A DNA stretch of 64,000 nucleotides from a virus, in the IMG/VR virus record IMGVR_UViG_3300042542_004852; one strand, given 5' to 3'. Of this stretch, positions 1 to 64,000 are shown piece after piece. The position numbers were made by a program, and so were the translations under genes. The notes under the pieces were generated by a model. That model searched no databases, was not told where the DNA came from, and worked only from the letters and a program-made list of their open reading frames with translations. Position 1 is the first letter of the stretch, and each line of letters starts with the position of its first letter.

Positions 1-306
1 GAATCGAATACCATAAATAATACCTTTTGGATTTAATTTTGCTCCAGACCATTCCGAAAGTAGATCATGCATGTCTGAAATGACTTGCTTTTTTAATTCT
101 GGAAAATGATCTAATGAAAGCAAATCCGTAGCAACTTCAAAACTTTCAGATTTAATCCATCCTTTTAAGTCTGCTTTGTGTGTGTCTGAATATTCAGGAA
201 CTCTTTCGTGAAGATGTTTTAATAAAACATCTTGAATCATTTTCCAAGATTTTTCTGGAATTTTAGTTTTATAAAAACCTTGAGCAGTAAATTTTGGTAT
301 ATTCAT
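1..306 (-). CDS. 2OG-Fe(II) oxygenase / prolyl-4-hydroxylase-like protein, N-terminal part (runs off the left edge; not in the ORF track)
   Basis: Hand translation from ATG at 306 (ATGA overlap with the upstream stop): MNIPKFTAQGFYKTKIP...LLSEWSGAKLNPKGIIYGIRF, open to the edge. PxFT-xxGF and EW-G-L-P-YGIR precede the HxD motif in a phage/algal oxygenase family; the catalytic motif lies outside the window. Confidence 0.55.
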   Translation of the reverse strand, partial: MNIPKFTAQGFYKTKIPEKSWKMIQDVLLKHLHERVPEYSDTHKADLKGWIKSESFEVATDLLSLDHFPELKKQVISDMHDLLSEWSGAKLNPKGIIYGIRF

Positions 307-686
307 AGCTCAATCTTAAAATTTTTATTCTCAATAATTTTAGGCTTATCTGCCATGTGTTTTGCGCCTTTTCTTTCTTTAGAATAATTTTCAAAAAACT
401 TTTTCTTGACTGGATCAATGCCACCAGCTTGCTCTGCGCGTTTTGCACTCATTTCAGCGCTGTAGTCTAGCATGTCGCCCATTGAGCCTTTTTTTGAAGC
501 AGTGCGTTCTACGAACTTCTGTGAGCTAAATGCGTCTGTTTTGGTGTCAATACTGGCATTAGGCGCAAAGAATACCCTGTCCCATTTAAAACCATTAGAG
601 TCAACGAATTCATGAGTGTCATTCATTCCTTGAAGGATTTCAACTTCTTCTCCAGTTTGAGAATTACGATAGCAGTATAGAGGCAT
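303..686 (-). CDS. FmdB-like zinc-ribbon-type small protein (most Cys ligands absent)
   Basis: MPLYCYRN...EVEILQGMND...W-RVF resembles the MPxYxY FmdB-like phage family. Start moved to ATG 686 because the track's TTG at 719 is the -35 of a promoter. Confidence 0.55.
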   Translation of the reverse strand: MPLYCYRNSQTGEEVEILQGMNDTHEFVDSNGFKWDRVFFAPNASIDTKTDAFSSQKFVERTASKKGSMGDMLDYSAEMSAKRAEQAGGIDPVKKKFFENYSKERKGAKHMADKPKIIENKNFKIEL

Positions 687-690
687 AACC

Positions 691-719
691 ATTCTAAAAT
701 AAAAAAGCGGGTTTTTCAA
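691..719 (-). promoter_or_regulatory. sigma70-type promoter TTGAAA-17-TAGAAT, 4 nt before the ATG
   Basis: Minus strand reads ttgaaa aacccgcttttttattt tagaat ggtt ATG. Confidence 0.55.
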
Positions 720-728
720 CCCACTTTT
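701..728 (-). terminator. Intrinsic terminator after the 767..1603 gene
   Basis: Minus-strand hairpin AAAAGTGGGTT-gaaa-AACCCGCTTTT followed by a T-tract. Confidence 0.7.
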
Positions 729-766
729 CTGTTTACTTAATTTACTCGTTTTTTGATTTTAATTAT

Positions 767-1603
767 TTATTCATAGGGACCACAATATTTTTCATACAAT
801 TCTTTTTTAATTACATAATTGCCACGATTTACTTTACCAATATTATCCCTAATTAAATTTAAATGTTTTTTATATATTTCTGAAACATCAATATCGGCAG
901 TTAATTTTGATTTTGCAAAATCTTTTGTATTTGCCTTATGATATTCAAAATTATCTTCTCGATCAATTGTTCCACTTTGTTTGTGACCTCTCATCTCTCC
1001 TTGATCGGCCCAATTAAAACAGTAAGATGGAACACATTCTTTTTCGACATGACTTTTATAATATTTATTAAAATAAATAATCCAGTGCATGTGTTCTCCA
1101 CCGCCTTGATGATTTGCAAAACCGACTTCTCTTAACTTTTCCAAATCAACTAAAATACTAGCTTCCATAGCATTCCAAGCTAACTCTGGCTCACGGCCAA
1201 ATGGCCAATACATGCTTGTGAATGGTTTCCAAGACCAAATTTCAGGCTTAGAATTAAATCCATCAACACACTGTCTAATATGCCAAGGTAAAAAAATATC
1301 ATCATCATCCCAGCAAATGTAATGGGTTCCATTGCCAAAATTTAAACCATCTCTTCTGACGCTTCCAACGTTTGTGTATGGTTGATTTGTTTGTAAATCC
1401 GTGTTATTGTTTATAACTGTAATATTTTTACCTAAAAGCTTATCTGATAGTTCTAGTGGATATTCTACATCGGTATTATAAATAATAAGTTCCTTTTCAA
1501 TATCAGAATCCTGATCTAAAAAAAATTTAATCGAGCGATTTACACAAGTAAATCTCCTATAAGTATTCATTATGCATGAAATTTTCATATTTGTTTTGCT
1601 CAT
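767..1603 (-). CDS. Glycosyltransferase, GT2/GT-A fold
   Basis: KISCIMNTYRR N-terminus, ELIIYN, and YICWDDDDIFLPWHI (DxD motif). Confidence 0.85.
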   Translation of the reverse strand: MSKTNMKISCIMNTYRRFTCVNRSIKFFLDQDSDIEKELIIYNTDVEYPLELSDKLLGKNITVINNNTDLQTNQPYTNVGSVRRDGLNFGNGTHYICWDDDDIFLPWHIRQCVDGFNSKPEIWSWKPFTSMYWPFGREPELAWNAMEASILVDLEKLREVGFANHQGGGEHMHWIIYFNKYYKSHVEKECVPSYCFNWADQGEMRGHKQSGTIDREDNFEYHKANTKDFAKSKLTADIDVSEIYKKHLNLIRDNIGKVNRGNYVIKKELYEKYCGPYE

Positions 1604-1664
1604 TATTAGTTAATTTTTTAGATTTTTATTTTAAATTGCTTTAGGTTTTTGAACCAGCATTCAA

Positions 1665-1910
1665 TTATTGAATTTGAAGCATTTTACTTTGTTTTTGCCT
1701 GAATGGAATATTAATTTCTAAAATGCCATCTTCAAGTTTCGCCGTAGCATTATCAACGTCAATATTTTCTGGCAATACCTGTGTAGCTTTTGAGCTTCCA
1801 AATTTTTCATTGAATGCTGAAATCAAAATATATCCTTCTTCAAATTCAATATTGATTTCGTTCTTCTTGTAACCTGGAGCTTTAATTAGTAGTGTGAAGT
1901 CTTCGTTCAT
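1665..1910 (-). CDS. Small heat-shock protein (Hsp20/alpha-crystallin domain)
   Basis: APGYKKNEINI...LPENIDVDNATAKLEDGILEINIP...LQIQ (AxLxDGxLxI motif and IxI tail). Confidence 0.9.
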   Translation of the reverse strand: MNEDFTLLIKAPGYKKNEINIEFEEGYILISAFNEKFGSSKATQVLPENIDVDNATAKLEDGILEINIPFRQKQSKMLQIQ

Positions 1911-2977
1911 AGGTGGGAGATGATTTGGTTAAGAGTATTTTCGTAGGTGAGTTCTTTTGAAAGTTGAATACCAGCTTCATTAACTGTTCCAATTTTCTGT
2001 TCAGCTTTTTCAAAAGCTTCAAGCAAAGATTCTTTGCTCCAATCCCACATGATGCCTTGATTATACATGTCGTTCTCTTTGAAGAAAACGTTGTCATAGA
2101 TTGGAATTGTGCCGTTTGGTTCGACAAGGATGCTATTGGTTTCATTTGCCCAATCTTTGTGAGATGTGGCATTCAAAACAATAGACCACTTGCCAAGACA
2201 AGTTGCATTAAAGCTTGGAAGATTCCAGCCCTCTGCTCCTGAAAGACCTGTGAGATCAATGTCAATGGCATTCAAGAAATCATTAACTTCTGAATTGGTT
2301 TGCAAATATGGCAAGAAATTAATGTTACCATATCTCTTGCCTTCAAGAGTAGAAGCAATAATTTGTTGCATCTGATCCTGTGGAATAAAAGGGTTTGTTA
2401 CGCAACAAGAAAGCAGGTACTTTGGATTATTACCATACTTTTCTAACCATGTTTTAATGATCTTCGCTGTATGCTTTCTCTTCTCAAACTTGCCCATTAG
2501 ACCAAAATGAATTCTTTCTGGCAAATACTTTTTGCCCGTGATACGGAAGCTTTCATCAAAGCCTAGTTTAAATGGAACGCTATTATCGCAACCAGCATTA
2601 ACGAATTGTTTCGTGGCGTAATCAGAACAAAAGAATGTTTTTGTTTGAAGTTTTGCGAGTTTCTTTTCTACAAATGTTGGTTCAGACGCTTCGTAAAAAG
2701 TGATTAGATATTGCTTTTCAGTTTTACGATTATCACTTCCGTTTAGATGCCAAAGCTTAACAGATGGAATTTCACTATCCAAAAAAGCAAAACGATTATT
2801 AACTGCTGCTTGAAGCCAAGCAGCAAACTCTGGCTCAAGATTGTGAGCAGAAACATCAATATTCCCAATAGGGAAAAATCCAACATCAATATTTTTGCGC
2901 CACATCTCGCGCAAAAGATTAATTGCTACATTTCCAAAAGAAAGAGAATTAATTGGAGCTTCAAAAATCAACTTCAT
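1907..2977 (-). CDS. Glycosyltransferase, GT-B fold (GT4-like)
   Basis: FGLMGKFEKRK and SGAEGWNLPSFNATCLGK match the GT4 E-G-[FW]-x-L-P motif; the second Glu is replaced by Asn. Confidence 0.8.
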   Translation of the reverse strand: MKLIFEAPINSLSFGNVAINLLREMWRKNIDVGFFPIGNIDVSAHNLEPEFAAWLQAAVNNRFAFLDSEIPSVKLWHLNGSDNRKTEKQYLITFYEASEPTFVEKKLAKLQTKTFFCSDYATKQFVNAGCDNSVPFKLGFDESFRITGKKYLPERIHFGLMGKFEKRKHTAKIIKTWLEKYGNNPKYLLSCCVTNPFIPQDQMQQIIASTLEGKRYGNINFLPYLQTNSEVNDFLNAIDIDLTGLSGAEGWNLPSFNATCLGKWSIVLNATSHKDWANETNSILVEPNGTIPIYDNVFFKENDMYNQGIMWDWSKESLLEAFEKAEQKIGTVNEAGIQLSKELTYENTLNQIISHL

Positions 2978-2979
2978 AA

Positions 2980-3423
2980 TTAAAATGGAATGTCGTCGCC
3001 TTCTTCGCCACTGGTTGAAGTTTGTTCTTCCTCAACTGTTGCCACTACCTTCTTTGGAGCAACGGTTTTTTCCTTCGTTCCTGCGTAGCTTTCGCTCTTC
3101 TCAGACTTCTCAAAACGAGGAACAAAATTAACACGATCAGCGACGATAAAGGTCTTTGTCGTTTTCTTGCCTTCTTTGTTTTCGTAAGTGTCAGCAGCTA
3201 GGCGACCTTCAACAATAACACTGGAACCCTTCTTGAGATTCTTAGCACAGATTTCTCCTTGCTTATCCCAAACATCAACGCTCATATAGAGAGGCTCCTT
3301 TGTTTCGTCTTTATAATTTTCGCGATGAGCGATTCGAAGATTACAGATGCACTTGCCTGTTTTCGTGTGACGAGCTTCTGGATCAGCAACCAGAAAGCCA
3401 TAGAGGATTGTTTTATTTACCAT
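2980..3423 (-). CDS. ssb: Single-stranded DNA-binding protein
   Basis: NKTILYGFLVADPE...LKKGSSVIVEGRL OB fold and acidic DDIPF C-terminal tail. Confidence 0.95.
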   Translation of the reverse strand: MVNKTILYGFLVADPEARHTKTGKCICNLRIAHRENYKDETKEPLYMSVDVWDKQGEICAKNLKKGSSVIVEGRLAADTYENKEGKKTTKTFIVADRVNFVPRFEKSEKSESYAGTKEKTVAPKKVVATVEEEQTSTSGEEGDDIPF

Positions 3424-3442
3424 ATTTATGTTTAATTATTGT

Positions 3443-4009
3443 TTAATTATTGTTTAATTCGTACTTTACTTCTTTGATGAACCTGTTGTGAATATTAATG
3501 CATCCTTGAATGGATAATTTTAACTTTTTTGCAATCTTTTTCCAAGGAGTTAACTTGTTCTTGTCGCAATCTCTATAACGCATTTGAATGATTTTTCTTA
3601 CTCTTGAATCGGGAAATTTATCTGCTTTTTCGTAAATCAAAGAGATTGATTCTCTATCAAGATACTCTTTAGTATAGTCTTTGTCAACTAAATGTTCTGA
3701 TTGATCTCCAACATCGCAATACTCATATTTTTTAGCTTTGTTATGAATATTTAAGCATTTCCACTTTATTTCATTTCCTAAGTAAGTTGAAAACTTAATG
3801 TTGCGATTTGGATCGAATTTCAAAGCTTTCTCATAAATGAAAAGGTCTTTGTCATCAAAAATATCGTTTTTGTTAACGTTTGACTTGTCAGAAATTGTTT
3901 GATTAACAATCTGTAAGTAAATTCCAGAGTGTTTAGCTATTAATTCTTTTAAACAACTTTCATTATTGCTTACTTTGATTTGTTCAATAAGGGATAAGTC
4001 GTCTGCCAT
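3443..4009 (-). CDS. Phage RNA polymerase sigma factor (sigma70 family, regions 2 and 4)
   Basis: ALKFDPNRNIKFSTYL (region 2.3 FDP..FSTY) and C-terminal HTH TPWKKIAKKLKLSIQGCINIH. Likely start MADDLS at 4009. Confidence 0.8.
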   Translation of the reverse strand: MADDLSLIEQIKVSNNESCLKELIAKHSGIYLQIVNQTISDKSNVNKNDIFDDKDLFIYEKALKFDPNRNIKFSTYLGNEIKWKCLNIHNKAKKYEYCDVGDQSEHLVDKDYTKEYLDRESISLIYEKADKFPDSRVRKIIQMRYRDCDKNKLTPWKKIAKKLKLSIQGCINIHNRFIKEVKYELNNN

Positions 4010-4584
4010 TTTGTGATTTCCTCCGAGCCGAAACATTGTTCGAAAATAGCCCAGCTATATTCAGAAAGCGAAAATGGATTGTTTTTATCTTCATTTCCCT
4101 CTACTGTTTGCCAAACAAAAGAGACGTTTGCTTTAGATTGTAGAATAGGATCATTTTCAATCTCTTCTGCATTTGCTGGCTTGATGCGGTTATTTTCTTT
4201 ATCAAGTCTTGAAATATGAATAAGAAAGCCGTTTTTTTGAATCCAATCTGCCTCGTTTTTGTATCGAACATCAGAAATGATTGCAATCTCATCTTTTTTT
4301 AGATACGAAGAGAGAGAATCAATCCAACAATCTTCATTGAGCGCTCTGCGAATATGAGTTCCATAAGCAACAAGAAATGGGCGAATCATTTTCTTTTCGT
4401 CGTCGTTTTGAGTAAATGAATTCAATCCAGTTTTCTTTTTAAGAAATGGGCGAACTTCTCTTTTAAGCTCGTCTGCAAGAGCATATCTTTTAGCCTTGAT
4501 TCCGATTTTTTTAAAAATCTTTACAAAATTGTTGGCAAGAGTATCTTTACCACTTCTTGCTACGCCTGAAATTCCAATGATCAT
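3970..4584 (-). CDS. Deoxynucleoside monophosphate kinase
   Basis: MIIGISGVARSGKDT Walker A, ALADELK, IISDVRYKNEA. Confidence 0.9.
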   Translation of the reverse strand: MIIGISGVARSGKDTLANNFVKIFKKIGIKAKRYALADELKREVRPFLKKKTGLNSFTQNDDEKKMIRPFLVAYGTHIRRALNEDCWIDSLSSYLKKDEIAIISDVRYKNEADWIQKNGFLIHISRLDKENNRIKPANAEEIENDPILQSKANVSFVWQTVEGNEDKNNPFSLSEYSWAIFEQCFGSEEITKWQTTYPLLNKSK

Positions 4585-5120
4585 AGTCCAGTTGACCCAA
4601 AGCCTCCTTCATTACGTTCACTTTGTTCTAGTTCAGAAACAAAAGTAATGGATGGATGGAAATGTTTTTGAAACACTAGTTGGCAAATTTTATCTCCACT
4701 CTTATAGATTTTGTTTGGATTGACAACGCAAACAATATTGTTACCATCAACGATCATCAAATCTTCTGGCTGAACAATGTATTTAAATCGAACTTTGATT
4801 GTCGATCTAAAACCAGAATCAATAACCGCAATAGAGTTTGCCAAAAGCAAGTTGTATCTGCTCACGCTTGATCTTGGAAAGACAAGAGTGTAAATATCAT
4901 CATTGGGCGAATTTACTGGTTGAAAACCATCAATTTTGATGTTTAAATCATATTCGATATAGTCAATGCTTTTGTAAGCATTTAGGTTTTCATCACGAAG
5001 AGAGCCAACAATTCTTGGTTCAGAAGCTGCAACTACATCATACCCAACATCGCCATCATAAGCGGGTTGAGACATGTTCGAATCGTTATCAACGACGTAA
5101 ATCAAATCAGGGAAGTTCAT
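4581..5120 (-). CDS. dut: Trimeric dUTPase
   Basis: All five motifs present: VGYDV, PRSS, VIDSGFR, ICQLV, RNEGGFGSTG. Confidence 0.93.
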   Translation of the reverse strand: MNFPDLIYVVDNDSNMSQPAYDGDVGYDVVAASEPRIVGSLRDENLNAYKSIDYIEYDLNIKIDGFQPVNSPNDDIYTLVFPRSSVSRYNLLLANSIAVIDSGFRSTIKVRFKYIVQPEDLMIVDGNNIVCVVNPNKIYKSGDKICQLVFQKHFHPSITFVSELEQSERNEGGFGSTGL

Positions 5121-5394
5121 TTTCTAAATTTTTAGCGAGTTCATAGTGACCGTTATTAGCCAATATGGTTGTCGTATGAACATACGAAATTTTTTCTAAA
5201 TCTTCTTGAAATTCTTGACAAGACATTAAAAAACCAAGGTTAATGTCATCAAGACCAGCTTCTTTGAAGCAGAGCATTACTTGCTCTAATGCTTTTGAGC
5301 AAGCGTCTGTAACGTCTTCGGCGTTAACCACACATTCCCAATCGCCGCTTTGAACAAGGAATATTTTCTGTTTGAAGTTTTTTAAGATAACCAT
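5107..5394 (-). CDS. Hypothetical protein
   Basis: Start re-called to ATG 5394, 7 nt after a TTGACA-17-TAAAAT promoter; the track's TTG at 5430 is the -35 itself. Confidence 0.6.
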   Translation of the reverse strand: MVILKNFKQKIFLVQSGDWECVVNAEDVTDACSKALEQVMLCFKEAGLDDINLGFLMSCQEFQEDLEKISYVHTTTILANNGHYELAKNLENELP

Positions 5395-5401
5395 AGAACT
5401 C

Positions 5402-5430
5402 ATTTTATTCCAGAAACATCCTTCTGTCAA
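5402..5430 (-). promoter_or_regulatory. Near-consensus sigma70 promoter driving the leftward operon (leaderless start)
   Basis: Minus strand reads TTGACA gaaggatgtttctggaa TAAAAT gagttct ATG. Confidence 0.75.
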
Positions 5431-5602
5431 GAAGGATTTTCTATTTATACGGAAGATAATTAAAGTTAACTTTAGTATAAATCATGTTTTAAGTACTTCT
5501 AACGTCATAGAAGAAAGAGAACGCTAGGGATACGAAGGGATGGGGGATAATTCTTGCAAAAAATCTGAAAAAAGTTTCAAAACACATTTCCTGATTCATT
5601 CA

Positions 5603-5630
5603 TTGACAAGAGCGTATGCTTGTGTAATAT
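5603..5630 (+). promoter_or_regulatory. sigma70-type promoter TTGACA-16-TAATAT overlapping a GTGTAA element, upstream of nrdB
   Basis: ttgaca agagcgtatgcttgtg taatat atcgt ATG(5636). Confidence 0.65.
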
Positions 5631-5635
5631 ATCGT

Positions 5636-6610
5636 ATGACTATTTTCGATGAGCAAATTTCGCGCAAGCCAGATCGGTACCCTTGGGTCCAAGATTTTAT
5701 TTCAGCAATGCATGAGGGTTTTTGGACCCATAAAGAATTCAGCTTTTCAAGCGATGTCCAAGATTTTAAAGTTAATCTTGATCAACAAGAAAAAGAAATC
5801 ATTATCCGCACGCTATCTGCCATTGGCCAGATTGAAGTTGCTGTGAAAAAGTTTTGGGCAAAGCTTGGCGATAATCTGCCACATCCGACGTTAACTGACT
5901 TAGGATACGTTATGGCAGGTGTTGAGGTCATCCACAACAACGCATACCAGAGGCTTTTAGAAGTGCTTGGAATGGAAGATATTTTTGAACAAAACTTGAA
6001 GCTCGATGTTGTTTCTGGTCGTGTTAACTATCTTCGCAAATACACTCATCGTTTTTACAAAGATTCAAAGAAGCAATATGTTTATGCTTTGATTCTTTTC
6101 ACACTTTTCATTGAGAATGTTTCTTTGTTTTCTCAGTTTTATATTATTCTTTGGTTCGGAAGATACCGCAACGTTCTGAAAGATACCACTCAACAAGTCA
6201 CCTATACAAAGAATGAAGAGCTTCTTCACGCAAGAGTTGGCATGAAACTTGTGAATGTTATTCGTCAAGAATGTCCTGAGCTTTTTGACGAGGAGCTAGA
6301 GCAAAGAATTTTGCACGAAGCAGCAGAAGCTTTCAAGGAAGAATCAAAGATTATTGACTGGATCATTGGTGACTTTAGCGCACAAAGAATCAATGGCGCA
6401 ATCCTCAAGGAATACGTTAAGGGAAGAATTAACGATTCTTTGAAAGAGATTGGCTTCAAATCCTTATTTACTATTGATAAAACTATTGCTAGAGACTACG
6501 AATGGATGGATGAGGAGGTCTTGGCAAACAATGCCGTAGATTTCTTCTACCAACGTCCCGTTGACTATGCAAAGAAAAACAAAACCTTTGAACTCGAAGA
6601 CCTCGTTTGA
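5636..6610 (+). CDS. nrdB: Ribonucleotide reductase class Ia, beta subunit
   Basis: FWTHKE, EVIHNNAY, IENVSLFSQF, NEELLH diiron/tyrosyl motifs and DFF...DY tail. Start MTIFDEQ at 5636. Confidence 0.95.
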   Translation: MTIFDEQISRKPDRYPWVQDFISAMHEGFWTHKEFSFSSDVQDFKVNLDQQEKEIIIRTLSAIGQIEVAVKKFWAKLGDNLPHPTLTDLGYVMAGVEVIHNNAYQRLLEVLGMEDIFEQNLKLDVVSGRVNYLRKYTHRFYKDSKKQYVYALILFTLFIENVSLFSQFYIILWFGRYRNVLKDTTQQVTYTKNEELLHARVGMKLVNVIRQECPELFDEELEQRILHEAAEAFKEESKIIDWIIGDFSAQRINGAILKEYVKGRINDSLKEIGFKSLFTIDKTIARDYEWMDEEVLANNAVDFFYQRPVDYAKKNKTFELEDLV

Positions 6611-6611
6611 A

Positions 6612-8258
6612 ATGACAAAATACTACTGGCTAAATCAAAAATCCCGTGAATTCCTATCTCGCGGCTATGTTGGCGAAAATCAAACAGCAGAAGAAAGAGT
6701 AAGGCAGATCGCTGAAACTGCTGAAAAATATTTAAATATCAAAGGCTATGCAGATAAGTTTGAGGATTATATGTCTCGCGGTTGGTTCAGTCTTTCTTCT
6801 CCAGTATGGGCGAACTATGGACTCGAAAGAGGTTTGCCTTGCTCTTGCAACGGTTCGTTCATTGATGACACAATGGAAAGCATCTTGTATAAGAATGCTG
6901 AAATTGGAATGATGACTAAAAATGCTGCTGGAACATCCGCATACTTTGGAAAGCTACGCCCAAGAGGTGCAGCAATTAGTTCTGGTGGGGCTTCTAGCGG
7001 AAGCGTTCATTTTATGGAACTGTTTGACAAGGTTGCCAATATTGTTTCTCAATCTAATGTTCGTCGCGGTTCAATGGCAGCTTATTTAGACGTTGACCAT
7101 CCTGATCTAGAAGAGTTTCTTCGCATCCGCACAGAAGGCAATCCGATTCAAGAGCTTAGTATTGGAGTCTGTATCTCAAACGAATGGATGAGAGGACTGC
7201 TAAACAAGGAAAACGACAAGCTAAAAATCTGGGGACAGATTATTAAAAAGCGATTTGAAAGTGGCTATCCATATATTCATTTCACTGGCAACGCCAATGA
7301 ACAAGCTCCAGCAGTTTACAAAGATAAGGGCGCAAAGATTCATGCCAGTAATCTGTGTAATGAAATCCAACTCTCATCTGACAAAGACACTTCTTTTGTT
7401 TGTGTGCTTTCAAGCATTAACTTGCTTCATTATCATGAATGGAAGGACACTGACGCTGTTGAAGTTTTGACTTATTTCCTTGATACTGTCACCGAAGAAT
7501 ACATTCACAAGACTGAAAATATGCCATTCATGGCTGCTGCTAACAAGTTCGCCAAAGAACAGAGAGCAGTTGGTCTTGGAGTTCTAGGCTGGCATTCTCT
7601 TTTGCAAGCTAGTCATATTGCTTGGGAGAGCATGGAGGCTAAACTCTTGAATGCAAGTGTGTTCAAGCTAATCGCTGAAAGAAGCTTGAAGGCAAGCAAA
7701 GAAATGGCTGAAAAATATGGTGAGCCAGAAATGCTGAAAGGCTATGGCGAAAGAATGGTTACTCGTTTAGCTATTGCTCCAACTGTTTCTTCTTCATTTA
7801 TTCTTGGTCAAGTTTCTCAAGGCGTTGAGCCTCAAAACTCCAACTACTATGTGAAGAAGCTCGCAAAAGGTTCCTTCACTTATAAAAATCCATATCTTAA
7901 AGAACTCTTGGATGAAAAAGGTAAAGATGACCAAGAAGTTTGGAAGAGCGTTCTTGAAAATGGCGGTTCTGTTCAGCATCTTGATTTCTTGAGCAAACAC
8001 GAAAAAGATGTGTTCAAGACTTTCGGAGAAATTTCACAAAAAGAAATTGTTATTCAAGCAGCGCAGCGTCAAAAGTTTATTGATCAAGGACAAAGCTTGA
8101 ACCTCATGATTCCTCCGTCCACTTCTATTGGAGAAGTAAGCAAACTAATGATTTTTGGATGGGAACAAGGGATTAAAGGATTTTATTATCAAAAGTCCAG
8201 CAACCCAAGCCAGTTGTTAGCTCGCTCACTTAATGAGTGCAAGTCTTGCGAAGCTTAA
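6612..8258 (+). CDS. nrdA: Ribonucleotide reductase class Ia, alpha subunit (compact, no ATP cone)
   Basis: PCSC, SNLCNEI, CVLSSIN, AIAPT, GFYY and C-terminal CKSC. Start MTKYYW at 6612. Confidence 0.95.
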   Translation: MTKYYWLNQKSREFLSRGYVGENQTAEERVRQIAETAEKYLNIKGYADKFEDYMSRGWFSLSSPVWANYGLERGLPCSCNGSFIDDTMESILYKNAEIGMMTKNAAGTSAYFGKLRPRGAAISSGGASSGSVHFMELFDKVANIVSQSNVRRGSMAAYLDVDHPDLEEFLRIRTEGNPIQELSIGVCISNEWMRGLLNKENDKLKIWGQIIKKRFESGYPYIHFTGNANEQAPAVYKDKGAKIHASNLCNEIQLSSDKDTSFVCVLSSINLLHYHEWKDTDAVEVLTYFLDTVTEEYIHKTENMPFMAAANKFAKEQRAVGLGVLGWHSLLQASHIAWESMEAKLLNASVFKLIAERSLKASKEMAEKYGEPEMLKGYGERMVTRLAIAPTVSSSFILGQVSQGVEPQNSNYYVKKLAKGSFTYKNPYLKELLDEKGKDDQEVWKSVLENGGSVQHLDFLSKHEKDVFKTFGEISQKEIVIQAAQRQKFIDQGQSLNLMIPPSTSIGEVSKLMIFGWEQGIKGFYYQKSSNPSQLLARSLNECKSCEA

Positions 8259-8301
8259 CTAATTGTTGATAAAAATAATTTTTTAAGTGTAAAAAGTAAA
8301 C

Positions 8302-9345
8302 ATGGAAGTAGATTTTTCTCAACAAATTTTAGAGGCGAAAAACCGCGCTGGACCTAAAAGTTCTGCACAAACTCCTGCAAAGGAAGATGAGCGAAAAAAA
8401 GGTTCAAAAATTAACGAGCCAGGTTCTGCTGGCACATCTCCTGATGCCAAAGAAAAAGCAGAGAAAAATCTTGAAAAAGATGACGAGAAAGAAGTTGTAA
8501 AAGCTGAAATCACTTTCAACGAAAAGATTACTGAATCTTTGAAGAAGAAAGCAGAAGAGCATAACTCCAAACATAGTCGTAAAGTTTCTGTTTCACAATT
8601 AAAGAAAGTTTATCGTCGTGGATTGGGAGCTTTTAGCTCAACTCATCGTCCAGGCAAGAGTCGCCAACAGTGGGCAATGGCTCGCGTCAATACTTTTTTA
8701 AAGATGATGCGTGGTGAAAAAGTCAAAGACGCATATAAGGCTGCTGATGGCGATATTGCCAAAGGCTCTGAGGCTTTTGACCATAACCATGACTTTTATG
8801 ATTTTGAAGACCTTGAGCTTCAACTAGCTCACATTAATCTCATTGAGGCAGGCGTTTTATTTGAAGAGATGAACATCTTCAATGAAGATATTGACTACAC
8901 AGAGGCTGAACAGAAAACATTAAATAAGCCATTCAGACTTCCTTCTGGCTCTAATAAGAAATTTGGCGTTTACGTTAAAAACGATAAAGGCAACACTGTA
9001 ATGGTCAAGTTTGGCGATCCAAACATGGAAATCAAGCGTGACGACCCAGAGCGTAGAAAAAACTTTCGCGCTCGTCATCAATGCGATACTAATGTTGGTC
9101 CCAAATGGAAAGCTAGATATTGGTCTTGCCGCTTCTGGAGCAAGAGTCCCGTTTCTAAAATGACGGCAGAAGAGCTAAAAGACCTTGATTCTGTTGAAGC
9201 TTTTTACATTAAACAAGAAGAAAGACTCTCCTCTTTGCAAGAGGATGGTTTTGATGAAGAGCTTCTTCCTTCCCAAGAAGAATTGTTAGCTCTTAATCCT
9301 CTCTTGGATGATGTTTATTTTATTGAAGAAGAAGCTGGAATTTAA
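8302..9345 (+). CDS. Two-domain hypothetical protein, probably packaged in the head
   Basis: Basic domains LKKVYRRGLGAFSSTHRPG..QQWAMARVN and KPFR..KKFGVYV..VKFGDPNM..RRKNFRARH.C..ARYWSC separated by acidic linkers; preceded by GTGTAA. Confidence 0.6.
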   Translation: MEVDFSQQILEAKNRAGPKSSAQTPAKEDERKKGSKINEPGSAGTSPDAKEKAEKNLEKDDEKEVVKAEITFNEKITESLKKKAEEHNSKHSRKVSVSQLKKVYRRGLGAFSSTHRPGKSRQQWAMARVNTFLKMMRGEKVKDAYKAADGDIAKGSEAFDHNHDFYDFEDLELQLAHINLIEAGVLFEEMNIFNEDIDYTEAEQKTLNKPFRLPSGSNKKFGVYVKNDKGNTVMVKFGDPNMEIKRDDPERRKNFRARHQCDTNVGPKWKARYWSCRFWSKSPVSKMTAEELKDLDSVEAFYIKQEERLSSLQEDGFDEELLPSQEELLALNPLLDDVYFIEEEAGI

Positions 9346-9378
9346 GTAGAAAATACTTAAAGCCATCGTACTATCCTA

Positions 9379-9642
9379 GTGATCGAGCAGATTCTAGGAA
9401 TCATTTATACATTTTGCTTTTCTTCATGCTATATACCACAAATTCTCAAAAGCTTGAGAACAAAAAATGTGGAAGATGTTAGCATTGTAATGTTTATATT
9501 ATCAATAGCAGGGTATATCTCAGCAATGGGATATACCTTTTTGCGTGTTGGATTTGATTTTTGGTGGACCGTAAATTATTTTTGCGGTTTAGTATCTTCG
9601 ATAATTATGGTCAGTATCTTTTTAAAATATAAAAAACAATGA
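9379..9642 (+). CDS. SemiSWEET / PQ-loop family small membrane transporter
   Basis: 87 aa with three hydrophobic helices and YIPQILKSLRTKNVEDVS PQ-loop motif. Confidence 0.85.
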   Translation: MIEQILGIIYTFCFSSCYIPQILKSLRTKNVEDVSIVMFILSIAGYISAMGYTFLRVGFDFWWTVNYFCGLVSSIIMVSIFLKYKKQ

Positions 9643-10268
9643 ATAATATTTATTATCAATCCGAATATTGGAATAGCTTCCCCAAATCTGATTTCAATAC
9701 AGTAGCCAAAGATTTAAATGGTTCTTGGGATTCAGAAAAACAACAATATCTTGAATCTACACCAATTCAAGAATCTTCTTTGCGTATTCTACAAAATGAA
9801 ACGAAAATGAATAAAGTTCTAGACTTTGGATGTGGCATGGGAAGAAATTTAAATTACTTAAAAGATTTATGTCCAAATGTTTTTGGTTTTGATACTTCGA
9901 TTATGTTATCAAATTTAATGAAAACACAAAATTTTAATTACAATTATGTAACAGAAGACTTTGAAAAATTTGGGAATTATGCCCCATTTGATTTTATTTA
10001 CGAATGTACAGTCCTTCAACACATGCCTCCACAAGAGGTTTTGTTTAGACTAATGCAAATGAAACATTTAACTAAATATATCTACATAACGACTCGCTCA
10101 TATAATGATATGTTTAGAGATTTTCAAAACCAAAAAGGAGGAGTTAATTTAATGAAATTGATTGATTCTTTAAATTTATGGGAAGTTATTGACTGTTCTA
10201 TTCCAAAAGAAAAAGCGGGTTCATTCATGGACGAAACGCATTACTCAATGCTATTAAAATTAAAATAA
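9639..10268 (+). CDS. Class I SAM-dependent methyltransferase
   Basis: VLDFGCGMGRN, FGFDTS, FDFIYECTVLQH. Confidence 0.9.
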   Translation: MNNIYYQSEYWNSFPKSDFNTVAKDLNGSWDSEKQQYLESTPIQESSLRILQNETKMNKVLDFGCGMGRNLNYLKDLCPNVFGFDTSIMLSNLMKTQNFNYNYVTEDFEKFGNYAPFDFIYECTVLQHMPPQEVLFRLMQMKHLTKYIYITTRSYNDMFRDFQNQKGGVNLMKLIDSLNLWEVIDCSIPKEKAGSFMDETHYSMLLKLK

Positions 10269-10280
10269 TTTTTATTTAAA

Positions 10281-11051
10281 ATGTTTAGTATTTACCATTC
10301 AGCGTTCAATCTCATTAAACATGGTTTTGTGGGCTGGGAAAACAGCGTGCAAAACTCTTGTAAATTCGCAGACGAAGTAATTATTGCAGTAAACACTTCT
10401 TCTGATGGAACAAAAGAAGCTATCGAAGAATCTCTTAAAGATTTCTCTAATTGGAGAATTGTAGAAACAGATTTTTCCTACCAAGACCCTTGGTTAGATG
10501 GCAAGATTAAAAATGCAGCGCTTCAAACTTGCACACAGGATTTTAAGATTCAACTTGACCTGGACGAGTACATTCCACTATGGCAAAAACCATTATGGCA
10601 AAACTTGGCAATGCAAATCGCTCTCAGTCCAGTTCAGTGCGCAGCAGTTGCATCAGTGAATCTTTATAAAGATTGGGAGCATTTTTCCTCAATTAATAAT
10701 AAGCAATACTTCCACAAGGGGCAAGCTTATCGCGCTCCAAGCATCGCATCTAGAAAACCAGACGGCACAATTAACACCCAAATGAGTGACGGTTGCGACT
10801 TGGTTAATGCTGACGGTCAATTTGTTTCGACCATTGGAACTACAACGAATTTAGAACCTCTAGAGCTTGGTGTTTCACCATTTGTTGTCCATTTTGGTTA
10901 TGTAGATTTAGACTCAAGACTCAAGCGCAATCATGAGTTTTGGCACGAACATTGGTATGTTGAAGGTGGTGGCCAAGACCCTGCTCACAAAATACACATG
11001 AAACACGAAGATTTCGAATATCCTTATGTAGAGCATAAATTAAGACTATGA
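10281..11051 (+). CDS. Glycosyltransferase, GT2-like
   Basis: ADEVIIAVNTSSDGT, KNAALQ, QLDLDE (DxD), VHFGY. Confidence 0.8.
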   Translation: MFSIYHSAFNLIKHGFVGWENSVQNSCKFADEVIIAVNTSSDGTKEAIEESLKDFSNWRIVETDFSYQDPWLDGKIKNAALQTCTQDFKIQLDLDEYIPLWQKPLWQNLAMQIALSPVQCAAVASVNLYKDWEHFSSINNKQYFHKGQAYRAPSIASRKPDGTINTQMSDGCDLVNADGQFVSTIGTTTNLEPLELGVSPFVVHFGYVDLDSRLKRNHEFWHEHWYVEGGGQDPAHKIHMKHEDFEYPYVEHKLRL

Positions 11052-12400
11052 AAGCTATCCTATTTGATTTAGACGGCGTATTAGTTTCAGCTAAAGAAAT
11101 TCATTACCAAGCTCTAAATGAAGCTTTGTCTAAAATTGATCAAAAATATATAATTTCAGAAAATGAACATCTAAGTATTTTTGATGGATTAAAAACTAAT
11201 GAAAAGCTCGACCTTTTATCAAAAACAAAAGAACTTCCGAGAAGTTTACACGAACAAATTTGGAACTTAAAACAAGAGATTACATTAAGCAAGATTTGCA
11301 ATTTACAAAAAGATTTGAATTTAATTAATGTTTTTGAAAAACTTTCAAAATTAAATATCAAAATAGCTTGTTGTTCTAATTCTATTAGGAAGTCTGTTAT
11401 TAATATGCTTGCGAATATAGGTATAATTAAATACTTTGATTTAATTTTGTCAAATGAAGATGTAAAAAATTCTAAACCTCATCCTGAAATTTATTGGAAG
11501 GCAATGTCTATGCTTTCTTTAAATCCAGATGAATGTTTAATCGTTGAGGATTCTCCTCATGGTTTGCTTGCTGCCCAACGTTCTAACTGCAAGGTGTTAA
11601 GAGTAAAAAATCCACAAGAAATTAATTTTGAAAAAATACAATCTTACTTGAATAATCAACAGACAATGAAAACCAAATGGCAAGATAAAAGTATGAATGT
11701 TCTAATCCCGATGGCTGGGGCTGGAAGTCGTTTTGAAAAAGCTGGATATACATTTCCAAAACCACTAATTGAAGTTAATGGAAAACCAATGATCCAAGTC
11801 GTTGTTAATAATTTGAATTTTGACTCAAAACATATTTTTATAACTCAAAAACAGCATCGAATCAAATATAATCTAGATTCTTTACTTAATTTAATTTCTC
11901 CAGAATGTTCTATTATTGATGTTGACGGGGTAACTGAAGGTGCAGCTTGCACTACACTTCTAGCAAAAGAATTAATCAATAATGATAATCCATTAATTAT
12001 TGCAAATTCAGATCAATTTGTGGACTGGAATTCTAGCGAGTTCATGTATAAAATGCAAGAGCAAGATGTTGACGCTGGTATTCTAACATTCAAATCAAAT
12101 CATCCAAAATGGTCTTATGCCAAAATTGACGAATACGGTTACGTTACAGAAGTGGCAGAAAAAAATCCAATTTCAGATATTGCTACAGTAGGCATTTATT
12201 ACTGGAAAAGGGGTAGAGATTATGTTCGTTTTGCAGAAATGATGATTGAGAAAGGTATTAGATCAAACAATGAATTTTATGTTTGTCCAGTTTTTAATCA
12301 GGCGATTGAACACGGTTTAAAAATCAAAACATTTAATATTGAAAAAATGTTTGGATTGGGAACTCCAGAAGATTTAAATTTTTATTTACAAAATCTATGA
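11048..12400 (+). CDS. Fusion of a HAD phosphatase and a sugar nucleotidyltransferase-like domain (BcbE-like capsule protein)
   Basis: N-terminal FDLDGVL...KPHPEIY...VEDS; C-terminal LIPMAGAGSRF...PKPLI...ANSDQ...LGTPEDL. Confidence 0.9.
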   Translation: MKAILFDLDGVLVSAKEIHYQALNEALSKIDQKYIISENEHLSIFDGLKTNEKLDLLSKTKELPRSLHEQIWNLKQEITLSKICNLQKDLNLINVFEKLSKLNIKIACCSNSIRKSVINMLANIGIIKYFDLILSNEDVKNSKPHPEIYWKAMSMLSLNPDECLIVEDSPHGLLAAQRSNCKVLRVKNPQEINFEKIQSYLNNQQTMKTKWQDKSMNVLIPMAGAGSRFEKAGYTFPKPLIEVNGKPMIQVVVNNLNFDSKHIFITQKQHRIKYNLDSLLNLISPECSIIDVDGVTEGAACTTLLAKELINNDNPLIIANSDQFVDWNSSEFMYKMQEQDVDAGILTFKSNHPKWSYAKIDEYGYVTEVAEKNPISDIATVGIYYWKRGRDYVRFAEMMIEKGIRSNNEFYVCPVFNQAIEHGLKIKTFNIEKMFGLGTPEDLNFYLQNL

Positions 12401-13155
12401 AAACTGCGATTTGCATTTCTGGTCATTTAAGACACTATAAAAATTTAAGAGATAACTTTCTTTCATTCAAGAATGTTTTAAAAAAATTTTCTGATGTAGA
12501 TGTGTTTGTATCAACCTGGGACAAGCAGAATACTTTAAATAGTTGGTCACACGCTCATAATTTATCTAATGAAAAAACTGTTAAAAACATAGTTGATATT
12601 AACGAAGTTAAGGAAAATTATGAGACAGATAATGTTGAATTATTTAATTATGATTTTTATAGTTCTGAATATTCCCCAATCAGTTATAAAGATTTAACAG
12701 ATAAAATTTATGATTGGGATTCTAGAGGCATTGGTGGAAATGTAATCAATTCATCTAAAATGTTTTTTTTAATTTACCAAGCAAACAAGCAAAAAAAATA
12801 TCAAGAATTTCTAAATCAAAAAAAATATGACATTGTGTTCAGAGTAAGGCCAGATTATGAATTTGAAAACCATGAAAATTTTTTTGAATCACTTGCGCTA
12901 GAGAGTAATGCAATATATTATGCTCTACCATATCCAACATCAAAAATAGATGATCAATTCTCTTTTGGAGATTCACAAGTTATGGATAAGTATAGCTCTT
13001 GCTGGAATAAACAAGCGTCAATTTTTCATTCACATTTTTGGGGTGATCCAGAGGATATTTTAAAACATAGTATTTTTTCTATGCATGAAATTAAATTTAT
13101 TCAGATACCTAGATTAGGTTTTCTTGGTTCTGATATTTCAAGCTTTAAAAGATGA
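12397..13155 (+). CDS. Putative glycosyltransferase-like protein
   Basis: KTAICISGHLR...DVFVSTW...YDIVFRVRPD...DDQFSFGD, a family typical of phage and capsule glycan loci. Confidence 0.6.
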   Translation: MKTAICISGHLRHYKNLRDNFLSFKNVLKKFSDVDVFVSTWDKQNTLNSWSHAHNLSNEKTVKNIVDINEVKENYETDNVELFNYDFYSSEYSPISYKDLTDKIYDWDSRGIGGNVINSSKMFFLIYQANKQKKYQEFLNQKKYDIVFRVRPDYEFENHENFFESLALESNAIYYALPYPTSKIDDQFSFGDSQVMDKYSSCWNKQASIFHSHFWGDPEDILKHSIFSMHEIKFIQIPRLGFLGSDISSFKR

Positions 13156-13568
13156 AAATTATTTCACATAGAGGAAATTTAATTGGGCCATGCGATTTGG
13201 AAAATCATCCGACACGCATTCAAGAATTACTTAATGAAAAAATAGAGTGTGAGATTGATGTTTGGAGCATGAATCAAAAATTTTATTTAGGCCATGATTT
13301 TGCTAAATACGAAGTTGACTTTACATTTTTACAACAAAGTGGATTATGGTGCCATGCTAAAAATTTAGATGCATTAAATATAATGCTAGATAAAAAAATT
13401 AATTGTTTTTGGCATCAAACAGACGATTTTACCTTAACATCAAGTGGATTTATTTGGACATTCCCAAATAAAAATATTACTTCAAAATCAATTATAGTTG
13501 ATACTTCTCCAGAATGGAGAAATAAAAATTATGACTGTTATGGGGTATGCGCAGATTATATTTTATAA
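13152..13568 (+). CDS. Small PLC-like / glycerophosphodiester phosphodiesterase-like protein
   Basis: IISHRGN, EIDVW, LGHD, WCHAKN; usual partner of BcbE-like genes. Confidence 0.75.
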   Translation: MKIISHRGNLIGPCDLENHPTRIQELLNEKIECEIDVWSMNQKFYLGHDFAKYEVDFTFLQQSGLWCHAKNLDALNIMLDKKINCFWHQTDDFTLTSSGFIWTFPNKNITSKSIIVDTSPEWRNKNYDCYGVCADYIL

Positions 13569-13571
13569 ATT

Positions 13572-14609
13572 ATGAAAACAATCATTATCACAGGAGTCAC
13601 TGGTCAAGACGGTTCTTTAATGGCAGACCACCTGCTAGAAGACCCAAAAAACTTTGTTTATGGAGCATGTCGCCGTTTGAGCGTTCCAAACCACCAAAAC
13701 ATTGAACACCTAAAAGATCACGAAAGATTCAAGCTTTTGGAGCTTGATCTCACTGATGCGGAAAGCATTAATGAGGCAATTAGACAAATCAAGCCAGATT
13801 ACTTCATCAACTTTGCCGCTAATTCTTTTGTTGGAAATAGCTGGAAGATGCCAATCAATCACATGCAAACAAATTGCATGGGTGTTCTTTATTGTCTTGA
13901 GGCAATTAAGAATCTTTCTCCACATACGAGATTTTACAACGCTGGCAGCAGCGAACAATTTGGAGACGTAGCCTATTCTCCACAAGATATTAACCATCCA
14001 TTTAAGCCAAGATCGCCTTATGGAGCATCTAAATGCGCTGCGCATCACCTTGTTAAGGTATATCGTGAATCTTATGGAACTTATGCTGTTCAAGGCATCT
14101 TGTTTAATCATGAAGGTGTTCGTCGCGGTGAAGAGTTTGTCACTCGCAAAATCACCAAAAACGTAGCTAGAATCTATAACTCTAAAAGAAGCGGCGAATC
14201 TTTCGCTCCAATCGAGCTTGGAAACATTGACTCAAAAAGAGATTGGAGTGACGCTCAAGATTTTGTTCGCGGTGTTTGGATGATGTTGAATCAAGAATCT
14301 CCAAAAGATTATGTTCTTTCGGCAAATGAAACGCATTCAGTTCGTGAGTTTGTTGAGCTTGCTTTTAAAGCCGCCTTTATTGAAGGCGATTGGATTGGAG
14401 AAGGCTTGACCGAGCGTTTCGTTGATAAAGAAACTAGCAAGGATTTGTTGATTATTAATCCAGCTTTCTATCGTCCAGCAGAAGTTGACCTTCTTTGGGG
14501 CGATTCAAACCCAGCAAGACAAGAACTTGGTTGGAACCCAAAAACATCATTTTCAAAATTAGTTAAAAAAATGGTTGCATCAGACCTCCATTGGCCTTAT
14601 AATGATTAA
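13572..14609 (+). CDS. gmd: GDP-mannose 4,6-dehydratase
   Basis: ITGVTGQDGS, PRSPYGASK, ILFNHE, FVTRKIT, KRDW, YRPAEVDLLWGD. Confidence 0.95.
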   Translation: MKTIIITGVTGQDGSLMADHLLEDPKNFVYGACRRLSVPNHQNIEHLKDHERFKLLELDLTDAESINEAIRQIKPDYFINFAANSFVGNSWKMPINHMQTNCMGVLYCLEAIKNLSPHTRFYNAGSSEQFGDVAYSPQDINHPFKPRSPYGASKCAAHHLVKVYRESYGTYAVQGILFNHEGVRRGEEFVTRKITKNVARIYNSKRSGESFAPIELGNIDSKRDWSDAQDFVRGVWMMLNQESPKDYVLSANETHSVREFVELAFKAAFIEGDWIGEGLTERFVDKETSKDLLIINPAFYRPAEVDLLWGDSNPARQELGWNPKTSFSKLVKKMVASDLHWPYND

Positions 14610-14611
14610 TT

Positions 14612-15178
14612 ATGAATGTTCTGCAAATTGGATGTAATAATTGTGACGATCATGTTTTTGATTTCGTCAAAGAAAATAAAAATTTAATCAATAATTTTTT
14701 TGTAGTTGATGCACTGCCTAAATGCTGCGAAAAAGCAAAAGAGGTTTATAGCTTTATTGATAATTTAAAAGTCTTCAATAATGCAATTGGTGTAGAAAAT
14801 ACAACTTGTAGATTTTATTTTCCAGAGGGTGACGAAGAATCCGCTCACGCATCTCTCAATAAAGAGCATGTAATAAAACACCATCACCCTGATGTCAATT
14901 TTATTGATGTGGAGTGTATTGACATTAATGATTTCTTAAAAAATCTTCCGCCAATAGATCGTTTATATATTGACATTGAAGGTTTAGATGTGAAAACGCT
15001 AATGCACATGAATGAGGAATATTTTAATATTCCTTATATTGAATATGAATTCTATCATGGCCAAGACACATTCAATCCTGGAATAATGCATCATTTTCTC
15101 TTGCAAAAATTTGCATATCATGGATATTCGGTAAAACAAATATCTGAATACAATTGTGCCGCAGAAAAAACTAAATAA
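14612..15178 (+). CDS. FkbM-family methyltransferase
   Basis: LQIGCN, VDAL, NNAIG, LYIDIEGLD. Confidence 0.8.
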   Translation: MNVLQIGCNNCDDHVFDFVKENKNLINNFFVVDALPKCCEKAKEVYSFIDNLKVFNNAIGVENTTCRFYFPEGDEESAHASLNKEHVIKHHHPDVNFIDVECIDINDFLKNLPPIDRLYIDIEGLDVKTLMHMNEEYFNIPYIEYEFYHGQDTFNPGIMHHFLLQKFAYHGYSVKQISEYNCAAEKTK

Positions 15179-15509
15179 AAAACTCATAGTTTCAAAATTT
15201 GTCGAGATTCCCGCTAAATCAAAACGGGAGTTTTGGCAAAGAGAATATGTATTGCTGAATCGTTTAGTTGAGAGATACGGTCTAGAATTTCTAAGAGATA
15301 CAAGTTTCTCCTTAAAAGGAGACAGCTTAGCTATTTTATTTGCGCCCAAAATCCTTCAAGATTTAGATAAAAGATTCAAAATTTACAGCAGTGAATCTCG
15401 TATAACTAGGGAGCCTCAAATCATTTTGCAAGACGACCCGTTGCATAAACCAATTTTAATTGAGCATAAACCCAAAACCATTAGAGATTTTTTACATGAA
15501 AAAGACTAA
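15156..15509 (+). CDS. Hypothetical protein
   Basis: ORF overlapping both neighbours and in line with the replication operon. Confidence 0.6.
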   Translation: MPQKKLNKKLIVSKFVEIPAKSKREFWQREYVLLNRLVERYGLEFLRDTSFSLKGDSLAILFAPKILQDLDKRFKIYSSESRITREPQIILQDDPLHKPILIEHKPKTIRDFLHEKD

Positions 15510-16635
15510 AGAAACAGAAGACAAAAAAATCACTTCAAGCGAAATCCTTGACTCTTTCCTAAAGCAAAATTCGGAAGATCACTATAATTTTGAAGAGACA
15601 GTTGACTACAAGGTTTCAAGCGGATCATTGCAGCTTGATCTTCAATTGGGCGGAGGTTTTGGTCCTGGCCTGCACAGATTTGTAGGAATAAATGAAGGCG
15701 GAAAAACCAGTGAAGCTCTAGAAGTAATGAAGAACTTCTTGATCGAAATTCCAAACTCTAAAGGTTTTTACATCAAGGCTGAAGGTCGTCTTTCTCCAGA
15801 AATGCAAAAGCGTTCTGGAATCAAGTTTGTTTTCAGCGCCGAAGAATGGGTTGTTGGAACTTGCTTTGTTTTTGAAAGCAATATTTATGAAACTGTTGTG
15901 GGAGCAATGAGACAACTGGTTTCGAAGAACGAAGAAACAATTAAATTCTGCTTTCTCTTGGATGCGGTTGATGGTCTTATCGCCAAGAACGATATGGACA
16001 AGTCCTTTGAGGAAAGCGCGAAGGTGGCTGGTGGCGCAGTGATTGCAGCCACATTCATGAAGAAGCTCTCTATTGCGCTTGCAAAGCGAGGCCACATGGC
16101 CATCTTCATTTCACAAGTCAGAGCAGACATCAAGCTTGACCCATACTCTAAAGCTCCTATTCGCCAGACATCTGCCACAGGAGGCAATGCACTGCTACAC
16201 TTCGCAAACTGGATTCTTGAGTTTGAAGCTCGATTCAAGGGAGATTTGATTCTCAAAAATGCTGGCGACAAGAGCATTGACTTGGAAAAAAATCCTCCAA
16301 TTGGACACTGGGCGAAAGTCACAATTAAGAAATCTCCAAACGAAAAAACCAATCTAACCATCCCATATCCTATTCGGTATGGGCGTACAGGAGGTAAGTC
16401 TATCTGGATTGAGAAGGAGATTGTTGATCTACTCTTGGCTTGGGAACTTGTCAATAAGAGCGGTGCTTGGTTCTCTCCAAGCGAAGATTTCTTGCAGCTA
16501 CTAGCTGAAAACTCTCTGACATTCCCACCTAAAATTCAAGGCGAAGCATCTCTTTTTAAGGTTGTTGAAGAGGACGCAGCGCTTCTTAGCTTTTTGATTG
16601 AATATTTTCGCAAAATGATCGCCAATGAAGTTTAA
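15496..16635 (+). CDS. recA: RecA/UvsX-like recombinase
   Basis: SSGSLQLDLQLGGG, GINEGGKTS (variant Walker A), LLDAV, IFISQVR, TGGNALLHFA, AWF. Likely start ATG 15496. Confidence 0.9.
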   Translation: MKKTKETEDKKITSSEILDSFLKQNSEDHYNFEETVDYKVSSGSLQLDLQLGGGFGPGLHRFVGINEGGKTSEALEVMKNFLIEIPNSKGFYIKAEGRLSPEMQKRSGIKFVFSAEEWVVGTCFVFESNIYETVVGAMRQLVSKNEETIKFCFLLDAVDGLIAKNDMDKSFEESAKVAGGAVIAATFMKKLSIALAKRGHMAIFISQVRADIKLDPYSKAPIRQTSATGGNALLHFANWILEFEARFKGDLILKNAGDKSIDLEKNPPIGHWAKVTIKKSPNEKTNLTIPYPIRYGRTGGKSIWIEKEIVDLLLAWELVNKSGAWFSPSEDFLQLLAENSLTFPPKIQGEASLFKVVEEDAALLSFLIEYFRKMIANEV

Positions 16636-17032
16636 AACTTTAAATGGTAAAGAAAAGTTGCTGAAAAATGCGTCAAAATATCTTATTAATTGGCGAACGA
16701 AAACTCGCAGCAAATTCCAAGACGAAGTTAAAAAGTTTTTAAAAGCATATTGGAATGATGATTTTGTGTTTGAAGAGCTAAGGCTCGTTGACACAAGAAT
16801 GACTTTTGACTTTTATAATGCAAACAAAAAAATTGCAATTGAGGTCCAAGGTCAGCAGCATACAAAATTTGTTCCTTTCTTTCACGGCAATAGAAATAAA
16901 TTTTTACAGCAATTAAAAAGAGACAATAAAAAGCTAGAATTTTGCGAGATGAACGGCATCAAACTTGTTGAAATTTATTCTATTTCAGAATTGAATAAAG
17001 ATTTTTTTGAATCGTATGAAATTTATCTGTAA
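16625..17032 (+). CDS. PD-(D/E)xK / Vsr-DUF559-like endonuclease
   Basis: FDFY...IAIEVQGQQH...RDNKK..FCEMNGIKLVEI. Confidence 0.75.
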   Translation: MKFKTLNGKEKLLKNASKYLINWRTKTRSKFQDEVKKFLKAYWNDDFVFEELRLVDTRMTFDFYNANKKIAIEVQGQQHTKFVPFFHGNRNKFLQQLKRDNKKLEFCEMNGIKLVEIYSISELNKDFFESYEIYL

Positions 17033-17040
17033 TATAAAAC

Positions 17041-17325
17041 ATGCTGAATAATAAAATCAAAGAAATTCCTCAGTTCGAAATGCCTTCAAACTTTATCGAA
17101 CAAATCTATGAACTCAGCGGCAACGCAGACAAGTATAAAGGCGTTCTACTAGGTTATGTTTCAGAAGACGGCACACCAGTCATCTACTGCAAATATGATT
17201 CTCAAGTCGTAGAATTCGGCATGAGAAAAGCTTTGGAAAAATATCTTCAAAATTCAGACGAGGCTGAAACTGCATATAGCCTTGGAGAAGAAGAAAATGA
17301 TGAAGATGATGTTGACGAAGATTGA
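17041..17325 (+). CDS. Hypothetical protein with acidic tail
   Basis: Compact ORF preceded by a CTGTAA element. Confidence 0.6.
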   Translation: MLNNKIKEIPQFEMPSNFIEQIYELSGNADKYKGVLLGYVSEDGTPVIYCKYDSQVVEFGMRKALEKYLQNSDEAETAYSLGEEENDEDDVDED

Positions 17326-17348
17326 TTTCTGAGTATCGTAATAGTAGC

Positions 17349-18866
17349 ATGATCTACTCTTATGAACTTGAAAAGCAATTGCTGGCAGCACTCATTAAAA
17401 AGCCAGAGAACTATTTTGAAATCTCTGCATTCATTAATGAAAAAGACTTTTATAGTGAAGACAATAGTTTAAATAAAACTATCTTCACAATCATTCGCCA
17501 AGCCCTAGAGGCGCACGAAGAAATTGATGACGTAATCATCGCACAACGAGTCCAGAATCTTGGAATCTCATTTGATGATGTGGTAAACGTGGCAGAATAC
17601 GTCAAGAGTCTTGGCATGAGAAAGGTGGCCGATGGCAGTCTCATTAAAACAGCCAAAGAACTTAAAAAGTACACTATTCGCAGAGAGATTTTTGAATCCT
17701 CTCAAAATATTGCGAAAAAGATGAAAACTTTGCCAGCAGAAAGTTCCTATTCGGAAATCATTTCTGTAGCTGATAAAGAATATAACAGCCGAATCAATCA
17801 ATATGAGGTTGGCAATGATTCTCCAGAAAACATCTATGATGAGATGGAATCAATGATCGAAGACAGGGGCGCAAATCCTGTTACCGAATTTGGGATGATG
17901 GGACCGCATGAAAGAATCAATAGTATTTATGGTTCTCTTTTGCGGCCAGGAAATATTACTGTTATTGTTGCTCGATCTGGCGTTGGTAAGACTCAGTTCT
18001 GCATGGACTATTCAACCAAAGTCAGTTTAGCATATAATGTTCCAGTATTGCATTTTGATAATGGCGAAATGAGCAAGGAAGAATTGATTATGCGCCAATG
18101 CTCTGCGCTTAGTGGAGTTCCTATGCACTTGATTGAAAGCGGCCAGTGGCTGCGTGCGGGAAAAGAAACAGTCGATAAGGTTCGCAACATTTGGGCCAGA
18201 GTTAAGAAGCTACAATTTTATTATTATAATGTTGGCGGCTTAGATGTTGATTCGATGATCAATACATTGAAGAGATTTTACTATTCAAAAGTTGGTCGTG
18301 GCAACAAGATGATTTTTAGTTTTGACTACATCAAAACAACATCTGATAGCACAGGCTCCAACAAAACAGAATGGCAAATGGTTGGAGAAATGGTTGATAA
18401 ATTTAAACGATGCGTTCAGAAAGATATTCTATATGATGGGTTGCCAATCATTTCAATGATTACTTCTGTTCAGTCGAACCGTTCTGGCATCACTAATAAT
18501 CGCAACTCTCAAAATGTTGTTGACGATGAAAGTATCGTATCTCTATCTGATCGAATTACTCAATTCTGTTCTCACATGTTTATTCTGAGAAATAAAACAA
18601 CAGATGAAGTCTTGAATGAAGGAGTTAGATTTGGAACGCACAAGCTCATCAATGTAAAAGCTCGACATTTGGGCAAAGATATTGCTGGCGCAGTAGAAGC
18701 TGTGCGCGTAGGCGATACGCTTCGCAAGAATTTCATTAATTTGGAATTTAAGAATTTTAATATCACAGAAAGAGGCGATCTCCGAGACATTGTTGAATTC
18801 AATGATATTGGCGAAGGTGCCGAAGAAAATGGAAGAAATACTGCCCCCGATTTTGATGAACTCTGA
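17349..18866 (+). CDS. dnaB: Replicative helicase, DnaB family
   Basis: N-domain ELEKQLLAAL...DFY, ARSGVGKT, GEMSKEEL, FDYI, Q-NR. Likely start MIYSYE at 17349. Confidence 0.92.
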   Translation: MIYSYELEKQLLAALIKKPENYFEISAFINEKDFYSEDNSLNKTIFTIIRQALEAHEEIDDVIIAQRVQNLGISFDDVVNVAEYVKSLGMRKVADGSLIKTAKELKKYTIRREIFESSQNIAKKMKTLPAESSYSEIISVADKEYNSRINQYEVGNDSPENIYDEMESMIEDRGANPVTEFGMMGPHERINSIYGSLLRPGNITVIVARSGVGKTQFCMDYSTKVSLAYNVPVLHFDNGEMSKEELIMRQCSALSGVPMHLIESGQWLRAGKETVDKVRNIWARVKKLQFYYYNVGGLDVDSMINTLKRFYYSKVGRGNKMIFSFDYIKTTSDSTGSNKTEWQMVGEMVDKFKRCVQKDILYDGLPIISMITSVQSNRSGITNNRNSQNVVDDESIVSLSDRITQFCSHMFILRNKTTDEVLNEGVRFGTHKLINVKARHLGKDIAGAVEAVRVGDTLRKNFINLEFKNFNITERGDLRDIVEFNDIGEGAEENGRNTAPDFDEL

Positions 18867-19902
18867 TCAAATAAAAGGCTCTCTTGAAAAGCTAGGTTAC
18901 ACTCTAAAAGATTTTGGAAATCATTGGAGAACAAAAGCTCTGTATCGCGGCGGCGATAATCCAACAGCGATTAAAGTGTATAAGAATAGCGGAGTATGGC
19001 AAGATTATGTTCAAGGCAATACTTCTATGCCTCTTGCTAAACTGGTTGAATTGACGCTGCAAACTAAAGACCCAAAAATCATCAAGCAGTATGTTAGTTA
19101 TAACCAAGAAGTTCAAACGCATTATATCGCAAAAGAAAAAATAGAGATGGATAAAATTTACCCCAAAGAATGCTTAAATAGACTTTTTCCAAACTTCTCT
19201 TTTTACAAGAAGCGCGGAATCAGTGAAGAAACACAGAAGCTTTATCAGTGTGGTCTGGCTGGAAATGGCCAAATGTATCAAAGAATAGTGTTTCCGATTT
19301 ATGAATCTAACGCAGAAATCTTTGGATTCAGCGGTAGAAAAATTAACGACAACAACGAATCTCCCAAGTGGAAGCATGTTGGCACAAAAACAAAATGGGT
19401 TTACCCAGCATTTGTTCCAAGAGAGCAAACAGTTGATTCTATTATTGACGAAAAGAAAGAAGTGATTTTGGTAGAAAGTATTGGAGACAGCTTGGCTTTG
19501 ACAGAAGAAGGTTATCTAAATAACCTCGTTACTTTTGGATTAGACTGCTCTCCAGCGCTCTTGAACTATCTCTGCTCCAAAGACCTGCGTAAGATCATTA
19601 TCGCCACAAATAACGATAATGAGAAGCAAAAGAATCATGGTAAAATCTCTGCTATGAAAAACTATATGAAACTCAGTCAGTTTTTTGACTTTGAGCAATT
19701 ATCAGTTCAATTACCTTTGGCTAATGATTTTGGAGAAATGAGACAAAAAGAAATGTCATTTAAGGACTGGTATCAAGAGTCAAATGTTTCTCAAGAAGCT
19801 AAATTAACTGATTATAAAGATTTCTGCTCTGCCAATCGTACTTCTTTTCAAGAAAAGAAATTGGAGAAATTTTTTAAAAAACTACAAAACTTTGGAATCT
19901 AA
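18856..19902 (+). CDS. dnaG: DnaG-like primase
   Basis: KKRGIS, RIVFPI, GFSGRK, PKWKH, TOPRIM LVESIGD. Likely start MNSDQ at 18856. Confidence 0.85.
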   Translation: MNSDQIKGSLEKLGYTLKDFGNHWRTKALYRGGDNPTAIKVYKNSGVWQDYVQGNTSMPLAKLVELTLQTKDPKIIKQYVSYNQEVQTHYIAKEKIEMDKIYPKECLNRLFPNFSFYKKRGISEETQKLYQCGLAGNGQMYQRIVFPIYESNAEIFGFSGRKINDNNESPKWKHVGTKTKWVYPAFVPREQTVDSIIDEKKEVILVESIGDSLALTEEGYLNNLVTFGLDCSPALLNYLCSKDLRKIIIATNNDNEKQKNHGKISAMKNYMKLSQFFDFEQLSVQLPLANDFGEMRQKEMSFKDWYQESNVSQEAKLTDYKDFCSANRTSFQEKKLEKFFKKLQNFGI

Positions 19903-20929
19903 AAACCGAACATCACTATCAGCAAGTCGCATCAAAACTGCTCAATCATGCAGTTGGAAATATTGGTGTTCTTATCGTTTAAAATTACCTGATAAAAGCA
20001 ATGACGGCGCTCGAAGAGGGTCAATATGTCACTTAGTTTTTGAATGCTTGGGCGAAAACCGCCACAAAAAACACTTTTCTCTCATCATCAAGAAAAGAGA
20101 TGTCTTTTCTAGCAAAGCTATCGAAAGACTAATTCGCAAACATGCGAAAAAAGAAGGAGTTAATGACGAAGATAATATCAAGCAGATTTGTGATATGACA
20201 CTTGCTGGTCTTCAATATGACTTCTTTGGAGCAGAAAATGGCAAACCTTCAGAAGCTTTGAGCGAGCAAGATTTTGAAATTGATGTTAAAGAAGGCAAGT
20301 TTGATTACAGAATCAAAGGCTTTATTGACAAACTCTTTCTTTATAAGAAGCAGGGGTTAGCTATCATCCGCGACTTTAAAAGCAGTAAAGAAGTTTTCAA
20401 GGGAAAAGACCTTGAGAATAACTTACAAGATTTGATGTATTCTCTTGCTGTTAAAAAGCAATTTCCAGACTATAACAATCGCTGTTCTGAATTCCTATTT
20501 TTAAAATTCTTACCAAATGAAAAAGGCGTTGTTAGGATGCCAGCACTAACAGAAGAAGAGTTAGACGGTTTTCAATCTGAGCTAACTGAAATCCAAAAAT
20601 ACTTGGATAATTTTGATATTCAAACGGCATTTTCTAATTTAGCAGCTAGACAAGATTACCCCAAAGATAATTCTTTTAGTGGTCCTTTACAATGTGGAAG
20701 AGCCATTCGCAAAGGACAACTCAAAAAAGATGGCAGCTTAATGTATCATTGCCCATATAAATTTGATTTTTACTATTATAAAATTTGCGACATGAAAGGG
20801 GTAATGATTGCCTCATGTTTCTTGGAGGACTTTGACGAATACATTAAAAAGTATCCCGAAGATAAATATCTTTATCAGACGATGTTCTATAGCGGCTGTC
20901 CAGCATTCAATAAAGGAATTGACAGATAG
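19892..20929 (+). CDS. PD-(D/E)xK exonuclease (Cas4/AddB-like)
   Basis: LSASRI...CSWKYW, RGSICH, E...IKGFIDKL...IRDFKSS, QxxMY, C-terminal Cys cluster. Confidence 0.85.
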   Translation: MESKNRTSLSASRIKTAQSCSWKYWCSYRLKLPDKSNDGARRGSICHLVFECLGENRHKKHFSLIIKKRDVFSSKAIERLIRKHAKKEGVNDEDNIKQICDMTLAGLQYDFFGAENGKPSEALSEQDFEIDVKEGKFDYRIKGFIDKLFLYKKQGLAIIRDFKSSKEVFKGKDLENNLQDLMYSLAVKKQFPDYNNRCSEFLFLKFLPNEKGVVRMPALTEEELDGFQSELTEIQKYLDNFDIQTAFSNLAARQDYPKDNSFSGPLQCGRAIRKGQLKKDGSLMYHCPYKFDFYYYKICDMKGVMIASCFLEDFDEYIKKYPEDKYLYQTMFYSGCPAFNKGIDR

Positions 20930-20947
20930 AACGTATCATGCTAGATT
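20919..20947 (+). promoter_or_regulatory. sigma70 promoter TTGACA-17-TAGATT with extended -10, 5 nt before the ATG
   Basis: ttgaca gatagaacgtatcaTGc tagatt aaagc ATG(20953). Confidence 0.75.
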
Positions 20948-20952
20948 AAAGC

Positions 20953-21702
20953 ATGATTCCACTCTTCAAGAGCACATATAGTATAGGAAAGTCGATACTA
21001 ACACTAGACGATCCAAAAGAAACCAAAGAAGGCGGTTCTGATAGCATCATCTCGATTGCGAAAGAAAACAAATTGTCAGAAATCTTCTTGGTGGAAGATT
21101 CAATGATCGGCTTTTTGGACGCTCATCAGAAATGCAAAGAGCATGATATTCAATTAATTTTTGGCTCTAGAATATCTTGCTGCAACTCTGTGTCAGAAGA
21201 AGATAAGAAATCTTCCGAACATAAGATTATTGTCTTTGCCAAGAATGATAAAGGTGTTAAAAATTTAACTCGCATCTTTTCTTTGGCGAATCAAAAGAAT
21301 GGTGGCTTTGTTGACTCTGTATCTCTACAAAATAACTGGTCAGACGATTTGATGCTGTGCATTCCATTTTACGATTCTTTTATTTATAATAATAACTTTA
21401 GAGGCAAACAATGCTTGCCAAACTTTAAGTTTACAAAGACGACTTATTTTATCGAGAGTAATGATTTACCATTTGATCATATTCTAAAAGCTAAGGTCGA
21501 AAAATGGGCATCAGCATTTGGCGATAGCATTCAGAAAACAAAGTCTATTTACTATAAAAATCGCAAAGACTTTGAAGCTTGGCAGACATACAAATGTTTG
21601 TGCAAACGCGCTTTTGGTAAAGAGCAGTCGCTCTCCAGCCCAAACTTGGAACATTGTGGTAGTGATTCATTCTCTTGGGAGGCATTTAAAAATGAAAGAT
21701 AA
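20953..21702 (+). CDS. Stand-alone PHP domain of DNA polymerase III alpha (metal ligands degenerate)
   Basis: PLFKSTYSIGKS (cf. HxHSxYS), IQLIFG, IIVFAKNDKGVKNL match the DnaE N-terminus. Confidence 0.8.
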   Translation: MIPLFKSTYSIGKSILTLDDPKETKEGGSDSIISIAKENKLSEIFLVEDSMIGFLDAHQKCKEHDIQLIFGSRISCCNSVSEEDKKSSEHKIIVFAKNDKGVKNLTRIFSLANQKNGGFVDSVSLQNNWSDDLMLCIPFYDSFIYNNNFRGKQCLPNFKFTKTTYFIESNDLPFDHILKAKVEKWASAFGDSIQKTKSIYYKNRKDFEAWQTYKCLCKRAFGKEQSLSSPNLEHCGSDSFSWEAFKNER

Positions 21703-22327
21703 TTTACTAAGATTCGATTTCAATCAAAAATATATCATTCTGGACACAGAAACAGAGGGGCTTAACCTACTTCATTCAAGACCTTGGCAAATCGCATGGA
21801 TTGAAGCTGTTGGTAAGAAGATCATTTCGCGCCAAGAGAGATACATCTATTGGCCAGACTTTAAAATCAGCGATGGTGCGGCGAAAATCACTGGTTTTAA
21901 TTATGATAAATATCGTGATCTTGCTCGCGATCCAAAAGAAGTTTGGGACGAATTCGTTCCTTTTTTAGAAAGGGATAGCAATAAAATCATTGGCCAAAAT
22001 ATTCTTGGGTTTGATGTTTATATGCTTAATTCTTGGAGAAGAGCGATGGGTTTAGATTCAAGCTTTGACTATGTTGACCGTGTGCTTGATACAAAAGCTT
22101 TAGCAATGGCTATCGCCAAGGAATGCAGGTCTGTTGATTGTGATGACCTTATCTGCTGGCAGTATCGCTGGTTAAATCATCGCGAAAAAGGAATTAAAAC
22201 CAGTCAAGCTCACTTGCTAAAGCATTATGAAATTCCTCATGACCCTAGTAAATTGCATGACGCACTTTATGACATCGAAATGACATTCCAAATTTTTCAG
22301 AAACAAATCTTTGAACTAGAAATCTAA
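21692..22327 (+). CDS. DEDDh 3'-5' exonuclease (DnaQ/epsilon-like)
   Basis: LDTETEG, GQNILGFD, LDT, HDALYD. Likely start MKDNLL at 21692. Confidence 0.9.
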   Translation: MKDNLLRFDFNQKYIILDTETEGLNLLHSRPWQIAWIEAVGKKIISRQERYIYWPDFKISDGAAKITGFNYDKYRDLARDPKEVWDEFVPFLERDSNKIIGQNILGFDVYMLNSWRRAMGLDSSFDYVDRVLDTKALAMAIAKECRSVDCDDLICWQYRWLNHREKGIKTSQAHLLKHYEIPHDPSKLHDALYDIEMTFQIFQKQIFELEI

Positions 22328-24882
22328 TGATCGAAAACTTCCAAAAATATCAGCAGCCAACACTTCCTGGCGTAAAACTTCCACAAATCATCATTGAACA
22401 AAAATACTATGATATTCTTGGAATCCCAAACACATCTTCAAATTATCAGTTTCTTCGTAAGCTATGCCACAAGGGAGTTTTAGAAAAAGAAATTGACAAA
22501 AAAGAAAACGCTCAAATTTATTATGAGCGCGTAAAAACAGAGCTTAGCTTATTTGAAGAGCTTGGGTTTATTGATTATGTTCTCTTAAATTGGGACATTT
22601 TAAAATTCTGTCATGAGAATGAAATTCCTACTGGACCAGGGCGCGGTTCTGCCGCTGGTTCTTTGGTGCTGTATTTGATTGGCGTAACTAAGGTTGATCC
22701 GATTCAGTATGAATTATACTTCGAGCGATTTGTTTCGAAGAGTCGAGCAAAAAAGATTATCGTTGATGGGGAAACTTATTTAGACGGCTCTCTGCTAGCG
22801 GACGTTGATAATGATATTGCTTATGAACGCCGCCAAGAAGTGATTAAATTTATTGAACAAAAATACTCTGGTAAAACATGCAAAATTCTTACGCTCAACA
22901 CTTTGAGCAGTAAGCTTTGCGTAAAGGAATGCGGAAAACTTGTTGGCGAGCTACCAGAATCATCAGTAAATGAAATCAGCGACTTGATTCCCAAGAAATT
23001 TGGTAAAGTTGCAAGCCTCAAAAATGCTTGCCAAGAAAATGATAAGTTTAGAGAATGGGCGAATGAAAATAAAAAAATCTTTGAAATCGCTCAGAAGCTT
23101 GAGGGCTTAATTAAAAATACTGGCGTTCATCCATCAGGCATTGCAATTAGTCACTATGATTTGGAAGAGATTATGCCTCTTCAAACAACGGGAGAAGGCG
23201 ATCTTGTTTCTGGCTATGACATGAATGATGTTGCTAGTTTGTGTGTTAAGTTTGATATTCTTGGCTTGCGCACTCTTTCAGTAATTCATGATGTCTGTAA
23301 GCAGATTGGTTTTGACATCACAAAACTAGATATGCAGAGCGAAGAGATTTATAGCTATCTACAAAATCTACAAACTCCTCAAGGACTGTTTCAAATTGAA
23401 GCTGATACAAACTTCAAAGTCGCTCAAAAAGTGAGGCCAAAAAATCTAGAACAGCTATCTGCTGTGGTTGCTATTGCTCGACCTGGAGCTTTAGACTTCT
23501 TGGACCGATATGCCCACTATGTTAATGTTGGCGATTTTCAAAGCGTGCATCCTTTCTTTGATGATGTTCTTCAATACACTGGTGGTATTCCACTGTATCA
23601 GGAGCAGCTAATGAGAATGGCAGTGAAAGTAGGCTTTACTCTTGACGAGTCTGAGCAGCTTCGCCGCATTGTGGGAAAGAAGAAAGTGGATCAAATGGCC
23701 GCTTGGCAAGATAAAATTAAGGAAAAAATTGAACAAAACAATCTTGATCCTGTCATTGGAGAAGTGCTATGGAAAGTTGCAGAAGATTCTGCAAACTATT
23801 CTTTCAACAAATCTCACTCCATTTCTTATGCGATTCTTGCTGCGTGGACTCTTTATCTAAAGTTTAAACATCCTCAGTATTTCTTTTTGAGCTTGTTGAA
23901 AATGACACAGTTTGAACCTGATTCATACTCAGAGATTAATAAAATTACCCAAGAGCTTCCTTATTTCGATATGAAGCTTTTGGCCCCAGACCTCACAAAA
24001 TCCAAGACGGACTTCTCAATCGAGAAAAAAGATATTCGTTATGGATTAAACAGTATCAAAGGCATTTCAGATAATACCATGAGCGCTCTACTGGAGTTTT
24101 GCAATGCTGAATTAAAAAACAAATACGATGTTTTTTCAGTAGCCAAGCAAGCTGGATTAAATATTGGTGCTTTGTCTGCGCTTGTGCAAGCTGGAGCATT
24201 GAATAGTTTTTCAGAAGATCGCTGCCGAATGGTGTTGGAAGCTCAGTCATTTAACATTCTAACTGATAGAGAGAAGCGTTTGTTTTGCTCTTTGGGCGAG
24301 AAATATGACTTTGATATTTTGAAAACAATTCATGATTGCGTCAAAAATAAACAAATTGGCGATGATAACAAACCGATCATGAGCGATAAAAGGTTTCAAA
24401 CCTTCAAGCAAAAATATGCTGGCTATCGAGAAATCTACGACAAAAACTCAAAATATCCAAAATTTGCCAATTGGTATTTTGAAACTAAATTGCTTGGATA
24501 CTCTTATTCGCAAATTGTTAAAAATATCTTTTCAGAAGAAGATTCAGAAAAATATGTGAATTGCATGACTTTCAACTCTCTTGACATCAATGAAAACGTG
24601 CGTATCGTAGGCGTTGTAAAAGACTGCTTCCGCAAGAAAAGCTCTAATGGAAACAAATATGCAAAACTTGAAATCGCTGATGAAACAGGAAAAGTTAAAG
24701 CTATGCTTCTTGATTCTCGTCAAAAAGCTAGACTAACAGAATATCTTGATAACGGCAATAAATTGCCAAAAGAAGAAAGCATCGTGATCATAACTGGTAA
24801 AAAAGGAGAAGACATATTATTCATAGATAAATTAGCGATCTTGGATGAGAAAATTTATATGAAACTGTCTGAAATTAAATAG
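22327..24882 (+). CDS. dnaE: DNA polymerase III alpha catalytic core (lacks the PHP domain)
   Basis: GPGRGSAAGSLV, FERF, ADVDND, GVHPSG, KFDILGL, YQEQ, YSFNKSH, C-terminal OB fold. Confidence 0.95.
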   Translation: MIENFQKYQQPTLPGVKLPQIIIEQKYYDILGIPNTSSNYQFLRKLCHKGVLEKEIDKKENAQIYYERVKTELSLFEELGFIDYVLLNWDILKFCHENEIPTGPGRGSAAGSLVLYLIGVTKVDPIQYELYFERFVSKSRAKKIIVDGETYLDGSLLADVDNDIAYERRQEVIKFIEQKYSGKTCKILTLNTLSSKLCVKECGKLVGELPESSVNEISDLIPKKFGKVASLKNACQENDKFREWANENKKIFEIAQKLEGLIKNTGVHPSGIAISHYDLEEIMPLQTTGEGDLVSGYDMNDVASLCVKFDILGLRTLSVIHDVCKQIGFDITKLDMQSEEIYSYLQNLQTPQGLFQIEADTNFKVAQKVRPKNLEQLSAVVAIARPGALDFLDRYAHYVNVGDFQSVHPFFDDVLQYTGGIPLYQEQLMRMAVKVGFTLDESEQLRRIVGKKKVDQMAAWQDKIKEKIEQNNLDPVIGEVLWKVAEDSANYSFNKSHSISYAILAAWTLYLKFKHPQYFFLSLLKMTQFEPDSYSEINKITQELPYFDMKLLAPDLTKSKTDFSIEKKDIRYGLNSIKGISDNTMSALLEFCNAELKNKYDVFSVAKQAGLNIGALSALVQAGALNSFSEDRCRMVLEAQSFNILTDREKRLFCSLGEKYDFDILKTIHDCVKNKQIGDDNKPIMSDKRFQTFKQKYAGYREIYDKNSKYPKFANWYFETKLLGYSYSQIVKNIFSEEDSEKYVNCMTFNSLDINENVRIVGVVKDCFRKKSSNGNKYAKLEIADETGKVKAMLLDSRQKARLTEYLDNGNKLPKEESIVIITGKKGEDILFIDKLAILDEKIYMKLSEIK

Positions 24883-24891
24883 TGTAAAAAC

Positions 24892-27279
24892 ATGAGGATG
24901 AAAAAACTTAACTTGACCCCGCGTGTCAAAAAAGCTCTGGAGCAAGCCCAAGAACTTGCGAAGTCTTTGGGGCATGAGAGAATCAATTGCGCACACATGT
25001 TTAAGGCCATCATGGAATTAGATTATCCTATGTTCCGAACTGTTTTGCGTCCATTCATGGTTAATCAGTATGAATTGGCAGAAAAGATTATTCCTTTTGT
25101 AGAAGAGAATCATCCAGACTTCTTTAAAAAGAAAGCTAATGAAAAGACTTGGCATAATGAAATTGAAGAAATACTTAAATTCGCAAACGAAACAAGCGGC
25201 AATTTAAAACAGGAATACATTGGCGTAGAGCATATCTTATATGCTTTAATAGTCACTTCTCCAACAGTGCGTGGATTTTTGGAACACAAACATTTTCCAA
25301 TTGATGATTTTGCCGAATTATTAATTAATCATTTGGACCCAAATTCTGTCAAGAAAAAAGTCGAAACAGAACCCGAAACTCAAGAAGACACTGCTATCAA
25401 GCAGACCTATGTTAAAAAATACTGCACAAATCTAACCGAACTAGCCACAAATAATAAATTAAATAATGTCTATGGCAGAGATGTTGAAATTGCAACTCTT
25501 GCAGAGACTTTCTTGAGAAAAACAAAGAATAATATTATTCTCATTGGCGATCCTGGCGTAGGCAAAACAGCCATCGTTGAAGGTTTGGCTTACAAGATTA
25601 TTGTTGACGAAACCACTCCTCTTTTAAAGAACAAGATTTTGATTTCATTGAACATGGCATCCATGATCGCTGGCACAAAATATCGCGGCCAATTTGAGCA
25701 AAGATTCCAAGGGCTTCTTGATGAACTAAAAGAAAATAGCAATTTTATCATTTTCATTGATGAAATTCACACTATGATTGGTGCTGGTAATGGAGAGGGA
25801 GCACTAGATGTGGCAAACATGCTCAAACCTGCTTTGGCTCGCGGAGAAATCACTTGTATTGGCGCTACAACACATGCTGAATACAAGAAGCTGTTTGAGA
25901 AGGACGGTGCGTTAAAACGCCGCTTTGAAGCTATTACAATTGAAGAGCCAGACAATCTTCAAACCAAAAAGATTCTCATGTCCTCAAAAAAACAATTTGA
26001 AGACTTTCATGGAGTGGTTTATTCAGAACAGATTATTGAAGACATTATTTTCCTTTGTGAGAAATATGTTCCTTACAAAAAATTTCCTGACAAAGCTTTC
26101 GACATGCTGGATTTGCTAGGATCAAGAGTAAAAATTGCTAACTTTGCTATTCCTAAAAAAATCAAGAATCTCGAAAAGAAAATCCAAAAGAACATCAACA
26201 ACATCAAGAATCCAAAACACTCAAACGAGTGTGAAAAAATGATTGAGGAGTTTGGCCAAAAACTAATTGAATGGTCTGAAAAAGGTCGCAAATTTATTCC
26301 AATCTCAACAGATCATATCATTGATGTTTTTTCTCAAAAGCTAGGAATCAATAAAAATAAAATTATTTTCGCAAATAATCTGCAAAATGAAGACATTTTC
26401 GAGACTCTTAAAAATGACATTTTTGGACAAGACGAGGCTTTGGTAAAAATTAGCGACATTCTAATCTGCTCAAAAGCTGGTCTTAAACCCAAAAACAAAC
26501 CAATGGGCAAATTTTTATTTGTTGGCCCAACAGGAGTTGGCAAAACTTGGACAGCCAAGTTGATCGCCGAAAAGTTCTTTGGCAACGAAAAGAGTTTGTT
26601 GAAACTTGACATGAGCGAGTATCAAGAATCAAGCTCAATCAATAAATTAATTGGTTCTGCTATTGGATATGTAAAATGTGAAGAAGGCGGCATACTAACA
26701 GAGTTCGTTAGAAATCGACCAAACAGCGTAATTCTTTTTGACGAAATTGAAAAGTCCCATAGAGACATTAACAATTTACTGCTTCAAATTTTGGATGATG
26801 GCTATGTGACTGACAGCATGGGTCGCAAAATTGATTTCTCAAACTCCATCATTATTCTCACAAGTAATCTTGGCCACGAACAAGTTTCCAAAGCATCAAT
26901 GGGTTTCTTGCCAGTTCAAGATGATCAAGATTCTAAATATAAAAAATCAATCGAGAACTTTTTTAAGCCAGAATTTCTGGCCAGATTAGACGATGTTGTT
27001 GTATTTAATAAGATTTCGAAGAATGAGTTTAAGAAAATATTTGATAAAATGATTCAAAAAACATGCGAGTCTCTTCATCAAAACAATAAAAAAATTCACA
27101 TCTCGGAAGACACAAAAGAGTTTTTATTGAAAAAGATTGAAGAAAATGGCAACAACGCTCGATCCATTCAAAAAGTCTATCGTCAATATTTGGAAATTCC
27201 ATTGGCTAAATTTATGCTTCAAAATCCCAATCCAGAAATTTCTGCAAAAATCTCTGATGCCAAGGTAATATTTGAATGA
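24892..27279 (+). CDS. clpC: Clp/Hsp100 AAA+ ATPase, ClpC/ClpA-like
   Basis: Clp-N repeats, GDPGVGKT, IDEIH, GATT, RRF, PDKAFD, GPTGVGKT, DMSEY, FDEIEK and an SMGF ClpP-docking-like loop. Start may be 24898. Confidence 0.88.
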   Translation: MRMKKLNLTPRVKKALEQAQELAKSLGHERINCAHMFKAIMELDYPMFRTVLRPFMVNQYELAEKIIPFVEENHPDFFKKKANEKTWHNEIEEILKFANETSGNLKQEYIGVEHILYALIVTSPTVRGFLEHKHFPIDDFAELLINHLDPNSVKKKVETEPETQEDTAIKQTYVKKYCTNLTELATNNKLNNVYGRDVEIATLAETFLRKTKNNIILIGDPGVGKTAIVEGLAYKIIVDETTPLLKNKILISLNMASMIAGTKYRGQFEQRFQGLLDELKENSNFIIFIDEIHTMIGAGNGEGALDVANMLKPALARGEITCIGATTHAEYKKLFEKDGALKRRFEAITIEEPDNLQTKKILMSSKKQFEDFHGVVYSEQIIEDIIFLCEKYVPYKKFPDKAFDMLDLLGSRVKIANFAIPKKIKNLEKKIQKNINNIKNPKHSNECEKMIEEFGQKLIEWSEKGRKFIPISTDHIIDVFSQKLGINKNKIIFANNLQNEDIFETLKNDIFGQDEALVKISDILICSKAGLKPKNKPMGKFLFVGPTGVGKTWTAKLIAEKFFGNEKSLLKLDMSEYQESSSINKLIGSAIGYVKCEEGGILTEFVRNRPNSVILFDEIEKSHRDINNLLLQILDDGYVTDSMGRKIDFSNSIIILTSNLGHEQVSKASMGFLPVQDDQDSKYKKSIENFFKPEFLARLDDVVVFNKISKNEFKKIFDKMIQKTCESLHQNNKKIHISEDTKEFLLKKIEENGNNARSIQKVYRQYLEIPLAKFMLQNPNPEISAKISDAKVIFE

Positions 27280-27300
27280 GAGCAGCGTAATTATTGAGCA

Positions 27301-27516
27301 ATGAATACTCGAACAAATAATATTGTTAGCGCGATGCGCTCTAGTCGTGGCCGTTTCTTCGGCCTTACCACCACTCAAGGTAATTCCGTGAATGGTCGTT
27401 TCGTCTCTGAAACCCCAAAGTATGTGCGCGTTTATGACCGAAACCGCAACGAAAACCTTACTCTCGCCAAGAGCAGTCTAGCTGCCTATCGGCAAGGCAG
27501 TAACGTAATCGCCTAA
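27301..27516 (+). CDS. Small basic hypothetical protein
   Basis: 71-aa ORF with its own GCGTAA element upstream and a strong terminator downstream. Confidence 0.65.
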   Translation: MNTRTNNIVSAMRSSRGRFFGLTTTQGNSVNGRFVSETPKYVRVYDRNRNENLTLAKSSLAAYRQGSNVIA

Positions 27517-27533
27517 CTGAAAAAATATAAATT

Positions 27534-27565
27534 AGAAACCCCTCGAAATCGAGGGGTTTCTTTTT
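27534..27565 (+). terminator. Intrinsic terminator
   Basis: AGAAACCCCTCG-aaat-CGAGGGGTTTCT followed by TTTT. Confidence 0.9.
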
Positions 27566-27574
27566 ATTATAATT

Positions 27575-28630
27575 ATGCCGAGAATAACTAATCTCTTTAA
27601 AGAAAAAGCTTATGTATTTTCTTCTGAGCCTAAAGTCTATGAAGGCGAAAAGACGCTGATTAAAAAAATATATTCAGATAATAACTTACCGCAGCCTAAA
27701 AAAATTGAATTTTTAGACGCCAACATAAATAACGATCTATTTTTAGTTGAAAATAATTTAGGTAAATTTTGTGTTAAATTAAGCTTGGATGAGAAAAACA
27801 AATTCCTTCATAAAGAATTTGAAATCTTACTTAGAAATTTTGATAAAAAAATTATGATGTATCCATTGATGTGTGGGTACGCTAAAGAATATAATAATAT
27901 TGAATATTCAATTACTGGATACGCTCCGATCCCAAATATCGGAGATGCTGGAATAGCTAATTTGCTAAGTAACGAATCTTTGCCAATGTTTTTTGAAAAT
28001 CTAAATAACTTTAGAATGGTAGAAAATCTACCTTCTCAGCAGGAGTTTTTAAACAAGTATTTATATTTTGATTTATTAAAATTACCTGATTTTGACGCAA
28101 AATGGATTGAAAAGCATTTTGAAATTAAAAAGCTAATAAGTGAACAAGTTGCGTTTTTACAAAATTTTTTAATTAAAAATATTTCTATCGTTGAAAGTGA
28201 TGTGAAAAAAGTTTGTCATGGTAATTTAAATAAATCTACAATTCTAGCTTTTGGAGAATACTTGCATGCAATCAATTGGGAAAACGCTTATGTTGGCAAT
28301 TTTTTATTCGAAATGGCTTTATTAAAATTTGAACTATTTTACGATTTTAACTTTGAAAATTATTTATTCTCCGATTTTGAGGCGAGAACTAAAAAACAAA
28401 TAAATCCAGTTAAGCTAAAAGACTACAAAACATTTGCAAGTTATTTTTCTTTGTTGAAAATAATGGTAGATTATTTAATAGAAGTTTATATATTAAGATG
28501 CAATCGAGAAAATAAAATTTTAGATTGCGCTATCAAATTCAGTAAGAATTATGATAGTTTTTATCAACTCCCCAATTTCGATAAAAAGCTAAAACCCATA
28601 GCTGAATTTTTTGTAGAAAGTGTAATTTAA
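27575..28630 (+). CDS. APH/choline-kinase-fold protein, probable pseudokinase
   Basis: FCVKL...KEFEIL N-lobe; CHGNL and AINWE align with HGDL and IDWE, with both Asp replaced by Asn. Confidence 0.65.
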   Translation: MPRITNLFKEKAYVFSSEPKVYEGEKTLIKKIYSDNNLPQPKKIEFLDANINNDLFLVENNLGKFCVKLSLDEKNKFLHKEFEILLRNFDKKIMMYPLMCGYAKEYNNIEYSITGYAPIPNIGDAGIANLLSNESLPMFFENLNNFRMVENLPSQQEFLNKYLYFDLLKLPDFDAKWIEKHFEIKKLISEQVAFLQNFLIKNISIVESDVKKVCHGNLNKSTILAFGEYLHAINWENAYVGNFLFEMALLKFELFYDFNFENYLFSDFEARTKKQINPVKLKDYKTFASYFSLLKIMVDYLIEVYILRCNRENKILDCAIKFSKNYDSFYQLPNFDKKLKPIAEFFVESVI

Positions 28631-28634
28631 TTAT

Positions 28635-28838
28635 ATGCCTTTACCAAAACCCTCGGAGAAAGAAAAAGAACAAGAATTTGTTAGCCGCTGCATGGCGGAT
28701 GACATGATGAACAAAGACTATAAAGATCAAAAACAAAGAGCCGCAGTTTGCTATTCTCAATTCAAGCGCAGAATAAAAAACAAAGGCGAAGCCTCTTGGG
28801 ACGACGTTCGCAAGGGAGATTCTCTCGGATTAGTGTAA
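28635..28838 (+). CDS. Small conserved-type phage protein
   Basis: MPLPKP..E..EFVSRCM...QRAAVCYSQF; GTGTAA 9 nt upstream. Confidence 0.7.
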   Translation: MPLPKPSEKEKEQEFVSRCMADDMMNKDYKDQKQRAAVCYSQFKRRIKNKGEASWDDVRKGDSLGLV

Positions 28839-28863
28839 TTATACCAAAGGCAAAAGGAAAAAT

Positions 28864-30540
28864 ATGGCAACTTACGTTCTTCAAAACTCCGCTCAGCAAA
28901 TTGATGCTGCTGTAACAGCAGCTTATTCTGGTCTTGTATTAGGTGGCACAGGATTAGCTCGCATAACTGGCAACCAAACAATTAGCGGCGTTAAAACTTT
29001 TGCGGATCAAGCTGTTTTTTCTAGCGGTGCTATTTTAAATGGCCCAACTCAGTTAAATAATATTGGAACCATCACTCCTACTGGAAATGCTATTATAGAT
29101 TTGGGCAGTGCTTCTAATCAATTTAAGACTGGTTGGTTTAGTGGTATTTCTGGAGCAAATGCAATTATTAGGAATCTAATCGTTTCAGACAGCTTCTCTG
29201 CGCCGATTATTGGATTACAATTAATTAATTCTACAGGTATCAGCGTTACCCTTTCTGGCACAACAAATTTAAACTCTGCTAATTTTAGCGGCAATATCAA
29301 CTCTGCTGGAACAAATACCTTTAGCGGCAACCTAAATGTTTCTGGCAACTCAGTCTTTAATGGAACCATTACCGCCACTGGTAATAAAACGTTTTCTGGC
29401 ACACTCTCTCAAACAGGCAATTTAAATTTATTTGGTGGTTTAAATCATTCTGGTGATTTTATATCTACTGGAAGTTTTAGTCATAGCGGATCGCTCACAA
29501 ATAGCGGCAATGTAAATTTTGTGGGAGATTTAAGCTCAAGAGGAAATATTACATTTAATGGAGATGAAAATAAAAATTTCCAATTCACAGGAAACGGCGC
29601 AAACTTTATTGTTAGTGGTGCAAACTTTAATGTTAATGCGGCCTTAAATTTAATTGGAGATTTTCTATTAACTGGAAATCAACATAATTTAGTAGGAAAT
29701 TTATTCCATACTGGTGGCCACTATCACAGTGGACAATTAATCAATGTCGGAGAATTTAGACATACTGGAGACTTTACAGTAGTGGGTCTTTCCAATTTTA
29801 ATGCGAGAGCAACCATGTCAAGTGGAGTTTCGTTAAACGGAAACGGATATACGCCATCTCTTGTATTGCAGAAAAATCTAGTAAATCTATCTGTTCCATC
29901 TGGAGGAGCAATTGAATACGGCCAAAATGGTTCATTTTATTTCACTAATGAAACTACTGGATATTCAAATAGAACTCTTTTAAACTCAATTTACACACTA
30001 TTTCTACCAACACAATATTTTGTTGGTCCCCTTGCAAACACATTTGACACTTTGCCTTTAGGCAATACAGGTGTGTATCTGAATACAGGAACTTATCATA
30101 TTGTTTATCATACAAGATTTAAAAAAGGCTCTACAGACAAAACTGTCATGATGGGTTTAACAGGTGGAGGTTCTGCATCTTTCACCAATAGATTTGGCGG
30201 AATCAAAAAAAGACATTTCACAGATCAAGTTAATGCTGGATTTTCTTTTAATATCACTGGATCGTCTTCCGTCAATGCTGTATTTGCTTCTGGAGCGCTG
30301 GGCAGAAACGAATCTTTAACCATTGATTCTTCAACTGATGCTAGATCATTAGGATATTTTGAATTTGATTGTGTTGTAACTGTTACTGGACTAACTAAAG
30401 TGCGTCCATTTTTTAGATCAATTGATGCTTCTGCTTCAGATACTGTGACTGGTTCACAATTTGTGATGAGAGTAACTCCATTGAGCACTGGCATTGGTAG
30501 TGGATTGGCTTCTGCATCTGGTCCTTGGACGGATGCTTAA
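28864..30540 (+). CDS. Fibre-like virion protein with Gly/Asn/Thr beta-repeats
   Basis: TGNQTISGVKTF fibre motif, many short xSGx/xTGx repeats, C-terminal beta domain; AAGGA SD upstream. Confidence 0.65.
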   Translation: MATYVLQNSAQQIDAAVTAAYSGLVLGGTGLARITGNQTISGVKTFADQAVFSSGAILNGPTQLNNIGTITPTGNAIIDLGSASNQFKTGWFSGISGANAIIRNLIVSDSFSAPIIGLQLINSTGISVTLSGTTNLNSANFSGNINSAGTNTFSGNLNVSGNSVFNGTITATGNKTFSGTLSQTGNLNLFGGLNHSGDFISTGSFSHSGSLTNSGNVNFVGDLSSRGNITFNGDENKNFQFTGNGANFIVSGANFNVNAALNLIGDFLLTGNQHNLVGNLFHTGGHYHSGQLINVGEFRHTGDFTVVGLSNFNARATMSSGVSLNGNGYTPSLVLQKNLVNLSVPSGGAIEYGQNGSFYFTNETTGYSNRTLLNSIYTLFLPTQYFVGPLANTFDTLPLGNTGVYLNTGTYHIVYHTRFKKGSTDKTVMMGLTGGGSASFTNRFGGIKKRHFTDQVNAGFSFNITGSSSVNAVFASGALGRNESLTIDSSTDARSLGYFEFDCVVTVTGLTKVRPFFRSIDASASDTVTGSQFVMRVTPLSTGIGSGLASASGPWTDA

Positions 30541-30542
30541 TT

Positions 30543-31202
30543 ATGGCTTATCTAAATCACAACGTTCCCACAATCACTTGCTTAATTCGAAACGAATATT
30601 TGTTTAATCACGAAAAAGGTCACGGCGAATACACATCTGCTGATGTTCATTCTGTAGCTTCCATCGAGAAGCGAGTGCCTCTTTTTGAAGCTTATTTGGA
30701 TAACGGCGTAAACTGGACGCGCCGACCAATCACAGCGTTTTGCTGGAAACCTTGCGATCCAGTGCCTCTTGAGCACGCAATGTATTGGGACTGCTTCAGT
30801 CCCTACGTTGACGTTCAAGTGCGTCAGAGGCTCAAAGGATTGCGAGCCAAGCTCATCACACCATCCAACACCAAAGAAGTTGGTGAATACCTCTTTACTC
30901 TTGACTGGAGTTGGGAAAACAAAAGCATTTTAGACACTAATTTTAGCGAAACTCCAGAGCATAAATGCGCTCATTTCTTTAAAATGGATAACGGCAATTT
31001 CTACGCCTACCCAAATAATCGCATCGTCTGGCATGACGACGCATGGGTGAAAGAACCGATTGATAAAAATCCAGGTTATAAAATTGATTTAAATATTTAT
31101 TCCGTGGAAAACAAGAGAACTAAATTTACAGATTATAGTTACATCACTGAATTCTCAGATGCGCCAATCAATCATCCAGAACCTAAAACTGCCACAATGT
31201 AA
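30543..31202 (+). CDS. Conserved-type phage hypothetical protein
   Basis: MAYLNHNVP...WDCFS...YLFTLDW...EHKCAH...GNFYAYPNNR. Start at ATG 30543. Confidence 0.7.
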   Translation: MAYLNHNVPTITCLIRNEYLFNHEKGHGEYTSADVHSVASIEKRVPLFEAYLDNGVNWTRRPITAFCWKPCDPVPLEHAMYWDCFSPYVDVQVRQRLKGLRAKLITPSNTKEVGEYLFTLDWSWENKSILDTNFSETPEHKCAHFFKMDNGNFYAYPNNRIVWHDDAWVKEPIDKNPGYKIDLNIYSVENKRTKFTDYSYITEFSDAPINHPEPKTATM

Positions 31203-31560
31203 GCTCGGCGTTTCAAAAATCGCTGGAGCAGGAGTTGGAGTTTTTACTCTTTCTAGTTTTCAAAAAGGCTATCCAGTTTTTGGCCCAAGAGGAACAAACT
31301 ACTTTATTCGCTGGGAAGAGTTAGCTGATGTGTCAAACGCTGTGAAAGACTACATTCAGTGTATTTGCCACTCTGATGGTGATGGGTTCTTTATTGATAG
31401 TTTTTTGGACCAGATTGATTTGAGTTTTTATGTTAATCATTCTGAAACGCCCAACTTGTTTCACGACGAAAACGCAGACGTTTACTTCACAGCTAGAGAA
31501 ATAAAAGCTGGAGAAGAGTTGACTCTTCTATATCCAGAGCACGAAAGAGACTGGATTTAA
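31159..31560 (+). CDS. SET-domain protein (lysine methyltransferase fold)
   Basis: SKIAGAGVGVF, YVNHSETPN, AREIKAGEELTLLY. Confidence 0.9.
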   Translation: MRQSIIQNLKLPQCKLGVSKIAGAGVGVFTLSSFQKGYPVFGPRGTNYFIRWEELADVSNAVKDYIQCICHSDGDGFFIDSFLDQIDLSFYVNHSETPNLFHDENADVYFTAREIKAGEELTLLYPEHERDWI

Positions 31561-31986
31561 TTAAGACCTATTCTGATAACAGAATAAGCCATAGTCAACC
31601 ATAATTTCTAAAAATCTTTGAACAGTTATGGTGCGTGGTTGTTTAATGTGGTCCCAAATTGTGATCTCTGTGCTTGGCAACATTTTGTTTTGCTGCAATG
31701 CTAAACTTAAGAGTGTAATCAATTTGCTAAATTCTGCTTCATCTTCTCTATTTGCAGAGAGTTTGTAATTCTCTGGTTGCACATTGAAGGGATCAATTGA
31801 TCCATTTGCAGCACTAGCAAAGTAAGCTATTGCACCATCAAAAGAATCAGCATAAACCCAGCCGTCTATTGGGTATTCGTATGAATCTTTGTCAGATACG
31901 ACCAACATGTAATTAGGCCCATTCACTATATTTGGGGCAAATAAAATTTCTGTTTCTTCTTTTTTGTAAAATCCTGCGTTGTTCAT
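31561..31986 (-). CDS. Putative tail-fibre-associated or assembly protein
   Basis: Directly follows the LRR-like fibre gene; YEYPIDGW motif and helical C-terminal domain. Confidence 0.45.
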   Translation of the reverse strand: MNNAGFYKKEETEILFAPNIVNGPNYMLVVSDKDSYEYPIDGWVYADSFDGAIAYFASAANGSIDPFNVQPENYKLSANREDEAEFSKLITLLSLALQQNKMLPSTEITIWDHIKQPRTITVQRFLEIMVDYGLFCYQNRS

Positions 31987-31990
31987 AAAA

Positions 31991-34348
31991 TTATCCTGAT
32001 ATTGTGAACCCTTTAAGCACTGCTTTATATGTTTGAAGCAAGCGAAACGCTAGTGTCTGTGCTGAACCACCAGCCATAGGTCTTGACATGGTAACACTTG
32101 TATTTGGCACTATGCTAACAATGACTGAATTGTATCTAACTGTTCCAGAACCATTGGTTGTTAATGGCAATGCTGCTCCACCCAATGTACTAGCCACTTG
32201 AAAAGTATCAGCAGCAGCATTAACTACAAAATAAATTGTATTAATTACAATACCCGTTGTGGTGGTGATGACTGAAAAAGCTACTTCATCTCCATCGCTC
32301 AATCCATGTGCTGTAAGATTTACTAAATCACCTGCATCTGTAAAGGTTACTGCTCTTCCTGTTGTGAGGATAGTATTGGTTCCTGTGACTTGCATGCCAA
32401 CAGATAATCCAGTGGTGCTAGCCATTGTGATGGTTGTAGAACCAGCAGCAGGTGTTCCAGTTAATGAGACTGGTGTTGGAGCACCCCAGGTATTTGATAT
32501 AGTTAAGGTTCTTGTTGCGCCTGCAAGTGCTGTTCCTAAATTTGTAAATATTGTTTCAAGAGCATCTTTTGCAAGTTTGCATTGGCTAAAAGACATAGAA
32601 ACTCTTAAATTAGTAGCATTAAAAGTAGCCAAGCTAAAGCAGCTAGTGAGTGTTGAAGTTGTGCCAGTTACCAGATTCAAATTCATAGCGGGAAATGTAG
32701 TTAAGCTATAACATGCAATAACCATGTTTGTCATATCAGTTGCAGCAATTGTATTAAATTCAGGAATAGTCATTAAACTGACACAGCTATTAAATGTGCC
32801 GTTAAATGAAGTTACTTTAATAGTATTGAATAATGGTACGCTTCTTAAGCTATAACATTGAGTAAACATGCTAGCAAAACTAAGAACGTTTGCTGTATTA
32901 AACAAAGGCACAGATGACAAACTATAGCAAGTATAAAACATGCTAGCCATATTTGTCACAGCGCCAGTATTAAATAACGGAACTGTTACTAAACTGACAC
33001 AAAAATTAAACATACTAGACATTCCTGTCACAGCTATGGTATTGAATAAAGGAACTGTTTTTAAACTAATGCAGTTAAAAAACATATTAGTCATATCTGT
33101 TACTTTAATAGTATTCATTAACCCAACATTGATTAACGAATAACAGGAATAAAACATACTATTCATGGTCAATACATTAGCTGCATTAAAAGCTGGAACA
33201 TTTTGTAATGAGAAGCATTGATAAAACATTTGGCCCATATTTGTAACAGCAATAGTATTGAATAATGGTACTGTTTCCAAACTATGACAGTTATAAAACA
33301 TACTATTCATGGTTGTCACAGCCACTGTATTGAATAATGGTACTGATACCAAACCAGTGCAAATCCAAAACATACTACCCATGTCTGTTACTCTAACTGT
33401 ATTAAATAATGGAACTGTTCTAAGACTATAGCAAGTATAAAACATTTGACTCATAGTAGTACAGCTACGGGTATCATATAGCGGTACACTCACCAATGAA
33501 TAACATTGGTAAAACATAGTGCTCATGTTTGTCACTGCTGCTGTATTGAATAGTGGGGCTATTGATAGGCTACGACAATCATAAAACATTGATGCAGCAT
33601 TAAGCAAACCTGATAAATTTGCATTAGAACTGAATCTAACATCTAATAAACTCCAACATAAAGCAAACATACCTGATGTGTTCGTCACTGCTGCTGTTAC
33701 ACCAACATCAACAAGCAACAAACTATACATGCTGTATAGTAAATTTGCAAAACTGGTTAATGTGCCTGTATTGATAAAATTAATGTATCTGCAACGTCTA
33801 GGATATATAGTAGATGCACCGCTTGTTGTCCCAATTGTTAATGATGTTAGATTGGGAGCAGAAAGATATATTTCGTGTATGGGTTGACTGTAATAGTTAA
33901 GCGCCAGCATGGAAGAGTGTCTGGTCTGAAGATTTACAGATGTTATATTTGCTCCTCCTTGTGGTGTTATAATCACCCATGCTTGCTTGAAACCATCAGA
34001 TGTTAGAGTGGAATTGGTTGGATCAAATGTATTGTAGTCATAGGAGTGTTGTGCAGCAACACCTGATGAGATGTTTTCTGTTATTCCATCTCCCCAATCA
34101 ACTGTGTAGTTGCCTGCGATGGTGAAGGCTAGATAATTAGATGAATTATTTGATACAAAAACCAACAAAGCAATCTTCTGTTCTGAGCTAGAGATAACAG
34201 GCGGTGCAAGCAAATCGGTGGGACGATCTGTGCTAGTTGCAGCCGCAATGGGTTTTTTTAGATTATTAAATCTATTATACCCCATGAAAGAGGATGAGAT
34301 TATTTTATCCGCAGATGTTGCTGCTTTCTGGCCATATCTAATGCTCAT
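31991..34348 (-). CDS. Virion adhesin-like protein with BspA/DUF285-type leucine-rich repeats
   Basis: YTVDWGDG (PKD-like), about 14 tandem 24-aa units PLFNTxxVTxMxxMFxxCxSLxxV, C-terminal AHGLSDGD beta module. Confidence 0.8.
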   Translation of the reverse strand: MSIRYGQKAATSADKIISSSFMGYNRFNNLKKPIAAATSTDRPTDLLAPPVISSSEQKIALLVFVSNNSSNYLAFTIAGNYTVDWGDGITENISSGVAAQHSYDYNTFDPTNSTLTSDGFKQAWVIITPQGGANITSVNLQTRHSSMLALNYYSQPIHEIYLSAPNLTSLTIGTTSGASTIYPRRCRYINFINTGTLTSFANLLYSMYSLLLVDVGVTAAVTNTSGMFALCWSLLDVRFSSNANLSGLLNAASMFYDCRSLSIAPLFNTAAVTNMSTMFYQCYSLVSVPLYDTRSCTTMSQMFYTCYSLRTVPLFNTVRVTDMGSMFWICTGLVSVPLFNTVAVTTMNSMFYNCHSLETVPLFNTIAVTNMGQMFYQCFSLQNVPAFNAANVLTMNSMFYSCYSLINVGLMNTIKVTDMTNMFFNCISLKTVPLFNTIAVTGMSSMFNFCVSLVTVPLFNTGAVTNMASMFYTCYSLSSVPLFNTANVLSFASMFTQCYSLRSVPLFNTIKVTSFNGTFNSCVSLMTIPEFNTIAATDMTNMVIACYSLTTFPAMNLNLVTGTTSTLTSCFSLATFNATNLRVSMSFSQCKLAKDALETIFTNLGTALAGATRTLTISNTWGAPTPVSLTGTPAAGSTTITMASTTGLSVGMQVTGTNTILTTGRAVTFTDAGDLVNLTAHGLSDGDEVAFSVITTTTGIVINTIYFVVNAAADTFQVASTLGGAALPLTTNGSGTVRYNSVIVSIVPNTSVTMSRPMAGGSAQTLAFRLLQTYKAVLKGFTISG
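32680..33700 (-). repeat. Coding tandem repeat of about 72 nt (24 aa)
   Basis: Recurrent aaacat / ttgaataatgg units on the + strand matching the peptide repeat. Confidence 0.85.
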
Positions 34349-34350
34349 AA

Positions 34351-34716
34351 TTATGCAGTGATTCTGTTGACGTAACCATAAACATTGATTCCACTCGCTA
34401 CTGAACTCAAACCATAAACAACGCTAGCAGTTGATCCGCTTCCCTCTAAAACAAAACCAGGAGATACTAATATAGGACCAGCGTAAGCTTGAACATTAAT
34501 TGGACCAAGAATATTTGTCGCGCCAGTCAAACCCCAATACACAGTCAAAAGAGCATCTGAGGCTCCAGTGTTATTGGCATATAGCCAAATTTCATCAAGG
34601 TCAGTGGCATTGTTTTGAGTGGCATGCAATTGAACACCTGGAACTCCAGTGGAGGTCAATAAAATACCAGCGCCAATTGCTGTTTGAGATAGTGGGATTT
34701 TTGAATAAGAAGGCAT
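34351..34716 (-). CDS. Small beta-rich virion protein
   Basis: DEIWLYANN...INVYGYVNRI, located between fibre genes. Confidence 0.6.
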   Translation of the reverse strand: MPSYSKIPLSQTAIGAGILLTSTGVPGVQLHATQNNATDLDEIWLYANNTGASDALLTVYWGLTGATNILGPINVQAYAGPILVSPGFVLEGSGSTASVVYGLSSVASGINVYGYVNRITA

Positions 34717-34717
34717 A

Positions 34718-37432
34718 TTATGCGAACATTGAAATTGAAATAACTAAATTAGAATCATTAACACTAATGCTGCCACTACCGCCGCCACCCGTTCCAGCAT
34801 TATCAGCGAAAGAACCAGTAACAGTTGAGCCGCCTCTCTGGAATAGAGTTATAACTTTTGTAGTGTCACCAGTAATTGTCATGCCAGTGATGGCATCATT
34901 AAAACCAGTAATAGCATAGCCACTGATTGATTGGCCGTTACTCAAACCGTAATAGCGGCCATCTGCCGCGCCCGTGGTCAGGAACGCGCCCGTGAGCGCG
35001 GAAGCGGCAAACGCTCCAGTTTGTGAGACTGTAATAAACGAACCAGTATTTGCAGCCAAAGCATAAGCTGAAATTCCTGATACATCTCCAGTATTAATTT
35101 GACGAGCAAACCAAGAACCGCTGCCCGAATCATACATCAGAGTATCATTAGTGCTTGCATTCTGAGCGTAAACTCGATGCAGTTCTTCAATTTCAAAACC
35201 ATTTTGAGGTTTAACATAAACTTTACCGTTGTTTGATTGAGAACGTAAAACAACACCTAAATAAACAAGATGATTGTTACCATAAGGTTTGTTGCCAGTG
35301 CCAAAAAGAATATCTCCAGTTGTACCAAGCCACATTGGATCGCCAGCCGCAGCAGCGCTCGTATTAAATCCCTCTAAGATTCCTTCTGATATAATATAGC
35401 CAAAGTCATTAGAGTTTAGGTTTTGAGCTAAAAGGCCAATGGTTTGCGAAGAGGTTCGTTCTCCAGTATTTGACGCTCTTTTAATTAATGGGTTTGCTCC
35501 ATTGGCTCCGCCAATATAAACTGGTTGACCCTTGTTTAAAGTAAAAGGTTCGTCGTTTTTACCATACAAATGAATTGTATCAACAGCATCGCCGCTTATT
35601 AAAACTCCTGTAGTGTTAACAGTTGGCCTAGATATAAAATTTTTTATCCCAGAAATCGTTTCATTACCCGTTAAAGAAACATAACTGCCAGTTGAACTAG
35701 AACCTGAAAAGTTACTTATTTGATACTGTAAGTATCCGCTTACTCCAGTAACATAACTTGTTGTTGCATAACTGCTGAGATCAACTCCTGTTATAAATCC
35801 AGATGGATTACTATTTGGATAAAATGCTCCAGTTTGAGAAGCTGTAATGAAAGAACCAGTTTGCCCAGTAGTAATAAAAATACCTGTTTCACTTGGTCGC
35901 ACAACAGAACCTGTAACAAATTGTCCAGTTTGTCCAGTGGTAACAAAAGCCCCAGTAGCAGATTGAAGAGCATAACGACTATCTGCTGCGCCTGTGGTCA
36001 AAAACGCTCCTGTTTGAGATGAAACAACAAAAGAGCCTGTTGTTCCTGTGCTAACAAATTGTCCCGTTTGAGAAGAAGTGATAAAATTACCAGTCTCACT
36101 TGGTCTAACTACGCTACCCGTAACAAAAGAACCAGTTGCTCCAGTAGAAACAAACTGTCCTGTTTGACTCGACGTAATAAAATTACCAGTTGCGCCAGTT
36201 GTTACAAACGCTCCTGTTTCACTTGGGCGAACCACTGAGCCAGTTACAAAGGAACCAGTAGCTCCAGTGCTGACAAACTGCCCTGTTTGAGAAGAGGTGA
36301 TAAAAGAGCCTGTTTCGCTAGGACGAACAACAGAACCAGTGACAAAATTACCTGTTGAACCAGTAGAAACAAACTGTCCTGTTTGAGATGTTGTAATGAA
36401 ATTACCAGTTTCACTTGGCCTCACAACACTGCCCGTAACAAATGAACCAGTTGAACCTGTTGATACAAATTGGCCTGTTTGAGATGAGGTGATAAAAACC
36501 CCAGTTTGACCAGTTGTTACAAATGCTCCTGTTTCGCTTGGACGTACTACAGAACCAGTCACAAAAGAGCCAGTTGATCCCGTTCCAACAAACTGCCCAG
36601 TTTGAGAAGTTGTGATGAAAGAACCAGTTTGCCCAGTTGTTACGAAAACCCCCGTAGCTGACTGCAAAGCATAACGGCCATCAGCAGCGCCAGTAGTAAG
36701 AAATGCGCCAGTCTGAGATGAGACAACAAAAGTTCCTGTTTGTCCAGTCGTTACAAACTGTCCAGTTTGGGAGGCTGTAATGAAATTACCAGTCTGTCCA
36801 GTGGTTACAAAAACTCCTGTTGAAGACTTTGTAACATAATTGGTTAAATCAACTCCAGTAATATAACCACTAGGATTAGAATTTAAAGGATAAAAAACTC
36901 CAGTTAATGATCCTGTTTGAGAAGTTGTAATAAAACTTCCAGTTTCGCTTGGGCGCACTACCAAACCTGTTACAAAAGAACCTGTAGAGCCTGTCGAAAC
37001 AAATTGACCAGTTTGAGAGTTAGTGATAGCTTCACCACTCAATAAAACTCCAGTGCCACTAATTGTTGGACGAACTAAAAAATTCTTTAATGAATTAATC
37101 GTTTGGCTGCTACCAGTATCCAAAAACGCACCAGTATTGGAGGGGCGAACAACAGCGCCTTGCACATACCCATTGGGATTGGATGAATAAGGATAAAAAA
37201 CTCCAGTATAAAAACCCGTCTGACCTGTTCCAACAAACTGTCCAGTTTCGCTTGGGCGAACTACTGAACCAGTTACATAATACGCAGAGAGCGAATCGCT
37301 TCCTCCTGGAGCATGAGTTTCGGCATGCTTTGGAAAACCCTCACTGATTGTTAAATCAATCTCATTTGGAGGCTGTAAATTTAAATCAAATTGTGCTGGA
37401 GGATTAATTGTGACTGAAATATCAGTAGCCAT
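34718..37432 (-). CDS. Long Thr/Gly/Ser-rich repeat fibre protein
   Basis: HAETHAPGGSD and TGNETISGIKNF motifs, a repeat shaft, and a C-terminal KGQPVYI..G...G.L domain. Confidence 0.75.
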   Translation of the reverse strand: MATDISVTINPPAQFDLNLQPPNEIDLTISEGFPKHAETHAPGGSDSLSAYYVTGSVVRPSETGQFVGTGQTGFYTGVFYPYSSNPNGYVQGAVVRPSNTGAFLDTGSSQTINSLKNFLVRPTISGTGVLLSGEAITNSQTGQFVSTGSTGSFVTGLVVRPSETGSFITTSQTGSLTGVFYPLNSNPSGYITGVDLTNYVTKSSTGVFVTTGQTGNFITASQTGQFVTTGQTGTFVVSSQTGAFLTTGAADGRYALQSATGVFVTTGQTGSFITTSQTGQFVGTGSTGSFVTGSVVRPSETGAFVTTGQTGVFITSSQTGQFVSTGSTGSFVTGSVVRPSETGNFITTSQTGQFVSTGSTGNFVTGSVVRPSETGSFITSSQTGQFVSTGATGSFVTGSVVRPSETGAFVTTGATGNFITSSQTGQFVSTGATGSFVTGSVVRPSETGNFITSSQTGQFVSTGTTGSFVVSSQTGAFLTTGAADSRYALQSATGAFVTTGQTGQFVTGSVVRPSETGIFITTGQTGSFITASQTGAFYPNSNPSGFITGVDLSSYATTSYVTGVSGYLQYQISNFSGSSSTGSYVSLTGNETISGIKNFISRPTVNTTGVLISGDAVDTIHLYGKNDEPFTLNKGQPVYIGGANGANPLIKRASNTGERTSSQTIGLLAQNLNSNDFGYIISEGILEGFNTSAAAAGDPMWLGTTGDILFGTGNKPYGNNHLVYLGVVLRSQSNNGKVYVKPQNGFEIEELHRVYAQNASTNDTLMYDSGSGSWFARQINTGDVSGISAYALAANTGSFITVSQTGAFAASALTGAFLTTGAADGRYYGLSNGQSISGYAITGFNDAITGMTITGDTTKVITLFQRGGSTVTGSFADNAGTGGGGSGSISVNDSNLVISISMFA
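35860..37280 (-). repeat. Coding modular repeat (9-aa FxTxxxTGx and 14-aa FVTGSVVRPSETGx units)
   Basis: Visible in the translation; synonymous codons differ between copies. Confidence 0.9.
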
Positions 37433-37779
37433 TATTCAAGCCCCCTTCCTTGAACATCTACATCGCCCTTGATAATTCTAACTGGGCAACCGCTGCTAGG
37501 TGGGTAAATAAAAATTTCTTGCTCGTAAGCATCATAAGACAATTGAGATGTTTGACTGCCATTTAATTCTAAATTAATAATGCCAGAGCCTGTGCTTAGA
37601 ATTGTTGCTGTCCAATTTGGGCCAAAAGAACCGTCCCATTTTCTTCGCAAATATCCAGATACGCTGTAGCCAGAAAGAGAGTATTCTCCTGTTGAAGTGC
37701 TTAAATCAACAGAATAAGAATAGCATGCGCCCCTCTCTAGTGCATTTGAACCAGTTAAATTATATGTGCCTGCTGCCAT
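37432..37779 (-). CDS. Baseplate/fibre-anchoring protein (BppU N-terminal-like)
   Basis: LERGA.Y...LSGYSVSGYLRR...GIINLEL..SQTSQL...RIIKGDVDV. Confidence 0.6.
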   Translation of the reverse strand: MAAGTYNLTGSNALERGACYSYSVDLSTSTGEYSLSGYSVSGYLRRKWDGSFGPNWTATILSTGSGIINLELNGSQTSQLSYDAYEQEIFIYPPSSGCPVRIIKGDVDVQGRGLE

Positions 37780-37794
37780 ATATAGAATTACACT

Positions 37795-38010
37795 TTAAAT
37801 AGAAGAGTTTTTTACTTCAACAGCAGAAATTTGCCCATCTCCTGAATAAAAATAATAATTTGAGCCTTCTTCTTTGGAAGGAATACATAATTCTGAATCT
37901 GAATAATTTCCTCCAGAAAATAAAAAATTATAAATCTCCCCGTCTTCTGATTTTAAGACTTCAGAAGATGATGAAATTTCAACGATTGGATAATTAAAGT
38001 TAGTTGTCAT
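37795..38010 (-). CDS. Small hypothetical protein
   Basis: ATG at 38010 lies just after the upstream stop; the longer track call overlaps that gene. Confidence 0.45.
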   Translation of the reverse strand: MTTNFNYPIVEISSSSEVLKSEDGEIYNFLFSGGNYSDSELCIPSKEEGSNYYFYSGDGQISAVEVKNSSI

Positions 38011-38011
38011 G

Positions 38012-40006
38012 TTATGGGAAATAAACCATTTGCGGAGAGCCGCTAAAAGAAGAAGCTCCACTAAATGCAGCGACATTATACCAGTAATAATTTCCTCCAC
38101 CTAATATGCCATAATCTTCATAAGTGTTAGCTGAACCACTAAAAATTTCATAATAATCAACGCTATCTTCAGAGCGATAAACAGAATATGAAACAGCATT
38201 AGTGGCTGAAGTCCAATTAATATCGCCAAATCCACCGCCATCAACGGCTGTAAAAGTAAACGATCCAAGCGAGTTTGGGCATTCGCTTACAGAACCATAA
38301 CCATCAGTATAATAATACGTTGTGCCATCATATACAAAGTATCCAGTATAGGGCACTGTCGCATTTATATCAGAATAAGCAAAATCACTAACGTTAAAAG
38401 TACTAACGAATGTATAAACTGTCGCAGCGCTAGCGGCGCAATTTGTTCCCACATGAGAATAAATTGGTGATGGCTCTGGCGGTGGCGGTGATGGCGGTGG
38501 TGCTGGTGGTGGTACTGGCGGGGGAGGAGGAGGTGGCGGCGCTGGCGGTGGCGGTGGCGGTTGTGTTGTAGTCGTTGTTGTTGATGGACTCGCTTCTGGA
38601 GAATCGCAATAGTTTATAAAATCTGCTGTATTATCCCTTGTTAAAAGAAGCAAGCCATCACTTGATAATCCTGGACTTGCGCAGATAGAAGGAATGATTC
38701 GAGTAGCGCTTGCGTCATTAAAATAAAGATAATTGTCAAGATCAATGCCAGAACCATCAATTGACTGCAATTTCAAACCCTCATAAGTGAACAACTGCGC
38801 ACCTTCTTTTTCTGATCTTTGGCCCCACTTCATCAGCAAACCATTCTGCTCATTGCAGGTAAAAGAAAAACCAAACTCAACAGTAAGATTAGAGGCGTAG
38901 TCAATGCTGTGACTATGAGATTCTAGCTTGGCATTGTCGATTTTTAAATATTTATTATTTGTTAAAAAGCCTTTGTAGTTTTGATCAGCATAACCAGAAA
39001 GAGTCCCAATGGATTGGTTAATATATTTTAACTCATTAGGGTCGATAAATTGAAGCTCAAGAGAGTATGATGGCTCATTGCTCATGGCTCCAGTAAGAAT
39101 CGGCACTCCAGAATTGAGCGCCAAAGCTGTTGCAGAAATATTTAAATTGCCAACAATTGGGAACTTAATTTTTTTATCATAAATGAAATCGCTGCCAAAA
39201 CCATAGCTTGCTTCACGCTCAATTCCAATCGAAAAACCAATCGAGGAAATTGCCGCATCTGCCCAAGGAGAGATTTTAATTGATGGAACTTGCGGATTTT
39301 CTGTGACTATATTAAATGCTGTTGTTTGATATGTTGGCAAAATTGGTTGGCCAGTAACCGAAGTATTTAAGGCATTAAGGTTAGTAATAAACTCAGAATT
39401 ATCAATGCTCAATTGAGCCGCTCCATCTTTATTGCCAACAGCAAGGTTAATAGCTGGAATGTTAACGAGATTCGAGGAAACCACTTGCATTTCCATGTTT
39501 ACCGCTTCCATCTGAATTGAAGTTTTTGGAAGACTCGCTGCTGCAATTGCTAAGTTATAGTTGCTTAGAGTGCAGTTGCCAAAAGAAATCATTTCCAAAC
39601 CATTTAAGTTGCCACGATCCTTAATTTGTTGGATTAAATCAAGTCCAAAAAGATCACTCAGGATAAAATAAAGATTGCATGATTGACCGTTGCTTCCTTT
39701 AAAGATGGATTGGAAATCCCCCCATCCTTTAAAAAACATTCCGAGCAAGTTTTCGTTATCGAACGTGAGTGAGGAAATATAATCGAAAGAAAGAGAAACG
39801 GTTGGCGAAAAAGCCAAGCTCTCAACTGAGAATTCTTGACCTCCAATTTGTTTTGAACGAATGCGATTGCCTTGAACGTCAAACGCAAGATTATCAACAA
39901 AAGCAATTGGAAATAAACCTCTTTTATATGGCGCAAAATCTTCCACTGCTTGAAAAGCAGGACTTAAATCAGAAGCTAAGATGATTGAATTGCTTTTAAT
40001 AATCAT
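38012..40006 (-). CDS. Tail-tube-paralogous tail/baseplate protein with a polyproline linker and C-terminal FN3-like domain
   Basis: SPTVSLSFDY and GNCTLSNYNL..AASLPK align with the tail tube; T6-QP6..SPPPP linker; INWTSATNAVSYSVYRS..Y.D...YWYNVAA (FN3-like). Confidence 0.65.
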   Translation of the reverse strand: MIIKSNSIILASDLSPAFQAVEDFAPYKRGLFPIAFVDNLAFDVQGNRIRSKQIGGQEFSVESLAFSPTVSLSFDYISSLTFDNENLLGMFFKGWGDFQSIFKGSNGQSCNLYFILSDLFGLDLIQQIKDRGNLNGLEMISFGNCTLSNYNLAIAAASLPKTSIQMEAVNMEMQVVSSNLVNIPAINLAVGNKDGAAQLSIDNSEFITNLNALNTSVTGQPILPTYQTTAFNIVTENPQVPSIKISPWADAAISSIGFSIGIEREASYGFGSDFIYDKKIKFPIVGNLNISATALALNSGVPILTGAMSNEPSYSLELQFIDPNELKYINQSIGTLSGYADQNYKGFLTNNKYLKIDNAKLESHSHSIDYASNLTVEFGFSFTCNEQNGLLMKWGQRSEKEGAQLFTYEGLKLQSIDGSGIDLDNYLYFNDASATRIIPSICASPGLSSDGLLLLTRDNTADFINYCDSPEASPSTTTTTTQPPPPPPAPPPPPPPPVPPPAPPPSPPPPEPSPIYSHVGTNCAASAATVYTFVSTFNVSDFAYSDINATVPYTGYFVYDGTTYYYTDGYGSVSECPNSLGSFTFTAVDGGGFGDINWTSATNAVSYSVYRSEDSVDYYEIFSGSANTYEDYGILGGGNYYWYNVAAFSGASSFSGSPQMVYFP

Positions 40007-42297
40007 GACATAAATATTCCAAATCGAGCATTAAATGGTCTGTGAAAACCAGAGTTTAAATTAAAAGAGGCATTATTAGAGAACACTAAGACCTCACCTA
40101 AATTTCCAATAAAATGTTTTGGCGATGCAGTTTCAGTTGCTCCCACAGATAGTTTAATGGCGCTTAAATTACTAACAGAAATTGTTCCAGTATTAGCGGT
40201 TCTGCCGTTAACATAACCAGTAAAATGTGTTGAATTACGAATAAAACCAATGGAATAATATTGATCAGTGTTGATACTGCCAGTTATAACATTAACATTG
40301 GCACCATCTCTAAATGTTACTGTTCCTCCGCTGTAAAACAAACCATAATCTTTTGATTGTGAAAAATTAATTAAGCACTGATCGCCAGTATTATTAAACT
40401 TTGCCAAAACAAAAGCTGATAAATAATCTCCAGAATTATTAATTCCACTTCCAGTCATGACAGACTGATTAAACCGATAAGTTGGTCTTGCAGCTATTTC
40501 GTTGTTTTGTTTTTCAACCCAAGTAGAAATAAATGGAGAATTATTTTGTAAAACTTTATACTCTCCCAAAGAAGAATTCCAACTTCCGCTGAGTTTTATT
40601 CCATCTAGTCCATCAAAAGAATTGCTCAACCAGATGGGAAACACGCTAGAATTTACATATCCAGTTGGAACAATTGGAAGAGTTAAATTTTTATAAAGCT
40701 GTGTCCAATTGCGATAATCTATTGATGCAACATATAAATAATCCAATCCAGACTGAGGAATAGGATTTAACAAGGTAAAGTTAAGATCGCTGTTAATAGT
40801 TAAAACTCCAGATTGTCCAGAGCCATAAGCCAATGCTTTTAAAGCTTGAGTAAAATCAGTTTGGAAAATACGATTTGAATTCAAATTTAAACCAGTTAAA
40901 GCAAAACAGTTATCAATATTAATATTTCTAAGAGCATTTCCTGACAAATTAATATTTTTAATTCCAGTCACTCCACTGCAATTAAAATTAGTCAATAAAT
41001 TGGAACTCACATCAATATTTGAAATATTCTTAGCATTATTAAAGTTAATTTCCGTAATGTAGTTATCAGAAAAATCAATTTGTTCTATATTGGCTTTAGG
41101 ATTAAAAGAAACATTTGAAAGATTTTGATATTTGCAATTTAAATACTCAATTGGTCGATAGATTTTTGTATCTCTTAGCGGCCAGTTTCCCCAATTGATA
41201 TTGATGTTTTGGCCAGTTGACGAAAGTTTTTCGCCAGAGGTATCAACGACACATATTTCATCTGATGGCGTTAGCTGCATAGACAAACTATCAGAAACTG
41301 TAGATTGGCCCAAAATTAAACTAGGAGAATCTGTGAGTTTTTTTAATCCCAGTGGGTCTTCAACCAAGGTAACTCTTAAATTATTTGAATCTTGATAATT
41401 CCAAGAATGCGACCAGTCTTCAGCATAAAAGATTTTTGGTCTGTTATAGATTTTGGGCAAATTAAAAATAAATTTTCTATAGCCAAGTTTATTTTCCAAG
41501 AAATGCAACATTGACTTGAGTTTAAAATCAGAAATATTTTTATATTCTAAAGTTAATGATTGAATAGCATGGATATTTTGATTATCCTTGATTCTTTGAG
41601 AGAAGGAATTTTTAAATTCGTTTTTAGTATTTTTAGGCTGCGTTTCAACAGACATGCCCAAATCATTTTCGTAAAAAAATTCTTGCGTCCAATAGTCTGA
41701 ATTAATTGGAGAAGCTTCTAAAGAACTAACGTGATCTTCTTTGCAATAAAAAAAATTATCAAAAAAATTATCTGCCTGCAATGAAAAATATATTGGCTGA
41801 TATTTTTGGTAAAATTGTCCAGTTTTCCAGCTAATGAAATCATAATTAACAAAAGACATTCCGCTCCAGTTTAAGAAAGACGAATTCCTCTCAACAGAAA
41901 ATTTCAAATTAATACTGTACAAATTATTGTTTAGCATTTGAACGCCAAACGAATCTACGAAACCAGTTAGACTTCTATATATCTGAGAAACATCATTAAC
42001 GGCAAAAGCTCCAGTGCCACTTTGGCTTTCAAAAAAGTTGATTATTTTTTGAGCATCATTTTCATTAACATTAAAATTCAAATTACAATCGGCAACAATG
42101 TTGTTTAAAGTTATAGGAATTGAGGTATATGTATTATTGTTATACATATACTTATTTTTCTTACATAAAAAATTAATTGTTGAACCGTAACTTGGACTGA
42201 AATCAAAAGAATTTAAATTAGCAATACCCGACAGATTTCTATCTCGATTGTAGAAATATTGCGAATTAATTTGATAACCATTGTAAGCTGTTGACAT
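40003..42297 (-). CDS. Distal tail / minor tail protein with CBM-like, LRR and LamG-like domains
   Basis: Two gpM/Dit-like halves (IINFFESQSG; MLHFLENKLGYRKF) around a W..G..Y...FYC...H.S module; LRRs IDFSDN, IDVSSN, LNLNSN; C-terminal YVNG..LSVGA..FIGNLGEV. Confidence 0.6.
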   Translation of the reverse strand: MSTAYNGYQINSQYFYNRDRNLSGIANLNSFDFSPSYGSTINFLCKKNKYMYNNNTYTSIPITLNNIVADCNLNFNVNENDAQKIINFFESQSGTGAFAVNDVSQIYRSLTGFVDSFGVQMLNNNLYSINLKFSVERNSSFLNWSGMSFVNYDFISWKTGQFYQKYQPIYFSLQADNFFDNFFYCKEDHVSSLEASPINSDYWTQEFFYENDLGMSVETQPKNTKNEFKNSFSQRIKDNQNIHAIQSLTLEYKNISDFKLKSMLHFLENKLGYRKFIFNLPKIYNRPKIFYAEDWSHSWNYQDSNNLRVTLVEDPLGLKKLTDSPSLILGQSTVSDSLSMQLTPSDEICVVDTSGEKLSSTGQNININWGNWPLRDTKIYRPIEYLNCKYQNLSNVSFNPKANIEQIDFSDNYITEINFNNAKNISNIDVSSNLLTNFNCSGVTGIKNINLSGNALRNINIDNCFALTGLNLNSNRIFQTDFTQALKALAYGSGQSGVLTINSDLNFTLLNPIPQSGLDYLYVASIDYRNWTQLYKNLTLPIVPTGYVNSSVFPIWLSNSFDGLDGIKLSGSWNSSLGEYKVLQNNSPFISTWVEKQNNEIAARPTYRFNQSVMTGSGINNSGDYLSAFVLAKFNNTGDQCLINFSQSKDYGLFYSGGTVTFRDGANVNVITGSINTDQYYSIGFIRNSTHFTGYVNGRTANTGTISVSNLSAIKLSVGATETASPKHFIGNLGEVLVFSNNASFNLNSGFHRPFNARFGIFMS

Positions 42298-43097
42298 TAT
42301 AAATATCCTATGTAATTGTTAACAATACTCAGTGAACTATCAGAGCTTGAGGAAAGCTGCTGAGAAATTTCCTGAATATTAGGAATAGTTAAATGAATCA
42401 TTTCACTATTATTATCTCTGCTTTTGACTGAAATATCAAATTGTTTTTGTTCTGCGCTAGTTAAAAAGAATTCGTGGTTTTCTAAAGTCATATTAGAAGC
42501 ATCAAAAGTGAGCGAAGCAGAGACGTTAACTGGCGGCAAAAATACCACCTCATCAACTTCTTTTGCGCTATCAAGAGAATAAATTCCTTGGCGATTAATT
42601 GAATACTCGAAAGAAAAACTTTTTACTCTATTGTTTGATGTGTTATCTCCAGAAACAGAGATTGACCTTGGGCTTGGAATAAAAAGACTTGGATGCTCTT
42701 GCGTTTTTAAAACTTCTAGCGATGGTTCTAATTTTCCATAAACAGTGATGCCGCAAGAGATTGAAGGAATCTCGCCAACCGTGCAGGAAATGCCATATTG
42801 GTTCAAGAACCCGCTTGTAAATCCATAAGATTTTCCGTTATAACTTAAACTGCCAGAAAAACTAGAGTCGCCAGTAAAAGCCAAAAGCGGGTCTTGGTAC
42901 AACATGCTGCGCTGTAAAGATATTTCGGCTTGGATTGGATTGTTGAGATTATAGCCATAAGTTGATCCTAGTGTTAAAGAATTTTCTAATGGGACACTGT
43001 AATTAATACTGATGCTCTCAACTCCAGAAAGTTGATAGCCATTAACAACAAAAACTTGATCGTATGGTTGAACTGAAAGTGATCGGTCTATGCTCAT
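42297..43097 (-). CDS. Tail-tube-like baseplate-proximal protein
   Basis: Directly after the TMP; GFLNQYGISCTVGEIPSIS aligns with tube GFITDYTLNAAVGDLPTVS. Confidence 0.6.
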   Translation of the reverse strand: MSIDRSLSVQPYDQVFVVNGYQLSGVESISINYSVPLENSLTLGSTYGYNLNNPIQAEISLQRSMLYQDPLLAFTGDSSFSGSLSYNGKSYGFTSGFLNQYGISCTVGEIPSISCGITVYGKLEPSLEVLKTQEHPSLFIPSPRSISVSGDNTSNNRVKSFSFEYSINRQGIYSLDSAKEVDEVVFLPPVNVSASLTFDASNMTLENHEFFLTSAEQKQFDISVKSRDNNSEMIHLTIPNIQEISQQLSSSSDSSLSIVNNYIGYL

Positions 43098-46000
43098 CGT
43101 GATTTTTCAAGCGATCCTCCTAGTCTTTTTTCTTGAGCGATAACATCTAACACAGCTTGGCGGATTTTCTTTTGAAGCTCTCTATCTCTTTCATTCATAT
43201 CCGCAGGGTTTTCTTCCTGTTGATCAGTGGATGAAACATTAACAACCACATTGCTCTGAGAAGAGTTTGAAGTTGTCTGAATCAGTTCGTCAAGTTTGGA
43301 AATTAAAGCTTGAGTCATTTCAGCAGAAGAGCTTTCGCTGCCAACTGATTGACCGTTGTTTAACTTATTAAGGTTTTGAACACCAAGGCGTTGAGTGGCG
43401 CGATTGTTGAGAACAAATTCGCCACCAGTAAGCATCGCTGGAACGTCGTCTTTGGTTCCAGAGCCACCAGAAATTAAACCGCCAGAAGCGCGTTTTATAT
43501 ATGGATTATAACGACCATCTGTTGAGTAAGGGACTATCTCCTGTTGTATATATGATGGTAATGGTAGAAGAGAATTGTCTGAGCCGCTGCCCTGAGCTTT
43601 CGGGCCTGAACTTTTATTGAAAAAACCTTTGAATTGAGAAAACAAATTGGCCAAACTAAATTTCTTCAAGAAAGAATTGTTAGTTTGTAAATTTGTGCTT
43701 TCTGTTATCGTAGGTTGTAGTGTTGACGACATTACTCCTTGAACTGACTGGCTTGCTATATTCCCACTCATTGCATTTTGCCTAGCGATAGCTAAATCAG
43801 AAAGCTGAGTTCCTGTTCCTTTAAAAATATTAGCTAATCCACCTTGACCACCTGCACCAGTGAACATGCCTTTTGCTCCAGCCATGAATTTTGCTCCAAA
43901 GCCAAAGGTTTTTCCACCAGCGGCAGCGGTTTTTGCACCAGAAGCAATAGCATTTTTTGCTCCAGACAGCATGGCACTACCAGCAAAATTAAGAGCAGTA
44001 GATGCAACTGCTGAAATGATTGCCATTTGTAATTGTTTTTTACGAGCTTTTTTATCTTTGGCAATTTGATCCAACAATTGAGAGTATTCTTTTTCTTTTT
44101 GTAATCCTTGTAAATAAACTCCAAAAGCCTCATCTTTTGACTGCTGAACTCTTTCAAACATTGGGCTGTTCTCTCTGCCGAAAGAAGAGAGTCGAGCGCT
44201 TTCTGGCTCCAAGCCAACGCTTGCGCCACTCATTCCAAAGCCGCCCATGTAGTCATATTGACCACCAGTAAAGCTTTGGGTTGCAAAAGTGAGAAGTTCG
44301 TTTTTGCCAGTGATTGCGCCTTGGCCATAGTCGCCAGGAGTAAAGAATCCACTACGGCCAGTTTGTGTTGGGAATGTTTCTGGATCAACTAAACCGCCAG
44401 TGGCGTAGCCGCGCATGTTGCCGCTGTTGATGGCATCAAGGAATCCTTTGCCGTATTTATTGACAGCAGATTTTTTCACAACATATTCGCCGCCCATGAG
44501 CATTGCTGGCACATCGTCTTTGGTTCCAGAGCCGCCTTTAATAAAACCGCCAGAAGCTTTGGTGGTTACACCGCCAGGGAAAGCTGATTTTAAAGCACTA
44601 AACCCAGTATTCGCCAAGCTTCCCAACCCACCAGTAACCATGTCAGCAAGGTTAGAAATGTTCTTGCGTGTGATTTCTTGGAAGAAACTTGTGGCAGCGT
44701 CAGTGAGCGCTGTTTTAAGGTCTTTCGCGCCACTGATTGCATCGTTCAATCCTTGAGCAAGATTAGAAGAGAACAAGTTCGGAATCTCTTCGCCAAGAGT
44801 TGTGCGATAGTTGTCAATGCGTTCTTGAATAGTGTCCAAGCCTTTTTCGAAGCCTCTTCCGCCGCTTCTTTGTTCTGCGGTTTGTTTATTTTTTAGATCA
44901 GCAAGCTCTTCAACTGTTGCTCCCTGCTCTTTAAGAGCTAAAAACTCTTTTAAATATTTTAATTCATATTCTAGTTCGCGGCGACGAGTGGCAGATTCAG
45001 CAGTGGCAAGTTCAAATCCTTTTTCGCGTAAAGCTGTTTGAGCAGCGATAGTGGCTAAATCTTGTTCTCCGCCCTGCTTTGGAGCTTTAGAAATAACGTC
45101 TTGCTTGATTAAATTAGAAGCAAGATCATTCGGGTTAGTGGATTGTAATGCTCCAAATTTAAGATCAGCAAGTTCTCTAGGAAGCGATCCAAAATAATCT
45201 CTAATACGCTGACTGAGCATGAGTGAAACATCTGACATCTCACCAATGCTTTGAGACAGTTCTTGTGTTGCTGTTTTTGCTTTTTCTGTCGCTACAGTAG
45301 CTCTATCATTAGCTAATGTTCCTTGTTGATTTAAATCAGTACCTTTTGCTGTAGATTTGTTATTTTCATCTTGAGCTTCGGTCATTTTTTCAGTAAGTTC
45401 TTTTCTTCGCTGTTCAATTTCAGCTAAACGTTTGGCGCTTTCAGGAGTTAATCCTGATGTTCCAGGCTGAGGCAAACTATCTAATTGATCTTGTAAATTT
45501 TTAATTGCTAAATCTGCTAGTGCTTTGTCTTGATCAGTAAAATTCCCGTTTTTTATTTCTTGCGCATTTTTCAACTCTGACATTATTTTTTCCTTGGCGA
45601 GTGCGGTCAAAATAATACTAGAAAATTTTTCAGCACTGCCAACAATAGTAACATCAAACATGTCTGCTGTTAATTTAGTTTGCGCAAAAGCTAAATCAGA
45701 AGCTTTTTTTTCTGCATCTTGTATGTTTTTAGCAATATCATTTAACGATGTTTGTCCAATAAATTGTAAAGCTCCAATCTGTTCCTTTGTATTTTCACCT
45801 GTTAGTGGCGAGGTCAGGGCCGATTGTTGTGCATTATAGATTTGATTGCGAATATCTCTTTTTTGATTAAAAGGTAAACTATCTGGTATTTCGCTTTGCA
45901 AGTTAGAAAGCTCGTCAGAAATAGTTTTTCTAAAATCAGTAATGACATCTTGTATTTCTCTATCTCTAGTAACAGAAACCCTGTCCTTTTGTTTGGAAAG

Positions 46001-49000
46001 TTTTGCCGATTCACTTAGGCCAATTAAACTTCTTTCAAATTTAGTATCTTCAATTTCTCTACGAGTTTTTAAAATTTCTTGATCAAGCCCAAAAGTTTTT
46101 TCTAAAGTTTTTACTTGTTTTTCTATAGCTTTAGTAAGTTTTTCTTCCGCAAGTGAGCGTTGATCAATGAGAGTTTTATTAGCAAAATCTAATTTTGCCT
46201 GAGCTTGTTTTAGTTTTAACTGTCTATCTAATTCAAGATTTGTTTTCTTATTTTGTTCGTATTCTTTCGCCGCTGCTTCAGGATCAATAAATGATATTAA
46301 TCCTTTTTCTTGTATTAATCTAACTAACTCTTCTGCGGAACCCTGTGATTTTGCAAGAAAATCCTGAACTTCCTTTAAGCCAGATAGCGTTTTTTCATCA
46401 ACTGCGCTACTGCCAATACCACTTGTCAATTTTTCAGATACGCTAGTGTTAATTTTTTCTAATTGAGCAGCAAGATTTTTAGCTTTTTCAGCTCCAGTGT
46501 CTAACTCAATTTCTTTTAAAGAATTCTGAAACTCTCCGAAACTTTTTGCAGTATTTGAAAGAGAAGAATCTAATTCCAAAAGAGTTTTATTTGAAAATTT
46601 AGAAAACGCGGTATCTAAATCAATTTTTAAAATGCTATCTCTAAGAGCGTTGTACTCAGAAGCTAACGATGCAACTAAAATTTCATTTTCTTTTAATCTA
46701 TTAATTACAGATTTAGTCTGTTCGCTTGATAATTTTTGAGCATCTGCGAAATCCTTTGCTCTTTTGATATTTTCTCCAATAATAACTGATTCTTTTAAGA
46801 ATATATTTAATCTATCTTGATTTTCCTGTGTAGATAAATCTATTTTTCTTGCTCCGCCTTTGGAAAGATTCCCTTGGATAAAAGCCTCTGTTTGTCCAGC
46901 TATGTTTTCTTTATTTATTCCTCTGGCAGCATATCCAGCATTGATAGACTGAATTACTTTTGTAATTTCATCCTCTGCCAAGGTATTGCCTGCGGCGTTT
47001 TCATAGGTTTTTCCTGCAAAAGAAACTTGATCCCTTAATCCAAGAGAAGTAATTTCTCTTCCTATTTCTGTCCAAGTTCTACTATTAAAACCTTTATTAG
47101 CTACATTTAGAGCCTCTTTACCAAAATCGGTAAGAGAAGAAGTGACTTCATTTACTGATTGATCAAGCCTGTCAAAAGCAACTGACATGTCTTTTTTGAA
47201 GAATCCTTTAACTCCTTCGCCAATAGTATTTGCAATATAAGCGGCAGTTAAAACTTGTCCAACAACAGGAATAGCTTTTGTAGTTGCTGCGCCAATTTTT
47301 GATAAACGACCACCTATGCCACTAATAGCACCAGCAATAGGCTTGGCTCCAAGTATTTTTTTGAATGGTGCGGATACTTTATCTCCTAAGCCTTTTAAAA
47401 TATCTTGACCACCTTTAAAGCTGGATAAAAAGAAATACATTTGAGACAATCCGCCAATAACCTGAGTCAAGCTTTGTCCAAATTTTGCAGCAGTTCCTCC
47501 AGCCTCTTCCAAACCAGTAGTTAAAAATGTCATAGCGCTTTGAGCAATAATTAATTTACCAGCTAAATCAGCAAAGCCCTCTTTCGCTTCTTTTGGAGCT
47601 TGTACAAGCTGATTTTGAGCAGCTTGAAAAGCTTTTAAACCAGCACCAGTCTGAGTATTTAATTTATTTTTATTAACTTGAATGCCTGTTACGAATTTTT
47701 CAAGTTCCTTAATCGCATCTTCTTGCGTGATTTTATTTTTAGCTAATTTTTTATTAATTTCATCAATTAAATTTGCAAAACCTGTAAGTTGTTGATTGAC
47801 TGATTTTGGTAAAGATGCTCCAAAAGCTTTTCGATCAATTGGCGCAGGAGCAAAATTCGGCACAAATCCATTTGCCGCGCCATAAAGCTTTGGATTCACG
47901 CCTTCCTTGCGTGCGCGAGCGATGCCTTGGAAACCGCCAGCAGGCTCGTCTCTTCGATTGGCCACCATTAACCCCATTGGGTTCATGGATGATTTTAAAG
48001 CAGCGCTTTGATCAACATAGATTTGTGAATCTGAAAGACCAGCGCTTTTTTCGCGAGCAATAGCTTGCTGTAAAGCAGCAGCAGCAAAGTTTGGAACGTA
48101 ACCAGCGGAGGCATTAAACTTTTGTATGCCACCAGCTTTTTTTAGTTTTTCAATACTTTCTAGTGAAACTTTTCCTTCGAAGTTTCTTGCAATTGCAAAA
48201 TTAAAAAGTCCTTTTGATGCGCTTGTGCTCTGTAAAGTTCTCAAAACATCTTTTTCACTGCGAATTTGAGAAGTTGGGCCTGGCGCTTTAGTTGGTTTTA
48301 TTAATTTTTCAACGTTTTTTTGACTTTGTTCTTTATAAATTTTAGATGCAAAACTTTCTCTAGTAGAATCATTATCGGCGTATTTAGCCTCAACAAAATC
48401 AACAGTATTAGGAATTCCAAAAAATTTATTAAATTTTGAGTTGGCTACTCCTTTAAAGTCAAAAAGAGCATTTGAATTTCTCTCTGATTGAGCTTTTAAT
48501 AGTTCTTCGTCTTGAAGAGCGGAGCTAATAGCACTTTCAAAAATAGAACCAACCAAACTTGGAACAGAGCCTTTATTAGATAATTGAGTAGCCGCTATTG
48601 GAGATAAAGGTTTACCAATAAGATCATTCGAGTAGTCAGAAGCATCTTGCAAAGCTAAATCGGTATATTTTTTTTCTAAGCTTTGAGAGCTGTATTTTTG
48701 ATTAAATTTTTGCAGCTTACTTGTATTTTTCAAACTCTCAATATCTTGAATTCCATAAATATCAGCTAAGTAGCTGACTCTTTCGCCGTCTCTAGGTTTA
48801 TAAGAAATTAATTGTTTTTTTCTAGCGCCTCCTAAATCATTAACAAGCATTGCGTACTTGTCGCCAGTCTTTTCAACCCCTAAATCTTCTGAAGCTAAGA
48901 CTTTTTCTTTTGAGCGCAATATTTCAAATCTCTTCTTTGATGTAGCTGGGTCTGCTAATTGAACGCTTTTTTGCAAAGCTCTAATAAATTTAAAATTATT

Positions 49001-51331
49001 TTTTTCAATTTTTAAAGACCCGCTCAATTGAGCGGCACTTCTAACATCTCCTCCTGTTAAGCCTTGAATTTGTCTTACTTTTCTGCGGTTTTCTATCTCT
49101 TCATTAGAGACGCCTAAATAAGTTATTTTACCTCCAGAACGCAATGATGCATTAAGTATTGATTCAAATTTTTTACTTAATCCTGTTTCGGTTTTGCTAA
49201 GTCCAGCAGCAGATAAAATTGTAAAAGAACTAGCTCTTCTAACATCTTCAAGAGAAGAAATAAAAGTGCCTAAACTTTTGGCATAGGTGCTTTTACCTGC
49301 TCCAGAAGGAGCAACTAAAACATCTTTTTTCTTGGTTGATGCTAAAACATTTTCAAGAATTAGTTTTTTATTTTCTCCTAAAAAACGATCTGAATCATAA
49401 ATATAATTGCCAGCAAAATTAGGAACAAATCCACCAGCCGCACTAATCTTCTTTGCTCCCGCTGGCAAGCCTATGCTCTTCACCATGTCTTGATTAAAGA
49501 TGGCAGAACCGCCGCCAGCATAATTAGGAACAATGTACTCGCTTGTATTGGCAATCATTGTGCCGCGTTTGCCGCCGCCAAACGCAAAGTTTGGAATAGA
49601 AACAACTTTGGAACTTGGCGAGGCTCCACCTACGCCACGACGAACATCTGAAGCTTCTTGCGCTGGCAAGTATCCGCCAGCAGCTTTGCTTTTGCGCTGT
49701 AATCCTTCAGATGTTGCGCGGTATCCTTGAGCATAAACTGGTGAAGCGATGCCTCCAGCCACACCCTGAATAGTTTGCATAGCAGCGGCCTGTTGATTCA
49801 AAAGCCCTAAGAATTTTAACGCTTGTGCATTTTGTCCGCCCTGAGTACTTAAAATAGCGTTTGCAATACCTTGATTTCTTATCAGTGTTTGAACAATAGA
49901 TTCTTGCACCAGCTTTTGATCAGCAGCAGCTTTTCCAATACCAAAAAACGCTTTTAAGCTTTGAAGGCCAAATTTAGCTAAATCAAGAGACAGCTTACCA
50001 ATAATTGCCAAGAAAATTCCAAGACCAGGACCGCTTAATACACCACCAATACCTTTAACAAAACCCTTGGCAAAATTAGAACCAAGATCGTCTCCTTGTA
50101 AGAGACTGTTCGCGCCCTCTAAGAAAGAATTAATTCCATCTAAAAGACCGTTAAGATTATCAGTTAATCCTAATTCTCCTAATATGCTTCCTAATTGCTT
50201 ACCAGTATTAGCGACCTTATTAAGAATAGCATCAAGAGATTGATTTAATTTTTCATTAGCAACATAAGCTTCATTTGTGGCTCCTGCTGATTTTTTAGTC
50301 GCTTCAGCAGCAATGCTATTTTTTTTAGTCAAATCACCAACAAGGGCAATTAATTGGTTAATTTGGAAAGTTCCAGCTATGTCTTTAAAAATTCCACTTT
50401 GAGTAAGTTTGCTAAATCCTTGTACGTCATTAGCAAGATTTTGTAAAATCTTCGATGCTGGAAGAATTTCACCTGATAAATCTTGAACTATAATACCAAC
50501 CCCTTTTAATTTTTCTAATTTATCCACTTCTCCCAATCGGGTAAAAATAGTTTTAAGGGAGTTTCCAATTACAGCACCACCGCGAGATGTGTCAGCTTGT
50601 AAAGCAGTGACAATACCAGCCAACTCATCAAATGTGACTCCAGCCTGTTGTGCCGCAGCACCAGTTCTTTCAAAAGCTTGTATCAAGTCAGCAGAAGAAA
50701 CTTTGAAGGCTTGGTCAACCGCAGCAAGTTTATTTAAAATTCGAGAAGCTGAAAGACCTTCTCTTGCAAATGCGCTAACTGCCGCACTCAAACCTTCAAC
50801 TGATTTTGTTGTTTCTAAACCAGTAGTTCTAGTTAATATAAGGGCATCTTTTGTTCTGCTCAAAGTATCCTCTAATTTCAAACCTTGTCGAGAAAACTCT
50901 AGAGCAGCTTTGGAAACTTCACTAAAACTTTGACCAGTCTCTTTTGCAATATTAAAAAGACCTTGGCTAAGCTCTTTTGTTTTGCCAGTGAATTGATCAC
51001 CAACAACAGAGATTGCAGTAATAGCCTTCTCCACTTCAATTGTGGAGCTAACAAGACTTTTAAAAGCGTTTGTTACAGCGTTAACAACACCAACAGAAGC
51101 TCCGAAAGCAAGAACGCGAGCATTTGCAGCGTCGAGAGACTTTGTGAACTCATCTGCTTGGCCAGTTAAACGGCCAAGGGGCTGAGAAAGAGAGCTGAAT
51201 GCTTTTGCGCCACTTGCCCCGCCCAAATTAAATTTAACTTTATTAACAGCGCTTTGACAAACACCTTGTAAATAGGTAGCTGCTTGATCTGCGTTTTGAA
51301 ACTGTGCGTTAAGAGGGACATTTATAGCCAT
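43094..51331 (-). CDS. Tail tape measure protein (2745 aa) with inserted enzymatic cargo
   Basis: TP901-type N-terminal region (AKETGQSF..FSRQG...RGGAVIGNSLKTIFTR), hydrophobic segments, coiled coils, and two ASGG..GGSGTKDDVPAML.GGE.V motifs. Confidence 0.92.
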   Translation of the reverse strand: MAINVPLNAQFQNADQAATYLQGVCQSAVNKVKFNLGGASGAKAFSSLSQPLGRLTGQADEFTKSLDAANARVLAFGASVGVVNAVTNAFKSLVSSTIEVEKAITAISVVGDQFTGKTKELSQGLFNIAKETGQSFSEVSKAALEFSRQGLKLEDTLSRTKDALILTRTTGLETTKSVEGLSAAVSAFAREGLSASRILNKLAAVDQAFKVSSADLIQAFERTGAAAQQAGVTFDELAGIVTALQADTSRGGAVIGNSLKTIFTRLGEVDKLEKLKGVGIIVQDLSGEILPASKILQNLANDVQGFSKLTQSGIFKDIAGTFQINQLIALVGDLTKKNSIAAEATKKSAGATNEAYVANEKLNQSLDAILNKVANTGKQLGSILGELGLTDNLNGLLDGINSFLEGANSLLQGDDLGSNFAKGFVKGIGGVLSGPGLGIFLAIIGKLSLDLAKFGLQSLKAFFGIGKAAADQKLVQESIVQTLIRNQGIANAILSTQGGQNAQALKFLGLLNQQAAAMQTIQGVAGGIASPVYAQGYRATSEGLQRKSKAAGGYLPAQEASDVRRGVGGASPSSKVVSIPNFAFGGGKRGTMIANTSEYIVPNYAGGGSAIFNQDMVKSIGLPAGAKKISAAGGFVPNFAGNYIYDSDRFLGENKKLILENVLASTKKKDVLVAPSGAGKSTYAKSLGTFISSLEDVRRASSFTILSAAGLSKTETGLSKKFESILNASLRSGGKITYLGVSNEEIENRRKVRQIQGLTGGDVRSAAQLSGSLKIEKNNFKFIRALQKSVQLADPATSKKRFEILRSKEKVLASEDLGVEKTGDKYAMLVNDLGGARKKQLISYKPRDGERVSYLADIYGIQDIESLKNTSKLQKFNQKYSSQSLEKKYTDLALQDASDYSNDLIGKPLSPIAATQLSNKGSVPSLVGSIFESAISSALQDEELLKAQSERNSNALFDFKGVANSKFNKFFGIPNTVDFVEAKYADNDSTRESFASKIYKEQSQKNVEKLIKPTKAPGPTSQIRSEKDVLRTLQSTSASKGLFNFAIARNFEGKVSLESIEKLKKAGGIQKFNASAGYVPNFAAAALQQAIAREKSAGLSDSQIYVDQSAALKSSMNPMGLMVANRRDEPAGGFQGIARARKEGVNPKLYGAANGFVPNFAPAPIDRKAFGASLPKSVNQQLTGFANLIDEINKKLAKNKITQEDAIKELEKFVTGIQVNKNKLNTQTGAGLKAFQAAQNQLVQAPKEAKEGFADLAGKLIIAQSAMTFLTTGLEEAGGTAAKFGQSLTQVIGGLSQMYFFLSSFKGGQDILKGLGDKVSAPFKKILGAKPIAGAISGIGGRLSKIGAATTKAIPVVGQVLTAAYIANTIGEGVKGFFKKDMSVAFDRLDQSVNEVTSSLTDFGKEALNVANKGFNSRTWTEIGREITSLGLRDQVSFAGKTYENAAGNTLAEDEITKVIQSINAGYAARGINKENIAGQTEAFIQGNLSKGGARKIDLSTQENQDRLNIFLKESVIIGENIKRAKDFADAQKLSSEQTKSVINRLKENEILVASLASEYNALRDSILKIDLDTAFSKFSNKTLLELDSSLSNTAKSFGEFQNSLKEIELDTGAEKAKNLAAQLEKINTSVSEKLTSGIGSSAVDEKTLSGLKEVQDFLAKSQGSAEELVRLIQEKGLISFIDPEAAAKEYEQNKKTNLELDRQLKLKQAQAKLDFANKTLIDQRSLAEEKLTKAIEKQVKTLEKTFGLDQEILKTRREIEDTKFERSLIGLSESAKLSKQKDRVSVTRDREIQDVITDFRKTISDELSNLQSEIPDSLPFNQKRDIRNQIYNAQQSALTSPLTGENTKEQIGALQFIGQTSLNDIAKNIQDAEKKASDLAFAQTKLTADMFDVTIVGSAEKFSSIILTALAKEKIMSELKNAQEIKNGNFTDQDKALADLAIKNLQDQLDSLPQPGTSGLTPESAKRLAEIEQRRKELTEKMTEAQDENNKSTAKGTDLNQQGTLANDRATVATEKAKTATQELSQSIGEMSDVSLMLSQRIRDYFGSLPRELADLKFGALQSTNPNDLASNLIKQDVISKAPKQGGEQDLATIAAQTALREKGFELATAESATRRRELEYELKYLKEFLALKEQGATVEELADLKNKQTAEQRSGGRGFEKGLDTIQERIDNYRTTLGEEIPNLFSSNLAQGLNDAISGAKDLKTALTDAATSFFQEITRKNISNLADMVTGGLGSLANTGFSALKSAFPGGVTTKASGGFIKGGSGTKDDVPAMLMGGEYVVKKSAVNKYGKGFLDAINSGNMRGYATGGLVDPETFPTQTGRSGFFTPGDYGQGAITGKNELLTFATQSFTGGQYDYMGGFGMSGASVGLEPESARLSSFGRENSPMFERVQQSKDEAFGVYLQGLQKEKEYSQLLDQIAKDKKARKKQLQMAIISAVASTALNFAGSAMLSGAKNAIASGAKTAAAGGKTFGFGAKFMAGAKGMFTGAGGQGGLANIFKGTGTQLSDLAIARQNAMSGNIASQSVQGVMSSTLQPTITESTNLQTNNSFLKKFSLANLFSQFKGFFNKSSGPKAQGSGSDNSLLPLPSYIQQEIVPYSTDGRYNPYIKRASGGLISGGSGTKDDVPAMLTGGEFVLNNRATQRLGVQNLNKLNNGQSVGSESSSAEMTQALISKLDELIQTTSNSSQSNVVVNVSSTDQQEENPADMNERDRELQKKIRQAVLDVIAQEKRLGGSLEKSR

Positions 51332-51352
51332 ACCTTATTCCTTAAAAGGTTA

Positions 51353-52333
51353 TTACACCTTTTGTCCCATAACTTCCATCATTTGTTCCATATTTAATTG
51401 TCCATTATTTTTCTTCAACAGTTCCGAAAGCGAAACTTTCTTAGCTTCTGGATCAACAAAATCTAAATCTTCTTTTTTAGAGTTAAAGAGAGCAGTGGCA
51501 GAATTATCTTTCGCAGAGTTTGAGAGCTTTGTTTTGTTTCGGCTGCTTTCGGCGAAATCTATGAGGGCTTTTGGGTCTTTGCGAATAGAATCTGGAATCT
51601 TGTCAACGTTTTGGAAAATGTTTAAAAACATTCTGCCATAAGCAATAACTTTGAGTTGATACAGCGAAAACTTAATCAAAGGCTTGGCGAAAAAATCCCA
51701 AGGCTTCTCACAGTGGCTTAAATACAAGCTAAAACAGTCTTGTAAAACAGCATGCTGAATATTCTCGTCAGAGAATTTGTTCATGATATTGTAGTAAGAG
51801 TCCATGAGTGACGAAAGCTCACTGTTATCTAGTTCGCCAAAGTCTTCATCTGAAAAAAGCAGTTTTGTAGTTTGCTCGTCGCTGTATAGAAGATTTCTTA
51901 AAAAATCTTCGTTGGATCGGTTGTTCGCATACTCTGTGGCAGTCTTGCCTACGAGTTGTTTTTTTTGACTTTTTAATTCAAAAAGTTTAAATTTTTCTTC
52001 ATCAATTAATTTTTGATGACCTTCTTTTTGAGAAGGCAGCATCAGCTTGCTCTTTGTCTTCTCTAGGTTTTGCACGAAGCTTTCTAGCTCTAAGATTTTA
52101 TTTTCATCATCTTTGCTCCAAGTGCCATCTCTGTCTAGTCGCGCTAATACATCTTTTTCTTCTTGGATGCCTTTTGCAATGGCTCGATTTTTATGTTGTT
52201 CGAAATTATTATTTAAGAACTCTTGATCCTTTAATGAAAAATGGCGCAAAAACACGGTTTGATCTTTAAAATCAAACCGTGTGTATCCATCAAAAATCTC
52301 GTTAACAATCTCTATGTAAAGATTGTCATTCAA
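51353..52333 (-). CDS. Putative tail assembly chaperone (second gene)
   Basis: Directly upstream of the TMP; helical; TTG start overlaps the previous stop. Confidence 0.55.
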   Translation of the reverse strand: MNDNLYIEIVNEIFDGYTRFDFKDQTVFLRHFSLKDQEFLNNNFEQHKNRAIAKGIQEEKDVLARLDRDGTWSKDDENKILELESFVQNLEKTKSKLMLPSQKEGHQKLIDEEKFKLFELKSQKKQLVGKTATEYANNRSNEDFLRNLLYSDEQTTKLLFSDEDFGELDNSELSSLMDSYYNIMNKFSDENIQHAVLQDCFSLYLSHCEKPWDFFAKPLIKFSLYQLKVIAYGRMFLNIFQNVDKIPDSIRKDPKALIDFAESSRNKTKLSNSAKDNSATALFNSKKEDLDFVDPEAKKVSLSELLKKNNGQLNMEQMMEVMGQKV

Positions 52334-53154
52334 GACTTAGCTTTTTTCTTTTTTGGCGAATCTTCTTTTGGCAACTCTTCTTTTGGGGACTCTTCTTTCT
52401 GGGGAGTTTCCGAATCTCCTTTGTCTTCAAACAAGCCATCGAAATCTTCTTTATTGGAAGTTTGGTTATAAAACCAAAAAGCTGCAACATTGGAAATCTT
52501 TCGGGCGATCTCAAAATAAAGAGGGTCTTCTTGCTCTTCTTTTTGATAGTAGTCTTCGAGACGATCTTCAAAGTCTTCGCCACTAAAATATGGCTTTGGC
52601 TTGTCTTGATTCTCTTTTTGAATATAAGTGAGATTGATGATGTACCAAATAAGAAGACGATTTTGAGCCTTCATGTCGGCAGTGTGATCAAAGAGAGACT
52701 GATAAGCCATTTCAGTCTTGACAATTTGATCGCGAACCTGAGCCATCTCAAGAGAGACAGCTTCAGTTTTCTTTTTGCGATTATCGTCAGTCTTGTTGAC
52801 GGTTTCGTTTTCAGTATATTCTCTCTGTAGTTCCAAGAGCTTTTGATAGTTCTGGTAAAGAGTTTTTGCTTCTGTTTCGCTCATCAAGCCGCCAGTGTCA
52901 GAATACTTTTTGACAAGCATTGCTTTGGTAAGAATGCCTTTTTTAATGCAGCGGGACATTTCCACGCTATATTCCAAATCAGCTTCTTCGATTTGACGGC
53001 GCGAAGGCTTCTTGAGAAACACCTTGATGGGAGATTTCTCGCTTACTTTTTTAGTTACCTTCACTTCATTGCCTTGTTCGTCGTTTGAGACGGACTCAAC
53101 AGGTTTCTCGACTGTTTCATAAACAGTAAAATTGTAGATGTCTTTGAATTCCAT
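52330..53154 (-). CDS. Putative tail assembly chaperone (first gene)
   Basis: Position upstream of the TMP, charged helical sequence, AGGA SD. Confidence 0.5.
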   Translation of the reverse strand: MEFKDIYNFTVYETVEKPVESVSNDEQGNEVKVTKKVSEKSPIKVFLKKPSRRQIEEADLEYSVEMSRCIKKGILTKAMLVKKYSDTGGLMSETEAKTLYQNYQKLLELQREYTENETVNKTDDNRKKKTEAVSLEMAQVRDQIVKTEMAYQSLFDHTADMKAQNRLLIWYIINLTYIQKENQDKPKPYFSGEDFEDRLEDYYQKEEQEDPLYFEIARKISNVAAFWFYNQTSNKEDFDGLFEDKGDSETPQKEESPKEELPKEDSPKKKKAKS

Positions 53155-53169
53155 ATTCCTTGTTATATA

Positions 53170-53460
53170 TTAATCTTTAAAAACGAAACTTACAGTAAAA
53201 TTATTTAATTCTGAATCTGAGGAGCGCATAGTCTCATTGCCCAAATCTAAAATCTTTTTTCTGATATAAGACATTTTATCATCATCAAGATAGTCTCCCA
53301 TATTTAAAATGGAAGAATATTGTTCTGGCAAATTTTCACGCATTTTTTTATGGGCATCATCGTGATCCCGTTTTAGCTCTTCTACAATTCTTAAAAATTG
53401 TTTAAAAAGATGCTTAGTGTTTTCGTTATAGTGACGAGATAAGATTTTTTTTGCGTTCAT
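53170..53460 (-). CDS. Hypothetical protein
   Basis: First gene of the leftward tail operon; TATAAT and AAGG upstream. Confidence 0.65.
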   Translation of the reverse strand: MNAKKILSRHYNENTKHLFKQFLRIVEELKRDHDDAHKKMRENLPEQYSSILNMGDYLDDDKMSYIRKKILDLGNETMRSSDSELNNFTVSFVFKD

Positions 53461-53508
53461 GCCTTATACCTTTATTATAATAAAAGAAAAAGTGTAAAAA
53501 TAAATAAC

Positions 53509-53961
53509 ATGGCTGGATTTTTATCAGAAAACCAAAAAACTAACATCAAATCAATCATTGATCAAATCCACGATACTTTTGCTCGCGAGATCACTGTATT
53601 CAAAATTGGTCAAAGAACTGTAATCTCTTCTTCTGCCAATTACAACGCTCTTTATCGCCAACAGTCTTCTAATACAGAAACAACAGAAGTATCACAGACT
53701 TTTCAAGCGCGAATTAAATATGTTGAGATGAGCGAAACATTCTTGCAAGAATCTCAATCGAACTCATCTGGCCAAGATAAAATTATTCTTCCTGCGGGAA
53801 CTGTTAAAATTAAAGTAAATTTAGAAGGCTACGAATATGTTCGCGAAGCTAAGAGAGTTGAATTGGATGGGCGGCGCTTTTCCATCAAAAGCGATGGCAA
53901 ACCTCTTGGCATGTTTGGGCCGCAGTATTATGAATTTATTTTAATTCCAATGGACGAATAA
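53509..53961 (+). CDS. Putative head-closure (stopper) protein
   Basis: Beta-rich 150 aa (FQARIKY...RVELDGRRF...YYEFIL), first gene of the neck/tube block. Confidence 0.5.
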   Translation: MAGFLSENQKTNIKSIIDQIHDTFAREITVFKIGQRTVISSSANYNALYRQQSSNTETTEVSQTFQARIKYVEMSETFLQESQSNSSGQDKIILPAGTVKIKVNLEGYEYVREAKRVELDGRRFSIKSDGKPLGMFGPQYYEFILIPMDE

Positions 53962-54584
53962 TGGCAAAAAAAGTTTCTTTAAAATCTTTCGCAAAAGAAT
54001 TACAAAAATTTGTTGTTCGCGAAACTGTAAAGCAAAATCGCAAAGCTTTCCAGCAAAGAATCATAGTTGCTTTTGAAAAAATCAAAAAAGAAATGCTTGA
54101 AGAGTTTTTGGCGCATCCTGTTTCTGTTGAAATTCTTGGAGGACCAAACGCTCAAAATACCAGTGAAACTTTGGGAGGTTACGGCAATTTATTTTCTTTT
54201 ATTGGTTTTAATGAGGGAGACTCGCCGCTTCAGTCAGTGATTGACTTGATTGAATCAAGCAAGATAGAAGATGGTCGAGATACTGAATCTGGGTTTTTAA
54301 TGAAGATTTTTTTACCTTCAAAAGAGGAAGTTTTTTCTGTTACTCCTATGCCTTGGGCAAGTGGTCGCTCTTGGGCAGAAGGCATAGAGCGAGGAATATC
54401 TGGCTTTGGCTCTTATTTAAATACAGACTCAAACTTAAGTCGTTCTAGCGCAGGCGTTCAAGCGCAAAGTGTAATTAGAAAAGGTAAGTTTAAAAATACT
54501 GCATACATTTCTGCGCTATTAAGTAAATACGCCAAAAAATTCCAGCAAATCGACAAAAGCGTCGTACTCACGGGCATTCTATGA
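53961..54584 (+). CDS. Putative neck / tail-completion protein
   Basis: Basic protein between the stopper and terminator genes; GNLFSFIGF and W..GIE.G motifs. Confidence 0.45.
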   Translation: MAKKVSLKSFAKELQKFVVRETVKQNRKAFQQRIIVAFEKIKKEMLEEFLAHPVSVEILGGPNAQNTSETLGGYGNLFSFIGFNEGDSPLQSVIDLIESSKIEDGRDTESGFLMKIFLPSKEEVFSVTPMPWASGRSWAEGIERGISGFGSYLNTDSNLSRSSAGVQAQSVIRKGKFKNTAYISALLSKYAKKFQQIDKSVVLTGIL

Positions 54585-55453
54585 TTCCTCAATTTCAACA
54601 TAAACTATCATCGTCTTTTCTCTTGTGGTTTGATAATTATTTATTAACCAAAGGTCAAGCATACACCAACACAACTGGTCGTTTTTATTATTATCAAGAT
54701 GAAAGAGTTCCTAACACATACAAAGTTTTTGGCAGTCCTTATAAACAATGGGTTTCCGACTATTCTATTACTGGCGCAACAATTCCTTCTGGAGTTTTTA
54801 TTAACGGGTCATTTTCTGGCCGCGCTACTGGTTCAAACAATAGCACAAGCTCAAGAATTCTTGACTTTGACAATGGCCGCGCCTTAATTAGTGGCGCTGC
54901 AACTGGAGCAGTTGTCACAGGAGCTTTCGCCACTAAAGATTTCAGTGTTTACTATAGCAATGAAACAGAGGAAGACTTGTTGATTGAAAATAAATTCATT
55001 CCGCAAAGTAAAATAGGCACAAATCTAAGCCCCACATACGTTCAACCATACGATCAAGTTGTTCCCGCAATTTATATCTGCAACACTGCGTTCGAGAATA
55101 AGCCTTTTGCATTTGGCGGCATGGATCAAACAACTACCAATTTAAATGCAGTAGTAATCGCCGAAAATCCTTATCAACTTGATGGAGTTTTATCTATTTT
55201 TGCTGATTCAAAAAATGAGAGTATTGTTGATGTTCCTTTTGACAGTTATCCCTTTACTGAATATGGAGATTTAAAAAGCGGATATTACAACTATCAGAAT
55301 TTAAAAACCCAATATCAAAACAGCAATAAATATTTTATTGAAAGAGTTAAAACATCCAAAATGAATGACAAACCAAGAAAGTCATTAGTTAATGATTTGT
55401 ATGTTGGATTTATTGATTTTGACGTTTCTATTATGAGGTATCCTAGAATATAG
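54581..55453 (+). CDS. Putative tail terminator protein
   Basis: Immediately upstream of the tail tube; VPAIYI...PFAFGG...VIAEN..QLD...GFIDFDV. Confidence 0.5.
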   Translation: MIPQFQHKLSSSFLLWFDNYLLTKGQAYTNTTGRFYYYQDERVPNTYKVFGSPYKQWVSDYSITGATIPSGVFINGSFSGRATGSNNSTSSRILDFDNGRALISGAATGAVVTGAFATKDFSVYYSNETEEDLLIENKFIPQSKIGTNLSPTYVQPYDQVVPAIYICNTAFENKPFAFGGMDQTTTNLNAVVIAENPYQLDGVLSIFADSKNESIVDVPFDSYPFTEYGDLKSGYYNYQNLKTQYQNSNKYFIERVKTSKMNDKPRKSLVNDLYVGFIDFDVSIMRYPRI

Positions 55454-55499
55454 TTCTCATTCATCTTATTTAAATGTAAATAAAGCAAACTTTCTATTT

Positions 55500-56666
55500 A
55501 TGGCAAGAAATCGCGTAATCTATCAATCTGAAGGGCTGTTTGTAAGCAGCGGACTCTCATCTCAAACCTCTGGACAACACAAGCAATTAAAGCGTGTACA
55601 GAGCGCTAACTATAGCTTTGAAATCACTCGTCAAGACGTAAACCAATTTGGGCAGCTTGCTCGTATTGACGCTCTCGTTCTACAGTCTCCGACTGTGAGC
55701 TTGGACCTCTCATACTACCTCGCTGATGGATTCAATGAATCCGCTCTTGGTTTCTATATGCGAGGCAATGGTGCTGGTAATAAAGGCCCAGCATCCGAAG
55801 CTAACTTTGCCTCTGGACAAATGGTTAGCTCTTCTGGCGTTAACTTTTATATCGTGACTGATAGCGAAGGCATTGACCTTAACTACGATACTGGCAGCGC
55901 CAACGCTCTTGTGGGCAAAGGTGTTATTGGTATTGGCAATGGCTTCATCACCGACTATACTCTTAATGCTGCTGTTGGCGACCTACCAACAGTTTCAGTC
56001 TCCGTTGAAGGTCTTGGTTTTTGTGCTGCTACTTATGCTACAGGCGTAAGCGGAACATATACTGGCACTGGTTTTGCTGGTCCAGCCATTAATCCAGAAA
56101 ACGGAACAAAGCTTCTCTCCACTGGCGTAAACGGTTGGGTAATGCTACCTAATCCTTCAACTGGCGATGGCGTAACCGCTCTCCGCCCTGGTGACATTAC
56201 ACTAGATTTCGGCGGATTTACTGGAACAGGTTTCGGTACTCCAGCTTCTATTCTTGAAGGTGCAAATTCAATCAACATTCAAAGCGTGAGTATTTCTCTT
56301 CCAATGAGCCGCACTCCAATTGAGCGTCTTGGTAGCCGTTTCGCGTTCGCTCGCGTGACTGACTTCCCTGTAACCGCTACAATGACAGTGAATGCTCTTG
56401 TGAACGAAACACAAGCTCGTAACCTTGCTGACATGATTGATGACGGAGCCGAAAGAGACATCACTCTTACCATCAAAGCTCCTGGCACAAATACTCCTGC
56501 TGTGCAATACGCTTTTAAAGCTGCTCGTCTTGATAGCGAAAGCTACTCTTCTGACATTGGCTCTAACAAGAGTGTTGATCTTAGCTTCTCCACTCAAATT
56601 GGTGGTCCTAATGATACTGTTCACGGTATCTACTTCTCAGGTTCTTCCGACAGAGCGTTCGTCTAA
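55500..56666 (+). CDS. Major tail tube protein
   Basis: 388 aa, beta-rich, high-expression codon bias, followed by a strong terminator; internal duplication of the tube motif. Confidence 0.75.
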   Translation: MARNRVIYQSEGLFVSSGLSSQTSGQHKQLKRVQSANYSFEITRQDVNQFGQLARIDALVLQSPTVSLDLSYYLADGFNESALGFYMRGNGAGNKGPASEANFASGQMVSSSGVNFYIVTDSEGIDLNYDTGSANALVGKGVIGIGNGFITDYTLNAAVGDLPTVSVSVEGLGFCAATYATGVSGTYTGTGFAGPAINPENGTKLLSTGVNGWVMLPNPSTGDGVTALRPGDITLDFGGFTGTGFGTPASILEGANSINIQSVSISLPMSRTPIERLGSRFAFARVTDFPVTATMTVNALVNETQARNLADMIDDGAERDITLTIKAPGTNTPAVQYAFKAARLDSESYSSDIGSNKSVDLSFSTQIGGPNDTVHGIYFSGSSDRAFV

Positions 56667-56679
56667 TACTCAATAAAAT

Positions 56680-56712
56680 AAAACCCCGCTCCCAAAAGGA
56701 GCGGGGTTTTTT
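56680..56712. terminator. Bidirectional intrinsic terminator between convergent structural operons
   Basis: AAAACCCCGCTCC-caaaa-GGAGCGGGGTTTTTT with an A-tract on the left and a T-tract on the right. Confidence 0.9.
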
Positions 56713-56734
56713 GTTTACGCTTTCAATATTCGCT

Positions 56735-57232
56735 TTATAGGTAACCGCCAGGATAATAGGAGTATGGAAACCCGCTTCCAGACTGATAGCCAGCTTCAAT
56801 GCCGCCAAGTTGACGAGGTTCAGCCTTGTAGCTATTATAAGCATAAACAAGGTCTTTAAGTTTCATCTGAGAATCTGTAGATAAACCGCGATAAACTTTA
56901 CTCACTTCGTTGCGATTAACAAACGTGATTGAATTATCGCCATCAGAAACAGAAAGAATATTGTCGCCATTATTACTAGATGCCAAGATGCCGCGAAGAG
57001 CATTTCGAGCTTGGCGTGAATAAAAATTGCTTAAATAAAGCTCTTTGAAAATAGACTTCTCTTCTTCTCCCAAGGAGGGATCAGAACCACTAAAATTTGT
57101 ATAAAGCAAATTATTAAGAAGCCCTAAATTAGTCGAAAACCAACCGCTGATTTGAGTGAAAGTGGTTGTGCTAGCGTCAGAGCCAAACTCTACAGAAAAA
57201 ACTTCGTGTGCTAAATCAGAATATACGCTCAT
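56735..57232 (-). CDS. Putative head-tail adaptor
   Basis: Helical 165 aa downstream of the capsid gene; SVSDGDNSITF hairpin as in adaptor proteins. Confidence 0.5.
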   Translation of the reverse strand: MSVYSDLAHEVFSVEFGSDASTTTFTQISGWFSTNLGLLNNLLYTNFSGSDPSLGEEEKSIFKELYLSNFYSRQARNALRGILASSNNGDNILSVSDGDNSITFVNRNEVSKVYRGLSTDSQMKLKDLVYAYNSYKAEPRQLGGIEAGYQSGSGFPYSYYPGGYL

Positions 57233-57597
57233 TAAAACTCTCCTAAGATTTTAAGGGTTTTTTGGTGCTGTGGATTGTTTGGATCAAGCTGCACAGACTT
57301 GGTTGATAGAGAAAGCATTTTGCCTGTTGCATTAAGGTTATAGCTGCGACACTGCTTGGCAAGAGCCTTCTTTAGTTGTGGCTTTTGCAAGTAAGGGCTA
57401 AGACCAACACGCATAGCTAGAGATTGCATTTCAGCATAATTCATTTCAGCCAAGCGGTCTTCAAACACTTGTGGGTCAGTGGTCTTAAATGGATTCACTT
57501 CTTGCACGCCTAGAATTTTTTCTAGCTTCAAAACCTTTTCCTTGTATTCTTTGCCGTTGATGTGTTCAATGCTATTTAATTCGTTCTGTAGATTCAT
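57232..57597 (-). CDS. Hypothetical protein
   Basis: ORF after the capsid terminator, with TATTAT/TATAAT just before the ATG. Confidence 0.65.
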   Translation of the reverse strand: MNLQNELNSIEHINGKEYKEKVLKLEKILGVQEVNPFKTTDPQVFEDRLAEMNYAEMQSLAMRVGLSPYLQKPQLKKALAKQCRSYNLNATGKMLSLSTKSVQLDPNNPQHQKTLKILGEF

Positions 57598-57631
57598 ATA
57601 TTATAATACAGTTAAACTTTTAAAAGTAAAC

Positions 57632-57661
57632 AAAAAAGGGACTGCCCTTTCGAGCAGTCCC
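57632..57661 (-). terminator. Intrinsic terminator after the major capsid gene
   Basis: Minus strand GGGACTGCTC-gaaa-GGGCAGTCCC-TTTTTT. Confidence 0.9.
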
Positions 57662-57677
57662 TGATTTAAGCAGTGGA

Positions 57678-58790
57678 TTAGACAATCACACCGAGGAGAG
57701 CACGGTTGTCGAGAACCATACGACCTTCTTCGAGAGAACCGAAGTAGCCAATCTTGTTCTGACGGATGCTGTATTGGTCGTCAGCGATGAGAGTGAACTC
57801 AGAACCGCTTTCGCTGTCGATGGCAGTGGCGCGGATGAGAGACTCACGGCCACGGTCAAGACCAACGGCGATTTCTTGAGTAGCTGGGTTGAAGCTACCG
57901 CCATAAACAGTGTCGAAGATGGTGTTGTACTTTTGATTTTCGCCGAACTCATTGATTACCATGAGGGAAACACCATAGAACTCTGGAAGACCAGCGGAGT
58001 TGTATAGAGCCATACGCATTTCATCAGGAGCAGCGATACCGTTTGAGCGGTAGTCGGAACCGCCTAGAGCAGCAGCGCCAGCGCCCTTGGTGTTGATGGG
58101 GTTGTAAGCCATTGAGCGAATAGAGTTTTCCAACTCAGGGCTGATGATGAGATCAGTGATGCCACGGGCATTAGCAGCGCCTTCTGGAGTACCCTTAGAG
58201 AAGGAAGTGTTGATGCGGCGAGCACGGGTGATGAGGTTGTTGAAGTCTTGTAGCAAGAAGCTGCCAGCAGTGGTAGCATCAATGATGTGGGAAAGACCAT
58301 TGGTGCTAGCATTGGCAAGAGCAGTCATAAGAAGGTTTGCGCTGGTGCGCTCCTGCTTAAGAAGGATTTCTTGAGCCATGCGAGTGAAGGTTTTGCTAAC
58401 TACGTCCATGCGGCTTTTGGCTGCATAGCGACGATCAAAGCTGAGAGCAGAGTCGAGAGTGTAGGTAGCAATCTTCATTTCAGAAACAGTCGGAAGGACT
58501 TGGTTCTGTGGAAGACCACCAGCAACGCTTTGGCTGTAAACAGTGATATAGTCCTCGTCGGAAATATCATAGTAAAGGTCAAGCGGGATGGAAGGATTGT
58601 CGTCAGCGTTGAACTGAAGCTGAGTAAATAGATTACTTAGAGTCGGAGCGTTGTTGATGACTTCGGCGAGAACAGGGCCGATGAACTCGGCAAGAGCTAC
58701 TTGAGCTTCGTAAGCGACCTGACGGTTGCGTGAAGCCATAGCCTTGATTAGTTCGATTTGTTCTGGAGTTCTTTTGAGAGAGATTTTCAT
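57678..58790 (-). CDS. Major capsid protein (HK97 fold inferred)
   Basis: 370 aa, strongest codon bias in the window, AAGGAGG SD, follows scaffold and decoration genes, ends at a terminator. Confidence 0.8.
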   Translation of the reverse strand: MKISLKRTPEQIELIKAMASRNRQVAYEAQVALAEFIGPVLAEVINNAPTLSNLFTQLQFNADDNPSIPLDLYYDISDEDYITVYSQSVAGGLPQNQVLPTVSEMKIATYTLDSALSFDRRYAAKSRMDVVSKTFTRMAQEILLKQERTSANLLMTALANASTNGLSHIIDATTAGSFLLQDFNNLITRARRINTSFSKGTPEGAANARGITDLIISPELENSIRSMAYNPINTKGAGAAALGGSDYRSNGIAAPDEMRMALYNSAGLPEFYGVSLMVINEFGENQKYNTIFDTVYGGSFNPATQEIAVGLDRGRESLIRATAIDSESGSEFTLIADDQYSIRQNKIGYFGSLEEGRMVLDNRALLGVIV

Positions 58791-58817
58791 ATTAAATTGT
58801 TTCCTCCTTGGTTAAGA

Positions 58818-59435
58818 TTACATGCGAAGACCGATCACGGCGAAGCCGCCAGCGAATTGATCTGTGGTGGATTGGGAAGTGCGTGAGCCAGTGCCAAGGA
58901 CAAGACCAAGCTTGCCAGCGTCGGAGTGGAGACAGCCAGTGACTTTACCAGCATTAGCAGAAAGCTTGAAGCCGCTGCCAACAGTGAGAGTGCCATCAAT
59001 AGCATTAGCGCCAACAGAGAACATACCGCGAGTGGCAACTGGAACAGCTTGTCCAGGAAGCACGCACATGAGTTCTTCAGCCTTTTGGCGATAGTAAAGA
59101 AGCTTTTCACCGTTTTCGTCAAACTTTGCAGTCTGGCGAAGAGTGATGCCAAGGCAGTTGGTGGTGTCGCCAGAGGCGGCAGGAGTCACCTTGAGGTTGA
59201 CGGATGGGTAGCTGTTAGCGCCAACAAACGGATAGTCGGTTTTGCCGAGGTAGCTGTCGGTAGCGTAGCTTACGGGGTCTAGGTCAAAGTTTCCAGCGGA
59301 AACCTTAACAAAAACACCAGCATCACCACTGCCAACGCCAGTTACGGATTCGTTGACGGCAGCATCTGCTAGTGCGTACAGATTGATGACATCTTGGTCA
59401 TCATATTGACGGAATGGGAGTAGTCTGGTAGCCAT
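58818..59435 (-). CDS. Capsid decoration / cement protein
   Basis: Between scaffold and MCP; LGITL...PGQAVPVATRG beta-tulip-like pattern; same codon bias as the MCP. Confidence 0.65.
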   Translation of the reverse strand: MATRLLPFRQYDDQDVINLYALADAAVNESVTGVGSGDAGVFVKVSAGNFDLDPVSYATDSYLGKTDYPFVGANSYPSVNLKVTPAASGDTTNCLGITLRQTAKFDENGEKLLYYRQKAEELMCVLPGQAVPVATRGMFSVGANAIDGTLTVGSGFKLSANAGKVTGCLHSDAGKLGLVLGTGSRTSQSTTDQFAGGFAVIGLRM

Positions 59436-59449
59436 ATTAGTTAGTTAAA

Positions 59450-60982
59450 TTAGGAAATTAAAATATTTTCGCGAGAAAATGCAGAGGCAAATTTTTCTTT
59501 AAGACTCTTATTTTCTTGGGAAGTTTCTCCGTTGTTATTCGGGATGGTTTTTTCAGCAGAAGCCTTGGCTTTTTCAAGTGCTTCTTCTGCGAGTTCAGCT
59601 TCGGTCTTTGTGGAAGCAGTGGATTGGTTGAGTTCGCTTAGGCGCTTTTCAACTTCAGCAGTGATCTTTGCTTCTGTTTCTTCAGCCAAACGACCAAGGT
59701 GTTCCTTGTTCTTATGCTTAAGCACAACAGAAAGCTTATCTTGATAAGATGCGAAAGCTTCGTCAGAGGCTTCAATAGCTTGAAGCTCAGAAGCGATAAC
59801 TTTACGATCTTCGTCTTCAAGAGAGTAAAGATTGTCAATTTGCTCCATGCGAGCATTAAAGCGAGCCAAGGCTTTTTCAGCTTCTTGAGCGGCTTCAATT
59901 TCTTGGAGCTTGACTTTTGTGTCAGACAAGTCTTTTTGAAGAGTTTCGACAGAAGCCAAGAGTTCTTTGGCTTTGGTTTCGGAAGCTTCTTTCTCAGTTT
60001 TAGCAGAGCGATACTCTTCGTCTTTTTGACGAATTGCATCAGCAAATGTGCTAGTCATACTGGCGATGGCTTCTTCCGAGATTTTCTTCTCTGTGAGAGA
60101 AGCTTTGAGTTCTGAAAGGAATGATTCTAAATCCATAGATTTTTTAATGTTTACATCTTTAAGATTAAATTGGGAAATATTTTTTGTATTCATTGCAAAT
60201 ACTTTTTTATCTCGCGGGTCTTTGAATGATACGTTTTCTTCTGGGGTGATGCCATTATCAAGCAGCAAGCCTTTGACATTAGCGGCTGGATTAGCGGTGA
60301 AACCAATGCCAAGAGGATAAACAGAACCCTTTACCAAGCGATAAATTTTGGAGCCATCTTCCATTTTACCATTGCCACCATAAGCGCGAAGCTTGCCTTT
60401 GAGTTCGTCAATATGCTTTGGGTTCGAAATGATTTCAGCCTCTTTTAAATTTGTGCTTCCAACAGCCAAAACATATTCATTAAATCCAAGCTCCCAACTT
60501 GCAGAAACTGTGTTGAAAAGATTGCTGCTTTCACTGGTTGATTTGTAAATCAAATCAGTAAATTTAGGATCAACAAGCTTATAGATTACTGCGCCCAAAG
60601 CTAGATTAATTAAGCCATTTGTTTCAATAACTTCCTGATTATTTAGGGGAACATTTTCGCCCCAAGAATTGAAACCAGCCGAAACAATATGGCCCACAAT
60701 TTGTTTCTTATTGTGCTCAATGTTTGTTGGTTTGTGGATGAAGTATGGCGCGATTTGAACAGCAGTTTGAGAGTCAATGCCGTCATCGTTGCGATTGAAT
60801 TGGTTCACGACAGCAGCGTCAAAAGCTACTCCCATGAGGTCAATGTTTTTGCCCAAGTCAATGCTTTGACTAGGCAACAGACTCTTAAGATTCTCTAGCG
60901 AAGCTGTGGAAATAAAAGAGTTTTCGCCAATTTTACACTGGCGAATAGAAACATCAAATTCTGTTTTATATTTAAAATCCAT
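59450..60982 (-). CDS. Prohead protease fused to a coiled-coil scaffold
   Basis: NRNDD...NIEH...IVGHI...SASWE...GIGFTANPAA protease-like half followed by an E/K/A-rich coiled coil. Confidence 0.75.
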   Translation of the reverse strand: MDFKYKTEFDVSIRQCKIGENSFISTASLENLKSLLPSQSIDLGKNIDLMGVAFDAAVVNQFNRNDDGIDSQTAVQIAPYFIHKPTNIEHNKKQIVGHIVSAGFNSWGENVPLNNQEVIETNGLINLALGAVIYKLVDPKFTDLIYKSTSESSNLFNTVSASWELGFNEYVLAVGSTNLKEAEIISNPKHIDELKGKLRAYGGNGKMEDGSKIYRLVKGSVYPLGIGFTANPAANVKGLLLDNGITPEENVSFKDPRDKKVFAMNTKNISQFNLKDVNIKKSMDLESFLSELKASLTEKKISEEAIASMTSTFADAIRQKDEEYRSAKTEKEASETKAKELLASVETLQKDLSDTKVKLQEIEAAQEAEKALARFNARMEQIDNLYSLEDEDRKVIASELQAIEASDEAFASYQDKLSVVLKHKNKEHLGRLAEETEAKITAEVEKRLSELNQSTASTKTEAELAEEALEKAKASAEKTIPNNNGETSQENKSLKEKFASAFSRENILIS

Positions 60983-60983
60983 A

Positions 60984-61499
60984 TTATAAATCTACAGTAT
61001 TTCTCCAAGCTTCTTTGGTTTCTTTTAATTCATCTTCTCTTGTTTCGTTTTTTTCGTGCAACTCCCATTTGCGAAGCTGTTCTACAGTGAGAATCCTAAC
61101 AGAATTACTTGAGGTTTTTGGCTTTTCACGATACTCCATCTTGTCGCCTTTTTTGGCGGCAGATTTTGACTCTTCATACTCTTCTTCTTCTTCTTCTTCT
61201 TCTTCCTCTTCCTCTTCCTCTTCCTCTTCACCCTCCTCCTCTTTTTCGATTTCTTCAAGATCGTCTTCTTCATCTTCTGCCATGATCTTTTCTTTCATTT
61301 TGTCGAATGAGACAGCACAAGACATAGCAGCTTCACGATCTGTTTTACCAGAGCTTTCCGACATGCATTTTGCCATAAACTTCCTGTAAGAAGTTTTTTC
61401 TTTATCGCTCATCTTTTTTTCCGCAATTGAGATTTCAATTGTGGAACCATTAATGACAACTGTTTTTTCGAGAGGAATTGGAACTTCGTTAGGACTCAT
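60984..61499 (-). CDS. Acidic hypothetical protein with a poly-Glu tract
   Basis: Between portal and protease; about 20 near-contiguous Glu. Confidence 0.7.
   Translation of the reverse strand: MSPNEVPIPLEKTVVINGSTIEISIAEKKMSDKEKTSYRKFMAKCMSESSGKTDREAAMSCAVSFDKMKEKIMAEDEEDDLEEIEKEEEGEEEEEEEEEEEEEEEEEYEESKSAAKKGDKMEYREKPKTSSNSVRILTVEQLRKWELHEKNETREDELKETKEAWRNTVDL
61179..61241 (-). repeat. (GAR)n trinucleotide repeat encoding poly-Glu
   Basis: (ttc)n / (ttcctc)n tract on the + strand. Confidence 0.9.
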
Positions 61500-63456
61500 T
61501 TGTGCGACTATGATGTAGGATGGCTGCTGAATAAAAATCTAATTTGTGAGATTCGGCGATCTCAGAAACTTCATCGAGAAGCCCTAAAGATTCTATTACA
61601 TTAAAATCTTTTACACATTCAAGAGCTTTATTGCCCCAATCATTTTTTTCATGGGAGCAAATAATCTTTTTGCAAAGCTCTTCAATGGCAGAGTTTTGCT
61701 GCTTGCTTAGTCTCTTAACGCCCAAGTTTTCTTTGGTTTGAGCTTTTACGTTGTTTTCAAAAGCTTCGATTTCGTAAACAATCTCTTGAATGTTTTTGCG
61801 CGAGAAATTGGCTTCTGTAATTGCTCCTTGTGGACGACCAGCAGATTTAGGTGTTTGATTTGTTTCTTGTCCGTTAGCGTCTGCAATAACTGGCACACCG
61901 CCAACAAGCGGGTTGTAGAAGCCTTTCTCACGATCATTAACAAAGCTCTGTTGCGCTGGAGCAATCTCTTCAGCTTGTGGGAATCTACCAGTATTAAACA
62001 CTGTAAGACCTTGCTGCGGAGTGATGACTCCAAGTTCCATGAGTCTAGTGGTAACACGGAGAAGTTGAGTGTTGTCTTTGAAGTCGATTTCTTTGAAGCG
62101 AGCCTCTGGGTAAGAGCGAAAGCCAAGAGCTTTAGAGATTCTTTTGATTTCTGGCTGCAAGAACTCGTTCAAGAAAGCTTGACGGCTCTCTTTGAGACGA
62201 TCAATAAACATGTCAATTTTTGTGGCAATGTTACCATACTTGTCATCGCCAAAGAAAATGTTTTGAAGACCTTGCTCAATGTCTTTATTTAGTGTTTCAT
62301 ATTTGGCTGGTCCAAGAACTTTGTTAAGGTCTGGAATAACGAAATTAGCCTCTGTTGTATAGTCTGAGATGAGCACTCTTCCGACAGATTCGTTTCGGAA
62401 GAGGTCTTGCATGGCTTGGAGATTGTGATGGTTGATTCCTCCTTTATCGGGTGGTGCGCCCATTGTGATAAGTAGAATGACATTCTCAACGGTTCTTGTG
62501 ATTGCTTGGTCCATTTTCTTGAGTTCAAGCTTGGCATTGATGTCTTGAAGAACAGGAAAACCAAAAGGAATAGAGAAAGGCTCATAGTCTTGTTTTTTAT
62601 AAAATGCGAAATGTAGTTTTTCTGGATTGATTTTGATTTTTAAGCCGTTCTTGGCGAAGCCGCCTTTTTGAATATTTTTGCGATCTTCTTCGGGGAAAGA
62701 GTTTAGCAACTCAATGTCTTCTTCGGATTGTGGATTGCGCAATCTTTCCAAATCATATTCAGATAGAACTTTTTCATAACTTGTTGCATTAAAAGTTGTC
62801 ACGCGCTTAGCAACAATATCAAAAGGATTTAAAAGAATATACTTGAGAGGAATCTGGTTTCTAATCTCTGCACCTTCTTCTGCATACATGGTGGAGAGCT
62901 TTTTAAAGTCCTCTAAATCAAACTTACCATCAACTCTGTAGATGAAGATGTTGCCGCTGCGATAGTATTCGCGGAAAAACTGGTCTTTCAAATCCCATAC
63001 GCGAATCTTACGCATCCAGCGATAAAAGAAGTCTTTTGCTTTGTCTGTGCCGCCTTCAAAAAAGATTTCGCCATTGGAAAATTCCGACATCAAATCAATA
63101 GCATTGCGGAAAATAGGAACATTGGCGTAGGCTTTTTGACATAGCTCAATCGCCTCCCGAACATAAACACCGTCGTTAGAAAAGCTATAAGGCAACATGC
63201 CAGCACGAATGCTGCTGTAGCGATCAAAAGTCGGAGCAAGAGCCGCACGATTAACTCTGCTAGAAGTTGCATCTGTTCTGCTTAAACCTTCTCTGGAAGC
63301 TTTTGCAAATTGAACCATAGAAGCATCAGAAGTGTAAAATGGTTCACCAGCCGAAACAGGCTCAGTATTTGCAGTAATTGTTGATTGAAAGTTCGGAAGA
63401 GACTTTTGATTGAACTTTGTCCAATAGTCGGATTTTTTGTTGTAAGAGCGGGCCAT
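61489..63456 (-). CDS. Portal protein
   Basis: Follows the terminase; IFRNAIDLMSEF, FREYYRSGNIFIY, clip/stem-like organisation. Confidence 0.8.
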   Translation of the reverse strand: MARSYNKKSDYWTKFNQKSLPNFQSTITANTEPVSAGEPFYTSDASMVQFAKASREGLSRTDATSSRVNRAALAPTFDRYSSIRAGMLPYSFSNDGVYVREAIELCQKAYANVPIFRNAIDLMSEFSNGEIFFEGGTDKAKDFFYRWMRKIRVWDLKDQFFREYYRSGNIFIYRVDGKFDLEDFKKLSTMYAEEGAEIRNQIPLKYILLNPFDIVAKRVTTFNATSYEKVLSEYDLERLRNPQSEEDIELLNSFPEEDRKNIQKGGFAKNGLKIKINPEKLHFAFYKKQDYEPFSIPFGFPVLQDINAKLELKKMDQAITRTVENVILLITMGAPPDKGGINHHNLQAMQDLFRNESVGRVLISDYTTEANFVIPDLNKVLGPAKYETLNKDIEQGLQNIFFGDDKYGNIATKIDMFIDRLKESRQAFLNEFLQPEIKRISKALGFRSYPEARFKEIDFKDNTQLLRVTTRLMELGVITPQQGLTVFNTGRFPQAEEIAPAQQSFVNDREKGFYNPLVGGVPVIADANGQETNQTPKSAGRPQGAITEANFSRKNIQEIVYEIEAFENNVKAQTKENLGVKRLSKQQNSAIEELCKKIICSHEKNDWGNKALECVKDFNVIESLGLLDEVSEIAESHKLDFYSAAILHHSRTNES

Positions 63457-63504
63457 TAATTTATATTACACGCAAATCTTACAAATCCCACTTTCAAAGT
63501 TACT

Positions 63505-64000
63505 TTAGACAAAAAATGGAGTGAATGTAGCTTCTGTATCTTCTGCTTTAAAATTCATCATGTCAAAGTAGGTTTGAACCATCCAGTTGCCTAGAACCAA
63601 AGAAGAGTAAGAGTCACGACGAGCTTTATCTGCGCCATTTTGCCTCTTTAGGTTTGATGGCAAGTCGAAAGACTGTGTGCCTTGGCTAGTTGTTGAAACT
63701 TGAATAAGAGCACACTCAGCCTTGGTCAAATCAATCATGTCTTTCTGGTGCTCGATAAAATCAATCATTTTTGCGGCTGTATTCTTTTCATCCGCATCTG
63801 CTACTCTCAAGAACCTGATTTGGTCAATGGGAATGCTCTTGCCTCTTTGGCGTTGATAGTCATCATTAACTGCGCTGCAAGCAAACCAAATTCTCTTATG
63901 ATCAAAAGAAGACTGCAATGATTCGTTTGCAAACCGAATCCACTGTGAAGTTGGGCGGCGAAGATGGCATATCTTTTTAGACGATAAGTTGTATTGATTG
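63505..64000 (-). CDS. Terminase large subunit, C-terminal nuclease part (starts beyond the right edge)
   Basis: Frame is open from 63999; RRDSYSSLVLGNW final acidic motif; directly upstream of the portal. Confidence 0.75.
   Translation of the reverse strand, partial: NQYNLSSKKICHLRRPTSQWIRFANESLQSSFDHKRIWFACSAVNDDYQRQRGKSIPIDQIRFLRVADADEKNTAAKMIDFIEHQKDMIDLTKAECALIQVSTTSQGTQSFDLPSNLKRQNGADKARRDSYSSLVLGNWMVQTYFDMMNFKAEDTEATFTPFFV

Follow-up and report, generated by a model that had tools for sequence, protein, structure and literature searches.

A rack of exchangeable modules delimited by a conserved junction peptide in the tape measure protein of an uncultured phage family

Across a large family of uncultured phages, the middle part of the tape measure protein (TMP) is used as a rack for globular modules, which are exchanged between relatives at a conserved ten-residue peptide. 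We describe this arrangement in the window, a stretch of 64,000 nt of viral DNA (IMG/VR record IMGVR_UViG_3300042542_004852), where the TMP, P0001, carries modules A, B and C. From comparison of the sequences we lean towards the reading that this TMP delivers host-acting modules, which are probably released by cutting at the junction peptide, and that the tail probably also brings ready-made proteins into the host. Phages are known to send a small number of proteins into the host alongside their DNA, and some TMPs carry a cell-wall enzyme or embedded muralytic motifs, as in mycobacteriophage TM4. Delivery of the modules, if it takes place, would give phages a general means of acting on the host before transcription begins; the modules would then also be a rich source of enzymes and anti-defence factors that are new, and the arrangement a natural template for putting cargo into phage tails. 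For finding modules by sequence, and for testing cutting by mass spectrometry, the peptide offers a simple handle.

P0001 is a TP901-type tape measure protein with an accessory zone

P0001 is encoded in one open frame of 2,745 aa (43094..51331, minus strand, as for every feature below). Its identification as a tape measure protein from the letters alone was borne out by profile searches, in which PF10145 matched aa 129-320 (E 3.7e-27; 95.9 bits versus a cut-off of 33.2), TIGR01760 matched aa 85-404 (E 3e-33; 115.3 bits versus a cut-off of 28.8), and PHROG TMP families matched with a best E of 6.7e-55. A database record with a protein identical to P0001 is a TP901-family TMP, and by these matches P0001 is a genuine TP901-type TMP. 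Its N-terminal core domain, as defined by TIGR01760 and PF10145 (aa 85-404; 50120..51079), is followed by a glycine-rich hydrophobic segment upstream of the module zone (aa 427-454; 49970..50053; Kyte-Doolittle 19-residue peak of 1.74), and a second, weaker Kyte-Doolittle segment lies downstream of the zone at aa 1353-1371. Coiled-coil-type matches to SMC and dynactin were obtained in a profile search at TMP profile positions ~1200-1780. Downstream of the TMP, open reading frames match Phage_tube_2 (E 1.7e-5, below the cut-off) and Phage_min_tail (39.8 bits versus 39), and these genes resemble those for the distal and the minor tail protein, as would suit a very long, largely helical TMP encoded just ahead of them.

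After the N-terminal core and hydrophobic segment, and before the long coiled-coil, residues ~545-1161 are an accessory zone of globular modules strung along one chain, in the order bracket segment, module A, module B and module C. One search returned 865 homologues, from uncultured phages. Among the GenBank phage records of INPHARED no phage with the module zone was found, the matches to P0001, from Bacillus, Lactococcus and other phages, being confined to the N-terminal TMP core.

A conserved peptide marks the module ends

The modules end in a peptide with the consensus A-[AS]-x-G-[FY]-[IV]-P-N-[FY]-A. P0001 has three full copies, AAGGFVPNFA (motif 1; aa 631-640; 49412..49441), ASAGYVPNFA (motif 2; aa 1074-1083; 48083..48112) and AANGFVPNFA (motif 3; aa 1152-1161; 47849..47878), and the partial copies AAGGYLP (49664-49684), SIPNFA (49583-49600) and IVPNYA (49517-49534). 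All of these copies, together with the P-loop, lid and E..D..ExK pieces discussed below, were present on the minus strand where the sequence-only reading had placed them, and its count of 433 aa between the first two full motifs is exact (aa 641-1073).

In a six-frame translation of the window, the pattern G[FYL][VILM]PN[FY][AS] was found only within the TMP open reading frame. In 120 related TMPs it occurs 419 times, versus 0 in each of 20 residue shuffles, and its G, P and N are invariant across the 419 copies; judged from these sequences, the junction motif is far beyond chance. AlphaFold2 (AF2) models gave a pLDDT <50 at motifs 2 and 3, as expected for a linear motif. A literature search found no paper in which the motif occurs or in which TMP modules delimited by a motif are described.

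The insert between motifs 1 and 2 had also been described as AT-richer than its flank. The numbers hold (GC of 0.328 in the insert, 0.381 in the whole gene and 0.372 in the window), but they mislead as evidence of foreign origin, as the insert and the coiled-coil part of the gene have the same GC3 (0.18 and 0.185). The difference from the flank is due to the high GC (0.50) of the Gly/Ala-rich motif zones and is no sign of a foreign insert.

Modules are exchanged at the motif among related phages

The 120 related TMPs hold at least 48 module sequence families in 81 architectures, and their inter-motif segments fall into 32 clusters. Module A is found in 79 of the 120 and module B in 34. Homologues thus do carry different domains between PNFA motifs, as the proposed check on the sequence-only reading had asked, and the breakpoints lie at the motifs: 62% of 3,833 alignment ends are ≤5 aa from a motif end, versus 6% for random positions. 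The nearest related phage record, G001, which has 25% of the 31-mers of the window, aligns with it at the DNA level over 49413-52500 (88.7%) and 47851-48105 (93%), with nothing between, and carries three different modules in place of A and B. Homology to G001 stops at position 49413, one base short of the last codon position of motif 1, resumes inside motif 2 at 48105 and ends at 47851, the end of motif 3. These comparisons strongly support a turnover of modules among related phages, by gain, loss, reordering and replacement, in which homology breaks off at the motif.

The motifs had been proposed to act as recombination joints. The exchange at the motifs stands, while a recombination site at the DNA level does not. 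Such a site, with the peptide incidental, would account for the breaks at the motif edges in G001, and two motif copies (family D2) share a 20-nt stretch with one mismatch. However, the three full copies in P0001 have 19-25 of 30 bases in common and their Pro, Asn, Val and Ala codons differ synonymously, which argues for selection on the peptide and not on a DNA recombination site; the invariance of the peptide in the 419 copies points the same way, and the exchange can be accounted for by homologous recombination within the long stretches of conserved sequence on either side (89-93% identity in the bracket and module C). We therefore regard conservation of the motif as a DNA site as very improbable.

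Module A has a P-loop kinase fold

Module A (aa 641-800; 48932..49411), modelled by AF2 with a pLDDT of ~90, contains the P-loop VLVAPSGAGKSTYAK (49277-49321) and the kinase-type lid ITYLGVSNEEIENRRKVR (49073-49126). A P-loop kinase had been predicted after the first motif, and VIA-align together with the conserved Walker A and lid residues agrees with this as to fold. The best structural match is the zeta toxin 6epg_B (Z 8.5, rmsd 4.1, 147 aligned), which covers model residues 97-272, with Z scores of 7.7 for adenylate kinase, 6.8 for polynucleotide kinase 4gp6 and 6.4 for AvrRxo1 (by entry, 7owe_E 7.7, 4gp6_A 6.8 and 1ukz_A 6.5), and Foldseek gave E values of 5e-3 to 4e-2 against the same kinase families. 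These fold matches, made with a predicted model, are middling. Among 101 sequences of the module, D646, D648, G677, G679, K680, R749, R750, R753, D762 and R764 are ≥95% conserved. The Walker A pattern GxxGxGK[ST] occurs as APSGAGKST (G677, G679 and K680 at 100%, T682 at 99%) and an arginine lid of the RxxxR type as NRRKVR (R749 at 96%, R750 at 99%, R753 at 100%), with the lid arginines on a predicted helix at residues 199-212 of the AF2 model. The assignment of module A as a P-loop kinase-fold domain is thus supported by its model and its conserved residues.

Sequence searches added little to this assignment. Pfam returned nothing for module A but AAA_30 at E 0.018-0.09, with no sequence match to the zeta toxin family PF06414; Pfam, NCBIfam and PDB searches gave no match beyond the P-loop, and for the whole insert Pfam, PDB, NCBIfam and PADLOC gave generic P-loop matches only. 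Zeta_toxin clusters appeared among the ESM feature look-alikes only at 0.76, which is noise level. Module A has the fold class, Walker A and arginine lid in common with the zeta/PezT/AvrRxo1 toxin kinases and with adenylate and polynucleotide kinases, yet it is not a member of these families at the sequence level, has ~150 residues, and has an invariant YDSD strand ahead of the P-loop.

Homologues of module A also occur as free-standing proteins of 150 aa in marine phage contigs. These start just after and end just before the positions of the TMP motifs, which indicates that the motif is a separate linker element outside the fold. Their genes sit far from structural genes, within runs of 50-120-aa genes; such arrays of very small genes have the look of early regions, which would suit a role in host takeover or counter-defence.

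Module B has a nuclease-like residue pattern and an unrecognised fold

The sequence-only reading treated the 433 aa as a single cassette. The insert does lie between two motifs, but it is made up of two modules, A and B, which are independent of each other and have a decayed joint between them. Alignment with relatives placed this joint at RFEILRSKEKVLA (aa 801-813; 48893..48931), which aligns with FELLRSAGGFIPNFA of P0003, P0004 and P0066; the joint between A and B is thus present in relatives. Module B (aa 814-1073; 48113..48892; AF2 pLDDT 76) is an alpha/beta domain of unrecognised fold that contains VGSIFE (48536-48553), LFDFKG (48449-48466) and DFVEAK (48383-48400).

These pieces had suggested a PD-(D/E)xK nuclease. 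The E..D..(D/E)xK pattern is indeed conserved, with E932, D958 and K983 at 98-100% in 50 sequences and E or D two residues before K983; in the same 50 sequences G921, G928, F931, E932, D958, K983 and K997 are ≥98% conserved. The order predicted by AF2, a helix (E932), a short strand (D958), a strand (E981-x-K983) and a helix, is compatible with the alpha-beta-beta-beta-alpha-beta core of PD-(D/E)xK nucleases. A nuclease fold, however, was returned by none of five fold searches, namely Foldseek against the PDB (E >0.2), VIA-wide (best Z 5.5, to helical hairpins), pdb_via (best Z 4.3), the ESM atlas (TM <0.3) and BFVD (nothing significant), and Pfam, PDB and PADLOC sequence searches gave no match to a nuclease family. 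The ESM feature leads, to Tox-REase-7 and MunI clusters, reached only 0.77, again noise level. Neither module B nor any other tested module family matched Pfam, so enzyme cargo is shown for A alone, the only module with an enzyme-like fold.

The N-side bracket and module C are common to all related TMPs

The zone opens with an N-side bracket (aa 545-640; 49412..49699), in which the partial motif copies are followed by full motif 1. AF2 predicts it as a small beta-sheet with the motif-like copies as strands (pLDDT ~76-85), and at the protein level it is 96% identical to that of G001. The bracketing scheme of the sequence-only reading gains an element here, a third module, C (aa 1084-1151; 47879..48082), which fills the interval from motif 2 to motif 3 and is predicted as helix, hairpin and helix (AF2 pLDDT 60-79) and 93% identical to G001 in DNA. 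Both the bracket and module C are found in 120 of 120 related TMPs. Homology between the two was not established, as BLAST aligned the motif only and hhalign gave a probability of 13.5% over 8 columns. A complex prediction for three copies of motif 2-module C-motif 3 scored 0.00 without controls and is uninformative either way.

The presence of module C and the bracket in every related TMP suggests that at least these two are structural, and the zone as a whole belongs to a structural protein. The modules might then serve the virion itself, as lumen fillers, DNA gates, assembly aids or tail-length modifiers, with the P-loop module an assembly NTPase. We consider this improbable for the zone as a whole, as A and B are dispensable (79 and 34 of 120 TMPs) and are replaced by unrelated modules in the close relative G001, and A is also a free gene far from structural genes; such turnover is typical of conflict genes and not of assembly parts.

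Proposed delivery and release of the modules

Inside the tail, the TMP forms a trimer in the lumen, and its expulsion has been proposed to precede release of the genome (PMC13033339). As a TMP fills the lumen and exits ahead of the DNA, the virion would carry the modules, and these would arrive in the envelope or cytoplasm of the host before expression of any phage gene. Module A would there be a putative ATP-dependent phosphotransferase, acting on a host small molecule, a nucleotide or a nucleic-acid end. The junction peptide would be recognised by one common partner and most likely marks a cut in the chain, made by a protease or by self-cleavage after tail assembly, which would free the modules; the cut is the least secure step of this proposal. 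In phage T5, the TMP pb2 is cut during tail assembly between a hydrophobic stretch and an enzyme domain, and both pieces remain in the tail (PMC10038345). Against delivery, three folded copies of a 17-30-kDa module abreast would exceed the ~4-nm lumen, so they would have to be staggered or unfolded. Loss of the joint between A and B is tolerated in P0001, and cutting at every joint is thus not essential. No protease or clear chaperone was recognised among the neighbouring genes in the window, and searches for peptidase families found none in P0001 and, in eight relatives, none except cell-wall hydrolases far downstream.

The modules might also act without being cut free, while attached to the TMP channel. 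The motif would then be a structural joint, either a short strand back to the trimer axis or a docking site for the tube or a chaperone, and the hydrophobic segments before and after the zone would enter the host membrane once the TMP has been ejected. Segments of this kind flank the zone at aa 427-454 and 1353-1371, TMPs are thought to make an envelope-spanning channel (PMC13033339), the motif-like copies of the bracket are predicted as sheet strands (pLDDT 76-85), the decayed joint is tolerated and no protease was recognised in the TMP or the window. We still judge tethering to be possible but rather unlikely, as seven residues kept strict in 419 copies beside unrelated modules point to recognition by one partner more than to a passive linker, the models show motifs 2 and 3 as disordered, and the free-standing homologues suggest that module A works without a tether.

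Within the reading that we favour, delivery followed by cutting, a more specific version would make the junction peptide a dedicated release signal, self-cleaving or the target of one protease, and the TMP an ordered cartridge whose finished proteins are shot into the host in advance of the DNA. One conceivable route to self-cleavage is cyclisation of the asparagine at PN|F, set off by enclosure of the chain in the tail. This version is doubtful on the sequences at hand; were it true, a plug-and-play platform for protein delivery would be common to hundreds to thousands of aquatic phages that are uncultured, and dozens of uncharacterised modules would form a reservoir of host-takeover and counter-defence activities.

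Comparison with known systems

Like P0001, the polyvalent proteins known from phages and from conjugative elements (Iyer, Burroughs, Anand, de Souza and Aravind 2017, PMC5512222) combine several unrelated domains in one large polypeptide. Their domains are of effector type and vary greatly in arrangement, and the polypeptide enters with the invading DNA and is proposed to be processed into separate units. They are packaged in the head or transferred by conjugation, whereas the carrier here would be the TMP itself. A zincin-like peptidase domain and known families of enzymes are the hallmarks of polyvalent proteins; P0001, in contrast, has no peptidase (MPTase) match, and its units are delimited by a ten-residue peptide and consist of modules without a Pfam match. 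The polyvalent protein paper makes no mention of tape measure proteins (PMC5512222).

T5 pb2, also a TMP with an enzyme domain, matures by a cut into pb2* and pb2C (Linares et al. 2023, PMC10038345). Its one cell-wall enzyme is C-terminal, and the chain is cut once, after R1127 (NSFVPR|AEGGMM). Here, by contrast, there are many exchangeable modules, a kinase fold among them, and they are situated within the N-terminal third of the protein. We considered the T5 site as a copy of the same motif and rejected it, as the likeness is weak (only F-V-P and A-x-G-G are shared) and BLAST of the C-termini was not significant. Relatives of P0001 do have cell-wall hydrolase domains (lysozyme, GH19, SLT, VanY and NlpC/P60), which were likewise rejected as motif-fenced modules, being sited far downstream of the motif zone at aa ~1860-3700.

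Sle1, a TMP-related effector of actinobacterial contractile injection systems, is described in its abstract as a tape-measure-like platform inside a tail-like tube, whose functional domain varies between relatives and is exchangeable (PMC13277306). As presented there, it differs from P0001 in belonging to a bacterial nanomachine and not a phage, and in having one C-terminal functional domain; the abstract mentions no repeated junction peptide.

Towards the C-terminus of P0001, two copies of a C-terminal motif were located, ASGGFIKGGSGTKDDVPAMLMGGEYVV (aa 2259-2285; 44477..44557; phrog_13338) and ASGGLISGGSGTKDDVPAMLTGGEFVL (aa 2615-2641; 43409..43489), and the TMP profile at the first of these matches the TMP of mycobacteriophage Douge (8zdo_S, E 2.3e-14).

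Exchange of modules between junction motifs in a phage tape measure protein

The open frame at 43094-51331 on the minus strand (8,238 bases, a single frame) encodes P0001, a 2,745-aa tape measure protein (TMP) that carries a zone of exchangeable, motif-fenced modules, among them a conserved domain of P-loop kinase fold. Its identity as a TMP, assumed in the sequence-only reading, is borne out by matches to PF10145 (aa 129-320, E 3.7e-27) and TIGR01760 (aa 85-404, E 3e-33), by matches of the first ~520 residues to eight PHROG TMP families, and by an identical database record annotated as a TP901-family TMP; ORFs downstream of the gene look like those for distal and minor tail proteins. One hydrophobic segment lies on each side of the module zone (aa 427-454 and aa 1353-1371). 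All peptides quoted in the sequence-only reading were found where it had placed them, including motifs 1 (AAGGFVPNFA, 49412-49441), 2 (ASAGYVPNFA, 48083-48112) and 3 (AANGFVPNFA, 47849-47878), and within the window the motif occurs solely in the TMP gene. The pattern G[FYL][VILM]PN[FY][AS] is present in 419 copies in 120 related TMPs versus 0 in 20 residue shuffles, with the consensus A-[AS]-x-G-[FY]-[IV]-P-N-[FY]-A and invariant G, P and N.

A search with aa 560-1170 of P0001 yielded 865 TMP homologues. The inter-motif segments of the 120 TMPs fell into 32 linkage clusters, or at least 48 sequence families by BLAST, arranged in 81 architectures, and 62% of 3,833 alignment ends in the zone lay no more than 5 aa from the end of a motif, versus 6% for random positions. 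The nearest related record, G001, whose TMP is P0084, has 25% of the window's 31-mers. The two DNAs are 88.7% identical over a stretch that reaches from upstream of the gene to window position 49413, where motif 1 ends, and 93% identical over a second stretch that opens within motif 2 and closes with motif 3 (47851-48105); in G001 three unrelated modules take the place of modules A (aa 641-800) and B (aa 814-1073) in between. Taken together, these comparisons bear out the proposed exchange of domains between motifs. A Pfam search of the module families tested gave no matches, and where relatives have cell-wall hydrolase domains, as some do, these sit well downstream, beyond the motif zone.

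The motif itself did not hold up as a recombination joint at the DNA level: among the three full copies only 19-25 of 30 bases agree and the synonymous codons differ, so that selection is on the peptide, and the exchange of modules is explained by recombination in long conserved flanks. The AT-richness noted for the insert is real locally, but its GC (0.328) and GC3 (0.18) are in line with the rest of the gene; the contrast arises because the motif zones (GC 0.50) are Gly/Ala-rich.

Composition of the module zone

Alignment with close homologues showed that the segment between motifs 1 and 2, described at first as one 433-aa kinase and nuclease cassette, is two units, A and B. In P0003, P0004 and P0066 a full GG[FY]IPNFA joint directly follows module A, and the joint between A and B in the window phage, RFEILRSKEKVLA, is a decayed form of it. 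Module A is missing entirely from P0005 and preceded by an additional 212-aa module in P0013, while the order is B-C-A-C in L001 and C lies directly behind A in L006 and L007. Motifs 2 and 3 enclose module C (aa 1084-1151), which none of the 120 TMPs lacks. Module C has two forms (47849-48112 compared with relatives such as P0066 and P0105): a long one, as in the window, ending RDEPAGGFQG...GFVPNFA, and a short one in which RDEP runs at once into the motif (RDEPDGKIPNF). From this alignment, GGFQG may be a decayed inner joint.

Module A matched no named family by sequence (Pfam, PDB, NCBIfam). Its AlphaFold2 model, built from a 49-row alignment, had a pLDDT of about 90, and an all-against-representatives structural search returned P-loop kinases as top matches, with Neisseria zeta toxin at Z 8.5 (rmsd 4.1 over 147 residues, N-terminal YIYDSD strand included), followed by adenylate kinase (7.7), Clostridium polynucleotide kinase (6.8), AvrRxo1 (6.4) and PezT (6.2); Foldseek gave the same kinase families with weak scores. 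In a set of 101 non-identical copies with a median identity of 41%, conservation reaches 95% or more at D646, D648, G677, G679, K680, T682, R749, R750, R753, D762 and R764, a pattern that would fit an active nucleotide-dependent enzyme. Predicted fold, structural matches and conserved residues all support the kinase-type P-loop claimed for this segment. We consider it improbable that the variable modules play a purely structural role.

For module B the evidence is divided. Among 50 copies (median identity 30%), G921, G928, F931, E932, D958, K983 and K997 are 98-100% conserved, and the predicted order of helix (E932), strand (D958), strand (E/D-x-K983) and helix is compatible with a PD-(D/E)xK core. 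The conserved E932, D958 and K983 match the proposed nuclease pattern, but five fold searches with a dedicated model (pLDDT 76) found neither a nuclease nor another clear fold, nor did any match in sequence and feature searches rise above noise. We regard a nuclease as a doubtful possibility rather than a result.

An exhaustive profile-free search uncovered free-standing module A proteins of 150-195 aa (P0132, P0141-P0144 and P0152), which start one to three residues past the position of the motif end in TMPs and stop where the next TMP motif would begin. As these boundaries exclude it, the motif is a separate element outside the fold. The genes lie on marine and other metagenomic contigs within one-strand runs of 50-120-aa genes that look like a phage early region. 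Immediately upstream of one of them, on a TARA marine contig (L009:5959-6003), translation in frame ahead of the start codon gives NGQIPCYNIL-M, which bears a faint likeness to a G[FY][IV]PN[FY]A joint in decay, as though the gene were a copy taken from a TMP; this could be chance.

The junction peptide and the fate of the modules

By cryo-EM the TMP is a trimer inside the tail lumen, and structural snapshots have led to the proposal that it exits ahead of the DNA and forms an envelope-crossing channel (PMC13033339). The modules would travel with the TMP on its exit and could act in the host ahead of phage transcription, with the junction peptide serving as a processing or docking signal. Motifs 2 and 3 have AlphaFold2 pLDDT values below 50, as would be expected if they are short linear motifs that a partner recognises. 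Cutting at the peptide is our tentative preference, held at somewhat under an even chance; no protease was recognised among the genes neighbouring the TMP gene, and display of modules that stay tethered, without cutting, seems rather unlikely. T5 pb2 is cut after R1127 and both pieces are kept in the tail (PMC10038345). In the T5 genome this site falls between NSFVPR and AEGGMM, weakly resembling AAGGFVPNFA in F-V-P and A-x-G-G, and similarity between the C-terminal regions of pb2 and the window TMP was not significant. T5 is thus a precedent for cutting a TMP beside an enzyme domain, not evidence for a cut at the window motif.

Two copies of ASGG[FL]I.GGSGTKDDVPAML.GGE[YF]V (44477-44557 and 43409-43489, minus strand) lie in the C-terminal quarter of the TMP and begin, like the junction motif, with A-S-G-G-aromatic-I. 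They match phrog_13338 and the TMP of mycobacteriophage Douge (8zdo_S, E 2.3e-14), in whose structure the matching part is unresolved (PMC13033339).

Polyvalent proteins are close in idea to the motif-fenced TMP modules but depend on a peptidase domain, which the window TMP lacks, and the paper describing them nowhere mentions TMPs (PMC5512222). TMPs with a single muralytic domain are also close in idea, as are the TMP-like effectors of contractile injection systems (PMC13277306). Our literature search found no paper on the motif or on motif-delimited TMP modules. Four results are new from the window: the cassette is two modules whose joint has decayed, a close relative shows a module swap at the nucleotide level, genes for the kinase module exist free-standing, and the fold searches for the supposed nuclease came out negative.

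The phage and its possible host

Other genes of the window code for DnaE, DnaB, ribonucleotide reductase and a ClpB-like ATPase, gene content that identifies a large lytic-type siphophage. The last is a 795-aa ClpB/ClpC-like double AAA+ unfoldase (24892-27279, plus strand; AAA_2 E 1.1e-59, Clp_N, ClpB_D2-small) whose gene adjoins dnaE (22327-24882); it might, as pure speculation, handle bulky virion proteins such as the TMP. An ORF at 11048-12400 (plus strand) fuses a HAD phosphatase to a nucleotidyltransferase. Four plus-strand genes at 53509-56666 (150, 207, 290 and 388 aa), without matches in a family search, break the minus-strand run between tail and head genes. The ORFs presumed to encode capsid, portal and terminase (57678-63456, minus strand; 370, 510 and 655 aa) had no match in Pfam or PHROG searches, and the head module of this lineage is very remote from described phages. 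The phage is uncultured, and no GenBank phage record in INPHARED matched beyond the TMP N-terminal core.

Within the species-genome collection, the N-side bracket (aa 545-640) had a single match, at 70% identity, at 3985-4266 of a 6.5-kb contig (L017, NZ_JBJXDQ010000157.1) from a Flavobacterium sp. MAG. The contig is probably phage DNA that binning has assigned to the MAG, and it gives a weak hint of the host.
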